DNA of 62,282 bases, counting the filler. It is 5 parts of 5 records of this genome, joined end to end, with 100 filler letters (N's around TTAATTAATTAA, not from the genome) between each part and the next. Parts side by side here need not be neighbours in the genome. Positions count along the whole stretch, not along the records: positions 1 to 13,336 come from SRR2962707_5323; 4 more parts are not named here. The stretch is one strand, 5' to 3'. The notes under the pieces were generated by a model. It made no database searches. It was not told the DNA's origin and worked only from the letters and a program-made list of their open reading frames with translations. Positions within the stretch are counted from its first letter, which is position 1. Each line of letters begins with the position of its first letter. Positions 1 through 62,282 of this stretch are shown piece after piece. Both the position numbers and the translations under genes were made by a program.

Positions 1-7
1 TAAAAAT

Positions 8-664
8 ATGTTTCTTCATACACATCCTTATTCCCCATTTATTCCTAAAAATGCAACTAAATTAATTGTAGGAACATTACCTCCGCCAAGATTTACGGAA
101 AAAGTGTTTAAAGAAGGCGATGTAGATTTTTCTTACGGAAGTAGAGATGGATATTTGTGGCCCATTTTAAATAGAATCTTTAGTTTGAATTTAGTTTTTG
201 AAACTACGGAAGAAGCTATACAGCAGCGTAAATTGTTTTTGGCAGCCTATCAAATTGGGATTTGTGATATAGTTGCTTCCGCAGAAAGAGAACAAATAGA
301 CGCGTCAGATTTGGGGATGAAGAATATAGAATGCCGGGATTTGATTTTTTATTTAAATGAAAATCCTACCATTGATACCATTTTATTTATGGGAGGAAAT
401 AGTAAAAATGGTCCTGAATATCTTTTTAGGAAGCAATTAAAGGATAAAGGAATAAAATTAGAAACTATTTCTTCGGATGTACCTCGTAAGTATCAATTTA
501 AAATTGGGAATCGAAATATAAAAACAGTTTCATTAACAGCCCCATCGGGAGCGGCAAATAGGGCGGTGGGAGCTATACCAGAATATAAAGCACTAAAAAA
601 GAAGCACCCTAATCTCAATACTATTGATTTTAGAGTGCTTCAGTATATTAAATATTTTGTATGA
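8..664 (+). CDS. Uracil-DNA glycosylase superfamily protein (Mug/TDG-like)
   Basis: 218-aa ORF with N-terminal HPY..F...A..LIVGTLPP, FxYGS and C-terminal LTAPSGA motifs typical of Bacteroidetes UDG-family proteins. Confidence 0.75.
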   Translation: MFLHTHPYSPFIPKNATKLIVGTLPPPRFTEKVFKEGDVDFSYGSRDGYLWPILNRIFSLNLVFETTEEAIQQRKLFLAAYQIGICDIVASAEREQIDASDLGMKNIECRDLIFYLNENPTIDTILFMGGNSKNGPEYLFRKQLKDKGIKLETISSDVPRKYQFKIGNRNIKTVSLTAPSGAANRAVGAIPEYKALKKKHPNLNTIDFRVLQYIKYFV

Positions 665-701
665 TAATTAATTGATTATCGGTACAAATTATTGGGGGAT
701 T

Positions 702-842
702 TTATTTTTTATTCTGTTGATCTTTGATGGTTTTCTCATCAATATCAAACTTATTAGTATCTATATTCCTATTTCCCGTTGGGTTTGTAGGATTTGTTTG
801 TTCTTGTTTTCTTTTCCATTTTTTATCTTTAATAGTGCTCAT
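702..842 (-). CDS. Putative small hydrophilic protein (46 aa), absent from the ORF track
   Basis: ATG at 842 to TAA at 702, MSTIKDKKWKRKQEQTNPTNPTGNRNIDTNKFDIDEKTIKDQQNKK; A-rich leader (AAAAAAAGAAATT-ATG) and an upstream TATCTTTA resembling the Bacteroidetes -7 box. Confidence 0.45.
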   Translation of the reverse strand: MSTIKDKKWKRKQEQTNPTNPTGNRNIDTNKFDIDEKTIKDQQNKK

Positions 843-940
843 AATTTCTTTTTTTTAGTTTACTTAAAGATACAAATGAACTTGGGAAAAGGCTCTTAAA
901 ACAATTGTAAGTTATTGTTAATGGTTTAACATTTAAATAG

Positions 941-2536
941 TTAGTGCATTGCTGAAGCATCAACTTTGCCTTTACCTTTTTTAATCATTAATACAAAAGG
1001 AACGCAAATTAGAAATAGAATCCCCAAATATAAAAATATATCCATGTAAGACAATACCGTACTTTGTAAGGTAATACTTCCTTCCATTAATTGATATGCT
1101 TTATCTAAAGATTCGTTTACACTAAAACCTTTCGACATAAACATTTGTTGATACGCTTGCAACCGCTCCTGTACTTTAAAATCTATTTTTGAGAGGTTTG
1201 GTAATAAGTCCACTCGGTGTTGCTGACTTAATCTGGCAACAAACGTAGTGATAATTGCAATCCCAAAAGATCCCCCTAATTGTCTCATCATCCCTGTAAA
1301 TGCGGCACCTTCTCCAATGTCTTTTCCTCTTAATGTAGAAAGAGATAAGGTTGTTATTGGAACAAATAGTAATCCTAACCCAAATCCACGCGCTACTAGA
1401 GGCCAAAACATATGTTCGGAACCAGTATCTGGAGTCATCATGTTATACATCCAATAACTATAAATAAAGAATACTACAAACCCAATGGCTGCTAAGTATT
1501 TTTGTGGAACTCCACGCTCTAAAAGTTTACCAATAATAGGCATCATTAGTGCGGTGGTAACAGAACTTGGAACTAGTAGTAAACCAGCATCGGTGGCTGT
1601 CCATCCTAAAATAGATTGGGTGTAAATTGGAATAATAAAGGTAGAACCATACAAACCAAAACCAAGAATAAATGTTAAAATAGTACCGATTCTTAGGTTG
1701 TAATCTTTTAAAACTCTGAGGTTTACAATTGGGTGTTCATATACAAGTTCTCTCCATATAAATAATAACAATCCTAGACCAGATACAATAGTTAGTATTA
1801 TTATAGTGGTATCTGCAAACCAATCGTCTTGTTGTCCGTGCTCTAAAATATATTGCAAGGAACCAATAAAAGAAGCTAGAAAAATAATACCCCACCAGTC
1901 TACTTGACTTGCTTTTAGCTTTTCTCCATACTTCGGACTTTTAATATATATAATGGTTAAAAATGTGGCAATAATTCCAATAGGCACATTGATATAAAAT
2001 ATATATGGCCAAGAGAAATTATCTACTAAATAACCACCTAATGGAGGTCCTAATGTAGGACCAACAATTACTCCCATTCCATAAATAGCTTGTGCCATTC
2101 CTCTTTTTGCAACAGGGTACGTTTCTGTAATAATTGTTTGGGCCGTAACTAGTAATGCTCCGCCCCCCATACCTTGTATGAATCGGAAAGCTACTAGTTC
2201 CCATAAATTTGTTGCATTTCCACACAAAAAGGATGCTGCAGTAAATATTATAATTGAAGCTGCAAAGTAATTACGTCTCCCAAATTGTTTAGACAACCAA
2301 CTGGTCATTGGGATAATAATTACGTTTGCAATTGCATAGGCCGTAATAACCCAGGCAATATCTGTAAGAGAAGCTCCTAAGCTACCTCTCATGTCGTTTA
2401 ATGCAACGTTAACAATTGTAGTGTCAATAATTTCTAGAAGGGCACAAAGAATAGCCGTAATGGTTATTATGACCCTAGTAAAACCATATTCTACTAAACT
2501 GTCTTCGTCTTGAACTTGAACTTGTGCTTCTGCCAT
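941..2536 (-). CDS. emrB: DHA2-family MFS efflux permease (EmrB/QacA type)
   Basis: 531 aa, about 14 hydrophobic segments, motifs LEIIDTTIVNVAL, FGRRNYF, RFIQGMGGG, GPTLGPPLGG. Confidence 0.93.
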   Translation of the reverse strand: MAEAQVQVQDEDSLVEYGFTRVIITITAILCALLEIIDTTIVNVALNDMRGSLGASLTDIAWVITAYAIANVIIIPMTSWLSKQFGRRNYFAASIIIFTAASFLCGNATNLWELVAFRFIQGMGGGALLVTAQTIITETYPVAKRGMAQAIYGMGVIVGPTLGPPLGGYLVDNFSWPYIFYINVPIGIIATFLTIIYIKSPKYGEKLKASQVDWWGIIFLASFIGSLQYILEHGQQDDWFADTTIIILTIVSGLGLLLFIWRELVYEHPIVNLRVLKDYNLRIGTILTFILGFGLYGSTFIIPIYTQSILGWTATDAGLLLVPSSVTTALMMPIIGKLLERGVPQKYLAAIGFVVFFIYSYWMYNMMTPDTGSEHMFWPLVARGFGLGLLFVPITTLSLSTLRGKDIGEGAAFTGMMRQLGGSFGIAIITTFVARLSQQHRVDLLPNLSKIDFKVQERLQAYQQMFMSKGFSVNESLDKAYQLMEGSITLQSTVLSYMDIFLYLGILFLICVPFVLMIKKGKGKVDASAMH

Positions 2537-2539
2537 AAC

Positions 2540-3622
2540 TTATTTTAAATGAACATCTACCAAAACATTCATTCCTGAACGTAATTTTGCTAGTTTTTCA
2601 GTGTCGTTATCTTTTGAAAAATCTATTTTAACTGGAAGACGTTGTATTGTTTTAACAAAGTTTCCTGAAGCATTATCTGGAGGTAATAAAGAAAATTTAG
2701 CTCCTGTTGCTGGAGAGAAAGCAGTAATTACCGCATTGAATTCTTCTCCAGGATAAGCATCTACTTCTATAGTTACTTTTTGCCCAATATTCATTTTTTC
2801 TAATTGGGTTTCTTTGAAGTTTGCTACCACCCATTTATCGTTAGTATTTACTAGATAAAATAACGATTGTCCTGGTTGAACAAATTGCCCTTCTTGTAAA
2901 TCAACGTTAGATAATTGCCCGTCTATAGGCGCAGTAACAAAAGTGTAACTTAAGTTTAGTCTCGCAGCATCTAATTGTGCTTGTGCACTTTTTACATTTG
3001 CTTCGGCAACTGCCACTTGTTTTTCTGAAATTTCTGTTTGAGAAACCGCAGCTTTACGTTGACTAGCACTTGCGTTTTGCTGACTTTTTAATACTTCTAA
3101 TTGTTTCTCTGCGGATTGCTTAGCAGCAAGCGCCTCTTCGTATTGTTGTTCGGTTATAGAGTGATTTTTATATAAATTCTCATAACGTTTAAAATCATTT
3201 TCTGCTCTCCATAAAGTAATTTTTGCATTCTCTAAATTTCCTTCTGCAGAATTTACTTGCGCATTAGAAGTAGCTACATTAGCTTGGTAAGAACCAATAC
3301 TTGCTTTTGCAACTATTAATTGACTTTCGGCTCCTGCTAGCGCAGCTTTTGCTTGCTCTAACTGTACCATATAATCTTGATCATTAATAGTGAAAAGTGT
3401 ATCTCCTTTCTTAACTTTTTCATTATCGCTCACATATACTTTTTCAACATAACCACCTACATGAGGGATTATCGGACTCATATTAGCTTCTATTTGTGCA
3501 TCATCTGTTTCTTCATGAGAAAAAGAATGAACTATTTTAATTCCACCGTATATAATTCCTATAATGATTAAAGAACCGATAATGAGGGTGAATTTCTTGT
3601 TTGTTTTTTTCTTTTGTTCCAT
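2540..3622 (-). CDS. emrA: EmrA/HlyD-family periplasmic adaptor
   Basis: N-terminal TM anchor, ETDDAQ, coiled-coil hairpin, FSLLPPDNASGNFVKTIQRLPVKI. Confidence 0.93.
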   Translation of the reverse strand: MEQKKKTNKKFTLIIGSLIIIGIIYGGIKIVHSFSHEETDDAQIEANMSPIIPHVGGYVEKVYVSDNEKVKKGDTLFTINDQDYMVQLEQAKAALAGAESQLIVAKASIGSYQANVATSNAQVNSAEGNLENAKITLWRAENDFKRYENLYKNHSITEQQYEEALAAKQSAEKQLEVLKSQQNASASQRKAAVSQTEISEKQVAVAEANVKSAQAQLDAARLNLSYTFVTAPIDGQLSNVDLQEGQFVQPGQSLFYLVNTNDKWVVANFKETQLEKMNIGQKVTIEVDAYPGEEFNAVITAFSPATGAKFSLLPPDNASGNFVKTIQRLPVKIDFSKDNDTEKLAKLRSGMNVLVDVHLK

Positions 3623-3640
3623 TTTATTGATAATAGTAGA

Positions 3641-4942
3641 TTATTGTACGTCTGTGTTTATTTGTCCTTGAGCATTTAAAAGCTCATAATAGTTTTGTAT
3701 GATGTCTGCTTTAGAATATGCCAAATTGATTTTAGCTTGAAGCTGGTCAATATCTGCTTCAAGTAAATCGTTGGTGTCTACCAATCCATTGTCATATTTA
3801 TCTTTTACAATTCTATAATTTTCAATAGCTTGTTCTTCAGACTTTAGATATACATCGTATTTTTTATTGGCAAGATTGTAGTTTTGAGTAGCATCTTCAA
3901 TTTGAATCTGAATTTTATCTTGAACCATATCTATAGTATGTTGTAGTTCTTCTGCTTGACTTTTAGCAACTTTAACATCACTTTTTGCTTTAAAAATATC
4001 AGCTAAATTATAAGACACTCCAACCCCAAAATTCATAGCATCTGTAATGGTAAGTGCATTTTTAATGTCTAATGCAACATAACCTCCCATTAAAGAAATA
4101 CTTGGGTAGTATTTACTTTGAGCTACTTTGATATTGTTTTCAGCAGCTTCTTTTCGGTATTCTAATGCTCTTAAATCGCTTCTTTGAATACTATCATTTA
4201 ACTCAGAACCAAGAGTAAGTTGAAAATTATTATCTTCAATATTAATTTTAGTGTCTTTTGGCATTTTTAAGGTAGTTACCAAGCTGAAGTTTAAAATCTT
4301 TTCATTCTTTTTGGCTTCCTCTAAACTAACTTCAATATTAGATTCTTGTAATTGAGCTTTCAATAAATCATTTCTCGCTAAAAGGCCATTTTGTTCCATA
4401 GCGGTGAAATCTTTTACACGCTGTTGAGCACTTTTTAGGTTCTCTTGGATAAGCGCTACAGTTTTATGGGCTTTGTATAAATTTACGTAGTCATTTACTG
4501 TCTGTAATGCAATATCTTCTTTATTACTTTTAGCATCAAGTGTAGCCGCTTCATAATTATTTTTACTAGCTTTTACTAAATTATTTAGTTTAAAACCTGT
4601 AAAAATAGGAACAGAAGCAGTTGCTTGTCCAAGCATTAAACTGCTAATGTCTGGTTCTGCAGCTCCACTTTGTTGTCCGCCAGTATCAAATTTTATATCG
4701 GCGTTAACCTTAGTAAGGTGTTGGTATTGTCCAGCAATTTTTAAATCTGGGTACCGTTTGCTTTTTGCTACTTTTACTTCATAGCCAGCAGTGTTTACTT
4801 TAGTGTCTGCAATTTTTGACTCGTCGCTGTTTAGGAGCGCTAATTTAATAGCTTCCTCTAGCGTAAGCGAGGTTTCCTGCGATTGCATGTTTTTAATACC
4901 TAAAATACCTAGTAGGCATATGAATATAATTTTACGCTTCAT
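3641..4942 (-). CDS. TolC-family outer-membrane efflux protein
   Basis: Signal peptide, LTLEEAIKLAL start, two OEP-like repeats, position in a tripartite efflux operon. Confidence 0.92.
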   Translation of the reverse strand: MKRKIIFICLLGILGIKNMQSQETSLTLEEAIKLALLNSDESKIADTKVNTAGYEVKVAKSKRYPDLKIAGQYQHLTKVNADIKFDTGGQQSGAAEPDISSLMLGQATASVPIFTGFKLNNLVKASKNNYEAATLDAKSNKEDIALQTVNDYVNLYKAHKTVALIQENLKSAQQRVKDFTAMEQNGLLARNDLLKAQLQESNIEVSLEEAKKNEKILNFSLVTTLKMPKDTKINIEDNNFQLTLGSELNDSIQRSDLRALEYRKEAAENNIKVAQSKYYPSISLMGGYVALDIKNALTITDAMNFGVGVSYNLADIFKAKSDVKVAKSQAEELQHTIDMVQDKIQIQIEDATQNYNLANKKYDVYLKSEEQAIENYRIVKDKYDNGLVDTNDLLEADIDQLQAKINLAYSKADIIQNYYELLNAQGQINTDVQ

Positions 4943-5552
4943 AAGTTAATAGTGCTTTTATTGTTTGTTTTATATGGTCTGTAAGAATTGTGTGTATAAA
5001 ATCATCTAAGGAATCTGTGGTATACAGTTGATGGATGTCTTTATAGAACCGTTTGTTGTAATAAAAATTGAAATATGATCCTAATACAGTTGGGATTATT
5101 AAAGGGATATTTACTTTTTTTGAAAATACTCCTGCCTTTTGTCCTTTCTTAACAAAGTCTTCAATAATTAAATAATTGTTTTTCTTTATCTGAATGTAAC
5201 TTTCAAAATCTATTTGACGCGTTTCATTTGAATATTCAAAGTGAATAATCTTATAAACACGTCTATTTCTATGAATTCTGGCAACTAATACAGTAACTAT
5301 TTCATCAATTTTCTGTAGGTAATCTATGTCTTTAGATAAAATAGATTCTAACTCCATAGTGAAGTTTGCCGTTTTGTAGCTCAAAAGAGATTCTAGTAGT
5401 TTCTCTTTAGATCCAAAATAGTAAGAAATCATTGCAATATTAATGTCTGCCTCTTTAGCAATAGCTCTAATAGAAGTGCCATCATATCCGTTTTCGGCAA
5501 ACATTTTTTCTGCTACTTCTAGTATTTTTATTTGCTTCTCATTTAACTCCAT
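4932..5552 (-). CDS. TetR/AcrR-family transcriptional regulator
   Basis: N-terminal HTH ILEVAEKMFAENGYDGTSIRAIAKEADINIAMISYYFGSKEKL. Confidence 0.94.
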   Translation of the reverse strand: MELNEKQIKILEVAEKMFAENGYDGTSIRAIAKEADINIAMISYYFGSKEKLLESLLSYKTANFTMELESILSKDIDYLQKIDEIVTVLVARIHRNRRVYKIIHFEYSNETRQIDFESYIQIKKNNYLIIEDFVKKGQKAGVFSKKVNIPLIIPTVLGSYFNFYYNKRFYKDIHQLYTTDSLDDFIHTILTDHIKQTIKALLTYEA

Positions 5553-5577
5553 AAAAATGAATGTTAGAAATTCTGTG

Positions 5578-5615
5578 CAAAATTAAACAATTGTTTAAAT
5601 TAAACGTTTGTTTAA
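5578..5615 (-). promoter_or_regulatory. Promoter -7 box overlapped by tandem palindromic TetR operators
   Basis: TTAAACAATTGTTTAA (5583-5598, perfect palindrome) and TTAAACGTTTGTTTAA (5600-5615); minus-strand TAATTTTG at 5578-5585 fits the Bacteroidetes TAnnTTTG consensus. Confidence 0.72.
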
Positions 5616-5747
5616 TTTCTATTTTAACATATAACGTTAGAGTACAATTAAAGTTTAAGAATAGAATTATAAGATTTAATGCAAAAGCACTATAATTCTA
5701 GCTGTAGAAGGGTAAAAGGATGAGGTTTTATAGAAAGAAAGAGTGTT

Positions 5748-5780
5748 AAAAAAGGTCTAGGAAATTAACTCCTAGACCTT
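5748..5780 (-). terminator. Intrinsic terminator of the trp operon
   Basis: 11-bp stem AAGGTCTAGGA/TCCTAGACCTT followed by a U-tract on the minus strand, downstream of trpA; second small hairpin at 5789-5806. Confidence 0.75.
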
Positions 5781-5826
5781 CTTAATAGAACTCGTTTAGA
5801 CGAGTTTACAATTAAAGTGTGTTTTT

Positions 5827-6588
5827 TTATTGAATTCCTTTAACAAAAGCATCAATGCCTTTAATTCCTTTTTCTTGAATCATTTTGATAAAAGCAGAGC
5901 CTATAATTGCTCCTTTGGCATGTGTTGTGGCAGCTTTAAAAGTTTCGGCATTGCTAATACCAAAGCCAACAATTTGTGGTGCTTTTAAATTCATATTCGC
6001 AATTCTTTCAAAATATTCACTTTGAGCATCCCCAAAATTGCTTTTAGCTCCTGTTACACTGGCAGAACTTACCATATAAATAAACCCGTTAGAAACCGAA
6101 TCTATAAAACGAATCCGTGCTTCTGAGGTTTGCGGTGTAATTAAAAATACATTTATGAGTCCGTGTTTTTCAAATATTGCTTGATATTGCTCATGGTAAA
6201 CATCTACAGGAAGGTCTGGGATAATGAGTCCGTCAATACCAATATCGGAGCATTTCTGGCAAAAAGCTTCTACACCATATTGTAAAATAGGATTGAAATA
6301 CCCCATAATAATTAACGGAATGTGGACTGTTTTGCGAATATCTTTTAGTTGTTGAAAAAGCTTTTCTGTAGTCATTCCGTTTTTAAGTGCCTGCGTAGAG
6401 CTTGCTTGTATGGTAGGACCATCTGCCAGCGGATCGGAAAATGGGAGTCCGATTTCGAGCATGTCAACTCCACTTTCTTGAAGCGCTTCTATAACGGGTA
6501 CTGTATCTTCTATAGCTGGGTAACCTGCCGTAAAATAGATGGATAACAGTTTTTTATTTTCTTCCAGTTTTTTACTGATTCTGTTCAT
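5827..6588 (-). CDS. trpA: Tryptophan synthase alpha subunit
   Basis: YFTAGYP, EIGLPFSDPLADGPTIQ, VGFGIS, IIGSA. Confidence 0.98.
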   Translation of the reverse strand: MNRISKKLEENKKLLSIYFTAGYPAIEDTVPVIEALQESGVDMLEIGLPFSDPLADGPTIQASSTQALKNGMTTEKLFQQLKDIRKTVHIPLIIMGYFNPILQYGVEAFCQKCSDIGIDGLIIPDLPVDVYHEQYQAIFEKHGLINVFLITPQTSEARIRFIDSVSNGFIYMVSSASVTGAKSNFGDAQSEYFERIANMNLKAPQIVGFGISNAETFKAATTHAKGAIIGSAFIKMIQEKGIKGIDAFVKGIQ

Positions 6589-6606
6589 TTGTTTCTTATT
6601 TGCGTT

Positions 6607-7791
6607 TTACAAATCAAAATAATCAATGTATGTATTTAAATCCTTGTCGCCACGACCGGATAAACTAATTACAACAACGTCATTTTGGTTGAATTTTTTA
6701 TGATTAAATATTGCCAAGGCATGAGAACTTTCAATTGCAGGAATAATTCCTTCTGTTTTGCATAATTCTAATCCTGCTTTCATAGCATCATTATCGGTTA
6801 CAGAGAAAAATTCTCCACGACCCGAATTATACAAATGTGCATGCATTGGGCCAACACCAGGGTAATCTAATCCTGCCGAAATGGAATAAGGCTCAGTAAT
6901 TTGCCCATCGGGGGTTTGCATTAATAGGGTTTTACAGCCGTGAATAATGCCTTCTTTTCCTAAAACTGAAGTAGCAGCACTTTCCCCAGAGTCAATACCT
7001 TTTCCAGCGGCTTCTACAGCTATGATACCTACTTTTTCGTCATCTAAAAAATGATAATAAGTACCTGCAGCGTTACTTCCTCCACCTATACAAGCTACTA
7101 CATAATCGGGATTTTGGCGACCTTCTTTTTCTTGTAGCTGCCATTTTATTTCTTCGGAAATAATGCTTTGAAAGCGTGTTACCATATCTGGATATGGATG
7201 TGGACCAATAGCCGATCCAATAATGTAATGCGTATCTACTGGGTTGTTAATCCAATCTCGAATAGCCTCGTTGGTGGCGTCTTTAAGAGTGCGACTCCCA
7301 GAGAGGGCAGGGCGTACTTCGGCGCCAAGCATTTTCATTCGAGCCACATTTGGAGATTGGCGAGCAATATCAATTTCTCCCATATAAACTACACAATCTA
7401 TACCCATAAGTGCACAAACAGTAGCGGTTGCAACACCGTGTTGTCCAGCGCCTGTTTCAGCAATAATTCTTTTCTTGCCTAGCTTTTTGGCCATTAATAT
7501 TTGCCCGATGGTATTGTTTATTTTATGAGCTCCTGTATGGTTAAGGTCTTCCCTTTTTAAATAAATTTTTGCTCCATGTTTTTCAGACAATCGCTTGGCA
7601 AAATATAATGGAGAAGGGCGTCCTACATAATCTTTTAGTAATTGATTGAATTCTTCCTTGAAAGAATCTTCATTCATAATTGAAAGATATTGCTGACGTA
7701 GTTCTTCAACATTTGGATAGAGCATTTCTGGAATATATGCACCTCCAAATTCTCCATAATATCCTTTTTCGTTTACATTGTATGTGTCCAT
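6607..7791 (-). CDS. trpB: Tryptophan synthase beta subunit
   Basis: [15 protein letters not shown] (PLP lysine), [30 protein letters not shown]. Confidence 0.99.
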
Positions 7792-7883
7792 TTTTTTTAG
7801 TTGTAAAGTTGAATGTTTTAAAGTTTAAAGTAGGGAGGAAAAGAGTAGTGACTATATCTCTTTTAATTTCCTAGTCCCCAATT

Positions 7884-8576
7884 CTATTCTCTAGAAACAT
7901 TTTTATATCTCGAAATAAAATCTTTTAATTGTGCTGCGTTTTTCAATCCAGGTTCCACTTCAAATTTACTATTTACATCAATAGCATGAATTGGGAGATT
8001 AGGATTGATATGTTTTATTTTTTCAATGTGTTCTGTACCAATTCCGCCACTTAGAAAGAACGGTTTTTCTGATGGATAATTTTTTAGTACTTCCCAATTA
8101 AAGGTATATCCGTTGCCTCCAGGGAGTTTCCCTTTGGTGTCGAATAAATAATAATCGGCTATTTTTTCATACGGAGACAAGATTGAAAAATCAAATTCAT
8201 CTTTAATAGAAAACACTTTTATGATTATTGTTTTATGAGGAAGTTCTTTTTTTAGATTTTGACAAAATTCGACCGATTCATCCCCATGTAATTGAACTCC
8301 GTTTAAATGATGCTGATTAACTTTTTCAATTATATAATCAATAGTTGCGTTTACAAAAACACCTATTTTTTTGATGTTTTTTGGTAATTCTGGAATAACG
8401 TCCTCATTAAAACGTGCCGATTTTTCATAAAAAATAAACCCGAGATAATCTGGTTGTAACCCTGCAATAGTTCTGATATTATCTTCATATTTCATTCCAC
8501 ATATTTTGAGACCTATCTCAACGCTTCTATGTGGATGTTTGGGTTTGAGAGTGTTATTTGAATCCGATTTGTCCAT
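7884..8576 (-). CDS. trpF: Phosphoribosylanthranilate isomerase
   Basis: KICGM, VQLHGDE, LFDT, GGNGYTFNW, LSGGI, DVNSKFE. Confidence 0.96.
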   Translation of the reverse strand: MDKSDSNNTLKPKHPHRSVEIGLKICGMKYEDNIRTIAGLQPDYLGFIFYEKSARFNEDVIPELPKNIKKIGVFVNATIDYIIEKVNQHHLNGVQLHGDESVEFCQNLKKELPHKTIIIKVFSIKDEFDFSILSPYEKIADYYLFDTKGKLPGGNGYTFNWEVLKNYPSEKPFFLSGGIGTEHIEKIKHINPNLPIHAIDVNSKFEVEPGLKNAAQLKDFISRYKNVSRE

Positions 8577-8650
8577 TTTTTTGTATCGTTAGAGATAGAA
8601 TTGAAGGTAATTACTTAACAAATTTACAGCTTTACCAATTTTTTAATTTT

Positions 8651-9436
8651 TCAATCTTTTAATTTCCCAATAAACTCTTTTGCACTTGCTCCTGGATCTC
8701 CAGTTTTCATAAAATTCTCGCCTATTAAGAAGCCTTTGTAGTCAAATTGCTGTAGGTCTTTTATAGCTTTAATAGAACTAATTCCACTTTCCGACACTTT
8801 TACAAAATCGTGAGGAATTTTTTCTGATAAGGTTTTACTGATGTCTAAACTCACCTCAAAAGTCTTTAAATTCCGATTGTTTACTCCTAACATATCCAGA
8901 CTCGGCATAATAGATTTCTGTAATTCTTCTTCATTATGGATCTCTAATAATACATCTAAACCTAAATTTTTAGCTGCTTCAGATAATGATTTTATCTCAT
9001 TGCGAGTTAAAATAGCTGCTATTAATAAAATTACATCAGCACCAAAAGCTTTAGCTTCTATTATCTGATATGGGTCGATGATAAATTCTTTTCGTAATAA
9101 AGGCATTTGAACAGCGGCTCTAGCCAATAGCAAATCGTCTAAAGAGCCTCCAAAATACTTGCCATCTGTTAAAACCGACATCCCGCATACTCCTGCATCT
9201 TCATAACCTTTTGCTACATCTTGTACGTTTAAAGATTGATTGATAACCGATTTTGAAGGAGAACGACGTTTATGTTCGGCAATAATGCCAGTGTTGCTAG
9301 CGCTCAGTTTATTGGCTAAAGAAACACAATCACGCTCAAAGAGCACGCTTGACTCCAATTGTGAAATAGGAATTAATTCTTTTTTTAAAGCAACTTCATT
9401 TCTTTTATCTGCTACTATTTTATCTAGGATGTTCAT
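8651..9436 (-). CDS. trpC: Indole-3-glycerol phosphate synthase
   Basis: IIAEHKRRSPSK, SVLTD, LRKEFIID, GVNNRNL, VSESGI, LIGE. Confidence 0.98.
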   Translation of the reverse strand: MNILDKIVADKRNEVALKKELIPISQLESSVLFERDCVSLANKLSASNTGIIAEHKRRSPSKSVINQSLNVQDVAKGYEDAGVCGMSVLTDGKYFGGSLDDLLLARAAVQMPLLRKEFIIDPYQIIEAKAFGADVILLIAAILTRNEIKSLSEAAKNLGLDVLLEIHNEEELQKSIMPSLDMLGVNNRNLKTFEVSLDISKTLSEKIPHDFVKVSESGISSIKAIKDLQQFDYKGFLIGENFMKTGDPGASAKEFIGKLKD

Positions 9437-9459
9437 TTTTTCTGTTTATAAGATTTAAT

Positions 9460-9482
9460 GATTGAAGAATTGAAAGATTGAA
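9460..9482. repeat. Left arm of a perfect 23-bp inverted repeat built of 8-nt units
   Basis: GATTGAAGAATTGAAAGATTGAA, within a period-8 array 9451-9490. Confidence 0.9.
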
Positions 9483-9507
9483 TAATTTGATATAGGCATA
9501 TTTAACT

Positions 9508-9869
9508 TTACATTTTAGTTTTTAAATATTTGATGAAATTGGATAGGTTTTGAGAAATTTCGATACTTAAATAATAACTTTTTTCAATCTCTAATGGAGA
9601 TGTTAATTCCAATTCTTTTGCTAAAATCAACATGCTTCTTACTTCTGAACAACTACCTTTTGCAATTTTCAAATATTTAATAAATTGTTTGTTGTTTTAT
9701 ATTCAGATCCTTCAGCTATGTTATTAGTTATTGAAATTACAGCTCTTTTTATTTGATCTTTGAATCCAAATTCTCTTTCAAAAGGTTTGTTGTTTACTAA
9801 TTCAAAAATCAATTTAGCTAATAGGATTCCTTTTTTATAGACTTCAAATTCTTCAAAAGATTTAGTCAT
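9508..9869 (-). pseudogene. Four-helix-bundle protein (23S rRNA intervening-sequence protein family), frameshifted by one missing base near 9695
   Basis: MTKSFEEFEVYKK...FGFKDQIKRAVISITNNIAEGSEY, then in the shifted frame NNKQFIKYLKIAKGSCSEVRSMLILAKEL...LSNFIKYLKTKM*; span 362 nt, one short of 121 codons. Confidence 0.88.
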
Positions 9870-9942
9870 AATCTTTAAATTCCTTATACGTTTCCATATT
9901 TTAAATAATAGTTTTTTCCGACATCCATCACCTATCAAGTCC

Positions 9943-9965
9943 TTCAATCTTTCAATTCTTCAATC
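9943..9965. repeat. Right arm of the perfect 23-bp inverted repeat
   Basis: TTCAATCTTTCAATTCTTCAATC, exact reverse complement of 9460-9482. Confidence 0.9.
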
Positions 9966-10014
9966 TTTTAATTTTCTATGTGTTTTCCGCCTCCCAACTC
10001 CCATCTTTCAATCC

Positions 10015-11007
10015 TTAAATTGTTAAATCTTTCAATTTCTTAAACGCTTCCATTCCTTTTCCGCTTAAAAGCGATTCTTTGGCTAGTTCAAAACCTTCAA
10101 TTGGAGTGAGTTCTTTTACCGTTGCAATGGCCATTCCTGCATTGGCACATACCACATTATTTTGTGCTTCTGTACCTTTTCCGCTTAAAACATTCACAAA
10201 AATCTTAGCGGAAGCTTCTATAGAATCTCCTCCTGTAATAGCTGCTTGAGCGTGTTCTTTTACACCAAAATCTTGAGCAGAAAGCATTTGCTCGGTTTGA
10301 TTACGGATAGCTTTTGCAGGCCCTGTCAGGGAGATTTCATCATAACCATCTAAAGCATGTAAAATGGTATAATTCTTATCGGTGTTTTGATATAGATAGC
10401 CATACATTCTAGCTAATTCTAAATTGAAAACGCCTACCATTTGATTTTTAGGAAAGGCTGGGTTTACCATGGGACCGAGCATATTAAAAAAGGTTTTTAC
10501 AGCCAATTCTTTTCTAATTGGAGCCACATTTTTCATGGCAGGATGGAAAAGGGGCGCGTGTAAAATACAGATTCCAGCTTTGTCAATAGATTTTTTTAAG
10601 AAATCTTGATTGTTTGAAAATTTAATTCCTAAATATTCCATTACATTACTAGAACCACATTTAGAAGAAACTCCGTAATTTCCATGTTTAGTAACATGTA
10701 CTCCAGCGCCAGCTGTAACAAAAGATGCCAATGTTGAGATGTTAAAAGTGTCCTTGCCATCACCTCCAGTTCCACATAAGTCTATAGCATTGTAATCTTT
10801 TAAATCTACAGCTAAGCATAAATCTAAAAGGGCATCTCGGAAACCTTCTAATTCTTCAATAGTGATGCTTCGCATCATGTAAACGGTCAAAAAAGCCGCA
10901 ATCTGACTCGTATTGTACGAACCATTCGAAATATTTACTAATACATTTTTAGCTTCTTCCTTCGATATGGTTTCGTGATTTATAAGTCTGTTTAGTATTT
11001 CTTTCAT
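10015..11007 (-). CDS. trpD: Anthranilate phosphoribosyltransferase
   Basis: DLCGTGGDGKDTFNIST, KHGNYGVSSKCGSS, DGYDEISL. Confidence 0.98.
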   Translation of the reverse strand: MKEILNRLINHETISKEEAKNVLVNISNGSYNTSQIAAFLTVYMMRSITIEELEGFRDALLDLCLAVDLKDYNAIDLCGTGGDGKDTFNISTLASFVTAGAGVHVTKHGNYGVSSKCGSSNVMEYLGIKFSNNQDFLKKSIDKAGICILHAPLFHPAMKNVAPIRKELAVKTFFNMLGPMVNPAFPKNQMVGVFNLELARMYGYLYQNTDKNYTILHALDGYDEISLTGPAKAIRNQTEQMLSAQDFGVKEHAQAAITGGDSIEASAKIFVNVLSGKGTEAQNNVVCANAGMAIATVKELTPIEGFELAKESLLSGKGMEAFKKLKDLTI

Positions 11008-11013
11008 TTTAAT

Positions 11014-11101
11014 AGTATTGAGTTGTTAGTTAAGTGGTTAGTGTTTAAAAAAATCGATTTAAATATTTAATCTAACTACTTTGTACTTAATTCTAACATC
11101 T
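11014..11101. repeat. Degenerate inverted arrays of 7-nt AG-N5 units in the trpG-trpD spacer
   Basis: Left AGTATTG AGTTGTT AGTTAA; right arm read on the minus strand AGATGTT AGAATTA AGTACAA AGTAGTT. Confidence 0.6.
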
Positions 11102-11663
11102 ATTTAGTAAGCCAATTCTCCAATATTTTTTTACCATCTGGAGTCAAAACCGATTCAGGATGGTATTGAACTCCGCAGACATCATATTCGGTATGAGTAA
11201 GAGACATTACTTGTCCGTTTTTATCATATGAAGTAGCTTTTAAAACGTTGGGCAAATTAGGGTCTACTACCCAGCTGTGATACCTTCCTACCTCAATTTC
11301 TTTTGGTAAACCTTTATAAATAGGATCTTCTTGGGTGATTTCAATTTTTGTAGCCACTCCATGGTAAACTTCATCTATATTAATGAGTTTCCCACCAAAT
11401 ACTTCTCCAATAGCTTGTTGCCCTAGGCAAACCCCAAAAATACTTTTGCTAGGCGCATAGGTTTTTATAATTTCTTTTAATAAACCCGCTTCCTCTGGAA
11501 TTCCAGGGCCTGGAGAGAGGACAATCTTGTCAAAAGGAGCCACGTCTTCTATGGTTAATTGGTCGTTTCTTCTTACAGTTACTTCGCAACCTAAATCTTC
11601 TAAATAGTGCACCAAGTTGTAAGTAAAACTGTCGTAGTTATCTATAACTAATACTTTTTTCAT
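11100..11663 (-). CDS. trpG: Anthranilate synthase component II (glutamine amidotransferase)
   Basis: IDNYDSFTYNL, LSPGPG, GVCLG, RYHS, QYHPES. Confidence 0.97.
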   Translation of the reverse strand: MKKVLVIDNYDSFTYNLVHYLEDLGCEVTVRRNDQLTIEDVAPFDKIVLSPGPGIPEEAGLLKEIIKTYAPSKSIFGVCLGQQAIGEVFGGKLINIDEVYHGVATKIEITQEDPIYKGLPKEIEVGRYHSWVVDPNLPNVLKATSYDKNGQVMSLTHTEYDVCGVQYHPESVLTPDGKKILENWLTK

Positions 11664-11742
11664 TTCTATAAGTTTGTAAAATTTTAAAGTTGAAAGTTTT
11701 ATTGGAAATGGTTTGTTGTTACCATAACCAAAAAACTATCAG

Positions 11743-13143
11743 CTATATATCTTCCGCCATTTCCATAGCTTTTTTCAAAGCTCCTAATTTGTTATATGTT
11801 TCTTGTAATTCGCTTTCTGGTTTTGATTCAGAAACAATCCCTGCGCCAGCTTGATAGTACAGCTCGTGATTTTTACTTAAAAAAGTACGGATCATAATAG
11901 CGTGATTAAAATTCCCTTCAAAATCCATAAAGCCTATTGCTCCTCCATAATAATCTCGATTGGTAGCTTCATATTTATCAATAAGTTGCATTGCCATATA
12001 TTTTGGTGCTCCACTTAGAGTTCCTGCGGGAAAGGTATCTGCAACTACTTGCATTGTTGGAATTTCTTTCTTTTTCTGTCCTGTAACTTTAGAGACTAAA
12101 TGAATAACATGAGAGAAAAATTGTACTTCTCGATAGGTTTCTACTTCAACTGTATTTCCATTTCTGCTGAGGTCGTTTCTTGCTAAGTCAACTAACATTA
12201 CATGTTCACTATTTTCTTTTTCGTCCACCGCCAATTGTTTTGCTAATTCCGCATCTTTTTCATCGTTTCCAGTACGCTTAAATGTTCCCGCTATTGGATG
12301 GATTTCTGCTTTGTTGTCTTTTACAATTAATTGAGCTTCTGGAGAACTTCCGAAAATTTTAAAGTTTCCATAGTCAAAATAAAACAGGTAAGGGGAGGGG
12401 TTTATGGAGCGTAATGCTCTGTAGACATTAAATTCATCCCCTTTAAATTTTTGTGCAAATCTGCGACTAAGAACTAATTGAAAAACATCCCCTCTGTGAC
12501 AATGTTTTTTTGCATTTTCTACTAATTTTTTATAATCGTTATCTTCTAATTTAGAGGTAGGCTCGCCTACTTTATTAAAATTATAGGAAGCAAAGTTTTT
12601 AGCTTGAAGAAGTTGATGGATATCGTCAATATTAGTGTCGCAATCATAACAATGACAAAAGATATAGGCTTCATTTTTAAAATGATTGATGGCAATTATA
12701 TTTTGGTAAACTGCATAATAAATATCAGGAATATTTAAAGAATCTTGTTTTTTAGAAATTTCAAGATCCTCAAAATATTGAACCCCATCATAAGCAATAT
12801 AGCCAAAAAGACCGTTGTTTATAAACTTAAAATCGGTTTTATCGGTTTTGAAATGCTTTGTAAAATCTTCAATAACCGACGGCACATGCACCTCTTTTGT
12901 AATTTTTTCTTCTGAAGATTCCCCGTCTGGAAATGTTTTTGAAATAACATTGTTTTCAACCTTAATTGTAGCAATTGGATTAAAACAGATATAAGAAAAA
13001 CTGTTATCGTTTGCATGATAATCGCTACTTTCTAGCAGGATACTATTTGGATAGCGGTCTCGTATTTTTAAGTAAACACTTACAGGAGTAATGGTGTCCG
13101 CTAGTATTTGTTTGTAATTAGTTTTTAAATGATATGTTTTCAT
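11743..13143 (-). CDS. trpE: Anthranilate synthase component I
   Basis: LLES, GDVFQLVLS, NPSPY, GSSPE, PIAGT, EHVMLVDLARND, FPAGTLSGAPK, QAGAGIV. Confidence 0.97.
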   Translation of the reverse strand: MKTYHLKTNYKQILADTITPVSVYLKIRDRYPNSILLESSDYHANDNSFSYICFNPIATIKVENNVISKTFPDGESSEEKITKEVHVPSVIEDFTKHFKTDKTDFKFINNGLFGYIAYDGVQYFEDLEISKKQDSLNIPDIYYAVYQNIIAINHFKNEAYIFCHCYDCDTNIDDIHQLLQAKNFASYNFNKVGEPTSKLEDNDYKKLVENAKKHCHRGDVFQLVLSRRFAQKFKGDEFNVYRALRSINPSPYLFYFDYGNFKIFGSSPEAQLIVKDNKAEIHPIAGTFKRTGNDEKDAELAKQLAVDEKENSEHVMLVDLARNDLSRNGNTVEVETYREVQFFSHVIHLVSKVTGQKKKEIPTMQVVADTFPAGTLSGAPKYMAMQLIDKYEATNRDYYGGAIGFMDFEGNFNHAIMIRTFLSKNHELYYQAGAGIVSESKPESELQETYNKLGALKKAMEMAEDI

Positions 13144-13336
13144 ACGTTTATTTTTATTGCTTTTTTAAAAGTCGGATGTAATACCATTAATTATTACATT
13201 GTTTGGTTTGATAAAACTGCTAATAGGCATTTCATAACTTTTATTAAATTCCTCATTGAGGGTTTTTATCCCCCAGAGCCTGTCCTTAGTTTACCGAATG
13301 GCTCTTGGTCGAAATGGATTAAATTATTTTCCTTTA

Positions 13337-13436
13337 NNNNNNNNNNNNNNNNNNNNNNNNNNNNNNNNNNNNNNNNNNNNTTAATTAATTAANNNNNNNN
13401 NNNNNNNNNNNNNNNNNNNNNNNNNNNNNNNNNNNN
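13337..13436. other. Artificial contig spacer
   Basis: 44 N + TTAATTAATTAA (stops in all six frames) + 44 N. Confidence 0.98.
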
Positions 13437-13437
13437 G

Positions 13438-13461
13438 CAGCAGCAGCAGCAGCAGCAGCAG
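13438..13461 (+). repeat. (CAG)8 microsatellite, in-frame poly-Gln, at the contig edge
   Basis: Direct reading; same frame as the 13480 ORF. Confidence 0.9.
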
Positions 13462-16400
13462 CACACTCGAAGGCTCCGCGTGAATGAATTCGAAAATTCT
13501 GCACCCTCGTCCTCTGCAGCCCGCAGAGTCGTAGTTGCCAAGAACCAGCCGACACAGCGCGACATAGACCTTGGGCTTCGAGTGCGGCGGAAGCCGAAGC
13601 AGCAGAGGAATGTCCAGAAGGCTGCTGCTGCTGCGAGTCAAGGTCGTTCACCGCTGGACTCGAGCAGCGACGAGTCGGAGCTTTTGAACAGAGTTCTCCA
13701 CCTGCCTCGGTCGCAGGCTGCCGCCACGGGAAATAAGAAGGCGAAAAACAACAACAAAAACGGCAAGGCGAGTCCGCACAAGCACCGAAGAAGGGCGGCG
13801 ACAGTAGCAACGAGCCGGCAAAAGCAAGAAGAGGATGCCGATGTGCCGCAGGAATCATCGTCGATTCCGCCAGAAAAGCGCAAGCGCCTGAGCTGGGAGA
13901 CCGACAGCGACGAGGACGATGCTGAAGAGCGTGCCGCTGTCGCAGCTCTTCTCGCAAAGCACAAGCGAGAAGGACCTGCAGCAGCTGATTCGGTGAGCGA
14001 AACCACTCACAAGTTGTTGGCTTCTGGCAATAATATTGTCCCGGCGACTCGTCCATCATTTGCACCTGATGCAGACATCCTTGCGGCACTTGACGACTCT
14101 GACTCGTCCGGTGAGCAGGATGATGGGGACAGCAGCGATTCGAGCGAGGTTTTTGACAGCAAGTCTCGGTTCGGTCATCGCGCAGAGCCAGAGTCTTCAC
14201 CTTCAACTGCGTCGTCCGATGACGAATCGGGCTCCGGGACGGAGTCGAGATTAAGTACATCATCAAAGGGTGATGAAAGGTCGCTTAAGCGTTCAGGGCA
14301 AAGTACCAGCCGGAGGACCAAGTCTGCACGGGCCAGACAGTCGCGTCGTGATAGTCAGCGCACACGAACTGACGTTTTGCTTCATGGTGAGGATGAAGGA
14401 CACAGAAAAAGGGGAAGGCACGGTCGGCGTTCGCCTTCTGTGCAAAAGGACAAGTCGTCGGGAACTGGCACGCACATAACAGCGAGTGGGACTGAAAATG
14501 ACGGCCACCCAAGTGAACGCTTTAAACGAAAACGAAGCAGCTCTCGCCGACATCGGGCCCGCACCGCAGTCGATCTCGTTGGAAGCGTGCCGAAATCGCA
14601 TGGGCTGCCTTTGTTCAGACCATATTTTCTCAAAAGTGATGACGATTCCACAGCCAGTTGTTCTCGGGATCCCACAGAGAAAGAGCTGCTGCAGTCGTTC
14701 CGACCCCTGGTGATCAGCAAGGACGCAGCAACCACCGGAATGGGGGGCGGTAGCAATATTGCATCGGGCGCGAGTGTGTGCATCCCAGGCCCTACTGCGT
14801 ACTATCTTCGACCGTATCAGAAATCAGGCGTTGCTTGGCTTTACACACATGTTCAAAAGAATCGCGGCGCAATTCTTGGTGATGACATGGGGTTGGGTAA
14901 AACTGTGCAGATTGCTGCCTTGGTGTCGGCTGTTCTTCGAAAAACCGGACAACGAGATACCGATCTGCGAGCTAAAGAAATCAAAGTTGCAGCAGCACGC
15001 TCTGTGCGCAATGAATATTTTCAAGCACGGGCAGCAGCAGCTGCTCGCAATCGCTTAGCTGTGAAGAAAGAAAAATCGGAGTCCACTGGCAAAGGAAACA
15101 GGCGCGACAAGGCACTGGTCAACCCGTTCGAGTCATCTGATGAGGACTTTGAAGATAAGCTCCTTGCACAAATCAGGCTTGATCAACCCATCAAGCAAGA
15201 GGACAATCCAGCGGCTGCTGGCACCAATGATTCGAGCGTCTCCGCGAAGTCCACACCGGCGAAGTCATCACACTTGCAGCTTCGACGCAAGTTGAGACGG
15301 CCAATGCAAACGGCCACTGGGTTGTTTGGCGAAGGCCCGTTGCCTGGCGGCACACGTTCACAGCCTTGGCAGACTTTGGCACATCCACCGATCTTGGTTG
15401 TGGCCCCTGCATCGGTTCTGCATCAGTGGAAGCAGGAATTCAATACTTGGGGCTATTTTGACCTGGGAACGCTCAATGATGGTGGTTCGGAGGAAAAAGA
15501 GACGGTATGCGCCGTGCCGACGTTTATGAATTTTGGCGCCGATACAGCGTTTTGTTTTGTTTTCAATACTTGGGGTGGAAATTTGTTTTGTCGTTTTGTC
15601 TCAGTTGCTCGAGGACGTCAAGTGGGGAATTCGCGAAATTTTGATCATCAGCTATAGCGCCCTGACAGGCCGTTATGAGGATCAACTGAAAGAAATATGT
15701 TGGCGCATGGTGATATTTGATGAAGTAAGTTGTTGCACATACGATACTGATCTTTCAATTTCAGTATGTCTCCTTGGTCGGAATCGCGGTCTTGCAGTCA
15801 AACCGAACATGGCTGGCGATGTCCGACTGTAGGCTCACCTTTTGAAGAACCACAGGTCTGCTCGCACTCTTGCAGCAACCGAGTTGAATTGCAGTATTAA
15901 ATTTGGATTAACGGGGACAGCAATTCAAAATGATCCTGTCGATCTCTGGGCGCTGTTCAACGTCGTCGCTCCCAATTTTCTTGGTTGCCGGGCGGAGTTT
16001 GAAAACTTTTACGCAAAACCCCTCAAGCGGGCGCGGCAGAAAACCGCTAGTCTGGAAATTCAAGAGCGTGGACGTACACGACAGGTATGACGCAGCGTTG
16101 TCCTTGCCGATATGTTTTCTCAGCATTCTTTCAATATCCGTACCACAACCACATTTTTCGTGAAATGGCACTGGCAGGCATCACTGGAAAAGCGCTATAC
16201 TCAGCGACTGCTTCGGCGAACAAAGGAAACCTACGCCAAGGAATTGCCCGGGAAACGCGAGCTTGTGGTCTTTTGTCCACTGACCGACCTGCAGGTGTGG
16301 AATGTGGATGCGGTTGGCTAAATGGGACTGGACTTGTCTTTCGCGCGGCCGACTGTGACTTGTGGTTGTAGGCACGTGTCTATGAGCGAATTCTTGAGAG

Positions 16401-18762
16401 TGAGGATGTTTCACTCGTCCAGCGATTCAGTGAGCCATGCGACTGTGGGCGGCGCCAAAAAAGGGGATCCTGCTGTTATCGACACGGCACCAGCCATTCC
16501 TCGGCCCCGCTATACTTTGCAAATCACCCGTCCGGCGAGGCGTGCAATTCGCAAAGTTGTCCGCTTTGTCTTACCCTTCCGCTGATCAACAAGCTCAGTC
16601 AATGTTCGAACCACTTGGAGCTCCTGAAGGCTCGCAAAAATGATGACGCTACTGAGCGTGCGAAAACAGCTTCGTATGCGAAGATGGCATTTGGGGATGA
16701 CCAGGAAAGTATTGGCGGCGTTTATCAATCTGATCAATGGATAAAGATGGGTGACACAGCCCTGTGTGGAAAACTCCCATGCTTGAAGAAGATTTTGCGG
16801 CATCATCATCAACGCGGCGACAAGGTACCAGTTTTTTCGTAAAGCACACCTACAGCTTGCGGCGTTGATCGCTGTGATTTGAACCTTATGTGGTTCTCCG
16901 CGGTGTTTTTTTCTTGCCGCATGCTGAGCAGATTCTTCTGTTCAGCTCCAGGACTCGCATTCTCGATGTTTTGCAAACAGTTGTTGAACAGCTCGGCTTC
17001 ACGTTTTGCCGGCTTGACGGTGGAACTGCAACAGCAGACCGTGGGGCATTGATGGACCAGTTCAACGGCTCCCCGAATATGTTTTTGATGCTCATTTCAA
17101 CCAAGGTTTTTACATTTTGCGTTTTTCCTGTGTTTCCACGGTGAGTATCCGTGCTCTTTGCGCTGCAATGGCCATAAGCATGACTTCGTTTGGTGGTATT
17201 GCATTGTTTTGTTCTGCTGCAGGCGGGAGGCCTGGGTCTGAACTTGACTTCGGCCAACGTTGTGATTCAGTTCAATCCAACATGGAACCCCGCACACGAT
17301 GTACAAGCCCAAGACAGAGCTTTCCGGATTGGGCAGCGGCGTCATGTCACTGTTTATCGGTTGATCTCAATGGGAACAGTTGATGAGTTGATGTATATGC
17401 GGCAAATTAACAAGATCACTGTCGGAAACCACACCTTGACAGGTGCATCAGCCACTCGACTGTACGAAGGTGTGTCTGGTGAGACTCATGGGGATTTGTT
17501 TGGCATCGAGAATATTTTCCGCTATAGTCGCTCAGGATTTGAGCAATCACACCTGGTGCACCGACGAAGTGAAAGGCGAAAGTACTTTCGACTTGTGGAT
17601 CGTGGGACCGTGCAGTCTGAACGCTCTGCGTCACATAAGCAACAAAGTGCAATTTCACAGCCAACATCAAAGGCACTCTTGACACGTCCGCAAATTGACG
17701 GTACGTTTTTTCTGCTTCATCTCTTTGGACCGCGCTTGTCTCACCGATATGCAATCTTTCTGCTTTGAATTAGTCTTTTTCTTTGTTTTTTTTAATAAAT
17801 TGTGCAGACGTGGTTTCACAACTTGAACACATTTACATGGATGTGGCTCCCGAAAAGCTACGTCAACTTCCAAACGTGGGTTGGCTCTGCATTCCGAGCA
17901 TTCAGTGGCTGTTCTCGATTGTATACTCTTTGGTATTGCATAAGCATGCTGTTTTTGCTCAACACTTTCAGATTCGGACAAAACTCAAGACAGGCGCACT
18001 TTCTTTTGAGTTTCTTGCCAAGCAAGTGGCGGAGCTTCCAGACCCAACTGATGGCTCCCCTCCACACGTTCTACGCCTCCAGTTGCAATCTTGCAATCCA
18101 CCAGCTGGAAGCGCACTCAAGCCAGAGTCGGCGATGGCGCCCGAGGTGTTCACCTGGCGTCGTGATGATGACACGCTTAGTTTTGAATCGGAAGGTGGAT
18201 TCGTGGTGGATGGTGACATGTTCCACCAGGTGCGGTGTGTGGTGTTTTGTTGTTTTGCAGATGTCATTTGTTATGTTCAAGCAGGTGGCTGATTTATAAC
18301 TCGCTGCCCGGTTGGATTTCAGAATGAAGATGAGGGCACAGAAGCCTCCCAAACTCAGGAAAGCGACCCAACAAGCCTGGTGGTACGCGGGATTAGCAAA
18401 CTGCTTCGGTGACGGATAGACAGATTACTGTATATTCATTGTCGTGTTTGTTCATGTTGCAGTCGTTTGGGCATCGAGGGTCTACTACAGCCCCTGCTCC
18501 CTTCAGAGCACCTGAGAGTGTCAAGGAACACAAGAAAAGCCAAGCTGTAACCAGCTCAACCAATCACTCAAATAAAGCCATGCCAGCGAGAGGACCGAAA
18601 TCATCGAAAAAACATCGCCCGGGCAACGGTTCTAGACCAAAGCCGCAGTCTAGACCAGAGTCGCAGCCTGTGGCGATTCCCAAACGTTCGATCGTGAAAA
18701 AGCCCGACACCCTGCAAAAAAGCAAACTGTGGCAATTGATGCAAGCGCGTTTACATAAATAG
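13438..18762 (+). CDS. Eukaryotic SNF2-family ATPase, ERCC6L2/Rad26-like; 5'-truncated, 11 exons
   Basis: Hand-built exons 13438-15504, 15605-15724, 15833-16084, 16178-16294, 16372-16824, 16932-17105, 17223-17700, 17808-17875, 17972-18229, 18323-18382, 18463-18762. All introns are GT..AG and 77-117 nt. Splicing restores LRPYQ, GDDMGLGKT, VVAPASVL, IFDEAH, GLTGTAIQN, LRRTK, EPCDCG..CC, RLDG, STKAGGLGLNL, QAQDRAFRIGQ. The last four exons are less certain. Confidence 0.88.
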
Positions 18763-19263
18763 CCGGGATTATTTATTTCAACGAATGCACTTCGTTTCAA
18801 CCATTACAACCCCGCCCTGCTATGACTGCGGTCGCGCAAGCAAGCTGGCACAACTTGCACGACTTTGCAATGCCTTTCACACAGAACCGCTACCTTTGTT
18901 CGCGCGAGGCATACTTGCTGTGTGGTGCGAGCAGCGCTATGCCTCATGCCACCCTGTGTGGTCGTGGGCGCACACGTTCAAATGGCGTTGGGCTTTGACT
19001 TGCTCTGCACAACCGTCCATTGACAAGCACATGGGGACGTGTAAGTGTACGTCAAAATACGTAAACATGCCATTCAGCCAGCGATTCTACTCTCTCTGGC
19101 GCGATGAGTGCCACTGTACATGGGACTCTCTCGATTCGAGTTCGCACCATTTATTTAGCCTTCTTGCTTGTGGACCAAAGCCTGGCTGACTCAGCCCGAC
19201 GCCGATTCTTTTTACAGAACTCTGCAACGATGGCCAGACAGAGTGAACAGATCTGCTTTACAG

Positions 19264-19292
19264 ATGTATGTATGTTGTATGTATGTATGTAT
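19264..19292. repeat. (TATG)n microsatellite at the contig end
   Basis: atgtatgtatgttgtatgtatgtatgtat. Confidence 0.9.
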
Positions 19293-19392
19293 NNNNNNNN
19301 NNNNNNNNNNNNNNNNNNNNNNNNNNNNNNNNNNNNTTAATTAATTAANNNNNNNNNNNNNNNNNNNNNNNNNNNNNNNNNNNNNNNNNNNN
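19293..19392. other. Artificial contig spacer
   Basis: N44-TTAATTAATTAA-N44. Confidence 0.98.
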
Positions 19393-19393
19393 G

Positions 19394-20089
19394 TTCGCGC
19401 ACGGCTGGTGGACCAACGAAGGTCAGAAGATTTCGAAATCAATCGGCAACGTCATTGATCCTTATGATCTGACGGAACGCTATGGCCTTGATCAAACCCG
19501 TTATTTCCTGCTGCGCGAAGTCCCGTTTGGCAATGATGGTGATTTTGGCCATCGCGCCATGGTCAGCCGGATGAACAGTGAATTGGCCAACGACCTTGGC
19601 AATATGTGCCAGCGCGTGTTGTCGATGATTCATAAAAACTGCAGTGCAGCGGTTCCGACGCCGGGTGAATTCGCAGATGCCGACAAGGATATTCTTGGCA
19701 AAGCATATGGCATGCTCGATACCGTGCGGCCGCTGTTTGACGAGCAAGCCTTCCACAAGGCACTTGAAGCAATCTGGAGCCTGGTGGGCGATGCCAATCG
19801 CTATGTCGATGAAATGGCGCCTTGGGGCTTAAAGAAAACCGATCCGGCTCGCATGGAAACGGTTCTTTATGTTCTCGCCGAAGTCATCCGTCATGTTGGT
19901 ATCCTTGTGCAGCCGATTATGCCAAGTTCGGCTGCAAAGATTCTTGATCTTCTGGTTCTTGCCGATGACAAACGCGGCTTTGAAGCCCTTGGTCCTGATC
20001 ACGCATTGGCAGTTGGCACCGAGTTGCCCAAACCCGAAGGCGTCTTCCCACGCTTTGTTGACCCGGAAGCCGAAGGAGAGAAGGCATGA
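19394..20089 (+). CDS. metG: Methionine--tRNA ligase, C-terminal part (5'-truncated)
   Basis: Frame open from the contig edge: FAHGWWTNEGQKISKSIGN (KMSKS-like), RYFLLREVPFGNDGDF, NSELANDLGN, NRYVDEMAPW. Confidence 0.95.
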   Translation, partial: FAHGWWTNEGQKISKSIGNVIDPYDLTERYGLDQTRYFLLREVPFGNDGDFGHRAMVSRMNSELANDLGNMCQRVLSMIHKNCSAAVPTPGEFADADKDILGKAYGMLDTVRPLFDEQAFHKALEAIWSLVGDANRYVDEMAPWGLKKTDPARMETVLYVLAEVIRHVGILVQPIMPSSAAKILDLLVLADDKRGFEALGPDHALAVGTELPKPEGVFPRFVDPEAEGEKA

Positions 20090-20904
20090 ATGTCGCCTTA
20101 GTCGACAGCCACTGCCATCTGGACTACCCGCAATTTGCCGATGATTTTGCCGGAGCCGTCGCGCGTGCGAAAAATGCCGGTGTTGGCATGATGGTCAGCA
20201 TCGGCGTGAAACTGACAACGTTCGATCAGGTTCGTGCGGTTGCCGCGCAGGCAGACCATATTTATTGCACGATCGGGGTTCATCCGCACGAGGCGGGCGA
20301 GGAGGGGATATCAACCCCCGACGCCCTGATCGAAAAGGCGTCTGATCCCAAAATCATTGGTATCGGTGAAAGCGGCCTTGATTATTTCTATGATAATGCC
20401 CCGCGCGATGCACAGCAGGAAAGCTTCCGTGCGCATATCGCGGCCTGTCGTGAAACCGGGTTGCCCTTGATCGTTCATACCCGAGATGCAGATGATGACA
20501 CGATGGATATTCTTGAAGAAGAATATGAAAAGGGGCCGTTCCCCGGCCTTATCCATTGTTTTTCAAGTTCTGCGGCCTTGGCGCAACGAGCCTTGAAAAT
20601 CGGATTTTACATTTCGTGTTCGGGCATCATCACGTTTAACTCCGCCAAGGAAATCCGTGCGGCCCTCGAAGATGTACCGCTGGATCGGTTGCTGGTTGAA
20701 ACGGATGCGCCGTATCTGGCACCTGTACCAAAACGCGGCAAACCCAATGAGCCCAGTTATGTTGCCCATACGGCGGCAAAACTGGCGGAAATTAAAGGTG
20801 TCAGCGTCGAAGAAATCGCCCGCATCACAACGGATAATTTCTTTAATCTGTTTACCAAGGCCGATCGCAATAACCTTCTGGCGCTGGGGGATGGCGCACA
20901 GTGA
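20086..20904 (+). CDS. tatD: TatD-family hydrolase
   Basis: DSHCHLD, GVHPH, IGESGLDY, IVHTRDA, HCFS, VETDAPYL; conserved metG-tatD order. Confidence 0.95.
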   Translation: MNVALVDSHCHLDYPQFADDFAGAVARAKNAGVGMMVSIGVKLTTFDQVRAVAAQADHIYCTIGVHPHEAGEEGISTPDALIEKASDPKIIGIGESGLDYFYDNAPRDAQQESFRAHIAACRETGLPLIVHTRDADDDTMDILEEEYEKGPFPGLIHCFSSSAALAQRALKIGFYISCSGIITFNSAKEIRAALEDVPLDRLLVETDAPYLAPVPKRGKPNEPSYVAHTAAKLAEIKGVSVEEIARITTDNFFNLFTKADRNNLLALGDGAQ

Positions 20905-21674
20905 CGAAAATAACCATTCTGGGCTGTGGATCATCAAATGGTGTGCCATCTGTTGGCCTGGGATGGGGCCAGTGCGACCCGAAAAATCCTAAAAATCGAC
21001 GCTTGCGCAGCTCAATCCTGATAGAGGAAGCCGGCAAGAAGATCCTGGTAGATGTGACACCTGACTTTCGTCAGCAAGCATTGTCTCACGATATCAATCA
21101 TCTTGACGCAATCCTGTTTACACATGCGCATGCCGACCACGTCCACGGTATTGACGATGTGCGTTGGCTCAATGTTGCAATGGGACAACCGATCGACATT
21201 TACGCATCGGCGCAGACAATCTCGGACATTGATCATCGGTTTGCTTATGTCTTTACGCCGCTTCCTGACGGCGTCGCGTTCTTTTTTAAACCGGTACTGG
21301 TGCCGCATGTGATCTCTGGACCGTTTGAGGCAGCAGGGGTCCCAATAACAGTTTTCTCTCAGGATCACGGCTACTGCGAGACGTTGGGCTTCAAGATCGG
21401 GAAGTTTGCCTATTCGACCGACGTGGTTGATTTCCCCGAGGCGTCCAAACAACACCTCTATGATCTTGATGTCTGGGTCGTCGATTGCCTGCGCCATAAA
21501 CCGCATAACACACATGCCCATGTTGAAAAGCTGTTGAGCTGGGTTGAGGAATTCAAACCCAAACAGGTCTATATGACCCACATGAGCATCCAGTTTGATT
21601 ACGCGCAGGCGATGGCGGATACACCGTACAATGTTGAACCTGCGTATGACGGGCTTGTTATTAACGTGAACTGA
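20901..21674 (+). CDS. Metallo-beta-lactamase-fold hydrolase (PhnP-like)
   Basis: ILGCGSSNGVP, NRRLRSS, THAHADHVHG, YSTDV. Confidence 0.92.
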   Translation: MTKITILGCGSSNGVPSVGLGWGQCDPKNPKNRRLRSSILIEEAGKKILVDVTPDFRQQALSHDINHLDAILFTHAHADHVHGIDDVRWLNVAMGQPIDIYASAQTISDIDHRFAYVFTPLPDGVAFFFKPVLVPHVISGPFEAAGVPITVFSQDHGYCETLGFKIGKFAYSTDVVDFPEASKQHLYDLDVWVVDCLRHKPHNTHAHVEKLLSWVEEFKPKQVYMTHMSIQFDYAQAMADTPYNVEPAYDGLVINVN

Positions 21675-21903
21675 TCAGAACGAGCGTTTCACGGAGCCGG
21701 ATTGTTAGAGGAAAAAGGGCTCCGCTCTCCTATGCCAATTAGTTCTAAATAGTGCCATTTCGGGTGCTGTTGTTATTCATTTTTGGGGACCGTTGCTAAG
21801 AGGAATTAGACCACATTATTTCTGAAAAGTGTTAATGCGGTTGATTATGCTCATCACTGGCATTGACGCAGCTCATGAGAATTGGTGTCCCTTGCGAACA
21901 TAA

Positions 21904-22887
21904 TCAATTCGTCATAGTCGCGGTCTCTATGGTTGAGGTTTCGGTGGAAAAAAGCGCGCCGACTTTAAGACTTCTTATGGCCTGGTCATCATCACGCACG
22001 AGGAAAAGCGCGTTGAGCCCGCGTTTTCGTGCAAGTTCAGCACCCCGATCTGGTCCAAGCACCATCAGTGCAGTCGCCCAAGCGTCAGCCTCGGCACAGC
22101 TTTTTGCAACAACGGTGACTGATGCCGGGGACCGGAGGATCGGCGCGCCGCTATTTGGATCCATAGTGTGCGAAAAGCGGCGTCCTTGGACCTCGACCCA
22201 GTGATGGTAGTCCCCGGAGGTCGCAACGGCGGCATCTGTTAAGGCGAGGATCGAACGGGGGGCGCGACGCGCTGGATCCGGTGCCTCTACGGCAATGCTC
22301 CACGGTGCCCCGTCCGATCTAAGCCCGATTGCGCGCATTTCGCCGTCGATACCGACAAGGCCCGCTGTGATGCCAAAATCGTTGAGTGTTTGGGCAAGTC
22401 GGTCAACGCCGTAGCCTTTGGCGATGCCGTTGAGGTCCAACGTGAGCGGGGCAGTCTTGCGGATGCAGCCTTCGCCTGTTTCAAGAGCGATATAGGCCGG
22501 TATGCGCGACGCGGTTATCGCGGCACGTATCTGCTCGGGTTCTGCGTTCTCAGGTCCGAAACCCCAAGCTGTCACAGCATCTCCCATGCCAATGTCAAAC
22601 GCACCGTCCGAAACATGTCCTATTTCAAGCCCAAGACGCAGGACATAGAGAAGCTGTGCCGGAACATCCACCCATTGATTGACTGGCACAGCATTCAAGC
22701 GCATCAGATCGCTGTCTGGCTTCCAGGTCGACATTTGCGAGTCCACCTCATCTACAGCTGTCTGTAAGGCGGATTGCACGGGGGCAACATTGTATTCTTG
22801 TGGGGTGAAGAACAACGCCGACCAGCGCGTGCCCATGGTGGAGCCGTTAAGCGCATTACGTATCGCTTCAGTAGATATCTTCGACAT
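21904..22887 (-). CDS. apbE: FAD:protein FMN transferase (ApbE family)
   Basis: TMGT, MSTWKPDSDL, GAFDI, LDLNGIAKGYGVD, ATSGDY, SHTMDP, ADAWATAL. Confidence 0.95.
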   Translation of the reverse strand: MSKISTEAIRNALNGSTMGTRWSALFFTPQEYNVAPVQSALQTAVDEVDSQMSTWKPDSDLMRLNAVPVNQWVDVPAQLLYVLRLGLEIGHVSDGAFDIGMGDAVTAWGFGPENAEPEQIRAAITASRIPAYIALETGEGCIRKTAPLTLDLNGIAKGYGVDRLAQTLNDFGITAGLVGIDGEMRAIGLRSDGAPWSIAVEAPDPARRAPRSILALTDAAVATSGDYHHWVEVQGRRFSHTMDPNSGAPILRSPASVTVVAKSCAEADAWATALMVLGPDRGAELARKRGLNALFLVRDDDQAIRSLKVGALFSTETSTIETATMTN

Positions 22888-25075
22888 ACCTTCCCTCCGC
22901 TTTTAGTGTGGCAGGAGTTTCCAAGCTAACTGCCAGGATATCTGTCAGGGCATCGGCGACACCCGCAGACATTTCACGCCCGCCACACACCATGACGCGT
23001 GCGCCATCGTGAATGAGCCGGGTGACGTTTGCTGCGTCTTTACGTAGCGCGTCTTGTACATAACATGGTGATGTTCCGCGCGAGACAGCAAGAACGAGCC
23101 GGGAAAGACGACCGTCAGCCTGCCAGTTCTGCAATTCGTCGCTGTAAAAGAAATCGCTGTCGGGTTTACGCATTCCGAAAAAGAGATAAATGGGTCGGTG
23201 CCCCACGTTGCCGCGGATAAAACCTGCCAGAGGACCGATGCCTGTTCCCGCACCGATCAAGAGGAGGGGCGCGTGGCCTTTGCCGGGCTGGAATCCGGGA
23301 TTGCGATGCAGGAAAGCGGAAGTTTTCTCGCCGGTCTTCAGCGCGGTCAACTGACCGGAACAAAGGCCGCCCAGGTGCTTTTTCACCACGATCTCGATAA
23401 AGCCGTCGCGGTGCGAAGAGGCAAGTGAATAGAGGCGTGGCATGTTGGATCCTTCGGGAAGGATACCAATCAGGTCACCGGCCTGAAAGCGTGAAAATCC
23501 TGCTCCGGTCAGCCGTTGCCAAAGCGTCGACCGCGGCAGCGCGAAGCGAAGGATGGTTGCTGGTGCTTGTACCTCCGCCCCGTAGTCGCGGCGCGAAACA
23601 AGGGTAAGCATGTCCGTCTGCGGCAGGACCGGCTGATGGGTGAGTTCCAACTTTATCCCCAGCACGTCCCCAAGTGCTTGGCCCCAGCGTGCGAAATCCT
23701 GCGGTGACTGGCGGTTAACGGTGTCATAGGGCATCAGTTCCGGCCACTTCTTTGCCTCCGCCAGTTCGGCGACGGCTTTGGCGAAGGCGCAATATGCCGG
23801 AAAGCTGCGGTCACCAAAGCCAAGCACTGCCATTGGAATCTCTGGCGCATGGTCAAGCCTTTTGAGGCGATCAAGGAAACCCTTGGCAGATGCCGGTGCA
23901 TCTCCGTTGCCATAGGTCGCGGCAAGGAGAATGATGCGTTCGGCGCGGGCATAGCGGTCAGGTGTAAAAGTGGACATTGATGCGACATGGACACGCTGCC
24001 CCACTTCTGTAAGTGCTGCGTGCAGCGTGGCGGCGAAACCCCAGGTGCTGCCGCCTTCGCTACCGACAAGAAGGATCGTATGCGCCCGCCCAGCCGGTTG
24101 GTTGCCGCGAATTCCCGGACGTCTGCGCCGCCCCGAAAGCCAGATCAAAATCCCCGTCACACCCATCACAGGTATACCAAGCACCATCAGCCCCAGTACC
24201 AGCCCAAAAGTGGCCGCGCCTTGGCCGGTATGGAGCATGTAAACGGTGTCCGAGACGCGCTCCCACCAAGACAGGTTGGTCCAACTTAATAGCTCTCCGG
24301 TGCCCTGATCGAGATAGCCGATGCCCTCGTCTGTCTTTAACGTGAATACATCGGTTGCATCTCCGGGATAGGGGAGGTTCAAAGAGCGCATCTTGGCTAC
24401 CGGGACGTCGCCGATCATTGCAAGTTTGGCAAGTTCGATGCCGCTATCTCCGCTGACACTTGTGGGGAAGCGGGGGGGGGGGCCACCGTCAGGCAGAAGA
24501 TCAAAGGTCGAGGACGTCATCCACAAGGCTGTTACCGAGGAAATGGCAAGGCCGAACACCGCGACCCTTGCGACCTCGACGTGCAAGCGGCTTGAAAACG
24601 GTCCGCGCAGGGGTGCAAACCATTGCCGCCAGCCGCCAGCGCGCCTCGCAACCAATGTCGCGCCCGACAGTGCCAGCACCAGCATGGCCGCCGCACCCGT
24701 TGCCATCCCGATGCGCCCTGCGTCACCAAGGAACAGCGACCGGTGCAGGTTCGTAAGCCAGCGTTCCACCTGATTTGGGTCGGCCGACGCCACGCCCTGA
24801 CCTGTCGCGGGGTCGATCACGGCTGCATCGGGGACCCCTTGGTCGAACCAGTAGGCGGTGATCCGTCCTGACGGGGCGCGGCGGATCTGATCGACGCCCG
24901 GATAGGCGCTCTGGATGCGCTCAGCCAACACGCCGACGCTCATATCCATCTCGGCCTGAGGGGCAGACAGGTGTTCGATCGCAGGAAACACGGATAGCGC
25001 GGCACCACTGAGCGCAAGAACCATGATGATGCCCAGCGCTAGAAGGCCCGGCCAGCGATGAAGACCGCGGATCAT
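22868..25075 (-). CDS. PepSY-associated TM protein fused to flavodoxin and FAD/NAD(P)-binding reductase domains
   Basis: LHRW, LHRSL and LHTG membrane His motifs; GSEGGSTW, ATYGNGDAP, LGFGDRSF (flavodoxin); RLYSLAS, GAGTGIGP, MVCGG (FNR). Confidence 0.9.
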   Translation of the reverse strand: MIRGLHRWPGLLALGIIMVLALSGAALSVFPAIEHLSAPQAEMDMSVGVLAERIQSAYPGVDQIRRAPSGRITAYWFDQGVPDAAVIDPATGQGVASADPNQVERWLTNLHRSLFLGDAGRIGMATGAAAMLVLALSGATLVARRAGGWRQWFAPLRGPFSSRLHVEVARVAVFGLAISSVTALWMTSSTFDLLPDGGPPPRFPTSVSGDSGIELAKLAMIGDVPVAKMRSLNLPYPGDATDVFTLKTDEGIGYLDQGTGELLSWTNLSWWERVSDTVYMLHTGQGAATFGLVLGLMVLGIPVMGVTGILIWLSGRRRRPGIRGNQPAGRAHTILLVGSEGGSTWGFAATLHAALTEVGQRVHVASMSTFTPDRYARAERIILLAATYGNGDAPASAKGFLDRLKRLDHAPEIPMAVLGFGDRSFPAYCAFAKAVAELAEAKKWPELMPYDTVNRQSPQDFARWGQALGDVLGIKLELTHQPVLPQTDMLTLVSRRDYGAEVQAPATILRFALPRSTLWQRLTGAGFSRFQAGDLIGILPEGSNMPRLYSLASSHRDGFIEIVVKKHLGGLCSGQLTALKTGEKTSAFLHRNPGFQPGKGHAPLLLIGAGTGIGPLAGFIRGNVGHRPIYLFFGMRKPDSDFFYSDELQNWQADGRLSRLVLAVSRGTSPCYVQDALRKDAANVTRLIHDGARVMVCGGREMSAGVADALTDILAVSLETPATLKAEGRYVEDIY

Positions 25076-25089
25076 GCTGCTTCTCTCCT

Positions 25090-25560
25090 TTAAATGTCGT
25101 AGATGAAGCTGGCGATATAGCGACGGCCTTTGACCGGCGTACCTGCACCGCTTGTCGTTAGCGGCACAGAGACTTCGTTCGGGCTGTCGCGCATATCCTC
25201 AACGGCAGCGTCGATGTGAAGCGTGTACCCCGCATCAAACAGCGTATCGGCAAGGTCTAGTGTGATTTCGAGCGTGCGGCCAGCGCCCAGACTGGCACCG
25301 GTGATACCATTTATCTGGGCGGTGTCACCACCGGTGGCGCGATACCAATCTGTCAGATGTTCATAATATTTCGACTTGGTACCAGCCATCCACAGGCTGC
25401 CGACATAAGCACCGGACGTATCCGTGACGTAAAGCGCAAGATAGGCGCCGTCGCCCCCATAATTGTTGAGTGTTGTCGAGAGAGTGACCTGGCGCGCCAT
25501 TGCGGCGCCGGGAAACGTCAGTGCTGTGGTGACAGCAAGGGTTGCGAGAAGTGATTTCAT
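25090..25560 (-). CDS. DUF2271-family exported protein, probable flavinylation substrate
   Basis: Signal peptide ending AMA, YLALYV, WY, and NGITGAS resembling the ApbE target motif Dxx[ST]GA[ST]. Confidence 0.8.
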   Translation of the reverse strand: MKSLLATLAVTTALTFPGAAMARQVTLSTTLNNYGGDGAYLALYVTDTSGAYVGSLWMAGTKSKYYEHLTDWYRATGGDTAQINGITGASLGAGRTLEITLDLADTLFDAGYTLHIDAAVEDMRDSPNEVSVPLTTSGAGTPVKGRRYIASFIYDI

Positions 25561-25598
25561 CGTGGCAGTCCTTCTGGATTGAAATATGTCTGAAAGGT

Positions 25599-25967
25599 TC
25601 AGTTCACCTGAACCTTTGGTGACGCCCCACTGCCAAAGAGCCCGTTCTGCGGCGGCGCAACAGTGCCCGCGGGGGCAGGATTGGAAACGCCACCTCGACA
25701 GCCGTCGTCACAATCGTCATCATCATCATCATGATCGTAATCGTCGTCATCATCGTGATCATGACGACTCCGGGAACCTTTGAAAAAGCTATGGCTGTCA
25801 TCGTTACTGGCCAGAATGAGCGGCAGTATCTGTGCCGCGTCTTCGTAGAAAACGCCAAAGGATTGAGAATTCGCGTCGGTGGGAGCTTGCAGAGCACTCC
25901 AGGCAGGTACCCCGATGGCGGCCGTCAGCGCGGTGGAAGTGGCAAGAAGTATGAGGGTCTTTCGCAT
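25599..25967 (-). CDS. Exported hypothetical protein with a His/Asp-rich tract
   Basis: Signal peptide, HDHDDDDDYDHDDDDDDCDD, C-terminal PAPAGTVAPPQNGLFG; GGAGA RBS upstream. Confidence 0.75.
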   Translation of the reverse strand: MRKTLILLATSTALTAAIGVPAWSALQAPTDANSQSFGVFYEDAAQILPLILASNDDSHSFFKGSRSRHDHDDDDDYDHDDDDDDCDDGCRGGVSNPAPAGTVAPPQNGLFGSGASPKVQVN

Positions 25968-26012
25968 GGCAGGGTCTCCTTTTTGTCTGCTAAGGTCACT
26001 ATGCAGACCCGA

Positions 26013-26066
26013 CCTGATGGCTTCCTGACAGCGAAGCGATTGCTGCTTCAGCTTGCCGTCAGGAAG
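26013..26066. promoter_or_regulatory. Probable regulator binding site
   Basis: CCTGA direct repeat with 11-bp spacing (26013, 26024) and inverted repeat CTTCCTGAC/GTCAGGAAG upstream of the 25967 start. Confidence 0.5.
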
Positions 26067-26138
26067 AAAGGGGCCTTATCGCGAAGATTGGGTGTCGTAA
26101 ATACGCCCTTGCTGCATGGCAATCTTGTCAGATGTCGG

Positions 26139-27494
26139 TCAAGCAAAGGTGAAATGTTCGTAGCGCACCCGGCGTGGCGTCTGGCCCGACGCTTTCAGGT
26201 CTTTGAGGATTGCGTTTTTCAGTCCTGTTGGACCACAGAACCAGAGGTCAGCTTCTCGAATGGGGAACGGTGCCGATCCGCTCAACCGCTCTGCAGTCAA
26301 ACGACCGTCCTGCGCAGTTGCGATGACCTCGAAGCTGAACTTCGCAGTGCGTAGCGCTGCTGCGCGAAGAGTCTCAAGCTCAATCGCGTCTTCCTGTGTG
26401 CGAACACAATAGACTAGGTGGATTTTGCGTTGCTCCGCCTCGGTCAGGCTTTCAGCCCAGGCGATAAATGGCGTAATCCCGACGCCGCCAGCCAGCCAGA
26501 TCTGCTGCCTGCCACCTGTACGAAAGTCGAACCGCCCGTAAGGACCTTCGACGTCTACAAGCATGCCCTCGCGCAGGGCGTTGGGCAGGCGCCGCGTCCA
26601 GCCGCCGAGTGCGCGGATAGAAAGGTGCAGCGTACCATCGGAGCGCGGGGCGCTGGAAATCGTAAAGGGATGTGGCTCGGATAATCCGGCGTCTGGGGCG
26701 CTGATAAAGGCAAACTGCCCCGGTCGCCAGCGCATGGCCCGCCCATCTGGTGCCAGTGTTAGCGAAGTGGTATCTGCGTGCCGGCTGATTGCACTGACCT
26801 TAAATGTCCGACGTCGCAAGCGCGGGGCAATGAATTCGATATGGAGCCAGGCGACCAGTCCGGCGATGCCAAAGATATTGAGAAGCCACGACAGGGATTG
26901 ATCCGCAACGGTCGGCATGTCGACAAAGAACTGGTGAAACACTACAATGGCGAAAAAAACGCCCATGAAGCGATGGCTGAAACGCCAGAGCTGATAGGGA
27001 ATTTCAAGCCCGATGAACGGTAAACGTCGAAACCAGCTGATCACGATCAGCGCCAGAAAGGCGTTGAAGGCAAACTCGCCCAAATCGCTGGCAAAGTCGC
27101 CGAGGTTCGTCTCCCGCACTGTACGGTCGAAATCGGGCTCGAACTGGTCATGCAGGATCATCAGCACAAGCGCCGAGATACCCAGCCATTTATGAACTTG
27201 ATACATCCGATCCAGTCCCCCGAACAGAGGCTCCAGCAGGCTGGAGCGCGTCGCAAGAATCAGGGTTTGGCTCATCGCGACAACAGCCATGGCACCAAGA
27301 GCTACGCCAATGGCCGCCGAGGGACCAAATGGTGCATAGATGACAATGCCAAGACCGCCCGCGATACAGCAAGCCAGTGCGACCAGTAAGGGTCCAATTA
27401 AACTGACGATCCTGGCAAACGTTGGAAACCCCCAGAAAAAACGATGATCTGACGTCACGCCAGCAACGTCAGATTCTCTTGCCACGTCATTCAT
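26139..27494 (-). CDS. Ferric-reductase-like transmembrane FAD/NAD(P)H oxidoreductase
   Basis: FGGLDRMYQVHKWLG, WRFSHR, PGQFA, HPFTISS, EGPYGRF, AGGVGITPF, FCGP; start placed at the ATG overlapping the PepSY stop. Confidence 0.9.
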   Translation of the reverse strand: MNDVARESDVAGVTSDHRFFWGFPTFARIVSLIGPLLVALACCIAGGLGIVIYAPFGPSAAIGVALGAMAVVAMSQTLILATRSSLLEPLFGGLDRMYQVHKWLGISALVLMILHDQFEPDFDRTVRETNLGDFASDLGEFAFNAFLALIVISWFRRLPFIGLEIPYQLWRFSHRFMGVFFAIVVFHQFFVDMPTVADQSLSWLLNIFGIAGLVAWLHIEFIAPRLRRRTFKVSAISRHADTTSLTLAPDGRAMRWRPGQFAFISAPDAGLSEPHPFTISSAPRSDGTLHLSIRALGGWTRRLPNALREGMLVDVEGPYGRFDFRTGGRQQIWLAGGVGITPFIAWAESLTEAEQRKIHLVYCVRTQEDAIELETLRAAALRTAKFSFEVIATAQDGRLTAERLSGSAPFPIREADLWFCGPTGLKNAILKDLKASGQTPRRVRYEHFTFA

Positions 27495-27798
27495 GATCAC
27501 TGGCTTTTCGGTTGCGGTGCGCATGATCATCGTCTTCGTATTCGATCTCGATCACTTGAAGTGTGGCCGGGTGAACCTTGACCTCAATCTGGCGACCTGC
27601 GGCATTCCTGCCGTCAATCTCGTAGCAGCCGTCATCGATTTTGATGCGACGAACCGTCCAGCCGTTTTCTTCAGCCAGCCGGGCAACGGCTTCGCGGGGT
27701 TGCCAGTGCATCATCGGGACAAAGCAGTCATCGTCAGCCGATGCGACACCGACCGGGAAGGCCACGAGAAAACTGAGAATTGTCAATGCCTTCTTCAT
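27487..27798 (-). CDS. Small periplasmic PepSY-domain protein
   Basis: Signal peptide, C..P...WQPREAV, GWTVRRIKIDDGCYEI, HPATL. Confidence 0.88.
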   Translation of the reverse strand: MKKALTILSFLVAFPVGVASADDDCFVPMMHWQPREAVARLAEENGWTVRRIKIDDGCYEIDGRNAAGRQIEVKVHPATLQVIEIEYEDDDHAHRNRKASDHE

Positions 27799-27978
27799 GC
27801 GCCAAACTCCTTGCTACGGCCATTTGGACGCGTTCAACGCAACACTTCCGAAACTGCACGCTGGTTCTATAATATATATTATGACAAATAATTGAATATC
27901 AAATCCAGGAATATTATATATTTGAATCAATATCTTACGCGTCGTTCTACAATCCTCTGCCGCCATTCGGTCAGCCTT

Positions 27979-29397
27979 TTAGGCCGATGTATCACTTGCT
28001 GCATCCCCCCGTTCGAACTGAACGGTAAAGACACATCCGTTGTGATCATCAGGTTTTGTCAGCTTCACAGTCGTATGGTGACGCAGCGCAATTTCACGGA
28101 CGATCGATAATCCAAGCCCACACCCGTCCTCTCCGTTCTCGGCTATACGATAAAACCGTTTGAAAACATCCTTATGGTACTTCGATGGAATTCCCGGACC
28201 GTTGTCTTTGACCGTCAAGATTACACTGTTGCGCACCACGTCATCTTCCAGTCGGACTGTGACAGCACTTCCTTCCGGGCAATATGTCAGCGCATTATGC
28301 ACAAGGTTCTTCAAAAGCTCCTCAATCAACGTGGCATTGCCCATGATCATCGTGGGTTCTGTGATGCCTTCATATCCAAGATCAATGCCGCTTTCGATGG
28401 CCGTCATGACTTTTGATGCTGTCACTGTTCTGGTGATGTCACACAGATCAATCTTCTCAAAAGGTCGACCGGCAAGACCTTCCGGTGCGGCACGGGCCGA
28501 TGCAAGCAACTGATTGGCCAAATGCGACGTTTGCTGGGTGGACGTAGCAATCGTTGCCATGATCTGGTGCAGCTTTTCCGGATCATCTTCACGCAGGCCC
28601 AACTCAGACTGCGTGCGCAATGCGGCAAGTGGCGTACGCAACTGATGTGCGGCATCCGCTGTAAAGCGCTGCATGGTTGCCAAACTGTTTCCAAGGCGTT
28701 GAAAAAGATGATTAATCGCGCCGACGAGGTGCCGCACTTCATTGGGAACATCATGCTCAATCGGCCGTAAGTCGGTTGGTGAACGACGGTTAAGTGCCTC
28801 TTCAAGGCGCGTGAGCGGCTTGAGCCCCTGCCCGATACCAAACCAGACAATCACAGCTGCAATCACAATCAGTGCAATCTGACGCGCAGCCGCACTGGCA
28901 AGGATGTCTTCGCTCAGACTTGTTCTGGTACCCATGGTTTCAGCAACAAGCACCTGAAAACGTGTTGCCTTTCGAACGCTGGCGACATAGCGCGACAACG
29001 CGCCAATGCGAACATTTTCGCCGTTATACACCGCATCATAAAACACCGGATTTTCGCGCAGTGGCAATAACGCGTCTGGTACCGGCGGCAGATCTTCGTA
29101 CCCGGTGATAAATTCACCCTGTATGGTGCCAACTTGATAAAACACGCGGTCTTCGGCCGAACTTGTCAGCATCTCAAGTGCGACATACGGCACATCAACT
29201 TCTATCTTGCCCCCGATCAGGACAACACGGTCGGCAATCGCCAATGCAGAACTTAAAAGTGCGCGGTCAAATGCTTGATTTGTCGAGCGAACAGCGTTGC
29301 TTCGCACTTCAAGAAGCATTAAAGAACTGATCACCAAAAGCGGGATCAGAAGCCAGATAATCAGCCGTCGCCTGAGTGATCCGTTACGCCATTTCAT
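27979..29397 (-). CDS. Sensor histidine kinase, TctE-like
   Basis: SLRRRL N-terminus, FDRAL, PYVALEML..DRVFYQV periplasmic domain, H-box DAAHQLRTPL, NLVHNA, DNGPGI, GCGLGL. Confidence 0.9.
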   Translation of the reverse strand: MKWRNGSLRRRLIIWLLIPLLVISSLMLLEVRSNAVRSTNQAFDRALLSSALAIADRVVLIGGKIEVDVPYVALEMLTSSAEDRVFYQVGTIQGEFITGYEDLPPVPDALLPLRENPVFYDAVYNGENVRIGALSRYVASVRKATRFQVLVAETMGTRTSLSEDILASAAARQIALIVIAAVIVWFGIGQGLKPLTRLEEALNRRSPTDLRPIEHDVPNEVRHLVGAINHLFQRLGNSLATMQRFTADAAHQLRTPLAALRTQSELGLREDDPEKLHQIMATIATSTQQTSHLANQLLASARAAPEGLAGRPFEKIDLCDITRTVTASKVMTAIESGIDLGYEGITEPTMIMGNATLIEELLKNLVHNALTYCPEGSAVTVRLEDDVVRNSVILTVKDNGPGIPSKYHKDVFKRFYRIAENGEDGCGLGLSIVREIALRHHTTVKLTKPDDHNGCVFTVQFERGDAASDTSA

Positions 29398-29407
29398 GTC
29401 TTTTTCA

Positions 29408-29507
29408 NNNNNNNNNNNNNNNNNNNNNNNNNNNNNNNNNNNNNNNNNNNNTTAATTAATTAANNNNNNNNNNNNNNNNNNNNNNNNNNNNNNNNNNNNN
29501 NNNNNNN
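29408..29507. other. Artificial contig spacer
   Basis: N44-TTAATTAATTAA-N44. Confidence 0.98.
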
Positions 29508-29520
29508 AAAGGAATCAGGG

Positions 29521-29535
29521 TTAAGCCTTGGTTGA
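29521..29535. promoter_or_regulatory. CtrA-like box upstream of flgB
   Basis: TTAA-GCCTTGG-TTGA, one mismatch to TTAA-N7-TTAA. Confidence 0.6.
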
Positions 29536-29559
29536 AATCCAACGAAGGAGAATCCTTTG

Positions 29560-29946
29560 ATGTTTGAGCAGCTAGAAGTGTTCAGTATGTCTTCTGCCAT
29601 GGCGGTCCACGCGGGCCAGCGCCAGGCGGTCATCTCGCAGAATGTAGCGAATGCAGATACGCCGAATTATATCGCGAAAGATATCCCAGATTTCCGGACA
29701 ACATATCGAACTGATCCAATGTCACTGTCGCAGCGTGCGACCCGGGCTGGCCACTTGAATGGATCGGTAGTCGGGTCACGGGATATCGAAAGTTTCGAAG
29801 CTGGGGCTGAAGCCTCCCCGAACGGAAATGCCGTTTCTCTTGAAACAGAAATATTGAAGTCGGTGGAGGCAAAGCGGCAGCATGACCGCGCTTTGGCCAT
29901 ATATAAGTCCGCTCTTAGCGTTTTACGCACCGCCATCAGCAAATAG
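29560..29946 (+). CDS. flgB: Flagellar basal-body rod protein FlgB
   Basis: RQAVISQNVANADTPNY, PNGNAVSLETE. Confidence 0.93.
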   Translation: MFEQLEVFSMSSAMAVHAGQRQAVISQNVANADTPNYIAKDIPDFRTTYRTDPMSLSQRATRAGHLNGSVVGSRDIESFEAGAEASPNGNAVSLETEILKSVEAKRQHDRALAIYKSALSVLRTAISK

Positions 29947-29956
29947 GGGCATATTA

Positions 29957-30349
29957 ATGAGCGATTTTTCTAAATCCCTTGAGGTATCCTCCAGTGGCTT
30001 GCGGGCTCAGGCAAATCGACTGCGCCACCTGTCGGAAAATATTTCAAACTCCGACACGCCTGGATATCGGAGAAAGCTGGTCTCGTTTGAAACGGCATTC
30101 GGATCCGGAAATGCCGCTGCAACCGTGAAAACCGGACCGGTTCGCTTGGACCAGAGCGTCTTGGAAACCGTTTATGACCCATCACATCCGCTCGCGAATG
30201 AAGTGGGCGAATATGAAGGTTCAAACGTTAACCTTTTAATAGAACTGAGCGACGCCAAAGAAGCGCAGCGCAGTTACGAAGCGAACCTGAAGATGTTCGA
30301 ACAGACGCGCAAAATGTCAGCAGGACTGATGGACCTATTGCGCCGTTAA
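29957..30349 (+). CDS. flgC: Flagellar basal-body rod protein FlgC
   Basis: SENISNSDTPGYRRK, YDPSHPLA, AQRSYEANL. Confidence 0.94.
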   Translation: MSDFSKSLEVSSSGLRAQANRLRHLSENISNSDTPGYRRKLVSFETAFGSGNAAATVKTGPVRLDQSVLETVYDPSHPLANEVGEYEGSNVNLLIELSDAKEAQRSYEANLKMFEQTRKMSAGLMDLLRR

Positions 30350-30372
30350 CCTAAAAACAAAGGAGATCCAGA

Positions 30373-30654
30373 ATGGATATCAAAGCAATTTCCGCCGCTC
30401 AGAAATACTCTGCAGCCAAACCGGCTGTCCTCGCGGATGAGAACGCCTCGTCACTCTTACAGGATGCGGCTTCTGATTTCGCTCAGGTTCTCGCCAAAAG
30501 CGAGGCTGCGGCCAAAGAATCTATGATCGGCGATGCTGATCCGCATGCGCTGGTGCAAGCGTTGGCGCAAACCGAACTGGTCGTCGAGACTGCAATCGCG
30601 GTGCGCAATAAAGTGGTCGAGGCTTATCAGGAAATTCTGCGGATGCCTGTGTAA
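30373..30654 (+). CDS. fliE: Flagellar hook-basal body protein FliE
   Basis: VRNKVVEAYQEILRMPV C-terminus. Confidence 0.95.
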   Translation: MDIKAISAAQKYSAAKPAVLADENASSLLQDAASDFAQVLAKSEAAAKESMIGDADPHALVQALAQTELVVETAIAVRNKVVEAYQEILRMPV

Positions 30655-30923
30655 TGCTGAACGAAGTCGTTTTCTACGACACAATGCGGCAGGGGTTATG
30701 GGTTGCCTTAACCATCTCGGTCCCAATTCTTACGGTGGCATTGATAACAGGTGTGGCAATCGGCTTGGTTCAGGCCCTGACATCGATTCAGGAAATGACT
30801 CTTACTTTCGTCCCAAAGCTTGCCGCCATTGGTGCGGTCTTTTGGGTCTCGATGAGCTTCATGACCGAAGCGCTCGTTTCGTTTTTTCATGACCGTATCG
30901 TTCCCCTGATTATTGGAGGCTAA
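30654..30923 (+). CDS. fliQ: Flagellar export protein FliQ
   Basis: QALTSIQEMTLTFVPK. Confidence 0.96.
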   Translation: MLNEVVFYDTMRQGLWVALTISVPILTVALITGVAIGLVQALTSIQEMTLTFVPKLAAIGAVFWVSMSFMTEALVSFFHDRIVPLIIGG

Positions 30924-31637
30924 ATGGACAACTCAAGCTATACTATCCTGACGCGCCAAACCGGTCTTGCCAGAGAGTTGCAGGTCGTAGCGAATAACAT
31001 CGCGAACTTGGCCACCACCGGATTTCGGTCCGAAGGGGTCATTTTTTCGGAATATATTCAGGGTGTTACTCATGGAGAATCTTTGTCCATGGGCATGGGC
31101 AACGTGCATAATACCGACTTTGCGCAAGGTGTTCTGACACAAACAGGCGGCAGCCTTGATTTCGGGATCGAAGGTGACGGCTATTTCTTGGTCGAAACAC
31201 CAAGAGGCGAGCGGCTAACGCGTGCCGGCGCGTTTGCGGCGAATGCGCAAGGTGAGCTGGTTACTTACGACGGCTTTCGCGTGTTGGATGCTGGCGGTGC
31301 ACCGATATTTGTCCCGTCTGATGCGGGCCCGCTGTCGGTTTCTTCGGACGGTACGCTAAGTGTCAACGGTGCCCCGATTGCCCAACTGGGTGTTGTACGG
31401 CCCAACGCACCGCTGGATCTGGTTCGCGAAGATGGGGTGATGTTTCGTGCAGATGCAGGTTTTGAGCAGGCACAGGATGCACGTGTCGCCCAGGGGTTTA
31501 CCGAAGGATCCAACGTCAATTCCGTGGGGCAACTTGCGCGGATGATCGAGGTGCAGCGCGCCTATGAAATGGGCCAGAGCTTTCTTGAAAGTGAAGACGA
31601 AAGAGTGCGCACTGCTTTGAAAACACTGTCTCAGTAA
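30924..31637 (+). CDS. flgF: Flagellar rod protein FlgF
   Basis: VANNIANLATTGF, TRAGAF, EGSNVN, MIEVQRAYE; precedes flgG. Confidence 0.92.
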   Translation: MDNSSYTILTRQTGLARELQVVANNIANLATTGFRSEGVIFSEYIQGVTHGESLSMGMGNVHNTDFAQGVLTQTGGSLDFGIEGDGYFLVETPRGERLTRAGAFAANAQGELVTYDGFRVLDAGGAPIFVPSDAGPLSVSSDGTLSVNGAPIAQLGVVRPNAPLDLVREDGVMFRADAGFEQAQDARVAQGFTEGSNVNSVGQLARMIEVQRAYEMGQSFLESEDERVRTALKTLSQ

Positions 31638-31665
31638 CTTGAAATGAAGATATCGGAGTAGCCAA

Positions 31666-32451
31666 ATGCGAGCCTTAAAAATTGCCGCCACTGGAATGAG
31701 CGCACAGCAGATGCGTGTCGAAACCATTTCGAACAACCTCGCGAATATGAGCACAACTGGCTATAATGCACGCCGTGCTGAGTTCTCGGATTTGCATTAT
31801 CAGCAGCTCGCCAGGGCCGGATCAATTAACGCGTCGGATGGGACGGTGCTACCCACGGGCGTTCAGCTTGGCTTGGGGGTCCGGCCAGCTGCCGTCTCGA
31901 TACAGTTGGCGCAGGGTGCGTTGTCCGCGACGGGCGGTGATCTGGATGTCGCTATTGAAGGAAAAGGCTATTTCGAAGTTACCCTTCCGTCTGGGCAGGT
32001 AGCGTTCACGCGTGATGGTGGCCTCAAACGGACCGGAGAGGGCCTGATCGTTACGTCCGATGGCTTCCCGGTTTCGCCTGAAATCGTAATTCCAGAGGAC
32101 GCTCGAAGTATTTCGATAAATTCAGGTGGCGAAGTTTTTGCCTACTTCGACGGAAATACGGCGGGCCAATTGTTAGGCCAGTTTACCATGTCAGGCTTTA
32201 GCAACGCCAAGGGCTTGGAAGCTTTGGGCGGCAACCTGTTTATCGAGACAGAAGCATCCGGGCCGGCGCTTGCATCCACACCGGGTTTGAACGGTTTGGG
32301 ATCGCTGCGACAAGGCTATCTCGAGGATAGCTCTGTCGACGCTGTCCGCGAGATTACCGAACTGATTGAAGCACAGCGTGGCTACGAAATGAATGCCAAG
32401 GTCATTTCGGCAGCAGATCAAATGATGGGCGCGACGACTCAGATCCGATGA
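31666..32451 (+). CDS. flgG: Flagellar distal rod protein FlgG
   Basis: ISNNLANMSTTGY, GVQLGLGV, LIEAQRGYEMNAKVI. Confidence 0.96.
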   Translation: MRALKIAATGMSAQQMRVETISNNLANMSTTGYNARRAEFSDLHYQQLARAGSINASDGTVLPTGVQLGLGVRPAAVSIQLAQGALSATGGDLDVAIEGKGYFEVTLPSGQVAFTRDGGLKRTGEGLIVTSDGFPVSPEIVIPEDARSISINSGGEVFAYFDGNTAGQLLGQFTMSGFSNAKGLEALGGNLFIETEASGPALASTPGLNGLGSLRQGYLEDSSVDAVREITELIEAQRGYEMNAKVISAADQMMGATTQIR

Positions 32452-32870
32452 TCAAGTTGCTTTATTTTATATTGCCCTTTGTTTTGGCGTCATCCTGTTG
32501 GGCCGATATTGTTGTGCCCACGCGAACCATCAGGGCAGATGCAATTATTCGTGAGAACGATGTGGCTTTGCATCGAGGTCAGAACCAAGATGTGTTCGAT
32601 CAGTTGAACCTTGTGATCGGCCAAGAAGCACGTGTTGCTCTCTATGCCGGTCGCCCTATCCGGTTTGATGAAATTGGCCCCCCCGCAATTATCAATAGAA
32701 ATCAAATAGTTGGCGCATTTTTTAAGGGCAATGGGTTGCGAATTGCGACTGAGGTGCGGGCATTAGAGAGGGGCGGAGTGGGGGACTACATCCGAGTTAT
32801 GAACCTTGCCTCGCGCGCGACGATTTTTGGGCAGGTGTTGCCGGACGGGTCAATTCAGATAGCAAATTGA
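32448..32870 (+). CDS. flgA: P-ring formation chaperone FlgA
   Basis: Signal peptide, SAF-like region, IRVMNLASR; located between flgG and flgH. Confidence 0.9.
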   Translation: MIKLLYFILPFVLASSCWADIVVPTRTIRADAIIRENDVALHRGQNQDVFDQLNLVIGQEARVALYAGRPIRFDEIGPPAIINRNQIVGAFFKGNGLRIATEVRALERGGVGDYIRVMNLASRATIFGQVLPDGSIQIAN

Positions 32871-32879
32871 GAACTGAGT

Positions 32880-33608
32880 ATGCAAAAGATCACTCTATTT
32901 ATCAGTATTTTTGTCAGTCTGACTGGCTGTACACGATTTGATCATGTCGGCCGCGCGCCTGCCTTTAGTGAGGCACTGCAAGGGCCCGAACACAGCGCGA
33001 TGGTTTATGATGTTTTACCTATGCGCCTTGAACCCGAGCGTTTGGTAGATGAATCGTCGCTTTGGTCCGGCGGGCGGAATTCGCTGCTGGGTGATCGCCG
33101 GGCAATGCAACGCGGCGACATCATGACTGTCGTTGTTGAAATCAACGAAAATGCCGAAATTTCTAATCAAAGCGACCGCTCCCGTACCGGCTCTGAATCA
33201 CTCTCAGTGCCGGGGCTTTTCGGTATTCCGCAGCGCTTGGAGCAAAAATTGCCCGATGGTGCGACCTCTGCTGATTTGGTGGGCCTTAGTTCGAATAGTA
33301 GTTCTTCGGGCGACGGGTCGGTAAAGCGGAAAGAAAAATTAACGCTCAGGGTCGCCGCAACGGTCGTGGATGTTTTGCCAAACGGGGTTCTGTCCATCGA
33401 GGGTACTCAAGAGCTGCGGGTGAACTTTGAACTGCGCGAGCTTTTGGTGACGGGCTTTGTTCGACCCGAGGATATCTCGCGCCAGAATGAAATCACCTAT
33501 GACAAAATTGCTTCTGCGCGTGTGTCCTACGGCGGGCGCGGCCAGATCAGCGATATGCAACAGCCAAGACTAGGCCAACAAATTCTTGATGCCGTCCTCC
33601 CCTTCTAG
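32880..33608 (+). CDS. flgH: Flagellar L-ring protein FlgH
   Basis: Lipobox LTGC, DRRA...GDIMTV, VLPNG, GFVRPEDI, IASARVSYGGRG. Confidence 0.96.
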   Translation: MQKITLFISIFVSLTGCTRFDHVGRAPAFSEALQGPEHSAMVYDVLPMRLEPERLVDESSLWSGGRNSLLGDRRAMQRGDIMTVVVEINENAEISNQSDRSRTGSESLSVPGLFGIPQRLEQKLPDGATSADLVGLSSNSSSSGDGSVKRKEKLTLRVAATVVDVLPNGVLSIEGTQELRVNFELRELLVTGFVRPEDISRQNEITYDKIASARVSYGGRGQISDMQQPRLGQQILDAVLPF

Positions 33609-33619
33609 AGAAAGCCGTT

Positions 33620-34126
33620 ATGAAAAAGCTTCTACCCATAATCGTGTTAATTATAACTGCCGCAATTGGAGTTGCTGCTGGCAAGTTTTTGCAGCCGACA
33701 CCCGAGATAGAGGTTGCAGAGGCACCGATCGGGGAGGCCGAAGCAGAAGAGCCACAGGCGATCAGATATCCAAGCCCACCACCTAGAGATCCAGGCGAAG
33801 TTATCGAGTATGTGAAGCTAAACAATCAGTTCGTGGTTCCGATCGTTGTCGACGAACGTGTTGCTTCACTGATCGTAATTTCCCTAAGTATTGAGACAAC
33901 AGATACGAAAAAAGATGACGTTTTGCGTAAGGAGCCTAAATTACGTGACTCCTTCCTGCAGGTGTTGTTCACCCATGCAAACTTGGGGGGGTTCAACGGC
34001 GAATTCACAAGAGCGGACAAACTTAATAGTTTGAGGCGTTTGCTTCTTGAGATTGCGCAACGCGATGTCGGAAAAGAAGCCGTTTATGATGTATTAATAC
34101 TCGAGATCGCACGCCAAGATTATTGA
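33620..34126 (+). CDS. fliL: FliL-family protein
   Basis: N-terminal TM, YVKLNNQFVVP, EPKLRDSFLQ. Confidence 0.85.
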   Translation: MKKLLPIIVLIITAAIGVAAGKFLQPTPEIEVAEAPIGEAEAEEPQAIRYPSPPPRDPGEVIEYVKLNNQFVVPIVVDERVASLIVISLSIETTDTKKDDVLRKEPKLRDSFLQVLFTHANLGGFNGEFTRADKLNSLRRLLLEIAQRDVGKEAVYDVLILEIARQDY

Positions 34127-34248
34127 CCTGAAGAATGCGTACGCGTGCTGCGTCGAATGGATATCAGCAATATCCGACAGTTCGTGCTAATCAAAGCGTC
34201 CGCCGCCAGGGGGCAAAGTGGCTCAGGCTTGTCGGTCCGGGTTGCGGC

Positions 34249-34671
34249 TCAACTAAGATGCGTTCGGGTTAAGCTTTCAATCGCCTGAGCCAAAGACTTC
34301 TCTTGCAACATGTTCGTGTGTTTAAGGCGCATCTTTTTGCCAAGGTCGCGGGTGACCGAAAGCTTGCCGAACGCTTCTCGGACCTGTTTGAGGTTTCGGT
34401 CTTTAACCGCGAGAACTTGAGCAAGCTCGATGTTCAGTTGGGTCTTTTGCCGACCCACCCACGCGTTCCAAGCAACATCAGCGCCTATAGATCGCATCTC
34501 AAAGCGCGCACTGTCAATTTTACAGCTTTCTTGGTGCCTGCTGTCTAATTCTGCGATGTCTGACCGTAGCTGTGCCTCTTGCAGGATTAATTTACGAAAC
34601 TCTTTCTGTTTCTTTTCGTATTGAATTTCAAATATCTTCTCAATTTCTAGAAGTTGCTTCTCCTGTTTCAT
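34249..34671 (-). CDS. Conserved coiled-coil flagellar-cluster protein (possibly FliJ-like)
   Basis: 140 aa, helical, GADVAWNAW; overlaps the flhB stop. Confidence 0.65.
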   Translation of the reverse strand: MKQEKQLLEIEKIFEIQYEKKQKEFRKLILQEAQLRSDIAELDSRHQESCKIDSARFEMRSIGADVAWNAWVGRQKTQLNIELAQVLAVKDRNLKQVREAFGKLSVTRDLGKKMRLKHTNMLQEKSLAQAIESLTRTHLS

Positions 34672-35753
34672 ACTCGGCCCCGTGCCTTCAAACGCATCGC
34701 TTCTGCGAAACGGATCGCAGCCGCAACTGCGGGGAAATGGTCCGGCGTGATCATTTCGCCGATATCCGTTGTCGCATATAATGCTCGCGCTGTGGGTGGA
34801 TCACTGTGAATCGGAACATTTGCTTCAGTTGCAGCTGAGCGTATCGCCTTGGCTATCTCATCTACACCTTTAGCAACGCAAACCGGTGCCTCGCCAGGCA
34901 GTCTGCTCCAAGTCAAAGCAACCGCATAGTGAGTAGGGTTGACGATAATAACGTCCGCGGTTGGAATATCGGCCATCATTTGGCTTTGCGATATCAGCAT
35001 CGCCCTTTGTCGGCGCTCCTGCTTTAGATGTGGGTCACCCTCCGAGTTTTTCTGTTCGTCTTGGATCTCTTTTCGCGACATCCTGTTTTTTCTTAGGTGT
35101 TCGAAATGTTGCCAAAGTGCATCCACCGAACCAATGCCGGCCGATACCAAGACGGCGATTAGCAAGAAATCCAAGCTCAGCTTTACCATGAGGGCGATGG
35201 CGGTTTGATGGTCGGTTCGCAATACGGCGATAATGTTTGGCATGCGTGAAGAAATAAATGCTGCCAAGCATGCCGAATATATACAAAGTTTGAGAAAGCT
35301 TTTGGCAAATTCGAACAAGCCGTTTCGACCAAACTTGTTTTTTGCGTTTGAGATAAGAGAAATCCGGGAAAGCTTTGGTGCCAGCTTTGACGGGGCAAAT
35401 ACTAACGCTTTTTGAACAAATATTGCTGCGACCACAAAAATTGCTGGCAACCCAAAGATGGGCAGCATCGCTAGAAAAATGATCTCTAAAAGCCCGCCCG
35501 ATACGCTAAAAGCAGATCCCTCGAAGAAGACTTGGATGAGGTCCGGAGCTTGTTTTTGCAGTGAAATTAGCGCTGTAGCTAGGTTGTCGACAGCGTTTTG
35601 GCCTAGGAAGCTAATTGATATGAATAGCCCAGCATAAGCGGCGGCGGTGAAAAGGTCCGTTGATTTTGGAACGTCCCCCTTTCTTCGGGCCTCGGCAAGC
35701 TTTTCGGCCGTCGCTTCAAAGGACTTCTCTTGATCGTCATCTTGGTCGCTCAT
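34668..35753 (-). CDS. flhB: Flagellar export protein FlhB
   Basis: ARRKGDVPKS, EGDPHLK, autocleavage motif NPTH. Confidence 0.97.
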   Translation of the reverse strand: MSDQDDDQEKSFEATAEKLAEARRKGDVPKSTDLFTAAAYAGLFISISFLGQNAVDNLATALISLQKQAPDLIQVFFEGSAFSVSGGLLEIIFLAMLPIFGLPAIFVVAAIFVQKALVFAPSKLAPKLSRISLISNAKNKFGRNGLFEFAKSFLKLCIYSACLAAFISSRMPNIIAVLRTDHQTAIALMVKLSLDFLLIAVLVSAGIGSVDALWQHFEHLRKNRMSRKEIQDEQKNSEGDPHLKQERRQRAMLISQSQMMADIPTADVIIVNPTHYAVALTWSRLPGEAPVCVAKGVDEIAKAIRSAATEANVPIHSDPPTARALYATTDIGEMITPDHFPAVAAAIRFAEAMRLKARGRV

Positions 35754-36523
35754 GGACGCGCATGGAAAGGGTTAAGGGTGAAAAAGTTCAGGGCTTCCAG
35801 CCAGGTTTGGAGCAAGACAGGGGTGGCCATGAAAAGAATAAACAAGCCACCGGCGGTAATGAGCGGAGCACCGACAAAGGCAACCATCAGTTGAGGCATC
35901 GCTTTGTTGATCACACCAAGAGCAAGGTTGTATAGTAATGACAGGACGACAAACGGGGCGGAAAGCGTAAACGCGAGTGAAAAAGCGAGGCTGATCTGGC
36001 GTACACCCCACATGGACAGATCAGCGGCGTTGGGGAAGCTTCCAATCGGGAACATCTGATAAGAAAATATCATCAACTGTGCAGCTCTGATATGCAGACC
36101 GGTCGTGACTGCCAGCGCGAACGCGGCAAAAACCAATATATAGCCCATTGCTGGAACCGGTTCCGATGCCGCGCCTCCTAAGATTTGTGATAGGGATGTT
36201 GATTGGGCTGCTATTGATCCTGCCGTTTGAAGGGCGAGTATAAATAGCCGCAACCCGATCCCCAGCAATAGCCCGTTGAACGTTTCTGCGAGCGCATGGC
36301 TGATGTAGGCACCGAGATCGTTTGGGTTTGATACGGTCGATACTGCGGGCGCGACGATTAATGTGAAAGAAAGCGCGATAACAATTTTTATCCGCGTGGG
36401 TATAATGGCTTCGCCAAAAGCGGGCATAAGTGAAACTATGGCACCTACTCGAAGGAAAACGATAAATCCGTGCCAGAAGCCATCACGTATGAGTGCGTGT
36501 AAGGGCTCCAGACTGGCGATCAC
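35750..36523 (-). CDS. fliR: Flagellar export protein FliR
   Basis: FLRVG...MPAFGE..IP.RIK, INKAMPQL. Confidence 0.95.
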   Translation of the reverse strand: MIASLEPLHALIRDGFWHGFIVFLRVGAIVSLMPAFGEAIIPTRIKIVIALSFTLIVAPAVSTVSNPNDLGAYISHALAETFNGLLLGIGLRLFILALQTAGSIAAQSTSLSQILGGAASEPVPAMGYILVFAAFALAVTTGLHIRAAQLMIFSYQMFPIGSFPNAADLSMWGVRQISLAFSLAFTLSAPFVVLSLLYNLALGVINKAMPQLMVAFVGAPLITAGGLFILFMATPVLLQTWLEALNFFTLNPFHARP

Positions 36524-38607
36524 GCTTTAACGACCCCAACCAATGCAGGGCGCGCATCCGGGCCAATCTCTTCAAACGAAAGGACGGGATTTGATATGCC
36601 CCTAGACTGCATGACGGTCTTCAGGAACCTGCGCCGCTTTGTATTGGTAACAACTGCCGCGAAAATACCGTTGTGACTGGCTTCAGACAGGCATTCCGCA
36701 ACGCCGTCGGCGAGGTTGTTAAAGACATCGGGCGGCAAAGCAATGTCGAGGCTTCTATCTGATCCAATTTGATACTCGTCGAACCGTTGCTCCCATTCCG
36801 GATCAAGTTGGATGAGCGGTAATGTCCCATCTTGGCGCCGCAGCTCAGCGACAAGTTGAAAGCCGAGTTTCTGTCGAACATGCTCGCAGATCGCTTGTAT
36901 TTGCGAATTGCTGGCACGTGCCTCGGCAATCGCCTCTAGTATCAAAGGCAGATTGCGGACGGAGACTTGTTCATCCAGCAGCAGGCGCAAGACATTGTGC
37001 AGCACATCAATGGGGACCTTGTCCGGTATAAGTTCGTCCAACAGCTTTCGGTTCGCCTCGGAACGCGCTTGATCGGACAGGTTGACCATCTCTGATAGGA
37101 GCCTACGAAGGGATTTGAGTGTCAAAAGTCTACTAAAATTCTGCTTAACGACTTCTAGTAAATGGGTCGCTAAAATCTCCGTTGGGGTAACTAGCGTGAT
37201 GCCAGCAAGGGCCGCTTCCTCTTGGTCACGGCTATTAATCCAGCGTGCGGGGGCCCCGTAGACGGGCTCTTGAGTGTCCTGACCGGATGGTAACATGCTT
37301 TTGTCATCCGGTGCCAAGGCAAGAACTTGATCCGCATTAAGCTGAGATCGCGCTTGCTCCACACCCTGAATCCTTATGACGTAGGTGCCCACTTCTAGGT
37401 TTGGCTGATCCGTGATCCGTATTTCAGGCAAAATGACGCCATAAACCGACGCGATATGGGTCCGCATGTTTCCAATTCGCGCATCAAGCCCTGTGCCAGG
37501 ATCCAAAACCATATTGATCAGGTCCGGCGCAAACTGCACGTGAATATCATCTAACTCTAGAATGTCGCCGATTTGTCTTGGCTTTGCCCTGATGGGTTCA
37601 TCATCGTCGAGAATGGAAATAGCGGCTGGAAGCTTCACCTTCTTGTAACTTAGGAAAGCGCTCAGAGCCAAAAGGGCTGCGCCTGAGACAAATGGTAAAA
37701 ACGGCAGGCCAGGAATCGCTGCGAAAATTAGCATAAGCAGAGCTACCGTTCCGAGAGCTGCTGGAAATCTCCCGAGTTGGCTAAGCATCGCGACGTCTGT
37801 CGCACCAATTGTCCCGCCTCTAGCTAACAATAATGCCGACGAGACGGATATGATTACGGCTGGGATCTGCGTTACCAAACCATCCCCAACCGTCAGAATC
37901 GCATAGGTTTCAAATGCTTTTCCTATTGGCATTCCATGGACGACGGCCCCCATCACCAATCCAGCGATCAAATTAAGCAACGTAATTAGTAAGCCGGCAA
38001 TAGCGTCCCCTTTGACAAATTTGGAAGCACCATCAAGTGATCCAAAAAACGTGGTTTCCAATTGTTCTTGCTCACGGCGTTGACGGGCCTCTTCATGTGT
38101 AATGGCACCGGCGGCCATGTCACTATCAATCGCCATTTGCCGGCCCGGCATCCCGTCCAGCGCAAACCGTGCCCCTACTTCGGCCATTCTGGTAGCACCC
38201 TTATTGATCACCATAAAATTAACGATCAACAGAACAGTAAAAACAACTAGTCCAAGAAATACTGATCCGCCCATAACGAATTGAGAGAACCCCTGAATTA
38301 CATCTCCGGCGGCATCGGTCCCTGTATGGCCTTGACCGATAATGAGTTTAGTGGACGAAACGTTTAAGGATAGCCGCAACATTAGTGATGCGAGAAGAAT
38401 TGTTGGGAAAGAGGAAAAGTCGAGGGGCCGGTCAATAAAAAGAGTGGTTGAAAATATAAGAATCGCTAATGCAAAAGATATTGCTAGACCTGCATCGAGC
38501 ACCCAAGAAGGCATTGGCAGAATCATCATGATAATGATTGCCATCAACGCCATCGCCAGAAAAACTGTAGGATTGAAGAGGGTACTTTTCTCGGTCGGCC
38601 TATTCAA
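36520..38607 (-). CDS. flhA: Flagellar export gate protein FlhA
   Basis: RMAEVGARFALDGMPGRQMAID, FFGSLDGASKFVKGDAIAG. Confidence 0.98.
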   Translation of the reverse strand: MNRPTEKSTLFNPTVFLAMALMAIIIMMILPMPSWVLDAGLAISFALAILIFSTTLFIDRPLDFSSFPTILLASLMLRLSLNVSSTKLIIGQGHTGTDAAGDVIQGFSQFVMGGSVFLGLVVFTVLLIVNFMVINKGATRMAEVGARFALDGMPGRQMAIDSDMAAGAITHEEARQRREQEQLETTFFGSLDGASKFVKGDAIAGLLITLLNLIAGLVMGAVVHGMPIGKAFETYAILTVGDGLVTQIPAVIISVSSALLLARGGTIGATDVAMLSQLGRFPAALGTVALLMLIFAAIPGLPFLPFVSGAALLALSAFLSYKKVKLPAAISILDDDEPIRAKPRQIGDILELDDIHVQFAPDLINMVLDPGTGLDARIGNMRTHIASVYGVILPEIRITDQPNLEVGTYVIRIQGVEQARSQLNADQVLALAPDDKSMLPSGQDTQEPVYGAPARWINSRDQEEAALAGITLVTPTEILATHLLEVVKQNFSRLLTLKSLRRLLSEMVNLSDQARSEANRKLLDELIPDKVPIDVLHNVLRLLLDEQVSVRNLPLILEAIAEARASNSQIQAICEHVRQKLGFQLVAELRRQDGTLPLIQLDPEWEQRFDEYQIGSDRSLDIALPPDVFNNLADGVAECLSEASHNGIFAAVVTNTKRRRFLKTVMQSRGISNPVLSFEEIGPDARPALVGVVKA

Positions 38608-38717
38608 TGAAGCTGTCCTTACTTCGACGTGGAGAAGTTGCTAAAGTACATGCTGGTACCTGACGGGAATAGATTTAGACTATCAGGTTGCGAGCGATCT
38701 ATTTGAAATCCAGAAGT

Positions 38718-38733
38718 TTAAAGATGCTTTGAC
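38718..38733. promoter_or_regulatory. CtrA-like box upstream of flhA
   Basis: TTAA-AGATGCT-TTGAC. Confidence 0.5.
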
Positions 38734-38758
38734 TTGGATCTAAGAGGCTTAGTCAATT

Positions 38759-40669
38759 TTATCTAATTAGGTTGTCTAAAGAATCTCTAAATTTTTCCCC
38801 CAAGTTCAAAGTTTCCTCCGGGCTGGGAAGGTTCGTACCAATATTAGCTGTGGGTTGTTGCGAAGCGAGTTCAACATACTGTGCAACTTCAGGAGCTGGC
38901 GACGTGAGGTTTCTCTCTTGATCGGGGGTGCCATCGCCATTCACCTTCGTGATGCCTAGTGCGCCAGCATTGCCAATTGATATCATTATACTATTCTGGC
39001 GATCCTCAATCTTAGTGATGAGAGGGGTATCTAGGAGGTCTTTAAACGTCTCTTCGATGGGCATAGTAAGCTCTAAAAACTCGATATCTGGCGCATCCGT
39101 AACTAGGCTGCCGAACATCTTATTCGCCATCCGCTCAACCGTTATGTGCTCTTCTCTGTTTTGGCGTGCTAAAACATCATAGGCGTTGTAAAATTCACCC
39201 CGTGAAAGAAGTGCGCTTAGCTTTAGCTCTTTCAAACGACCCTCATCTTCAGTTCCGGCCGCCTCAAAAGCTTCCATGTCAATTATCTTCATGTCGTGAA
39301 TCGTAGCAGTTTCACCATTCTCAATAGTATTTTCCATAGCCAACGCGAGTGACTTGGTTGAGCTGCCAACGGAGGGAGTAGAATCTTCTTTTATCGCCAA
39401 GTCATTCGCGAATATATCGGAATAATCGACCTTCTTTGCATTCATACTTAGACTGTTCAAAAGGTCAGGAAAGGTCTGATTGGCCGACCTTGGTGAAGAG
39501 CCTTTACTTGTGTCGAATTTCATGCCCTTCATCGTTTTTTCGAGAAGTGGATGAATTATATTTCTCAGATGGCGTGGAAATTCAGAGAACGAAAGTAGGC
39601 TATCTTTGACGTCTTCTTCTTTGAGGTCTGTGCCATCACCATTGTATGTAGCGAGTGCCCATATTTTTAGACTTGGGGTGCAGGCCAGCATTGAAGATAA
39701 CTGGGCTGAGTTATCCGAGTGACCATACTCGAGTAGGCCTGATATCATCTTCAAGAATGATATTTCTGTATCTTCACCCTCATAATACTCTAATATTTGA
39801 CCAGCTTCCGCACCAAGTCCGTTATGAAGGAGGTCCAGTATCGTGGTTGTTTGTTCTTGGAGCTGCGGATCAATTACGGAGCTATATTCACGATACTTAG
39901 TGAAATCTCCCGAAATTATAGCCTCCCCTATGACATCCAATACTCTCGATTCTCTACACTCTGTGGTACCGGCGTTCGTATTGACGGCGAGCTTTTCTTT
40001 TATTGGCGTTCCAATCTTCACATTTCTAAACTCTGATAGGGAGTGTCTATTGAGGCTGATAGCTGGAGGTGGCAACGCGTTTAATTCATGCAAATAGCCA
40101 ACGGGTTTATTTTTCTTCAATATGCCTTGGGTTCCCAAGCTACCAATATCATGAGTGATTGCGGCTTGAAATATTGTGGTGCTTTCTGATCGTTGGCTTA
40201 ACCCGTCTAGGATATTATTTTCTATACTGGGTATTTTCGTGAAGTCTTTTTCTTCAGTCGGCGCAACTTCTTTTGAAACGACTAGTACGGTCTCAATGAG
40301 GGGCGTGGTTAGCTCAATCCCCTCTGATGCAATATCTGTTACGATCATCCCTGGCGGAGAATCGAAAACGGAAACGCTACATTTGCAGGCTAGTTGCAGT
40401 AATATTGTGTCGCCGGAGCGTTTAACGGATTTAATGCGGTCTTGTGTGATGCGGCTATAAACCTGTGCGAGGTCGAAAGATTTTTTGGGACCATCAACCG
40501 AAAGTTCAACAAGGTCGCCCGAGTATTTCGCAGTCCATTCCGCATTTGGGCCGGCATCGATAACGATACGTGTGAACCCGTCGTGTTCCCCTGAGCGGAC
40601 CAGCATAGGCTGGGCAAGAATGCTTGAACCAAGCATAGTGATGAAGAAGGCGAGGAAGAGCTGCCTCAT
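38759..40669 (-). CDS. Exported hypothetical protein downstream of motA
   Basis: 636 aa, signal peptide, VRSGEHDGFTRIV and LACKC N-terminal motifs; overlaps the motA stop. Confidence 0.8.
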   Translation of the reverse strand: MRQLFLAFFITMLGSSILAQPMLVRSGEHDGFTRIVIDAGPNAEWTAKYSGDLVELSVDGPKKSFDLAQVYSRITQDRIKSVKRSGDTILLQLACKCSVSVFDSPPGMIVTDIASEGIELTTPLIETVLVVSKEVAPTEEKDFTKIPSIENNILDGLSQRSESTTIFQAAITHDIGSLGTQGILKKNKPVGYLHELNALPPPAISLNRHSLSEFRNVKIGTPIKEKLAVNTNAGTTECRESRVLDVIGEAIISGDFTKYREYSSVIDPQLQEQTTTILDLLHNGLGAEAGQILEYYEGEDTEISFLKMISGLLEYGHSDNSAQLSSMLACTPSLKIWALATYNGDGTDLKEEDVKDSLLSFSEFPRHLRNIIHPLLEKTMKGMKFDTSKGSSPRSANQTFPDLLNSLSMNAKKVDYSDIFANDLAIKEDSTPSVGSSTKSLALAMENTIENGETATIHDMKIIDMEAFEAAGTEDEGRLKELKLSALLSRGEFYNAYDVLARQNREEHITVERMANKMFGSLVTDAPDIEFLELTMPIEETFKDLLDTPLITKIEDRQNSIMISIGNAGALGITKVNGDGTPDQERNLTSPAPEVAQYVELASQQPTANIGTNLPSPEETLNLGEKFRDSLDNLIR

Positions 40670-41535
40670 GCGGCGACCTGCTTGAGCTCTTTCAATGCTT
40701 CTTCTAGCTCGGTGAAAGATGGCCGACAGTGGGATGGTGTGTTTTGACGGCCAACCTCTATGCAGATGTTCGTCGCGTGGTTGTGTAGGTTCGCGACTAG
40801 TACTTCCTTGATCAATAAGTAGAAATGGCCGTCTTCCTTTGTGACGTCCGCAACTTTTGCTGCGAACGGCCCGACCAGACCGTAGGCCAAGAATACACCA
40901 AGAAATGTCCCTACCAAGGCACCACCAATCAGTTTGCCTAGAATTTCCGGTGGCTGATCGATCGATGCCATGGTCTTGATCACACCAAGGACAGCGGCGA
41001 CGATGCCGAGCGCCGGAAGGCCGTCAGCGACCGTTTGAAGGGCGTGGCTCGAATGCAGTGAGTGTTCGAGATTTGCATCCATTCGCTTTTCTAGCACCTC
41101 TTCAACCTGATGAGGGTCGTCATAGTTCATCGAAGCCGACCGCATCGTGTCGCAGATAAGTGCAATAGCCTCACCATCTGTCAGTATCTTGGGGTATTTC
41201 TGAAATATCGCCGACTCATCTGGGGCTTCGATATGTGCCTCAATTTCAATGGGGTTTTGGCGAGCAAGCCGGACCAACTCGAACAGAAGGCAGAGCAGAT
41301 CACGATAGTCCTCGTGCTTCCATTTGGGGCCTTTAAAGACCTTTCCGACGTCCTTCAGCGTGTGCTTGACTGCTGGAAAATCGTTGCTGATAAGGAAAGC
41401 CCCAGCGGCCGCCCCGCCAATCATGGTAAATTCAAATGGAAGAGATTTTAGGATAATTCCCATCTTCCCACCCGCAGCCAAATAGCCACCAAAAACCATC
41501 ACAAAAATCGTAATAATACCAACTATGCCGATCAT
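40666..41535 (-). CDS. motA: Flagellar stator protein MotA
   Basis: LPALGIVAAVLGVIKTM, GGALVGTFLGVFLAYG, IEVGR. Confidence 0.97.
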   Translation of the reverse strand: MIGIVGIITIFVMVFGGYLAAGGKMGIILKSLPFEFTMIGGAAAGAFLISNDFPAVKHTLKDVGKVFKGPKWKHEDYRDLLCLLFELVRLARQNPIEIEAHIEAPDESAIFQKYPKILTDGEAIALICDTMRSASMNYDDPHQVEEVLEKRMDANLEHSLHSSHALQTVADGLPALGIVAAVLGVIKTMASIDQPPEILGKLIGGALVGTFLGVFLAYGLVGPFAAKVADVTKEDGHFYLLIKEVLVANLHNHATNICIEVGRQNTPSHCRPSFTELEEALKELKQVAA

Positions 41536-41588
41536 GTTACACTCACTATTATTGTTTGGGTTTGGGAGAAGCGTGGATCATCTACTGC

Positions 41589-42209
41589 TCAGCCTGATTT
41601 CTTTGCATTGGCGTTCCGACCAGCGAGGATAACACTGATTGTGTATGCAAACTCTGGTTGAAGGCCGGCCATTATGTTTGCAGCAGCGTCAGGGCGCATT
41701 CGACCAAGAAACCCGGCCGCAAACTCGGGCTTCATAGCTTCGAAAAGAGCGGCTGCATCCTTGGGCTTCATATTTTCATAAACAGCAGTGAGACGCGCGA
41801 GGTCATCTTCGGCAGCGCTATTAGATAGGGCAAGGGTTTCGCGCAGTTGTTGTTCGGCGGCCGCTATCTGGGCCAGACGATCATCAATTTTCTGCGCTGC
41901 GTCGTCGAGATTTCGTTGCCGTTTCTCTTGTACCTGTTCGCGCTCATTTAGACGTGCTTGTTTCTCTTGGAGGGTCTTAAGAAGCATTCCAAGTCGATCA
42001 CGCTGACCCGCAGAGGAACCGCCTTCTGCATTTTGCGTTTCTAGAGCGTTTGGTTCAGGTTGAAACGGTACATCATTCTCGGCCGTCTGGGCAAAGGCCG
42101 AGTCTGCGCTGAACGTTAACCGGATCGCCGCTGATCCCAGAAAAAGGGTGATGATAAGAGTTAATGAGCTCACTTCACGAAGCTTTGAGGCGTAATTGTA
42201 AAGCTTCAT
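41589..42209 (-). CDS. MotE-family flagellar motility protein
   Basis: Coiled coil followed by LTAVYENMKPKDAA..F..M. Confidence 0.82.
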   Translation of the reverse strand: MKLYNYASKLREVSSLTLIITLFLGSAAIRLTFSADSAFAQTAENDVPFQPEPNALETQNAEGGSSAGQRDRLGMLLKTLQEKQARLNEREQVQEKRQRNLDDAAQKIDDRLAQIAAAEQQLRETLALSNSAAEDDLARLTAVYENMKPKDAAALFEAMKPEFAAGFLGRMRPDAAANIMAGLQPEFAYTISVILAGRNANAKKSG

Positions 42210-42601
42210 TGTTCTTCCTTCATCTTGGAATGGCGCATGAACATCGGCTCTTGATGTATTTCTTTAGCAATGCCGTTGCTCGCTTGTTTACTGCCATTCA
42301 TTTCTTTATTTTCGATTGCTGGAATGTCGTGCAGTGATGCCATACGCAATTCCATTCGCCTTGAGCTTTCCTCGGCTTTATCCGTTAGTTCCAATAGGGT
42401 GGTTGCAGAATTTGCGGCGGTTTCTTGGGCGGATGATAGAGTTTTTGTCAAATCATCAACCCTTGATGAAAGGACAGCGACAGCCCCTCCGACGCCCTGC
42501 TCCAGGCTATTAAAATGCTTCAAACGCTTGCTAAGAACATAGCAATAGAATGCGGCACCTAATGCGCCAGCAGCGAGTAAAATGTCAGCAATTAATCCCA
42601 T
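42206..42601 (-). CDS. Conserved membrane-anchored coiled-coil protein
   Basis: MGLIADILLAAGALGAAFYCYVLSKRL; GAGGGG RBS upstream. Confidence 0.75.
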   Translation of the reverse strand: MGLIADILLAAGALGAAFYCYVLSKRLKHFNSLEQGVGGAVAVLSSRVDDLTKTLSSAQETAANSATTLLELTDKAEESSRRMELRMASLHDIPAIENKEMNGSKQASNGIAKEIHQEPMFMRHSKMKEEQ

Positions 42602-42611
42602 TGTGCCCCCC

Positions 42612-43100
42612 TCATGTGAAAACAAATTCCATAACAAGCAATCTATTTACGCGGTCTTCTCCGACGACCATCTCGACCCGGTACAGCATCTGCGTTCTCA
42701 ATCTAACGAGGATCGCGGGATCATCGAAATCTTCGACTCTTACTGCGCGCAGGTAGGTGTTAAGAACATCTGTGACACGTGGGATCAGCTTCTCAACATC
42801 TGCTTGGTAACGAGACGGCACTTCCAATTGGGCGCGAAATCTTAGGTGCTTGGATTTGGAAGGTTTCCGCAGCGAGATGACCAGCGGTTCAATTGGAATG
42901 TACGCCACATCATCAATTGGAGACGCTGTTTGCTCCTCGGCTTCGGCCGAATCGTCTTGGGCGGCCCCCAAAATAGTCCCGCTCCAGCTGAGGTAAAAAC
43001 CTGCTCCCCCTCCCACAAGCGCCAAAACTAGGCTCAAGATCAATGGTAGCTTCGATTTTTTTGATTCTGCTTCTGCTTCTTCGGAATCGGTTTGTGTCAT
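42612..43100 (-). CDS. fliL: FliL-family protein (second copy)
   Basis: TM anchor LVGGGAGFY, PLVISL, PRVTDVLNTYLR, LLVMEFV. Confidence 0.9.
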   Translation of the reverse strand: MTQTDSEEAEAESKKSKLPLILSLVLALVGGGAGFYLSWSGTILGAAQDDSAEAEEQTASPIDDVAYIPIEPLVISLRKPSKSKHLRFRAQLEVPSRYQADVEKLIPRVTDVLNTYLRAVRVEDFDDPAILVRLRTQMLYRVEMVVGEDRVNRLLVMEFVFT

Positions 43101-43143
43101 AGTGGCCTGCTTTCTTGGTGAAAGCTGTATAACCATGATTGCA

Positions 43144-43158
43144 CTAACCGATTATTAA
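43144..43158. promoter_or_regulatory. CtrA-like box in the divergent fliL/fliF promoter
   Basis: CTAA-CCGATTA-TTAA. Confidence 0.65.
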
Positions 43159-43218
43159 GCCAGTTGGTCCATTTGTACTTCAAGTACCGAGCAGAATGTT
43201 TGGGGAGATGGAGACACT

Positions 43219-44862
43219 GTGCAGCAATTACTGAACATCTGGATGAACCTCACGTTGGGGAAACAAATCACGATTGTGGGTGCAACGGTTTCGATGTTTT
43301 TCGGAATAATGTTGATGTCGAAAATTGTTACTTCTCCCAATATGACACTTCTCTATTCGGGGCTGGACAGTGGTGCGGCGGGGGACGTTGTTCGTGCAAT
43401 AGAGCAGCAAGGTGTCGTGTTTGACGTTCGGGGTGGTGCGATATTTGTCGATTCAAGTATGCGGGACGAGCTGCGTTTAACGCTTGCCAGCGAGGGCTTG
43501 CCGGCAAATGGAAACAGTGGCTACGAGCTTTTGGATAATCTCACGGGATTTGGCACGACATCCCAGATGTTTGACGCAGCATATTGGCGGGCCAAAGAGG
43601 GCGAGCTCGCGCGGACCATCGTCGCTAGCTCGCAGATCTCTCAGGCGAGGGTTCATATTGCGGGAACAGGCTCCAACCCATTTCAAAGAAGCGTAACGCC
43701 GAAAGCTTCTGTATCGCTGACGCCAAATGGGGGGCAGATATCAACCGCGCAGGCAAAGGCTGTCCGTTACCTTGTCGCGTCGGCCGTGGCCGGCTTGGAT
43801 CCTGACGATGTATCGGTCATTGATGCAAACGGTAGTTTGGTGGGATCTGGTGATGACCCAGCACCGGCTATCCAGGGCGATGACAAGGCGGCCGTGCTGC
43901 GAGACAAGGTTGAACGCCTCTTAGAGGCACGAGTCGGCCCGGGAAACGCCGTCGTCGAGGTAAGCGTAGAGACGGTAACTGAAAGCGAATCGGTTCGAGA
44001 ACGTCGGTTTGACCCCGAGGGGCGGGTAGCAATCAGCACCGAGACGGAAGAACGCAACAATAGCTCGTCAGGTGGCGGAAGTGGTGCGGTTACGGTCGCA
44101 AGTAACTTACCGGACGAGAATGGCGCGGGAGGAGGCGGTAGTTCATCATTGTCCAATTCCGAAACGCGTGAACGGGTTAACTACGAAGTTTCAGAAACCG
44201 AGCGAGAGATTCTTCGAGCGCCAGGTGCGGTCAAGCGCTTGACCGTCGCTGTTTTGGTAAACCAAGAATCGTCTACCAACGAAAGCGGCGCGCAAGTTTC
44301 ACAGCCTCGAAGTGAAGAAGAGCTCGAAACTTTGCGGGAACTTGTGTCATCAGCAGTGGGCTATGTTGAGGATCGCGGTGACATCATTACGATCAAGTCG
44401 ATGGCCCTCCAATCCATTGCGCCAGCGGGAACTCAGGCGAGCACATCCTTGGTGGATAGACTAAATCTTGATCTCGTGTCCGCGATACAAATGGCTGTCC
44501 TTGGTCTTGTGACAATAATTCTAGGTCTATTCGTCGTGCGACCCTTGCTGAGTAAGCCTCCTGGCGCAATGGGCCCAACCGGGCCTGCCGCGTTACTCCC
44601 TATGGGGGCTGGCAACGGCCAAGCTGAAGGGGGAGGTACACAGTTTCCGGGCGATATGGCTGAAAATTTACCTACATTCGAACTCCCAGGGCTGGATGGC
44701 GAAGTTGATAACAATTTTGGCGGCGCGCTTCAGCAATCCGGCGGCAATGCCGCTCAAGATAATCCCGTCGACCGGCTTCGAAATATGATTGGAGATAAAC
44801 AAGAGGAAACGGTTGAGATTTTGAGAACCTGGCTTGAGGAAAAAGAGGAGAAAGTGCAATGA
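43219..44862 (+). CDS. fliF: Flagellar MS-ring protein FliF
   Basis: LASEGLP..GYELLD, RAKEGELARTI, ARVHI, NYEVS, RLTVAVLVN, RGD, ILRTWL. Confidence 0.97.
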   Translation: MQQLLNIWMNLTLGKQITIVGATVSMFFGIMLMSKIVTSPNMTLLYSGLDSGAAGDVVRAIEQQGVVFDVRGGAIFVDSSMRDELRLTLASEGLPANGNSGYELLDNLTGFGTTSQMFDAAYWRAKEGELARTIVASSQISQARVHIAGTGSNPFQRSVTPKASVSLTPNGGQISTAQAKAVRYLVASAVAGLDPDDVSVIDANGSLVGSGDDPAPAIQGDDKAAVLRDKVERLLEARVGPGNAVVEVSVETVTESESVRERRFDPEGRVAISTETEERNNSSSGGGSGAVTVASNLPDENGAGGGGSSSLSNSETRERVNYEVSETEREILRAPGAVKRLTVAVLVNQESSTNESGAQVSQPRSEEELETLRELVSSAVGYVEDRGDIITIKSMALQSIAPAGTQASTSLVDRLNLDLVSAIQMAVLGLVTIILGLFVVRPLLSKPPGAMGPTGPAALLPMGAGNGQAEGGGTQFPGDMAENLPTFELPGLDGEVDNNFGGALQQSGGNAAQDNPVDRLRNMIGDKQEETVEILRTWLEEKEEKVQ

Positions 44863-45455
44863 CACTCGCGCACCTATACGATGAGTTTCGAGAGGAATTT
44901 GAAACCGATGATCTGAACTCGTCCCAGTCGGCCTCCTCAGCAGAGGAGAATCTACAGGCGTTTGAGAATGGTTACCAATCTGGCTGGCAAGATGCCACAA
45001 CCGCACACGGGGCGGAGCAAGAAAGAATATTGTCTGAGCTCGCTCAAAACTTTCAAGACATGCAGTTCACGTATCACGAAGCGCGCAGTAAACTTTTGAT
45101 CAGTCTCCGTCCGATCGCCACTGTGATGCTAGAAAAGCTGCTTCCAGGTGTTTCACGAGAGGCATTACGTTCAAATCTGACTGAACAGATTAACGAAGTG
45201 CTGACACAATCGACGGAAGACTCAATTGAAATCAATGTTTCACCGGAAAGTCTTAGCGCCGTGCAAGGGATTGTGGATGCTCAAAAAGACCTTCCATTTG
45301 TTATTAAAGAGAACGCAAACTTGGGTGCCGCACAAGCGGATCTAAGGTCAAGCCAATTAGAGCGCCATATAGACATCGAGGACATGTGCGAGCGCATCTC
45401 CCAAACCCTAACTGCCTTCGTCCAACAGTCCAGCTCGGAGGTCTCTTATGGATAA
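44859..45455 (+). CDS. fliH: FliH-like flagellar assembly protein
   Basis: FENGYQSGWQD glycine repeat; position between fliF and fliN. Confidence 0.7.
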   Translation: MTLAHLYDEFREEFETDDLNSSQSASSAEENLQAFENGYQSGWQDATTAHGAEQERILSELAQNFQDMQFTYHEARSKLLISLRPIATVMLEKLLPGVSREALRSNLTEQINEVLTQSTEDSIEINVSPESLSAVQGIVDAQKDLPFVIKENANLGAAQADLRSSQLERHIDIEDMCERISQTLTAFVQQSSSEVSYG

Positions 45456-45741
45456 GCCAACCTCTACTTCTCAAGCCGCGTCTGATCCCACCAATCCCTT
45501 TACATCAGTACCGATCGAAGTGCTTGTATGTGTCGGAAAATCAAGGCCATTTGTGAGAGACCTAGTTTCGCTTGGTGAGAATGCAGTTCTGACATTGGAC
45601 CGCCGGGTCGATGATCCGGTTGAGCTGTACGTCGGTGATCGGCTCATTGCTCGGGGAATCCTGGAAGAGCAAGAGGGCGACGCGTCGGATCTGCTCACGG
45701 TTCGGTTGACCGAAGTCGTGGATATGCAATCGATCATATGA
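45448..45741 (+). CDS. fliN: FliM/FliN-family switch protein
   Basis: SpoA-like domain, DPVELYVGDRLIARG. Confidence 0.88.
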   Translation: MDKPTSTSQAASDPTNPFTSVPIEVLVCVGKSRPFVRDLVSLGENAVLTLDRRVDDPVELYVGDRLIARGILEEQEGDASDLLTVRLTEVVDMQSII

Positions 45742-46478
45742 TTTCGCGAACCCAGATTTTTCGGTTAGTCGGTGTAGTCGCGCTTTTGTCCCAAGCGGCA
45801 CCGGCCGTAGCGCAGGATATTTCATTTTCGCTTGGTGATGAGGGGTCGATTTCAGCGCGAACTATTCAGCTATTTCTTTTGCTGACCGTACTGAGCGTTG
45901 CGCCAGGCATAGCAATCATGGTGACTTGCTTTCCATTTTTAGTCACGGTTCTTTCTATTCTTAGGCAGGGCATTGGGCTACAACAGTCGCCCCCAAACAT
46001 GCTGATTATAAGTTTGGCTCTTTTTCTTACGTATTTCGTTATGGAGCCCGTTTTTTTGGCGGCGTGGTCGAATGGTATTCACCCATTAACAACAAACCAA
46101 ATAACGGTTGAAACGGCATTTTTAAGATCTATTGAGCCATTCAAGAACTTTATGATGTCAAGAGTAGACGTGGATACATTTCTTGCTTTGGCTGAGTTAA
46201 GGCCTAGCACGGAAGGAACCGTTTTGGATGATCAAGCACCGTTATCGTTACTTATCCCCAGCTTTATGCTGTCTGAAATAACGCGTGCTTTCCAAATTGG
46301 TTTTCTTATTTATCTCCCCTTTCTTATAATTGATCTGGTAGTTGCTGCAATTTTGATGTCGATGGGTATGATGATGGTTCCACCGTCAGTCGTTTCTCTG
46401 CCTTTCAAGCTTGCTTTTTTTGTCGTCGCCGACGGATGGAGCTTGATCGCAGGAAGTCTTGTTAGAAGTTATATGTAA
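45738..46478 (+). CDS. fliP: Flagellar export protein FliP
   Basis: GLQQSPPN, AFQIGF..YLPF..ID, MGMMMVPP, LPFKL.FFV.ADGW. Confidence 0.97.
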   Translation: MISRTQIFRLVGVVALLSQAAPAVAQDISFSLGDEGSISARTIQLFLLLTVLSVAPGIAIMVTCFPFLVTVLSILRQGIGLQQSPPNMLIISLALFLTYFVMEPVFLAAWSNGIHPLTTNQITVETAFLRSIEPFKNFMMSRVDVDTFLALAELRPSTEGTVLDDQAPLSLLIPSFMLSEITRAFQIGFLIYLPFLIIDLVVAAILMSMGMMMVPPSVVSLPFKLAFFVVADGWSLIAGSLVRSYM

Positions 46479-46616
46479 GTACTATAAGGGGAATAATCCA
46501 TACCATTTAACATCAATGGTCGATAGGCGTATTTCTTTTGATGGAAATATAATAACTTTACTAGCGATAATCTGACACATAACTCAGCCTCATTTATTTC
46601 TATGGATTAGCGTATA

Positions 46617-47876
46617 ATGAAAATATCTGAACATGCTCAGCCCATGGCTATAAATAGAGGTTTCGGTCTTCTAGTTTTCGAGTTGATGAATAGCGTTTCC
46701 CTGCTCGTTATCGGTCTGCTTTTCTTTGAAGCTTTCGGAATCGAAAGCTCGGGGTTGGTGTTACTGATCATCCTCTGGACCGAGGCAGCTTCTTCGGTAA
46801 CGATATCAACTCTGAATGGTAACGTCTTTGGAGATCAATTATTAGGGTGGAGGAGGAATCTTAGAATCACTCTTTCTATCATTTTCATTCTAGGATCATT
46901 AATTGCGTTAATATACGCAACATCAGCATCTCAAATCGATGCAACCTACCTTTCCGCGATCACTGTTTACTTGCTGGCAGAAATTTTTCTTAGTCAATAT
47001 TTTTATATAGCCTCGAGAACGTCGGCTCTTGCTACATACCTTCGCAGTTCAAGATATACCCTGGCTACTATCACCTATTGGATTTTGATTACCGCTGGCT
47101 TGGTGACTTCCGGCAACCTAGTAATAGTTATTTTTGCGCCGTTTATACTTATTGTATTTCTTCGATGGTCAGCGTTGATGATAATTCATGGTCGAGGTGA
47201 CCGCTATAAAGATAGCTCAAGCTTTACATCTACGGGACTGGGTGGTCCAGTTGGAACTGTTCTGAAAAGAATCGATATTATAATTTTTCCAATATTTTTT
47301 GATATTTACGATAGTGGTATATATCTTCTCGCCAGAGTGTTTTCTACAGCCCCGCTTCCCTTATTCGGTTTCCTACTCCAAAGGGCGCAAGTGCTACTAA
47401 AATCACAAATTAGGTTTCAAGTAGGCGCGGGCTTTATCGGTACCGCCGCTAGGCTCAATTTGGGCTTGTTTCTAATCGGCGGCGGAATCTCGATGATCCC
47501 TCTCGCTTTGGGAAAGATCTACGTGCCGATATTTGGCGAAAATCAGCAGCTATTTTCTTTCTGCTTGTTTTTTGCAGTGGTCAGTCATTACTGTAAAGGT
47601 TTACTTGGGGCCGGTGTTGAAATACTTAGTGTCACTGTAAAAAAGAGTGAGCTGGTTGCCCTCATCTCTATTCCGATTGTCGTGTTTGTGGCTTATTGTT
47701 TTTATGCAAGCAGCCTTACCGCCCGAGACTTCGCCCTAGCAGCTGCTGTAATGCATGCTGGTTTGGCAGCGGTGTCTGCGGGAATAGTTGCTTTTAGGTT
47801 TGGTATTTGGCCCGGTCCGACCGCAATTTTCTTTGGCCAAATCCGACTGTTTCATCGCACTAAAAATTCTGCGTGA
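46617..47876 (+). CDS. Multi-pass membrane protein, remotely Wzx/MATE flippase-like
   Basis: 419 aa with roughly 11-12 hydrophobic segments; LKRIDII..GIYLLARV resembles the flippase mid-region; AT-richer than neighbours. Confidence 0.55.
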   Translation: MKISEHAQPMAINRGFGLLVFELMNSVSLLVIGLLFFEAFGIESSGLVLLIILWTEAASSVTISTLNGNVFGDQLLGWRRNLRITLSIIFILGSLIALIYATSASQIDATYLSAITVYLLAEIFLSQYFYIASRTSALATYLRSSRYTLATITYWILITAGLVTSGNLVIVIFAPFILIVFLRWSALMIIHGRGDRYKDSSSFTSTGLGGPVGTVLKRIDIIIFPIFFDIYDSGIYLLARVFSTAPLPLFGFLLQRAQVLLKSQIRFQVGAGFIGTAARLNLGLFLIGGGISMIPLALGKIYVPIFGENQQLFSFCLFFAVVSHYCKGLLGAGVEILSVTVKKSELVALISIPIVVFVAYCFYASSLTARDFALAAAVMHAGLAAVSAGIVAFRFGIWPGPTAIFFGQIRLFHRTKNSA

Positions 47877-48955
47877 AGCGCTCCAGCGGCTTTGATACTT
47901 TTCAGGATATCGATCATGTCCCGTGGCGAGACACCTAGCGCGTTAAGGCCCGCGATCACTTCTGAGAGAGAGGTGCCATTGGGTATGTCGGCCAAACCTA
48001 TTCCAGGCTCCTCTACGATGTCAGCCCGAGTGCGTGGAACCGCAAGTGTTTCCCCATCTGCGAACGGATTAGGTTGGACCACGATTGGATCCTCTTGAAT
48101 TCTTACTGTTAGGTTTCCCTGTGAAACCGCAACACGTGAGATACGAACATCCTCGCCCATAACAATTGTTCCGGATCGTTGATCCACGACAACGCGGGCC
48201 TTGCGTTCTGGCTCTACTTCGATGTTCTCAATGCGGCCAAGTGCGTGCGCGACAGAACCCATGTTGGTATTCTCTATATCTAACTGAACGGTACCACTAT
48301 CCAGCATAACTGCCACACGTCTTCCGAAATTCTTGTTTATTGCAGCTTCAATTCTGCTGGCTGTTGTAAAATCGGCCTCTCGCAACGCGACCCTCAAGTT
48401 CATCAGTGCCGCCAATTGGAAGTCAATTTCACGCTCTACGCGTGCGCCTGAAGGGATGACGCCCGAGGTTGGAACGCCTTGTGTCACTTGGCCTGCGTCA
48501 CCCTCCGCGACGGCACCGCCCGCGATGATAGTGCCCTGAGCGACGGCGTAGATCTCGCCATCGGCGGCGTTTAACGGGGTCATAATCAAGGTGCCGCCCA
48601 TAAGGCTTTTTGCATCGCCGATTGCCGATACCGTGACGTCGATTTGGTTGCCTGTTCTGGCAAATGCCGGCAGCGTGGATGTCACAAATACAGCAGCGAC
48701 GTTCTTTGGTCTAAATTGTTCGCCTGTTACGTTTACGCCTAACCGCTCTAAGATATTGGTCATTATGTCTTCGGTAAATGGTGCGTTACGAAGCCCGTCG
48801 CCGGAGCCGTTTAGCCCCACAACCAAGCCATAGCCAACCAGGTCATTTTCACGAACGCCATCGAAATTCACGAGATCCTTGATCCGAACCGGACCAGCAA
48901 CCGCAGAATGACACAATGAAATCAGGCAAACGAGCGTTATGCACAGACGCATCAT
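47852..48955 (-). CDS. flgI: Flagellar P-ring protein FlgI
   Basis: RIKDL, NDLVGYGLVVGLNGSGD, KNVAAV, GDAKSL.GG.L, AGALHAE. Confidence 0.97.
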   Translation of the reverse strand: MMRLCITLVCLISLCHSAVAGPVRIKDLVNFDGVRENDLVGYGLVVGLNGSGDGLRNAPFTEDIMTNILERLGVNVTGEQFRPKNVAAVFVTSTLPAFARTGNQIDVTVSAIGDAKSLMGGTLIMTPLNAADGEIYAVAQGTIIAGGAVAEGDAGQVTQGVPTSGVIPSGARVEREIDFQLAALMNLRVALREADFTTASRIEAAINKNFGRRVAVMLDSGTVQLDIENTNMGSVAHALGRIENIEVEPERKARVVVDQRSGTIVMGEDVRISRVAVSQGNLTVRIQEDPIVVQPNPFADGETLAVPRTRADIVEEPGIGLADIPNGTSLSEVIAGLNALGVSPRDMIDILKSIKAAGALHAEFLVR

Positions 48956-49947
48956 AGGAAGTTCGCCAGTGATAGTTGCGACATTCTTACGGTGACAGAA
49001 TAGATGCTTTGCAGTTGAAACTGGACTTCTTCTAGCTTTGTTGCAGCTTCATATGGATCGACTTGCAATAGCGCTGATTTCTCGTATTCCATGGCACTCA
49101 TCTCGGTGGCATTTCGCGTCGCAGAGCTATCTATCTGTGCTTCGAGGGCCCCGACTTTCGCTCTTAGTGATGTAAGCGAATCTCTTGATCCTAACAGCGA
49201 AGCACCTGCCTGATTGTAGACTTCTGTTATTTGCTTTTCATCAAGACCAAACGCTGGATCGTCGGCGAGAGCGGCTAAACTTGCAAATAGTAGTGTTTGT
49301 TTGAGAGCTGGATCGGTTGCGCGGACGTTGAATTCGATCTGCTCTGTATCAGAAAGGCGCACTTCTGAAATGTTTGCTGACCCGCCATTATAAAATGCAA
49401 GATCGTAGCCCGTCGAACTATTAAACCAGGCTTCAGCCGCCGTAAACATATCGCTAGGCGTCGCCGCGCCGGCCATTGCCGTCTTTAGTTCAGAAAGTAA
49501 CACCGTTGATGTTTCGGTCGGAGGTCTGTCGGTTGCGGTACCGCCAAAAATACTGCGCCCCGCTGACGTCGTATTCAGTACACCGACCAGCATGTCGACG
49601 GCCGCGTTGGCCTCTTCTGCGGTCCCGCCGGAGGTCGCACCAATAGCGCTTACAATCAAGCTGTTGGCAAGCTGCTCACCTACGTCTTGAAACCGGCCGA
49701 GTGTTGTCTGGATGCTACCGGCAAAGATACTCGCCTCGGCGGTGACGGTCTTATATCCGCTCAGAACTTCGAGGTTTCTCTCCACTTCTGTCAAATAGCT
49801 GTAGTTCCCTTTCAGAGCTTGACGGACGTCGGCAACTTGCCCGGTCGTAAGCTCCTGCGTTAGGCGCGCCATCTGTTGTTTAAGGTCACTGCTGCGATGT
49901 CGCAGCATGAAGGACTGAGCGAGATCTCCGATAGACATATTACTCAT
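48952..49947 (-). CDS. flgL: Hook-associated protein FlgL (flagellin family)
   Basis: ELTTG, GRSIFGG, VDPYEAATKL, LSLANFL; directly downstream of flgK. Confidence 0.85.
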   Translation of the reverse strand: MSNMSIGDLAQSFMLRHRSSDLKQQMARLTQELTTGQVADVRQALKGNYSYLTEVERNLEVLSGYKTVTAEASIFAGSIQTTLGRFQDVGEQLANSLIVSAIGATSGGTAEEANAAVDMLVGVLNTTSAGRSIFGGTATDRPPTETSTVLLSELKTAMAGAATPSDMFTAAEAWFNSSTGYDLAFYNGGSANISEVRLSDTEQIEFNVRATDPALKQTLLFASLAALADDPAFGLDEKQITEVYNQAGASLLGSRDSLTSLRAKVGALEAQIDSSATRNATEMSAMEYEKSALLQVDPYEAATKLEEVQFQLQSIYSVTVRMSQLSLANFL

Positions 49948-49949
49948 AA

Positions 49950-51404
49950 TTATAGCCCCAGCAGTGTTTGCATTAATTCATCGACGGTCTGGAGCATGCG
50001 CGCGTTCGCGGCAAAGGCTTGCTCGACCAGCAGAAGTTTTTGTAATTCTTGATCGCTATCGACGCCGTCGCCAAGCAACCTTTCGGTCAGTTCGGAAACC
50101 TGTGCTGCGTTAAAACTTAGTGTGTTTTCAGCGGTGTTTCGTTGGACAGCGTAATGTGACGTAAGCACCGAAGCCAGATCGATGGCAGAGTATTTTCCAC
50201 CGGTGAACATTCCGCTTGCCGCCGGTCGCGATGATGTCAGCGCATCAACCAGCCGGTTCAGTTGCGACCCGTCCCCGACATCCCCCGTCGACGCAGCGAG
50301 CAACCCATCTCTCAAACGCCAGGCTTCGCCACCTTGCTTCGGGTCCACAGCGGCGTTGATCGACAGGCGACGCGCAAGTCCGATTTCATCAGCGGGGTCG
50401 AATGCTCCGCCCTCGTCAGTGAAAAGACCGGGGCTTGTTGCGCTAAGAGTCAAATCTACCGCGGGATCCTGGAAACGTTCAATCAGATCACGGGCCAGCG
50501 CATCAAGTTGGCTTTGCGCTTCGACGGCGATGTCATCACGTATCTTAAACTGCGCTGCGATTGATCCGCCTGACAAACCGCCTTTGTCTGATCCCATGCC
50601 GATTGGATAGCCATTCACCGTTATCCCGGACAACGTCCCAGCGTTTATATCATGGTACGGCGTGACGGTGTTGGTCTTTTCAAAGCCGACTTCGACTGCT
50701 GTGCTATCAAGCAGGATAACGCCGCCGGATGAATATAGTGCAACTTGGCCATTGTCTCGGGGTACGGTTCTAACAGGGACAAGAGTGCTAATTTCGTCGA
50801 TCAACATTTGCCGTTGATCCACAAGCGCATGGTTCTGATTGCCTTGAACCTGCGATTTTGTGATCATTTTGTTCAGAGAATGAACTTGTGACAGCGCAGA
50901 ATTCAGCCGATCAACCTGTATGCCGATGGTTCTGTCGGCATTGGTACGTGCGTCTTGAAGTGTTTGGGACGCTTTGACAAAACTGGTTGCCAGGTTGCTG
51001 GCCGTCGCAACGGCAGCGGATAACCGTTCTGGCGCGTCTGGCCGGCTTGCCGCCGTAATCAGGTCAGTCTCGAGAACGGCCATCTGTGCTGTAAGCGACG
51101 TCGGATCGTTAGGCGAACCGACTAGATTTTCGATGGTCGTATAGATGCCGTGAAGCGCCGATGCATTCGCATTTGCCGCCTCGGCCAACCGTTTGTCCTG
51201 GGCCAAACTCTCATTCATTTGACGGCCGACGCCACTGATCGTGACGCCGCCATTTGTTGAGGATGCATTCGACGAAAGTTCCAATATCCGCATGCCATAG
51301 CCGGGCGTCAGCGCATTGGAAATGTTTGCGGCGATAACCTCGGATCCACGACCAGCCGCTTGAAGACCTTGCATCGCGTTTGATAGTGCACCGGTAATAC
51401 TCAT
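49950..51404 (-). CDS. flgK: Hook-associated protein FlgK
   Basis: NISNALTPGY, DQRQ.LIDE, GVDSDQEL..LL.VEQAFAANAR. Confidence 0.93.
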   Translation of the reverse strand: MSITGALSNAMQGLQAAGRGSEVIAANISNALTPGYGMRILELSSNASSTNGGVTISGVGRQMNESLAQDKRLAEAANANASALHGIYTTIENLVGSPNDPTSLTAQMAVLETDLITAASRPDAPERLSAAVATASNLATSFVKASQTLQDARTNADRTIGIQVDRLNSALSQVHSLNKMITKSQVQGNQNHALVDQRQMLIDEISTLVPVRTVPRDNGQVALYSSGGVILLDSTAVEVGFEKTNTVTPYHDINAGTLSGITVNGYPIGMGSDKGGLSGGSIAAQFKIRDDIAVEAQSQLDALARDLIERFQDPAVDLTLSATSPGLFTDEGGAFDPADEIGLARRLSINAAVDPKQGGEAWRLRDGLLAASTGDVGDGSQLNRLVDALTSSRPAASGMFTGGKYSAIDLASVLTSHYAVQRNTAENTLSFNAAQVSELTERLLGDGVDSDQELQKLLLVEQAFAANARMLQTVDELMQTLLGL

Positions 51405-51447
51405 ATTAACCTCGCGTTCACTCTATTGGGATGTTGATCACCTATGA

Positions 51448-52755
51448 TCAGCGTTTGATGTTTGTGGTTTCTTGCAGCATCTCATCAACGGTCTGGATGA
51501 CTTTTGCGTTTGACGAATAGGCGCGCTGTGTACGGATCATTGTGGTAAGCTCTGTTGCCACATCGGTTGTGGATTCTTCTCGGGCATAGCTCTTGATGTC
51601 ACCCGTAGGTCCGTCACCCGCATCCCAAAGAAAGTATGCGCCACTTTCGGGGGAGATCATGTAAGTTTGAGCGTCCAGGGAAACGAGCCCTTCGGCGTTT
51701 GGCAAGTCGACCAATGGGATCTGATAGATCGTCTTGCGCAATCCATTGTCATACAGAACATTCACGTATCCATTCGCGTCGACTTCGACCGATGCCATAT
51801 TACCAACCGGGGACCCGTCTTTAGTAAGTGCAATCGGCGCAAAACTGTCGGAGAGTTGAGAAAGCCCGGTTCCGCTGTTGACGGCGCCGATGTTGAATTC
51901 GATCGGACCGCTGGCAGCATTGATAATCATCGCGCCGGTAACAGGGTCGTAGCCGCCACCTGATACTGTCGTGACAGAGCCAATTGTGCCCCCGGACGTG
52001 CGACTGTCGTCAAAGGTAATGACGTATTCACCGACCACTGCGCCACCTTGGGCCGAGTCTGTCAGAATCGCGGTCCATTCATTAGATGCGCCCGACGCTG
52101 GAACGGTCGGGGCGAACTCCATCGAGATACTTTTCGAGGTACCTAGGTTGTCGAAGTATTCGATCGACAGCACCTGCGACTCGCCTGAGCCGTTCGCCTC
52201 TGTCGCTGTTGCTGGCAAGTTCAGACTCATATTAACTTTGGTAGTAGGGTCGCCACTTAAGCTCAGTGCGAATTGGACCGGGCTTAGCCCGTCGTTCGTA
52301 TCGCGGGGGAAGTTTGGAACACTCCCATCCTGATTTGCGGGCCACCCGAGCAATAGAAGGCCAGTTTCGGTCGTTAGCAATCCATCTGAATCCAGCCGGA
52401 ATGAACCGGTCGTGGCAAGCATCATCTGACCGCTGCTGTCGCCGTTTGGGTCGGCCTCAAAGGCACTTTTTGTGGTGACCGGCAGAAAACCACGTCCACG
52501 CACAGCCAGATCGGTTGAGTTCGACGTGCTGATTACAGCGCCACTTTCGCTTACTAACCGGTTGGAAGAGGCACGCACACCACCTGCGGTATAGCCACTG
52601 ATGCCGTCGCTGAGCACCAATGAATTAAAGTCAGTGACGACACGCTTATAGCCATATGTGGATGAGTTCGCGATGTTGTCCGAAACGGCGGCCAAACGCG
52701 TTGCGTTGGCCTGTAATCCTGCAACCCCTGCGTTGAGCGAAGATGAAATTGTCAT
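51448..52755 (-). CDS. flgE: Flagellar hook protein FlgE
   Basis: SDNIANSSTYGYK, TDLAVRGRGF, ELTTMIRTQRAYSSNAKVIQT. Confidence 0.95.
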   Translation of the reverse strand: MTISSSLNAGVAGLQANATRLAAVSDNIANSSTYGYKRVVTDFNSLVLSDGISGYTAGGVRASSNRLVSESGAVISTSNSTDLAVRGRGFLPVTTKSAFEADPNGDSSGQMMLATTGSFRLDSDGLLTTETGLLLLGWPANQDGSVPNFPRDTNDGLSPVQFALSLSGDPTTKVNMSLNLPATATEANGSGESQVLSIEYFDNLGTSKSISMEFAPTVPASGASNEWTAILTDSAQGGAVVGEYVITFDDSRTSGGTIGSVTTVSGGGYDPVTGAMIINAASGPIEFNIGAVNSGTGLSQLSDSFAPIALTKDGSPVGNMASVEVDANGYVNVLYDNGLRKTIYQIPLVDLPNAEGLVSLDAQTYMISPESGAYFLWDAGDGPTGDIKSYAREESTTDVATELTTMIRTQRAYSSNAKVIQTVDEMLQETTNIKR

Positions 52756-52812
52756 GCGCTAGCCTTTCTGTTGTTCCAATCGATGTTGGTTCAACACATA
52801 GGCGCTTCTGAC

Positions 52813-52828
52813 TTAACGCCTGACTAAC
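52813..52828. promoter_or_regulatory. CtrA-like box upstream of flgE
   Basis: TTAA-CGCCTGA-CTAAC. Confidence 0.65.
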
Positions 52829-52856
52829 AGATAAAATACACCATAGTTCTCGGCCG

Positions 52857-53580
52857 TTATTCCCGCAGCAAAATCACCTGTAGCCGGTTGTTGCGCACAT
52901 CCATTGTGTTTTCGGTTTCTGGCTTCCTGTCTGCGTAACCTATTACTTTTTGTACCCTTTTCGGATCGTCCAGATGTTTTTCAAGCAGCTTCCGGGTTTC
53001 GGTCGCACGCCGCGACGACAGATCCCAAACAGGGTTCTCAATCGCTACAATTGGATTGGAACGGACATATCCAGCCACTGAAATGTCATTCACAACAACT
53101 TTGACCGCGTCGGCGATGACATAGAGTAGTTGTTCAAGAAGCGGAGACGCCGTATCCGTACCCGGTTTGAACAGGGTTGTGTCCTCGACGTCGAATAGCT
53201 CGATAATCATGCCTTCGTCGGTGACCTTTGTGATCACGTGGCGTTTCAGCTCGTCCATCACCATGGATTCGCCCCCACGCCCCATGAGCGTTTCATCCAC
53301 CACTTTGAAACGCTCGTTCTCGCCTTCGCTGTCTGGTCCGGCATTCGCGTCTTGGCCTTTGGCTTGGTCTTCTGATCCTGACGCGCCAGTACCGTTTTTG
53401 GGAACTGTCATTTCTGTGAAAATGCTATCACCAGACAGCGCACCGTCACCACCACCGGAAACCCGCATGATAGGGATCGAAGGGGAAAAATAATCAGCAA
53501 GCCCCTTACGTTGTTGTTCTGTTGTCGCGTTCAGCAGCCACATCAACATAAAAAAGGCCATCATCGCGGTCACGAAGTCC
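52857..53580 (-). CDS. motB: Flagellar stator protein MotB (5'-truncated)
   Basis: DFVTAMMAFFMLMWL TM helix with the conserved Asp; OmpA-like domain WDLSSRRA, RNNR. Confidence 0.95.
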
Positions 53581-53680
53581 NNNNNNNNNNNNNNNNNNNN
53601 NNNNNNNNNNNNNNNNNNNNNNNNTTAATTAATTAANNNNNNNNNNNNNNNNNNNNNNNNNNNNNNNNNNNNNNNNNNNN
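53581..53680. other. Artificial contig spacer
   Basis: N44-TTAATTAATTAA-N44. Confidence 0.98.
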
Positions 53681-53794
53681 AAAACAAAAAAAAACAAAAA
53701 AAAACAAAGAAAGTCCGTTGACGATCAGCACCGCAACAAAACCAACCAATACTGATGTGGCACGATCGCACTCTCATGCACTCCATTCACTCAC

Positions 53795-56700
53795 CGTATC
53801 GTCAACATTCCCAAGAAAACTACAGCAAAAATACCACTCCCGGAAGCACGCCGGGCACTCAGCAGCTGCAATGATAGAAAACACGCAGCCGCAAGCACTG
53901 CTAATTGAGACGTTACGGGCCAGGCAAAGTGAAACGCATCCCATGCTGCCAGCAACAATCGCTGCGATCGGCCGGGGCGCCGCAGTTCATCAAATCTGCA
54001 AGTGATGCACCGAAGCCACCAACAAGCATCAAAGTAGCATGTCGATTAGATTGATTCACCAATGCAACGTTCAAGAAAGACATCAGTAAAATAGCCGGTC
54101 GTAATCCACAGTCCAAAACTTCGCTCTCACTAGTTTCAATCCTAACCAACGCAGGCCATGTCGCAAGCATGGGCATCATTCACCCTCTCTGCAACGTAGA
54201 ACTACAAGCAGTGCGTACTTTCGTAAAATCCACGGGAGTCGTGGATCATCTATATCCTGACTCAGATTCAGGATGGGTGTTGGCGGGCCTCGAGGTTGTG
54301 GTGGCACAAAGACTGGCCACGCAGGATCAATTGCTTCTCCTGGAAGATCAAGCACGGCTGGGTTGAGGCCTTCTTCCACCATTTTCTCTTTGACCTTTCA
54401 CATTCAAATTCACCACAACATTCAGCAACACGATAAAAAGCAAAAAAAAAAATTGGAGGTGCTGTAAATGTAAAGTACAGCATGCAAAGACCACAAAATC
54501 ATCCTCACCGTCTCAGCAGGGATTCCATCGCGAAGCATTTTGAAAAAAATCTGGTAAACGTAAACATGCTTAATGCGTGGTGCGCCTGCCGGAACCATGC
54601 CTTTCTCCTGTGCCTTCATCGTTGTGGCCTGTGGCAGCACGAATTCATTACCTCACACAAGTCAAGACTGAGAACTCCAAGCCCAGCCCCATCCAAAAAT
54701 GGGTGTTCCAAAATCGATTACAACCTCGCGCCAACATCACTTGGGCACAATCGAGCATTCAAGCTACAATCTTGCAATGAAAACATTACCTGTAGCTTTG
54801 CATGCTGTTTCTGAGCTTCAGCAACCTCCTCTTCGTGCTCTTTTTTCGCGAAGGCAAGAGCTACTCGAGTAGGAGGAGGAAGTGGAAGATCAAACGTTTG
54901 ACCCGACCACTGGAGCAGAGGGCGAAGTAGATGTCGCCCTGCAGCCATCTAAAACGATTTTTGCAGAGCAGGCTCGTAAAATTTGATAAACACAGCCTCG
55001 CTTCTGAACGCAAAACTAAAGCTCATGATCAAACACAATGCCCTACCTGATGCAGGAAAGCTTGTGCGTGGCGCTGAGAACGCAACGAAGCCTGCAGTGG
55101 AGCTCCCGCATAGAGTGGGCAACATTGGAGAACAACAAACACTCCGAGCAACAAGAGCTGTAGTCCAACGAAAAGCAAGGCCATTTCCCAGCTCAGATTA
55201 AAACCAAACCCAAACACCACTCCAATTCCGATAAAGTACTGAAGATATCTGCACCAAGCAAGGCATTGCAGAGAAAATCCTTGAACAACTTTTATCCTCT
55301 TTTCGTGACGGCAGTGCGTTCAAGTAAGTTCCACGAACATGATGATCGCATCCAATGCTGCATTATTGGCCTCCGAAGCACCCTCTTTCCACATTCGCAC
55401 AAGACCAGCATCTTGTTCCCCTGGCTGGTGGAGTCGCGCCCCACGCAATGGTATGCCTTTCCTGCGAATATACATGGCAGTACCACTCGAAGGCTGGCTT
55501 GCGGTGGATTCGTCGAAAATCTCATCGGGGACCACGCTACCGTCTAAAGATCAAAAGGTCCACAATCTTAGAACAAGGAATTCCAGTAAAAACCGAGTAA
55601 TCAATGACCATGAGTATGCGAAACGAACCATGCGATTCGGCACACAAGAGATTCATTGAGTGGGTCTTGCTGGACAAGCCACCAACTGTTTGAAGATCGT
55701 GCCACTCCACATCTTGCACCAATAACGCCTGAAATATTTTCTGGCGCAGAAGACGTGTGCTATTGGCATGAAGGCGTCCAATGGTAGCCCCAACACCGAT
55801 CCATCCAAAAACGCAGACTGCTGCAACAAGCAGGAACAGCTCGAGCCCGGATGCTGTGGATGCGCTGAGACCGTTGATGCATCGGCCAAGCTCCATAACG
55901 CCATCGTCACAGTCCAGCACAGTCTCTGTTCCCACCTTTCAGAGTCAACACAATGCGGAACTTTTCAGACACTGTTCAGGAACAGATTAGCGCGCTTTAT
56001 TGGATTCGGACCACAACCTACCTTGTAGGATGAACAGCCATACAACGTAATATTTGCAAAAAATTCGACGAGAGCGATGGCGTCCCAAAAGGTGCGTGTC
56101 TGGGCAGTGATGCTGAGCCCAAGAAGTTTACAAAGGAATCAATATGCTGTCAAAACTCAATATTGATGCAGTCTTCACCGAGCAAAGCAAGCTCGCGTAT
56201 ACTCTCAGCACGTACGGAACGAAAGTGTTGACCATTTTCCCTCCACCACAGTCGCAGCACGTCATGTTCGCATACCACGGTTCCCCATAAATACGTCCTC
56301 TGCGTGGATTGAAAACCAATGTCATGGAAAAGCAATAATCCTCTACAACGTCTTCCATCAGAACGACATTACAGCACAATCACCAGCATACAGCACACGT
56401 ACGTCCAATCCAATGTGGAATTGCAATCACAGCCGTAAGATTTTCGACCCGATCCGGTCTCGAATGGCGGGCCTTTTGGGACATCTTCGATTGCACTTGT
56501 TTCTGGGTCATCGATAGCAACGAAAGTGCAGTTGTCTCCAGTAACATCACAGAATCCATCACTATCGACATCGACATGGAGGGTCTCAACAGTGAGATTG
56601 CCGGAAAATTCACCGTCATGGCACCTACAGCACAGGATTCCGAATATCCGCAGCCTCGACCAGCTCAGAAACTTGATTTGATCAATTCAGTCGGAATAAC

Positions 56701-59700
56701 ATCTATGTGTGGCGACAATACTTACCACCCTGCACTGCTGTAATTTCCACAACTATAACCAGCATGATCTAACCAGACATCTGTCGTGGACCATTCTCCA
56801 AGAGCAGACTGTGAATACCTGGGTGCCACAGTTTTGTGGGTCTCTCATGATCCAACGTTTCCTCAGTGGATTGACATGCACGTGCGCAGATATCCCACAC
56901 AGCCCATACGTACGGGTAGTCGAAGCACCTATCATGAATGGATACGTTGTGATGATCGAATTCCCCCTGCACATCGATGCCAATCGTAATATTCAAATCT
57001 ACAAAAAACGGAATCGTGACTGGGTTGCATGTTCCAAGTGTGCGGACAATATCCACGACAAGGTATCTGCGTACAGATTTTGTTGTGGTGCATGCATTTA
57101 AACAAAAATGAAACCGAAAATGTGTCACAAGTGGTAGCCACATTTTGATATCCTGCTGCACATAGATCATCGTTGCATACGTACGCATAAAGCGGATAAA
57201 CGACTCCAAGCACCACAGCTAAGAGGCCTCCTACTGCAAAATGCACAATCATCTTGGGAAAAGAAAGACAAATGAGGCGCACGACTTGAGGCCGTCCTTT
57301 TTGCTGCACGTCCGACAACTCCGTCACAGACAGTGGTTCATCACCAAACCAACTCCGGGGCTTCGGAACAACTCTACGAGCATTCATGACAGTAGTGGCT
57401 TTCGCCCGACCTGGCGTTGCTGTGGCCTCTGATGCGCGTTTGACACGCAGTTGCTCGCAAAGTGCATCCAGATCATCGGGAAACAAGTGACCGTCACCGA
57501 AGTTATTCAACTCTACTTTCGCAAGCCACGTAGAAAATGAAAGAACAGTAGGATCTGGTGTGACGCCATCCTTGAGAAGGGCGTCAAAAGTTCCATCCTG
57601 CAGAAGTCATTGCCAACACAGAAACAATTGATCCTGGGCCAGATGTGCAAGATGAGAGAAGTTGCTGTTTGAGCAGTGCGGAACAACATATTGGGCAAAC
57701 AAGGACAGAAACTCATACTTCGATGAGCTTTCCACGTTGGTCGAAAAACAATGCACGGGTGGTACAATCGCGAGCATCATCTGGGTAATCAAACCGGGCA
57801 ACAGTTGTGAACGCCAATGGAGACACAGGAACCATCGTGGAGGAAGTTTTGCCCAGTACAGATTGAAGTATCTTTTTGAACAGGGCCCGTTCTATTGTTC
57901 CGCGTGGCAACATTTGAAACGGTCTGTCCAACACAAGTAGGCTTGGAGCACCAACCAGTGCTCTTGCTAGCAGCACCTACCCAACACAAGTGTGTTAGCA
58001 ATGAGCTACTTTTGCAAAAACCACGGACACACCATCAAACAATAAGAATGGTGCAGATGCGCGCAACTAATTGTGCTCACCTGGCAACATTCAAGGTCTG
58101 ACAACCCATTCGGGCCTCGATCTTGAGGGTCAATCACCTGCTTGAAACCAGTCTTGTACTTAAGCTGAATCCGCTTTGCCAGTCTAACATCCTGACATGC
58201 GCGAAGGACATCTGCTTCGGTCACACCACGTCTGCCAAGAGTAATATTCTCTGTAACTGTACTGCGAATCAAATACCTGAAAAGTACACAGCACATGCCG
58301 AACTCACATGTTGAGCCAGGAATAGACACAAATACGAAAGCTCCACACTTTTTCAGATACGGCACCACAGACTGAACAGAGAGCAAAACGCACCTTCTGC
58401 GTCCAGCAAAAACCCCGACTTTAATACCACGTGCCAGGTGCTCTTGACCGACATAAATATTGCCCAAACTTGGTCCATCGCACTGTTTCTCCAAAACAAA
58501 CGAATTTTTACTAATGCTTCGAACTTCGATCATGGACGGCGAAGTTGGCAGTTTCGGTTCACACAAAGAAGCTTTTTCATCGACTGATGCATCATTCACA
58601 AGCGTGAAAACGCCGTCAACTGACAGCGTTACGAAGCCATCAATTATTGCAGGCGTTGCAATCGATGTATCGAGATCCGTAGTTCCAAGCTCTGGCTCTG
58701 CTGGGCGACGCATTTCTTCGCGAACACGGAAATGATGCGTCGGATACAAATTCAGCACAACGTGGAGCAGACTCTACAGTTGACAAAAAAAAACAAAAGC
58801 AAGTGCCTATGATTTCGCCTGATCATTGTTGACAAGAGCACCATCCAACAGAACTTTTGAAACTTGTACCTCTAAAGTGTCTGCACGAGGACCAGTAACA
58901 GCCACAAGCTCGCCTGGATGAATGGCGAAAGACACGTTATCCAGTTGGAGCGTGTCCTGGAGTTCATGCTCGAAGTCGTTGGAGTCTGTACGCATCGTCG
59001 CATTGTCAACCGCACTGGTCGATTTAGATGCAAGCTCACTCTGCAGTCGCAACGTCTCACAACGAGTGCATCGGATGCGGTGCTCCATAACTCGGTCACG
59101 CAAATGGTTCAGATTCCGAGTAAAGGTGACATTTTCAAAAACAATGCTTGCAGCCGGCTGTGCGGCCTGTAGGCGCTGGCCTTCTTCAGCAATGGCTTTG
59201 CGTCGAGCAGCCTCACGCTTCGACTACAAAGCAACGTCCGTTTAGCCAGGCAACAAAAAAAACCTGTGAGCGCGTTCGCAACGTTGATTGCTTTTTGAAC
59301 CCATTTTTCAGCAACACCACAAATCATTTGTCTTGACCTGTTCAGTTTCAAGCTCAATGTCCCATTTCTTCTTGTCCGTCAGCTCAATGGATGATAGGTC
59401 AGTAATCAACGATGCATCACTTCGACCAACACCAGAACCTGAAGGCGAATCACTATCGCCCGTATTGACATTGATAACTATTCTACTGTCGTAATTTGTT
59501 TTTGTTTCTGTCCATGCTTGTCCATGATGCCACCGAGTGCCTTTCAGAATATCGGAGGTTTTTGGGTCAGTTGTGTCAATGAACTTTTCAGCCTCTCCAA
59601 GAGTCTCAACAGCGTCGGGATCATCTTCGCTGTGATCACTTGGGCTTTTGGCACCAACATCCGCTTCCTTGGTATCAATTTTGTCGTCGCTGACTTCTGG

Positions 59701-61966
59701 ATTTTTGTTTGCTCTCTCACAGCTTTCCACCTCTCCTTGGATTGGTGTGTCATCATCATCATTACTGCCTGTGGTGGCTTCTGCCTGCCTTTCCTGGTCA
59801 GCTTCGGAATTTGAACTCGATTGCTGGCTTTCACCGTCCACGGTCAGTGTCGAGTCGAGATTTTGGTCGCCTGGTTGCTGCGGCTTGGTTTTCGACTTCC
59901 TTTGAGCCGCACGTCTTTGCATTTTCTTTTTATGATGAGCAATGGCAGCCTCTTTGCGCTAACGGACGAAATTCCAAACATATAATCACAAGGTGCACAA
60001 GCGCGACGCGTGGGGCCCAACGTTCAAATACAGAAACCAAAAATTTCAACATCACCAGGCAAGAAACGAGTACATGCAACACAAATGGCAGACGACCACT
60101 AGTAAATTCCAGCATCAATGGCGAACAGTCAACAAACCCGCTGTTTCAACAGAAGCTGTTCTTTCTTTTCCTGGCTGTCTACACTCTCTTCTGCAGATAT
60201 TTGTACTGGTACATACCCACCATTCACGTCCGGTGTGCGCTTGGTTAAAACTTTCAAGTAATTGGTTGTATTGTCATCCGTGTCGAAGAGCAACTCGTTA
60301 AGTTCAACCTGCAAAGATGATACAGATTGAAGCATGATCAGTGTCTAGCAGACGTTTACAATTGATTGTGGATGAGAAAGCGTTGGGCTTCATGCAACTT
60401 ACCAAACGTTGGCGCTCCCCCAAGAAAAAGCGGATCTGAGTTGAAACATAAGGAAAGTCAAACGGTCGAAAAATGAGTGTTGCGGACGCCGTCACTAGTG
60501 ATTCCCTAGTAGTATCATCAACTAAAATACACTTATCGACAACCAGAAATTGGTGATATCAGTGGTGATAAAAAGGGTGAAAACACACTTGGGCAGGAAT
60601 ATCCACAGCCGCCGATGTCCAGCTTGAAATTATAAAGAAAATCGTAACAAAAGTCCCCGCGACGTGAATGATGTTCACAGTCTGGCAAGTCAGCGATGAA
60701 AAATCACGCAATCAATCAGTTTCAAACCGTCAGGTATCAAAATCCCTGCTTACGAATTCTCCGGGAAGAAAAACGATTGTCACCCCTCGTATGGAGGCAT
60801 TGATTTCATACACTTGATACACAAACATTGTACGTACCGAATCGCTCACGACGAATGTACCAGTGAACCAACCGGTTAAACCAACCGTTGACATGACCGC
60901 TGCACCCAAAATTCCTTGAACTGATAGGTTGATTGCCCGTTGGCGAGCATCAATTTTTTGCAAGGCCGTCAGCTTTTCTTCCATATTGTGTGCCAACGTA
61001 TCTTTGCCATTTCAAACATCACCGTGTCACATCAAAGTAATGAATTGTCAACAGCCAAGGAAACACACGATGCATGACCATCATTCACAACAAGGGTAGT
61101 AAATTCCTACCTTCCATTCCAAACGCATAAATCAAGCGAATATTATGGAGTGCAGCTCGCAAGACTGCTTCCGCCTCAGCAAAACCAGCATCAAAAGACT
61201 CTTGCGCATCCACTAACATCCTTTGTGCTGTCGAAAAAGCCAGCAAGTAAACTCCTGATGCAACCACAGCTGCCAAGGCAAGCTGCCAAGCCAAAGTGAA
61301 GGCAATGATCAAAGAACCAACAATGTTGAGAGAGCTGGTCAGCAATTCGAGTCCCCCACGCACGGCAGCGTTTTTGTATCCGTGTCCGCACACGTCCATC
61401 CACGCCTCGATCCCTTTAGTTGTTTCATTGTCTAGCCAAACCATGTCAGCCCGACTTAGATGGTATATGAACGCTTTTTCGTATTTAGTTGCCACCGAAT
61501 GGCACACGTAATTCACAATGAACTGGCGCGTGAAAAAGACCACAGCCACTACAACTGCAAGGACTGTCAGAGTTGTTGCACTCAATGCCACTCTATCAAG
61601 AACATCGTCAGCATCAAGCTCATGAAGTGCATTGCAGCAGTCCCCGAGAGCCAGGAATATTATTGGAATCAAAATCCCCCTGAGCACCTCCAAGAATACT
61701 GCCAGTCCTGCCAGCCCCAGCTCAAGTGGTGAAAGTACGCGGAAGAACGTCGCGTAAAAGATCTCGAACGCTGTTCTGGGCTTCGGAACGTCGCCTCCCA
61801 CAGCCCCTTCATCAACATTATCATCAACATTATCATCATCGTTCTCGACCGTTCTGCTGTCGTCCTGACCAACAAGACTTGGTGGAGAAGCAACAAAGGC
61901 ACGTTCGCTGCCTTCGGCGCCAAAAAACCCAGTTGGATCTTTTGGAATCTTTTGATACGTTGCCAT
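53795..61966 (-). CDS. Eukaryotic multi-exon ABCB/MDR-like protein, highly divergent (TMD1-NBD1-TMD2; 3' end off contig)
   Basis: TMD1 AFTLAWQLAL...AEAVLRAALHNIRLIYAFG; NBD1 IVFENVTF, LDNVSFAIHPGELVAVTG, STVTENITLG, LARALV..PSLLVLD; TMD2 LRQKIFQALLVQDVEWHD, SWEMALL. Many GT..AG introns. Start placed at MATYQK; the full exon chain is not resolved. Confidence 0.8.
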
Positions 61967-62282
61967 AATATTTGAACGGTGTCTGTGAAAACAAAAAGCT
62001 ACAAATAAATCCGGCGTACTCGAAAGCACGACATCCCGCACCACATACAGGCAGACAACGCGGTCTAACTTGGCCTGCTGGTCATTTCTTGTCCTGTCTC
62101 AAAGAAGAAAAACAGGTGTTTTTCCCGTTGCATGCCAGAGCCTAGGGAATTGTAGAAGCGCTGACACTCGTTGAGTTGCTTCACGGCTCTAACCACTTCG
62201 ATAACTGCGGCCTCCAACCGCACACCCAACAGCCCTTGCGCGCACGCACACGCCACTCTCTAGCAAACACGTACACACGCAC

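Follow-up and report, generated by a model that had tools for sequence, protein, structure and literature searches.

A four-helix-bundle (4HB) gene of family PF05635, situated between trpD and trpC of Galbibacter (Flavobacteriaceae) and enclosed by an inverted repeat, is probably the core of a hairpin cassette of the same type as the intervening sequences (IVSs) of 23S rRNA, carried here by an operon mRNA rather than by 23S rRNA. The window (the whole stretch of 62,282 bases analysed) consists of five contigs joined by N linkers, and the bacterium of interest is present only in positions 1-13336. In the proposed model, the cassette would fill the trpD-trpC intercistronic space and would be co-transcribed with the trp operon. 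The two stem arms, inverted arrays of 8-nt units, would pair in the transcript and leave the PF05635 gene in the loop, and this looping-out would place the stop codon of trpD and the start codon of trpC at the base of the stem. The stem may be a double-stranded RNA substrate (for RNase III, as in rRNA IVSs), may keep the trp cistrons translationally coupled, or both, and the Avd-like protein (see below) may act on nucleic acid. We infer that the cassette may be processed by RNase III and may be mobile. RNase III-type enzymes need about two helical turns, and the arms (23 perfect bp, 46 nt in total) are longer. No promoter or terminator of its own was recognized on the coding strand of the cassette, which showed neither the Bacteroidetes-type -7 motif nor a terminator-like site.

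The cassette and both neighbours lie on the minus strand and are described here in the direction of transcription. The upstream trpD gene (anthranilate phosphoribosyltransferase; 10015..11007) carries the Pfam domains Glycos_transf_3 and Glycos_trans_3N and is 100% identical to the trpD of L001. Its 3' end is overlapped by a first array of the 5' type (10003..10045), of which the 8-nt units encode the final codons of trpD (KKLKDLTI*). This array is complementary to 9444-9482 over 39 nt at 77% and over 29 nt at 86%, and in the alignment it is the counterpart of the single 5' array in the Flavobacterium and Joostella relatives. The 5' arm (9933..9978), containing the perfect core at 9943-9965, sits in a Galbibacter-specific stretch of about 140 nt that is absent from Joostella and Flavobacterium in the same alignment. 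Immediately 5' of the 4HB ATG lies a relic copy (9870..9897; 86% identity to 10026-10053) comprising an array unit and the 3' end of trpD, and the perfect 23-bp match probably represents a recent renewal of the 5' arm specific to Galbibacter. The N-terminal half of the 4HB gene (9669..9869; 66 codons followed by a stop) and its C-terminal half in another frame (9508..9696) are followed by the 3' arm (9447..9492; perfect core 9460-9482), located 10 nt upstream of the ATG of trpC (indole-3-glycerol-phosphate synthase; 8651..9436; Pfam IGPS, 266 bits).

The first-pass annotation of this DNA had stated that the arms enclose only the 4HB gene between trpD and trpC and that no transposase or recombinase is nearby. 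Both statements held: by ORF and Pfam analysis the PF05635 gene is the sole coding sequence between the arms, and no transposase, recombinase or reverse transcriptase was detected by Pfam among ORFs of at least 90 aa over the whole 13.3-kb contig, on which the other genes assigned by Pfam were those for TetR, outer-membrane efflux protein, HlyD and MFS. Other copies of the feature were sought in the window and none was found. Rfam identified no rRNA within 4000-14500, and thus the cassette is located outside any 23S rRNA helix. A known RNA family at the locus was also sought by Rfam (E up to 1), giving just three chance matches, all below the threshold.

The sequence at 9460-9482 (plus strand) is, as first annotated, the exact reverse complement of 9943-9965 (minus strand) with 0 mismatches. 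This 23-mer occurs exactly two times in the window, and a match with at most 3 mismatches was obtained in 0 of 100 dinucleotide-preserving shuffles (chance expectation, 0.00). A repeat search extended the arms to 9447-9492 and 9933-9978, with 46 nt at 85% complementarity and a spacing of 440 nt. The tandem 8-nt units of which the arms had been said to consist were recovered as an 8-nt periodicity with in-phase cores ATTKAA and TTMAAT, four units being present at 9453-9482 and three at 9943-9964; strict arrays numbered 171 in the real sequences versus 0 in block shuffles. Upon folding of 9420-10060, the two arms formed a long-range stem in the MFE structure as well as in the centroid structure (z = -3.1), and 0 of 20 shuffles folded equally well.

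The 4HB gene does belong to PF05635, but its reading frame is split by an apparent 1-nt deletion between 9696 and 9697, which the first-pass annotation had missed and for which a sequencing error is possible. The frameshift was recognized by comparison with protein P0001 and with Galbibacter orientalis DSM 19592, in which the gene is intact and encodes 120 aa, and alignment with L001 showed a single missing T; the stem is still intact in spite of the frameshifted gene. Both halves exceed the PF05635 cut-off of 33.8 bits (55.4 bits for profile positions 1-57 and 37.8 bits for 55-105) and jointly cover positions 1-105 of 106, and the N-terminal half, used as query, matches P0001 with 100% identity along 86% of its length. 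P0001, an intact relative with 94.7 bits on TIGR02436 (cut-off, 24) and one substitution from the reading of the window, frameshift aside, was modelled as a stand-in. The AF2 model (pLDDT 88.8) is composed of four long helices, and Foldseek aligned it to 2gsc (TM 0.87), 2rld (TM 0.80), and, at TM 0.78 each, 4dwl (Avd) and 8ub7 (DGR ribonucleoprotein). The fold as modelled is Avd-like. The function of the family, held to be unknown in the first-pass annotation, is not wholly so, since it shares its fold with Avd, an accessory protein of retroelements, and the homology of PF05635 to Avd is noted in PMC10053308. Some paralogues gave weak matches to NCBIfam DivGenRetAVD, and P0001 gave no match to the Avd model NF033474. 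The dN/dS value was 0.10 over 302 pairs, and the sequences indicate that the 4HB protein is under purifying selection.

The surroundings of 4HB relatives were analysed at 80 related loci, the best 80 among the 185 relatives found with one query and therefore oversampling one subfamily, and at 14 plasmid loci taken from 14 of 22 plasmid records. Inverted tandem arrays of 7-8-nt units were found around nearly every 4HB relative. At the 80 loci, complementarity between the flanks (110 nt upstream versus 90 nt downstream) had a mean of 18.3 for the main 4HB genes (n = 79) and of 14.2 for the secondary paralogues (n = 15); among 1,222 control genes, the mean was 7.6 and the 95th percentile 10. The complementary flanks that had been proposed as a check are thus present around the homologues, and the design of hairpin plus 4HB gene appears to be general. 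In the main family, the median distance is 5 nt from the 5' array end to the 4HB ATG and also 5 nt (IQR 5-7) from the 3' array end to the ATG of the next gene; all 95 of the 4HB genes at the 80 loci are co-oriented with the surrounding operon. Arrangements that speak against the IVS-type reading include a cyanobacterial cassette with strong arms that is antisense to its neighbours (L085), a cyanobacterial cassette between genes of opposite orientation (L088), and a plasmid 4HB copy with no arms (L083). Further 4HB genes occur at the cas6-cas4 and cas10-cmr3 junctions.

In a quick tree, all trpD-trpC copies of the 4HB gene formed one clade (44 genomes; SH-aLRT 90). The trpD-trpC cassette is therefore a long-standing resident that has been passed on vertically across genera, rather than a newcomer, and with this mode of inheritance nothing shows mobility of the trpD-trpC copy. 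Vertical fixation at this site had been named beforehand as a point against the proposal of a mobile or RNA-processed cassette, and it is what the tree gave. The sequences indicate that the trpD-trpC copy descended from a sufA-sufB copy, the arms being carried along. A comparison of filled and empty junctions, also suggested at the outset, found both states, depending on the species, at sufB-sufC, sufC-sufD, trpE-trpG and trpB-trpA, and "empty" (ORF-less) hairpins built from the same units occupy other junctions of the same operons. For a pair of loci from close relatives, with flanks 95.7% and 92.8% identical (L069 and L072), the sole large difference is the loop of the sufC-sufD hairpin, 457 nt versus 16 nt, with the 4HB gene present or absent; in other species, this junction carries different 4HB lineages. 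A sporadic distribution of the kind that would suggest horizontal spread of IVSs is seen at the four variable junctions named above, but not at trpD-trpC with its single clade.

Among the alternatives, the one that survives best, unlikely as we consider it, is a generic intercistronic hairpin, i.e., an STRR-like operon punctuation of Flavobacteriaceae for transcript stability or translational coupling, in which the 4HB gene would be an ordinary passenger, with no mechanistic kinship to rRNA IVSs and no mobility. Hairpins with scores of at least 14 were detected in 92 of 650 co-directional gaps (25-250 nt), 26 of 54 convergent gaps and one of 61 divergent gaps, and many of the co-directional hairpins are tandem arrays, of several unit families, without a 4HB gene. 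Accessory genes of other kinds in trp operons (lipocalin-like and GNAT) are bordered on either side by a complete hairpin, and the vertical inheritance at trpD-trpC also fits a passenger. For the STRR hairpins located between hupS and hupL, the same two roles have been suggested (PMC2670836). The association of arrays with the gene speaks against a passenger. The WRATTKAA unit formed 96 + 105 arrays versus 2.7 per shuffle set, and of the 85 adjacent pairs of 5'-type and 3'-type arrays, 62 are spaced by 300-600 nt and all 62 surround a 4HB gene; the remaining pairs are 22 gene-less hairpins with a loop of <100 nt and one pair spaced by >1,500 nt, and none of the 85 encloses any other kind of gene. 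Furthermore, the association extends over two phyla whose units differ and to a genuine rRNA IVS, the trp copy came from the suf copy along with its arms, and the same junction is empty or carries different 4HB lineages among close relatives.

The arms of divergent paralogues are built of other units in the same inverted arrangement, such as GTTTAAR, GTTTCAR, TACGAT-type, GCCAAAAG and AGTCAAAG, as are those of cyanobacteria (GGGAAAA, GGGAGTA, AGGGAAC, GACAGGT and GGAGATA). When arms of the paralogue lineages with differing units were matched with each other, the 5' arm had its own 3' arm as best partner in every one of the 15 lineages; the matrix of 15 unit types gave a diagonal mean of 18.2 and an off-diagonal mean of 7.7, and none of 10,000 permutations attained the diagonal mean. 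Within the subfamily of the window, real and permuted arm pairs were the same (18.70 versus 18.71; -28.06 versus -28.06 kcal/mol), and therefore no site-by-site compensation is claimed; the complementarity there comes from the shared unit. The co-variation that the first-pass annotation had suggested looking for in the inverted arrays is thus positive between paralogue lineages and absent, locus by locus, within this subfamily. In all 15 lineages, the 5' arm contains more G than C. A link of this arm polarity to ORF orientation was also considered and rejected, as inverted-repeat symmetry makes it hold on both strands and it may reflect common descent only. In 79 cassettes with 2,733 aligned arm positions (mean Watson-Crick share, about 83%), G-T and T-G mismatches numbered 85 versus 91 for A-C and C-A; this G·U count shows no excess over A·C as an RNA-level signature, and therefore nothing in it shows that the pairing of arms acts in RNA. 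The earlier proposal that the transcript can form a stem with the ORF in its loop agrees with the predicted MFE and centroid folds, but it receives no RNA-specific signal from this symmetry.

The strand-symmetric mismatches and the lack of locus-specific compensation in the arms favor another alternative, which on the whole we judge quite improbable: a DNA-level mobile element, of which the arrays would be terminal inverted repeats or REPIN-like DNA sites and the 4HB protein a DNA-binding or mobility cofactor, with complementarity as a by-product of inverted orientation and ORF-less hairpins as non-autonomous derivatives. In agreement with this explanation, each protein lineage has one arm unit, comparable to transposases and their ends or to RAYTs and REPs, forms with and without the ORF coexist, REPIN biology offers a parallel, and one move from a suf to a trp junction and one recent presence/absence difference were observed; a mobility function of the IVS ORF is an idea quoted in PMC4990558. 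Against it stands the lack of transposase, recombinase and reverse transcriptase genes (by Pfam, among the 13.3-kb contig's ORFs of 90 aa or longer). The copies are few, located only at operon junctions and co-oriented with the operon, and orthologous copies persist across genera. A 120-aa helical bundle such as this is not known to carry a catalytic motif. The two Y1_Tnp genes found in the trp operons of relatives (L040 and L043) are not flanked by cassette arrays; a link between the cassette and Y1 transposases was rejected, since the repeats at these genes are different or absent, the RAYT-like gene of L043 having its own, unrelated REP palindromes.

Accidental complementarity of simple repeats in AT-rich intergenic DNA, to which a locus of about 30% G+C and rich in repeats might be prone, is refuted by the shuffles of the 23-mer, by the array counts and by the recurrence of the same design at 80 loci and in other phyla.

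A broader form of the IVS-type reading is put forward only tentatively and is itself unlikely. PF05635 genes and tandem-array stems would constitute one ancient class of hairpin-loop elements residing in any heavily transcribed RNA (23S rRNA, mRNAs of biosynthetic operons, and cas operons), of which the rRNA IVSs were merely noticed first. Recognition of the repeated arm units by the Avd-like protein of the same element would account for the single unit type of each protein lineage, and the protein would govern whether the looped-out RNA is cleaved, protected or copied. In this way, the element could persist and, from time to time, enter the loop of a junction hairpin already in place.

What rRNA IVSs and their conserved ORF are for has been debated for some thirty years, mostly from work on experimentally difficult organisms. 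Should elements of this type, under purifying selection (dN/dS 0.10), also reside in trp and suf operons of common Flavobacteriaceae, the question would become testable: filled, empty and broken alleles exist naturally, and simple genetics and RNA mapping would be enough. The IVS-type reading, if true, would join IVS ORFs, STRR-type hairpins and Avd-like proteins, so far separately described, and would explain the scatter of "four helix bundle protein" genes within operons. The reported linkage between 4HB genes and CRISPR might then in part represent hitch-hiking at junctions such as cas6-cas4 and cas10-cmr3.

Literature searches yielded no earlier description of an operon cassette with a hairpin-enclosed 4HB gene, and the cassette is therefore compared here with known systems that share parts of its design. 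In the early mRNA of phage T7, intercistronic stem-loops are cut by a double-strand-specific RNase to give separate stable mRNAs; the T7 hairpins have gene-free loops and are not built of tandem arrays, and cleavage of the trpD-trpC stem would be analogous. Avd of diversity-generating retroelements (PDB 4dwl and 8ub7) shares the 4HB fold (TM 0.78), but no reverse transcriptase (by Pfam, ORFs of at least 90 aa, 1-13336), template repeat or variable repeat is nearby. The REP/REPIN and RAYT systems are similar in having a single-copy gene between inverted repeat copies, ORF-less intergenic hairpin doublets and one repeat type per protein lineage, but are different in that no Y1 (IS200-like) transposase was detected by Pfam on the contig (ORFs of at least 90 aa) and the arms are tandem arrays instead of one palindromic unit.

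The STRRs of filamentous cyanobacteria are likewise tandem short units that form hairpins between cistrons, and the ORF-less hairpins at trpE-trpG and sufC-sufD are STRR-like in look. The host here belongs to Bacteroidota, however, and the units, of 8 nt and 7 nt, have other sequences; 7 bp is usual in cyanobacteria (PMC2670836), whereas the present cassette has 8-nt units. No link of STRR-type hairpins to PF05635 genes in their loops was found in the literature searched.

The closest likeness is to the 23S rRNA IVSs of Leptospira, Coxiella and Azospirillum lipoferum (L092). They differ from the cassette in the host RNA, which here is the trp operon mRNA and not helix 9, 25 or 45 of 23S rRNA, and in their sporadic distribution, the trpD-trpC copy being vertical across genera with its ORF broken in this genome. 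Excision by RNase III, which cuts the 28-bp stem of the 428/444-nt Coxiella IVS, would apply to the trpD-trpC stem by inference; the Coxiella IVS protein was judged probably not produced in vivo (both from PMC4990558). The protein family (S23p, PF05635) is the same. In L092, the 4HB ORF lies within LSU rRNA (Rfam, 650 bits), making it a genuine 23S rRNA IVS, and its arms also consist of short tandem units, 7 nt in length. The size class agrees, with 440 nt between the arms here, 397 nt in L092 and 428/444 nt for the Coxiella element, and so does the basal stem from terminal inverted repeats (46 nt at 85%, 36 nt at 86% and 28 bp, respectively). The IVS-like architecture first read from the Galbibacter sequence thus has its anatomical match in a true rRNA IVS: stem-forming terminal inverted repeats around an S23p-type ORF, within about 0.4-0.5 kb.

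The 23-base sequence at 9460-9482 occurs only once more in the window, as its exact reverse complement at 9943-9965, and a 23-mer match with up to three mismatches was found in none of 100 dinucleotide-preserving shuffles. The arms can be extended to 9447-9492 and 9933-9978 (46 nt, 85% complementary, spaced 440 nt), and an 8-nt unit periodicity was detected in both. Enclosed between them on the minus strand is a member of the PF05635 four-helix-bundle (4HB) family, split over two frames into an N-terminal part (9669-9869, profile positions 1-57) and a C-terminal part (9508-9696, profile positions 55-105). The surrounding trp operon is arranged on the same strand in the order trpE, trpG, trpD (10015-11007), 4HB gene, trpC (8651-9436), trpF, trpB, trpA, and beyond trpA follow a TetR gene and then an efflux operon, also on the minus strand. 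The long-range stem of the cassette is present in the MFE fold as well as in the centroid fold; on its coding strand, neither a promoter-like motif of the Bacteroidetes type nor a terminator-like site was identified.

The window consists of five contigs, and positions 1-13336, its only Galbibacter portion, share 99.5% identity with Galbibacter orientalis DSM 19592. Two substitutions and one missing T separate the cassettes of the two genomes, whose arms are identical. The missing T, at 9696-9697, causes a frameshift relative to the intact 4HB gene of the type strain, and reflects either genuine pseudogenisation or an assembly artefact. The other pieces, with about 45-59% G+C and with CAG-type repeats at the opening of the second contig, are therefore derived from a source other than Galbibacter, and the jump in G+C along the window arises because the remainder consists of other contigs joined by N linkers (13337-13436, 19293-19392, 29408-29507 and 53581-53680; each 44 N, TTAATTAATTAA, 44 N).

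Relatives were collected with P0001, an intact 120-residue protein with 100% identity to the N-terminal half of the window's protein over 86% of that half. A genome scan yielded 325 matched stretches, 185 encoding relatives, and since only the best 80 of these 185 relatives of one query were taken, the sample is biased to one subfamily. Among the 80 loci there are 48, from Flavobacterium, Galbibacter, Joostella and uncultured relatives, in which the 4HB gene is located directly 3' of trpD; trpC comes next in 47, and the contig ends before it in the 48th. A suf-operon setting was confirmed for 32 of the 80, with an Fe-S assembly gene (SufA/IscA-like) on one side of the 4HB gene and sufB on the other. 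Nearly all 80 loci carry WRATTKAA tandem units in the 110 nt 5' of the ATG and complementary units in the 90 nt 3' of the stop. The median distance from the end of an array to the start codon that follows it is 5 nt in the main family, both for the 5' array (4HB ATG) and for the 3' array (ATG of the next gene); all 95 4HB genes in these loci point the same way as their operon.

A census of 1.45 Mb, requiring three in-phase units, counted 96 5'-type and 105 3'-type WRATTKAA arrays, against 2.7 in shuffle sets. All 62 adjacent 5'-type/3'-type pairs lying 300-600 nt apart contained a 4HB gene, as did the single pair more than 1,500 nt apart; the 22 pairs less than 100 nt apart were empty hairpins, mostly occupying the whole trpE-trpG junction, and no adjacent pair in this census surrounded any other type of gene. 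The mean flank-complementarity score was 18.3 for 79 main 4HB genes (97% above 10) and 14.2 for 15 secondary paralogues (73% above 10), against a mean of 7.6 and a 95th percentile of 10 for 1,222 control genes. The 13 controls scoring 14 or higher were mostly operon genes between two junction hairpins, and one, a Y1 transposase gene, carried REP palindromes of its own.

The 15 divergent paralogues in the 80 loci (33-47% identical) lack WRATTKAA arrays, and each is flanked by inverted arrays of other units. Further units came from Riemerella and cyanobacteria in a plasmid set of 14 loci out of 22 matched records, among which nine had clear inverted arrays and two partial ones, two showed a single arm (one next to a transposase gene, one with a split gene), and the last had no arms. 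In a 15 x 15 lineage matrix, the own 3' arm was the best match for every 5' arm (15/15), the diagonal mean of 18.2 against 7.7 being reached by none of 10,000 permutations. At the level of single loci within the window's subfamily no covariation was detected: real arm pairs scored 18.70 and swapped pairs 18.71, both with a pairing energy of -28.06 kcal/mol, against 7.7 for shuffled partners. On this arm-pair score, the window and its sister strain reach 25, close to the upper end, and are exceeded by three loci alone, L068 (26), L057 (28) and L035 (35). The inverted repeat noted in the first-pass annotation is confirmed and generalises strongly, and the expected covariation around homologues holds between lineages but not at single loci of the window's subfamily.

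The Riemerella anatipestifer record L081 is labelled plasmid; it contains lepA together with a sufA-4HB-sufB order of the kind usual on chromosomes, and may thus represent part of a chromosome or a secondary replicon of very large size. Among the arms seen, the strongest (at least eight GGGAGTA units, score 31) belong to a cassette on a Nostoc edaphicum plasmid (L085, 489-857), antisense between the two ribonucleotide reductase genes. 4HB genes with inverted heptamer arrays also occupy cas gene junctions on two plasmids, cas6-cas4 in Anabaena sp. 90 (L086) and cas10-cmr3 in Picosynechococcus (L089). The four-helix-bundle domain is listed among CRISPR-linked proteins in a figure legend of PMC10910872, and some of this linkage may therefore be junction hitch-hiking.

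A quick maximum-likelihood tree was constructed for 88 proteins after removal of seven rows, five of them main copies interrupted by internal stops and the other two short secondary ones. The 43 trpD-trpC copies, together with one cut by a contig end, formed one clade (SH-aLRT 90) nested within the sufA-sufB copies. This nesting, with the divergent paralogues placed outside, points to one copying of the cassette with its arms from the suf to the trp junction, after which, under that rooting, it would have descended vertically. For the trpD-trpC copy, the proposal that such cassettes colonise operon junctions is therefore qualified, this copy being a long-standing occupant rather than a new arrival. 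Purifying selection acts on the protein (median dN/dS 0.10, 302 pairs), yet among the 80 main copies 5 have a premature stop and 2 have no ATG, and the copy of the window is likewise frameshifted. The 5' array of Flavobacterium and Joostella overlaps the final trpD codons and ends a few bases 5' of the 4HB ATG, whereas Galbibacter carries about 140 additional bases there, made up in part of a remnant of the trpD end and of a second array that forms the perfect arm. As the perfect arm lies within this Galbibacter-only segment, the 23-bp match is the product of a recent renewal at this site, the norm of the family being about 83% Watson-Crick pairing.

Turnover is evident at other junctions. Across species, sufB-sufC and sufC-sufD each exist in three states: tight (25-60 nt), with an empty hairpin (about 70-90 nt), or with a 4HB gene between arms of the same type (about 500-520 nt). 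The main 4HB proteins of loci L069 and L072 are identical, the flanks show 95.7% and 92.8% identity, and the sole large difference between the two loci is a sufC-sufD hairpin loop of 457 nt versus 16 nt; in other species this junction holds a 4HB gene from another lineage with other arms. Some cassettes (L069:11862-12363, L053, L072; L014:9884-10369, L021, L068) carry a complete hairpin of 5' array, short loop and 3' array directly before the ATG and an extra 3' array after the gene, so that the 5' array is able to pair with either partner, and such alternative pairing could act as a switch. The unit count per arm is highly variable and can reach about 10 tandem copies or more (L019:9890-10000, L035:9890-10460, L047:1467-1560), which points to slippage-type expansion. 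Hairpins of other units, such as GGTTGTT, GCTGTAA/GCTTTAG and TTCGCAAA, have no 4HB gene nearby (L058:13138-13212, L044:11201-11370, L020:16321-16438), suggesting that several hairpin families coexist per genome. Flavobacterium trp operons (L002-L047) also contain extra genes for lipocalin-like, GNAT acetyltransferase, cytochrome c, GGACT, carbon-nitrogen hydrolase, LysE, tautomerase and beta-helix proteins (for instance L002:7748-8188, L007:8502-8906, L032:8132-8968, L002:13281-14352), several bordered by complete tandem-array hairpins. IS200-like Y1 transposase genes lie within two trp operons, at L043:11995-12546 (trpF-trpB) and L040:13212-13835 (trpB-trpA), the former bordered by its own REP-type palindromes, which are found again at a further junction.

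In the operon transcript, the arms would pair and loop out the 4HB gene, bringing the trpD stop and the trpC start to the foot of a stem that might be cut as in rRNA intervening sequences (IVS), keep the two trp cistrons coupled, or both. The predicted fold of the protein is that of 2gsc, 2rld and Avd, a retroelement protein that forms part of a ribonucleoprotein (PMC10053308), and nucleic-acid binding is thus a reasonable guess. Action of the arms at the DNA level is kept as a rival, because mismatches of the G·U type in sense RNA (85) are no commoner than those of the A·C type (91), against an RNA-only reading, and because the strong-armed Nostoc cassette is antisense to its neighbours.

The STRR sequences of cyanobacteria are known intercistronic hairpins built from tandem 7-bp units, with suggested roles in transcript stability or translational coupling (PMC2670836). 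In the literature searched, with subscription journals mostly outside it, no description was found of PF05635 genes within such arrays in operon mRNAs, or of tandem-array hairpins in Flavobacteriaceae. IVS elements carrying a PF05635 ORF are known from 23S rRNA, and one plasmid-set locus, on an Azospirillum lipoferum replicon, has its 4HB ORF within a gene for 23S rRNA, the locus scoring 650 bits against the Rfam LSU model. The reading of the window's element as an IVS-like cassette in an mRNA operon is supported as to anatomy and kinship, with the qualification that this copy appears old, vertically inherited and now broken. The Azospirillum arms (36 nt, 86% complementary, spaced 397 nt) are made of 7-nt units that pair in several registers, and the anatomy of this true IVS is the same as that of the cassette between trpD and trpC.

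Follow-up and report, generated by a model that had tools for sequence, protein, structure and literature searches.

A cysteine-rich ectodomain between TM7 and TM8 of a remodelled ABCB-type protein from a marine protist

Type IV ABC exporters rank with the most thoroughly studied membrane machines, and their outer loops are short. In the ABCB-like gene analysed here, a Cys-rich stretch with many N-glycosylation sequons lies where such a short loop is expected, which raises two questions: do the exons encoding it belong to an ABC transporter gene, and what might this domain do at that position? We analysed the window, the whole stretch of DNA of 62,282 nucleotides (filler included). A first-pass annotation had proposed an ABCB-like protein with a glycosylated ectodomain in the first loop of TMD2, a dead NBD1 and, possibly, a function as receptor or channel regulator.

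Gene structure and the spliced contig

Two external records were used throughout. X2 is an independent public run that contains a contig of the same gene; L001 is a metagenome-contig relative whose exon 1 is about 43% identical to that of the window gene; a metagenome scan with P0077 returned it together with L002. All features are on the minus strand:

53795..61966 (-), ABCB-like gene, 1851 aa over 22 exons within the window; joints of the spliced X2 contig
60589..61966 (-), N-terminus and TMD1, exons 1-3; PF00664 on exon 1 (E 7.7e-13) and PDB matches
59338..59958 (-), 207-aa linker exon, acidic and rich in Ser, Asp and Glu, between TMD1 and NBD1; translation, 26% identical to L001
57719..59223 (-), pseudo-NBD1 with large inserts, four exons; translation, same motifs in L001
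57036..57252 (-), TM7, across intron 57184-57067; hydropathy peak 2.30, assigned as the helix that precedes TM8
55855..57038 (-), span encoding the 232-aa ectodomain; X2 junctions, 14 Cys and 8 sequons, conservation in L001
56728..56817 (-), exon with the first motif half, W-L-D-H-A-G-Y-S-C-x-x-Y...G-W; translation, 63% identical to L001
56405..56623 (-), 74-aa exon between the motif halves; alignment A2, invariant block LHVDxDSDGxCDVTGDNCT
56218..56298 (-), exon with the second motif half, P-W-[YF]-A-N-M-T-C-C-x-C-G-G-G-K-M-V-N; alignment A3, 73% identical to L001, the best conserved of the exons
55780..55836 (-), TM8; hydropathy 2.32, PF00664 profile positions 47-103, ABCB4 residues 757-816
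53795..55543 (-), rest of TMD2; translation and hydropathy, exons colinear with L001

Starting from the ATG at 61966, the 22-exon model gave 1851 aa without a stop, and the spliced frame from 59958 to 53795 was stop-free over 1411 aa. The 3' part of the gene is missing from the window, where the contig ends; a GTGAGT donor follows after 53795, and the X2 contig runs 1265 nt past this position. On the minus strand, the joined exons 57066-56914, 56818-56726, 56624-56403, 56299-56216, 56112-56022 and 55935 onward formed one open frame, and every intron between these exons starts with GT and ends with AG, as had been proposed. The X2 contig (5918 nt, matching the window at 99% or better in 2/2 records) joined the six proposed junctions exactly (6/6; in plus-strand coordinates 57066>57185, 56815>56911 (+3), 56622>56724 (+2), 56299>56403, 56112>56216 and 55933>56020 (+2), all CT..AC on that strand). 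This contig lacks introns, indicating that it is transcript-derived; the DNA run X1 is contiguous across the introns (record 3, 54544-59562). The X2 contig places the junctions in a long frame and continues into ABC exons both upstream and downstream, with ABC membrane-domain exons on either side, and the ectodomain exons are therefore neither skipped nor a separate gene. The first-pass assignment of these exons to an ABC gene was thus correct. Skipping of the 74-aa exon would, from the sequence, lead to a TGA stop. Exons 61001-60838, 60681-60589 and 60344-60138 were deduced from GT..AG boundaries, frame, X2 bin depth and relatives. Between 61111 and 59958, a blind exhaustive exon search was too ambiguous (61575 solutions); the model used instead drew on the ortholog and on read depth.

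That the feature is spurious, whether because the gene is a pseudogene, because the assembly is wrongly joined or because the exons belong to another gene, is hardly credible: the RNA label of X2 is only a guess and the joints come from a single assembled contig, but in that contig at least 21 GT..AG introns are precisely removed at 99% or higher likeness to the window, giving the open 1851-aa frame, and a second species shares the exon structure and the coding conservation. The locus is an intact nuclear gene of a marine protist, expressed and conserved in evolution. Its product is a full-size, heavily remodelled ABCB-type protein of more than 1851 aa with the order TMD1, NBD1, TMD2, NBD2.

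All of the 22 window exons are colinear in L001, with identical intron positions. Relatives of exon 1 occur in five or more additional clusters at 50% identity and the self copy lies on a 1.57-Mb contig, indicating that this is a real small family. Its members have so far occurred only in environmental and co-culture data. A metagenome pattern scan with exon 1 returned 91 matches and no relative among them, and the complete bacterial genome G001 gave no match.

The ectodomain within the membrane domains

The ABCB affiliation was borne out by the membrane domains. The TM8 exon, like exon 1, matched the Pfam family ABC_membrane (PF00664; E 2.2e-6, 28.0 bits, at the cutoff), and so did both membrane domains of L001 (E 5.3e-15 and 4.2e-4). 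In PDB sequence searches, 21/21 matches of exon 1 and 35/35 matches of the TM8 exon were ABCB-type chains (Ste6, ABCB1, ABCB4, ABCB11, ABCB19 and MsbA), the best ones for exon 1 being Ste6, ABCB4 and ABCB1. TM8 aligned to its ABCB4 counterpart and the preceding hydrophobic helix lies about 250 residues upstream, which places the insert in the first loop of TMD2, where it had been annotated. The TM7 exon alone did not align to PDB ABCB chains. The short outer loops are not kept here, as 232 aa separate TM7 and TM8. In TMD1, PF00664 aligned in one stretch (exon 1 residues 88-285 to profile positions 3-199), which fits a first loop of TMD1 without a large insert, the profile positions of this loop being an estimate. 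The rest of TMD2 comprises an inserted cytosolic exon, TM9-TM10 (55248-55047), about 200 remodelled residues and TM11 (53995-53795); TM9 to TM11 were assigned from hydropathy only, and TM12 lies beyond the window. Large inserts are present in the cytosolic loops, which normally couple the TMDs to the NBDs.

The ectodomain is encoded by part of exon 57066-56914, four whole exons and the start of exon 55935-55629. Our recount of the roughly 230 aa, 14 Cys and 8 sequons reported in the first-pass annotation gave 232 aa (from LGTCNP to LSAST), 14 Cys and 8 N-x-S/T. Compared with the rest of the 1411-aa part, the insert is enriched in Cys (14/232 vs. 16/1179, Fisher p 9e-5) and in sequons (8/232 vs. 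7/1179, p 1e-3). It is also acidic, with 34 D+E against 9-10 K+R in the window species and L001 alike. The sequons suggest that the domain is N-glycosylated, and up to seven disulfides may brace it. Its position between the helices would make it exoplasmic (at the cell surface, or inside a secretory or vacuolar compartment), above the outer mouth of the TMD cavity.

Conservation between the two species is high in this domain (57% identity, among the best-kept parts of the protein), with 50-73% identity in the ectodomain exons compared to 43% in exon 1 and 26-31% in the linkers. L001 keeps 14/14 Cys and 6/8 sequons, and the invariant blocks are 15-19 residues long. The first-pass annotation read WxDxxGxxCxxY..WC..CCxCGGG as an uncharacterised module of secreted protist proteins, a putative recurrent module of which the exon-level searches described below gave no further example. 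Its two halves are on separate exons, approximately 95 residues apart, and each was found once, in the window and in L001 only. The N-terminal and C-terminal halves of the ectodomain showed no internal repeat (z -0.4 and 0.65). The Asp-rich block of the 74-aa exon looks like a calcium-binding stretch.

Searched exon by exon, the ectodomain exons had no relative in Pfam, the PDB, the ESM Atlas, or the word-index protein and genome-contig searches; the 74-aa exon itself matched nothing in Pfam, the PDB or the Atlas. The word-index protein search yielded 387 candidates for the TM8 exon, 8000 for exon 1 and 19 for the ORF of the CCxCGGG exon, with no match among them, a weak null result, as the search covered proteins of up to 2000 aa and the full protein is longer. 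Two ectodomain pieces reached a top score of 0.88 in the ESM Atlas with nothing usable; a weak Atlas lead to TSP_3 (score 0.87) reflects TSP_3 in 18% of the members of one cluster. The thrombospondin (TSP) type 3 calcium-binding repeat (PF02412) was discarded, the exon with DVDSDGFCDVTGDNC having no match to it at E<=1. Ectodomain pieces had no significant match in the PDB sequence search; the best hit was an unrelated Tn3-like chain (6brb, E 0.25 to a 40-aa piece with the first motif half), and the N-terminal Cys stretch of retinoschisin (E 2.1) and Beaten path (E 1.7) were also set aside. Two bacterial MAG contigs from the A2 genome-contig scan (L003 and L004) matched the Asp-rich stretch over 19 and 12 residues only, and were not taken as relatives. 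AlphaFold2 on the middle exon alone (73 aa) gave an unusable model (mean pLDDT 43). The motif halves may resemble an ShK-type domain that lacks its first and last Cys, an identity that we do not claim.

Nucleotide-binding domains and known ABC systems

Canonical NBDs carry the Walker A motif GxxGxGK[ST], the signature LSGGQ and a Walker B motif with Asp-Glu. The corresponding stretches of NBD1 read GPRADTLES, LSDLE and LDRP, and the losses in both species comprise Walker A, the Q-loop Gln, the signature, the Walker B Glu and the D- and H-loops. No NBD1 exon matched PF00005 at E<=1; the Walker B region aligned to GlcV with the catalytic Glu replaced by Arg (E 0.012), and there was a weak alignment to Pgp-1 residues 504-547 (E 0.19). 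The description of NBD1 as dead agrees with these results. NBD2 lies outside the window and was read from L001 as far as the P-loop. The L001 exon matched PF00005 above the curated cutoff (E 8.7e-8) and has an intact P-loop (Walker A GTERSGKT). In the ABC sandwich dimer, the NBD1 signature normally completes the ATP site of NBD2; since this signature is LSDLE instead of LSGGQ in both species, the NBD2 site may be non-canonical as well.

The domain order and the PF00664 TMDs are shared with the full-size ABCB exporters of the type IV fold (ABCB1/P-glycoprotein, ABCB4, Ste6 of yeast and ABCB19 of plants), the sole solved relatives by sequence, at identities of at most 29%. Unlike these exporters, the window protein has the 232-aa Cys-rich domain where they have a short TM7-TM8 loop, together with a pseudo-NBD1, long linkers and loop inserts. 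None of the other ABC matches (n=68, 34 of them of at least 1000 aa) contained the motifs or a 200-aa span with at least 10 Cys. At the level of listings and abstracts, the literature yielded no ABCB-type protein with a Cys-rich TM7-TM8 domain and no description of such a motif, and we know of no other ABCB-class pump with such an outer domain.

ABCB11/BSEP, TAP1/2 and the ABCC proteins (CFTR, SUR) also have a degenerate first ATP site, with the catalytic Glu of NBD1 replaced and the P-loop of NBD2 retained, as in L001. In these asymmetric proteins the NBD1 signature stays canonical and one site is fully intact, whereas the window protein has lost Walker A, Q-loop and signature of NBD1 together. 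ABCA1 and ABCA4 have a large, glycosylated, disulfide-bonded ECD2 between TM7 and TM8, which takes part in substrate hand-off, and thus a big exoplasmic domain at the same loop position. However, the TMDs of ABCA proteins differ in fold and belong to another Pfam family, their NBDs are canonical and their two ECDs are several hundred residues long, while the window protein has PF00664 TMDs and a single expanded loop. An ABCA-type transporter was rejected as a candidate identity, as PF00664 was the only membrane-domain family matched and no ABCA chain was among the PDB matches. Among protist ABC proteins, large non-ABC domains were also gained by TagA, TagB and TagC of Dictyostelium, in which an ABCB-type protein is fused to a protease domain, and by the 'long' ABCG24/28-type half transporters with their giant heads. 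In those proteins the extra domain is terminal and of known fold (subtilisin-like, beta-propeller), whereas here it lies inside a TMD loop; no similarity of the ectodomain to either was found.

Possible functions of the remodelled protein

We tentatively favour a lineage-restricted, ABCB-derived exporter or flippase that depends on ATP, has NBD2 as its one usable ATP site and carries the ectodomain as an exit-side accessory. The protein would still export or flip its substrate using ATP at this single site; the ectodomain would receive the exported substrate and hold it or pass it to an outside partner, possibly with calcium involved through the invariant Asp-rich block. Such a one-site pump would resemble other asymmetric ABC exporters: a degenerate NBD1 site is, according to PMC7544095, normal in active pumps such as ABCB11 and compatible with transport. 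The LSDLE signature and the large inserts in the TMD-NBD coupling loops are observations that speak against a one-site pump.

The receptor, sensor or channel regulator derived from a transporter, as suggested in the first-pass annotation, is somewhat less likely. The ectodomain would bind an outside ligand or matrix, and the ABC core would only transmit or gate, as in SUR and CFTR. The loss of the NBD1 motifs in both species points in this direction, and the loss of the signature should weaken the NBD2 site as well, CFTR G551D being an example of a signature-dependent ATP site; the high conservation of the ectodomain and the large conserved inserts in the cytosolic loops are also consistent with it. 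By contrast, NBD2 of the ortholog retains its P-loop and Pfam match, the TMD cores can still be identified as ABC_membrane, Pfam detected no signalling domain in the 1851 aa, and the channel and the regulator known to derive from ABC proteins both belong to ABCC and retain one canonical site. Rather doubtful is a pseudo-transporter in which both composite ATP sites are non-canonical and the Cys-rich, calcium-binding-like ectodomain is the working part, as an outside-in sensor or a matrix or ligand receptor on a pump scaffold; ABCB-type proteins are not known to include such a functional class.

It is improbable that the protein is an organelle transporter whose ectodomain sits in the lumen (of a vacuole, a lysosome-like body or a secretory or deposition vesicle) as a glycan and disulfide shield, or as a sorting or retention domain, and not as a transport partner. 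The topology gives the exoplasmic side only, not the identity of the membrane, and the dense sequons, 6/8 of them conserved, and the acidic composition fit a luminal shield. However, a shield would need neither 57% identity nor 14/14 conserved Cys nor long invariant blocks.

Given the small size of the family and its restriction so far to environmental and co-culture data, the locus is a lead and not a solved function. What is unusual is a conserved 232-residue domain, predicted to be disulfide-rich and glycan-studded, above the translocation exit of a type IV exporter. With this ectodomain and an NBD1 devoid of any catalytic motif, the ABCB scaffold has been rebuilt far more radically than in CFTR, SUR or ABCB11. 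If the ectodomain receives substrate, as in the exporter reading that we favour, it would be an ABCA-like solution that arose separately on another fold. If the protein senses and does not pump, the ABCB scaffold would have been put to a new use.

Splicing, completeness and conservation of the gene

Joined on the minus strand, the six stretches named in the first-pass annotation formed a single open frame reading exactly as quoted there. Public reads were used to check the junctions. Sequencing run X2 belongs to a different study from the DNA run X1 (the probable source of the window), and the two share an organism label. A 5918-nt contig of X2, which agrees with the window to 99% or better and skips introns, reproduced all six proposed exon junctions to the base. 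The introns bounding these exons are:

57184-57067, minus strand, intron
56913-56819, minus strand, intron
56725-56625, minus strand, intron
56402-56300, minus strand, intron
56215-56113, minus strand, intron
56021-55936, minus strand, intron

The X1 DNA run was uninterrupted through these six introns. All 15 joints displayed by the X2 contig were CT..AC on the plus strand (GT..AG for the gene), and two more were deduced from its listed pieces. Since this one contig reaches the NBD1 exons upstream and passes through TMD2 downstream, the ectodomain exons belong to this gene and are retained in its transcript.

The spliced frame from 59958 to 53795 encodes 1411 aa without a stop. The window model has 22 exons (1851 aa). 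Among them are exon 1, present without splicing on a second X2 contig, and three exons inferred from relatives, bin depth, reading frame and GT..AG borders. The model terminates at a GTGAGT donor and the X2 transcript contig runs 1265 nt past that point, indicating that the gene is truncated by the contig end and that NBD2 is absent from the window. X1 showed single-base deletions against the window at 59255 (intronic, in all X1 depth), 54543 and 62108 (minority variants, one in an intron, the other preceding the start codon). An 11-residue block, LGERQRLV.., matched positions 1802-1834 of the metagenome contig L001 (tblastx); X2 depth suggests that it lies outside the assembled transcript, and the block could represent an alternative exon or a chance match:

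60391-60423, minus strand, LGERQRLV.. block in the inferred intron 60588-60345

Word-index protein searches with the TM8 exon, exon 1 and the CCxCGGG exon (proteins up to 2000 aa) found no relative. An exhaustive exon 1 scan with HMMER recovered the same protein from another public assembly (1.57-Mb contig) and five more clusters, exon-sized ORFs throughout, at 40-50% identity. Below them ranked ordinary ABC proteins; identity over the matched segments was 19-36%, with the 36% value (database match P0015) covering only about 46 residues. L001 (8352 nt) carries a relative with its surroundings, and all 22 window exons were matched on it in order.

Identity of window segments to L001
TM9-10: 62%
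Ectodomain exons: 54, 63, 56, 73, 50%
Last NBD1 exon: 54%
Exon 1: 43%
Linkers: 26-31%

The gene is thus expressed, spliced and conserved; its spliced X2 contig, its open frame and its conservation in L001 essentially exclude an artefact or a pseudogene.

The gene lies in the last piece of the window (53681-62282). The window is not one locus, as its five contigs are joined by spacers (44 N + TTAATTAATTAA + 44 N), and GC content is about 31% in the first piece and about 59% in the middle. The neighbouring pieces therefore provide no genomic context. Presumed bacterial flagellar genes, unrelated to the ABCB-like gene, end the adjoining piece; the 436-aa ORF looks FlgE-like (hook protein) and its neighbour MotB-like (stator protein).

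13337-13436, spacer
19293-19392, spacer
29408-29507, spacer
53581-53680, spacer
51448-53580, minus strand, hook-like ORF (436 aa) and stator-like ORF, the latter cut by the spacer

ABCB scaffold and degenerate NBD1

Exon 1 matched the Pfam family ABC_membrane (PF00664, E 7.7e-13) and, among solved structures, only ABCB-type exporters (Ste6, ABCB4, ABCB1, ABCB19 and MsbA). The exon following the insert matched ABC_membrane from profile position 47 onward (E 2.2e-6), which we estimate to be the second helix of a TMD, and aligned with residues 754-816 of ABCB4 and ABCB1, that is, TM8. Hydropathy revealed one strong helix directly before the insert and one directly after. These alignments and helices place the insert between TM7 and TM8, in the first of the outer loops of TMD2, and uphold both the ABCB-like identity and the loop position originally proposed. 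In TMD1 the PF00664 alignment was unbroken through the first helices, which fits a first loop that would have no large insert.

None of the four NBD1 exons matched ABC_tran (PF00005), even at E<=1. The Walker B region aligned with the NBD of GlcV (E 0.012), with Arg replacing the catalytic Glu, and the preceding exon aligned weakly to Pgp-1 residues 504-547; the NBD1 fold is still recognisable. Compared with the canonical motifs, Walker A is GPRADTLES, lacking Gly-Lys-Ser/Thr, the Q-loop has Arg in place of Gln, LSDLE stands where the signature LSGGQ is expected, Walker B reads LDRP, and the D-loop Asp and H-loop His are lost. Calling NBD1 dead was, if anything, an understatement. The ATP site of NBD2 ordinarily depends on the NBD1 signature for its completion. 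The degenerate motifs are identical in L001, and this state is thus old and maintained. L001 extends slightly past the window, making the start of NBD2 visible; its exon matched ABC_tran above the curated cutoff (E 8.7e-8) with the P-loop intact, this evidence covering the start only, as the contig ends before the NBD2 signature:

7707-8352 of L001, start of NBD2, split by at least two introns, with Walker A GTERSGKT and, following the Q-loop, an ENI-like block

The protein is clearly an ABCB derivative. Two traits set it apart from the family, in which outer loops are short and NBD1 is canonical: the 232-aa TM7-TM8 insert and the pseudo-NBD1. Unusually for ABCB proteins, a long linker, acidic, Ser/Asp/Glu-rich and probably disordered, separates TMD1 from NBD1:

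59338-59958, minus strand, 207-aa linker in one exon, 26% identical to L001

The TM7-TM8 ectodomain

The counts first reported for the loop, 14 Cys and 8 N-x-S/T sites in 232 aa, were confirmed, and both are enriched in the insert relative to the remaining sequence (p 9e-5 for Cys, p 1e-3 for the sequons). The insert is strongly acidic (34 Asp+Glu vs. 9 Lys+Arg). Both halves of the motif WxDxxGxxCxxY..WC..CCxCGGG, which was proposed as a possible recurrent module in secreted proteins of protists, are likewise present, on separate exons with a 74-aa exon between them, the skipping of which would, from the sequence, lead to a stop codon.

The ectodomain introns have matching positions and phases in L001, and each exon has the same length there apart from the middle one, where a deletion of seven codons sets the two apart. 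Of 225 aligned residues 129 are identical; all 14 cysteines, 6 of the 8 sequons and the acidic charge are retained, and the invariant blocks include WLDHAGYSC, LHVDxDSDGxCDVTGDNCT and ANMTCCxCGGGKMVN. On these grounds we read the ectodomain as a folded, functional and presumably exoplasmic domain. Its conservation rules out a mere spacer. Four of its exons are multiples of three with one intron phase, a pattern compatible with exon insertion yet not distinctive, as 8 of the 18 other exons are likewise multiples of three:

57066-56914, minus strand, exon
56818-56726, minus strand, exon
56624-56403, minus strand, exon
56299-56216, minus strand, exon

Exon-sized queries, each holding too little information, found no Pfam family, no significant relative in PDB by sequence and no usable neighbour in the ESM Atlas. 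No internal repeat was detected within the ectodomain, and an AlphaFold2 model of the middle exon alone was unusable (pLDDT 43). The invariant Asp-rich block resembles the calcium-binding loops of thrombospondin type 3 repeats, a likeness to which a weak Atlas lead also points; the corresponding Pfam model did not match the Asp-rich exon. One segment bore a weak, non-significant resemblance (E 2.1) to the Cys-rich oligomerisation segment at the N-terminus of retinoschisin:

56218-56298, minus strand, PWYANMTCCDCGGG

None of the 68 other ABC matches of the exon 1 scan (34 of at least 1000 aa) had the motifs or a comparably Cys-rich stretch, and the literature searched held no description of an ABCB-type protein with a Cys-rich TM7-TM8 loop domain.

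Possible roles of the protein

The protein is built on an ABCB-type scaffold whose NBD1 is a pseudo-NBD and whose loop domain, rich in Cys and sequons, is conserved. The ectodomain would be exoplasmic, disulfide-braced and glycosylated, and would sit above the outer opening made by the TM1-2 and TM7-8 hairpins. We tentatively favour a one-site ATP-dependent exporter or flippase, because the NBD2 P-loop is kept in the ortholog, the TMD cores are still ABC-like, and degenerate first sites are usual in active pumps such as ABCB11 (PMC7544095). The receptor or regulator first proposed is a less probable alternative; in its favour, loss of the NBD1 signature and remodelling of the coupling loops suggest that a classical ATP sandwich might fail to assemble. 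That the loop serves chiefly as a protective luminal domain in an organelle transporter is improbable. As part of a one-site exporter or flippase, the ectodomain would take up substrate or hand it on, the same function that ABCA proteins, which have a different fold, perform through the domain between their TM7 and TM8.
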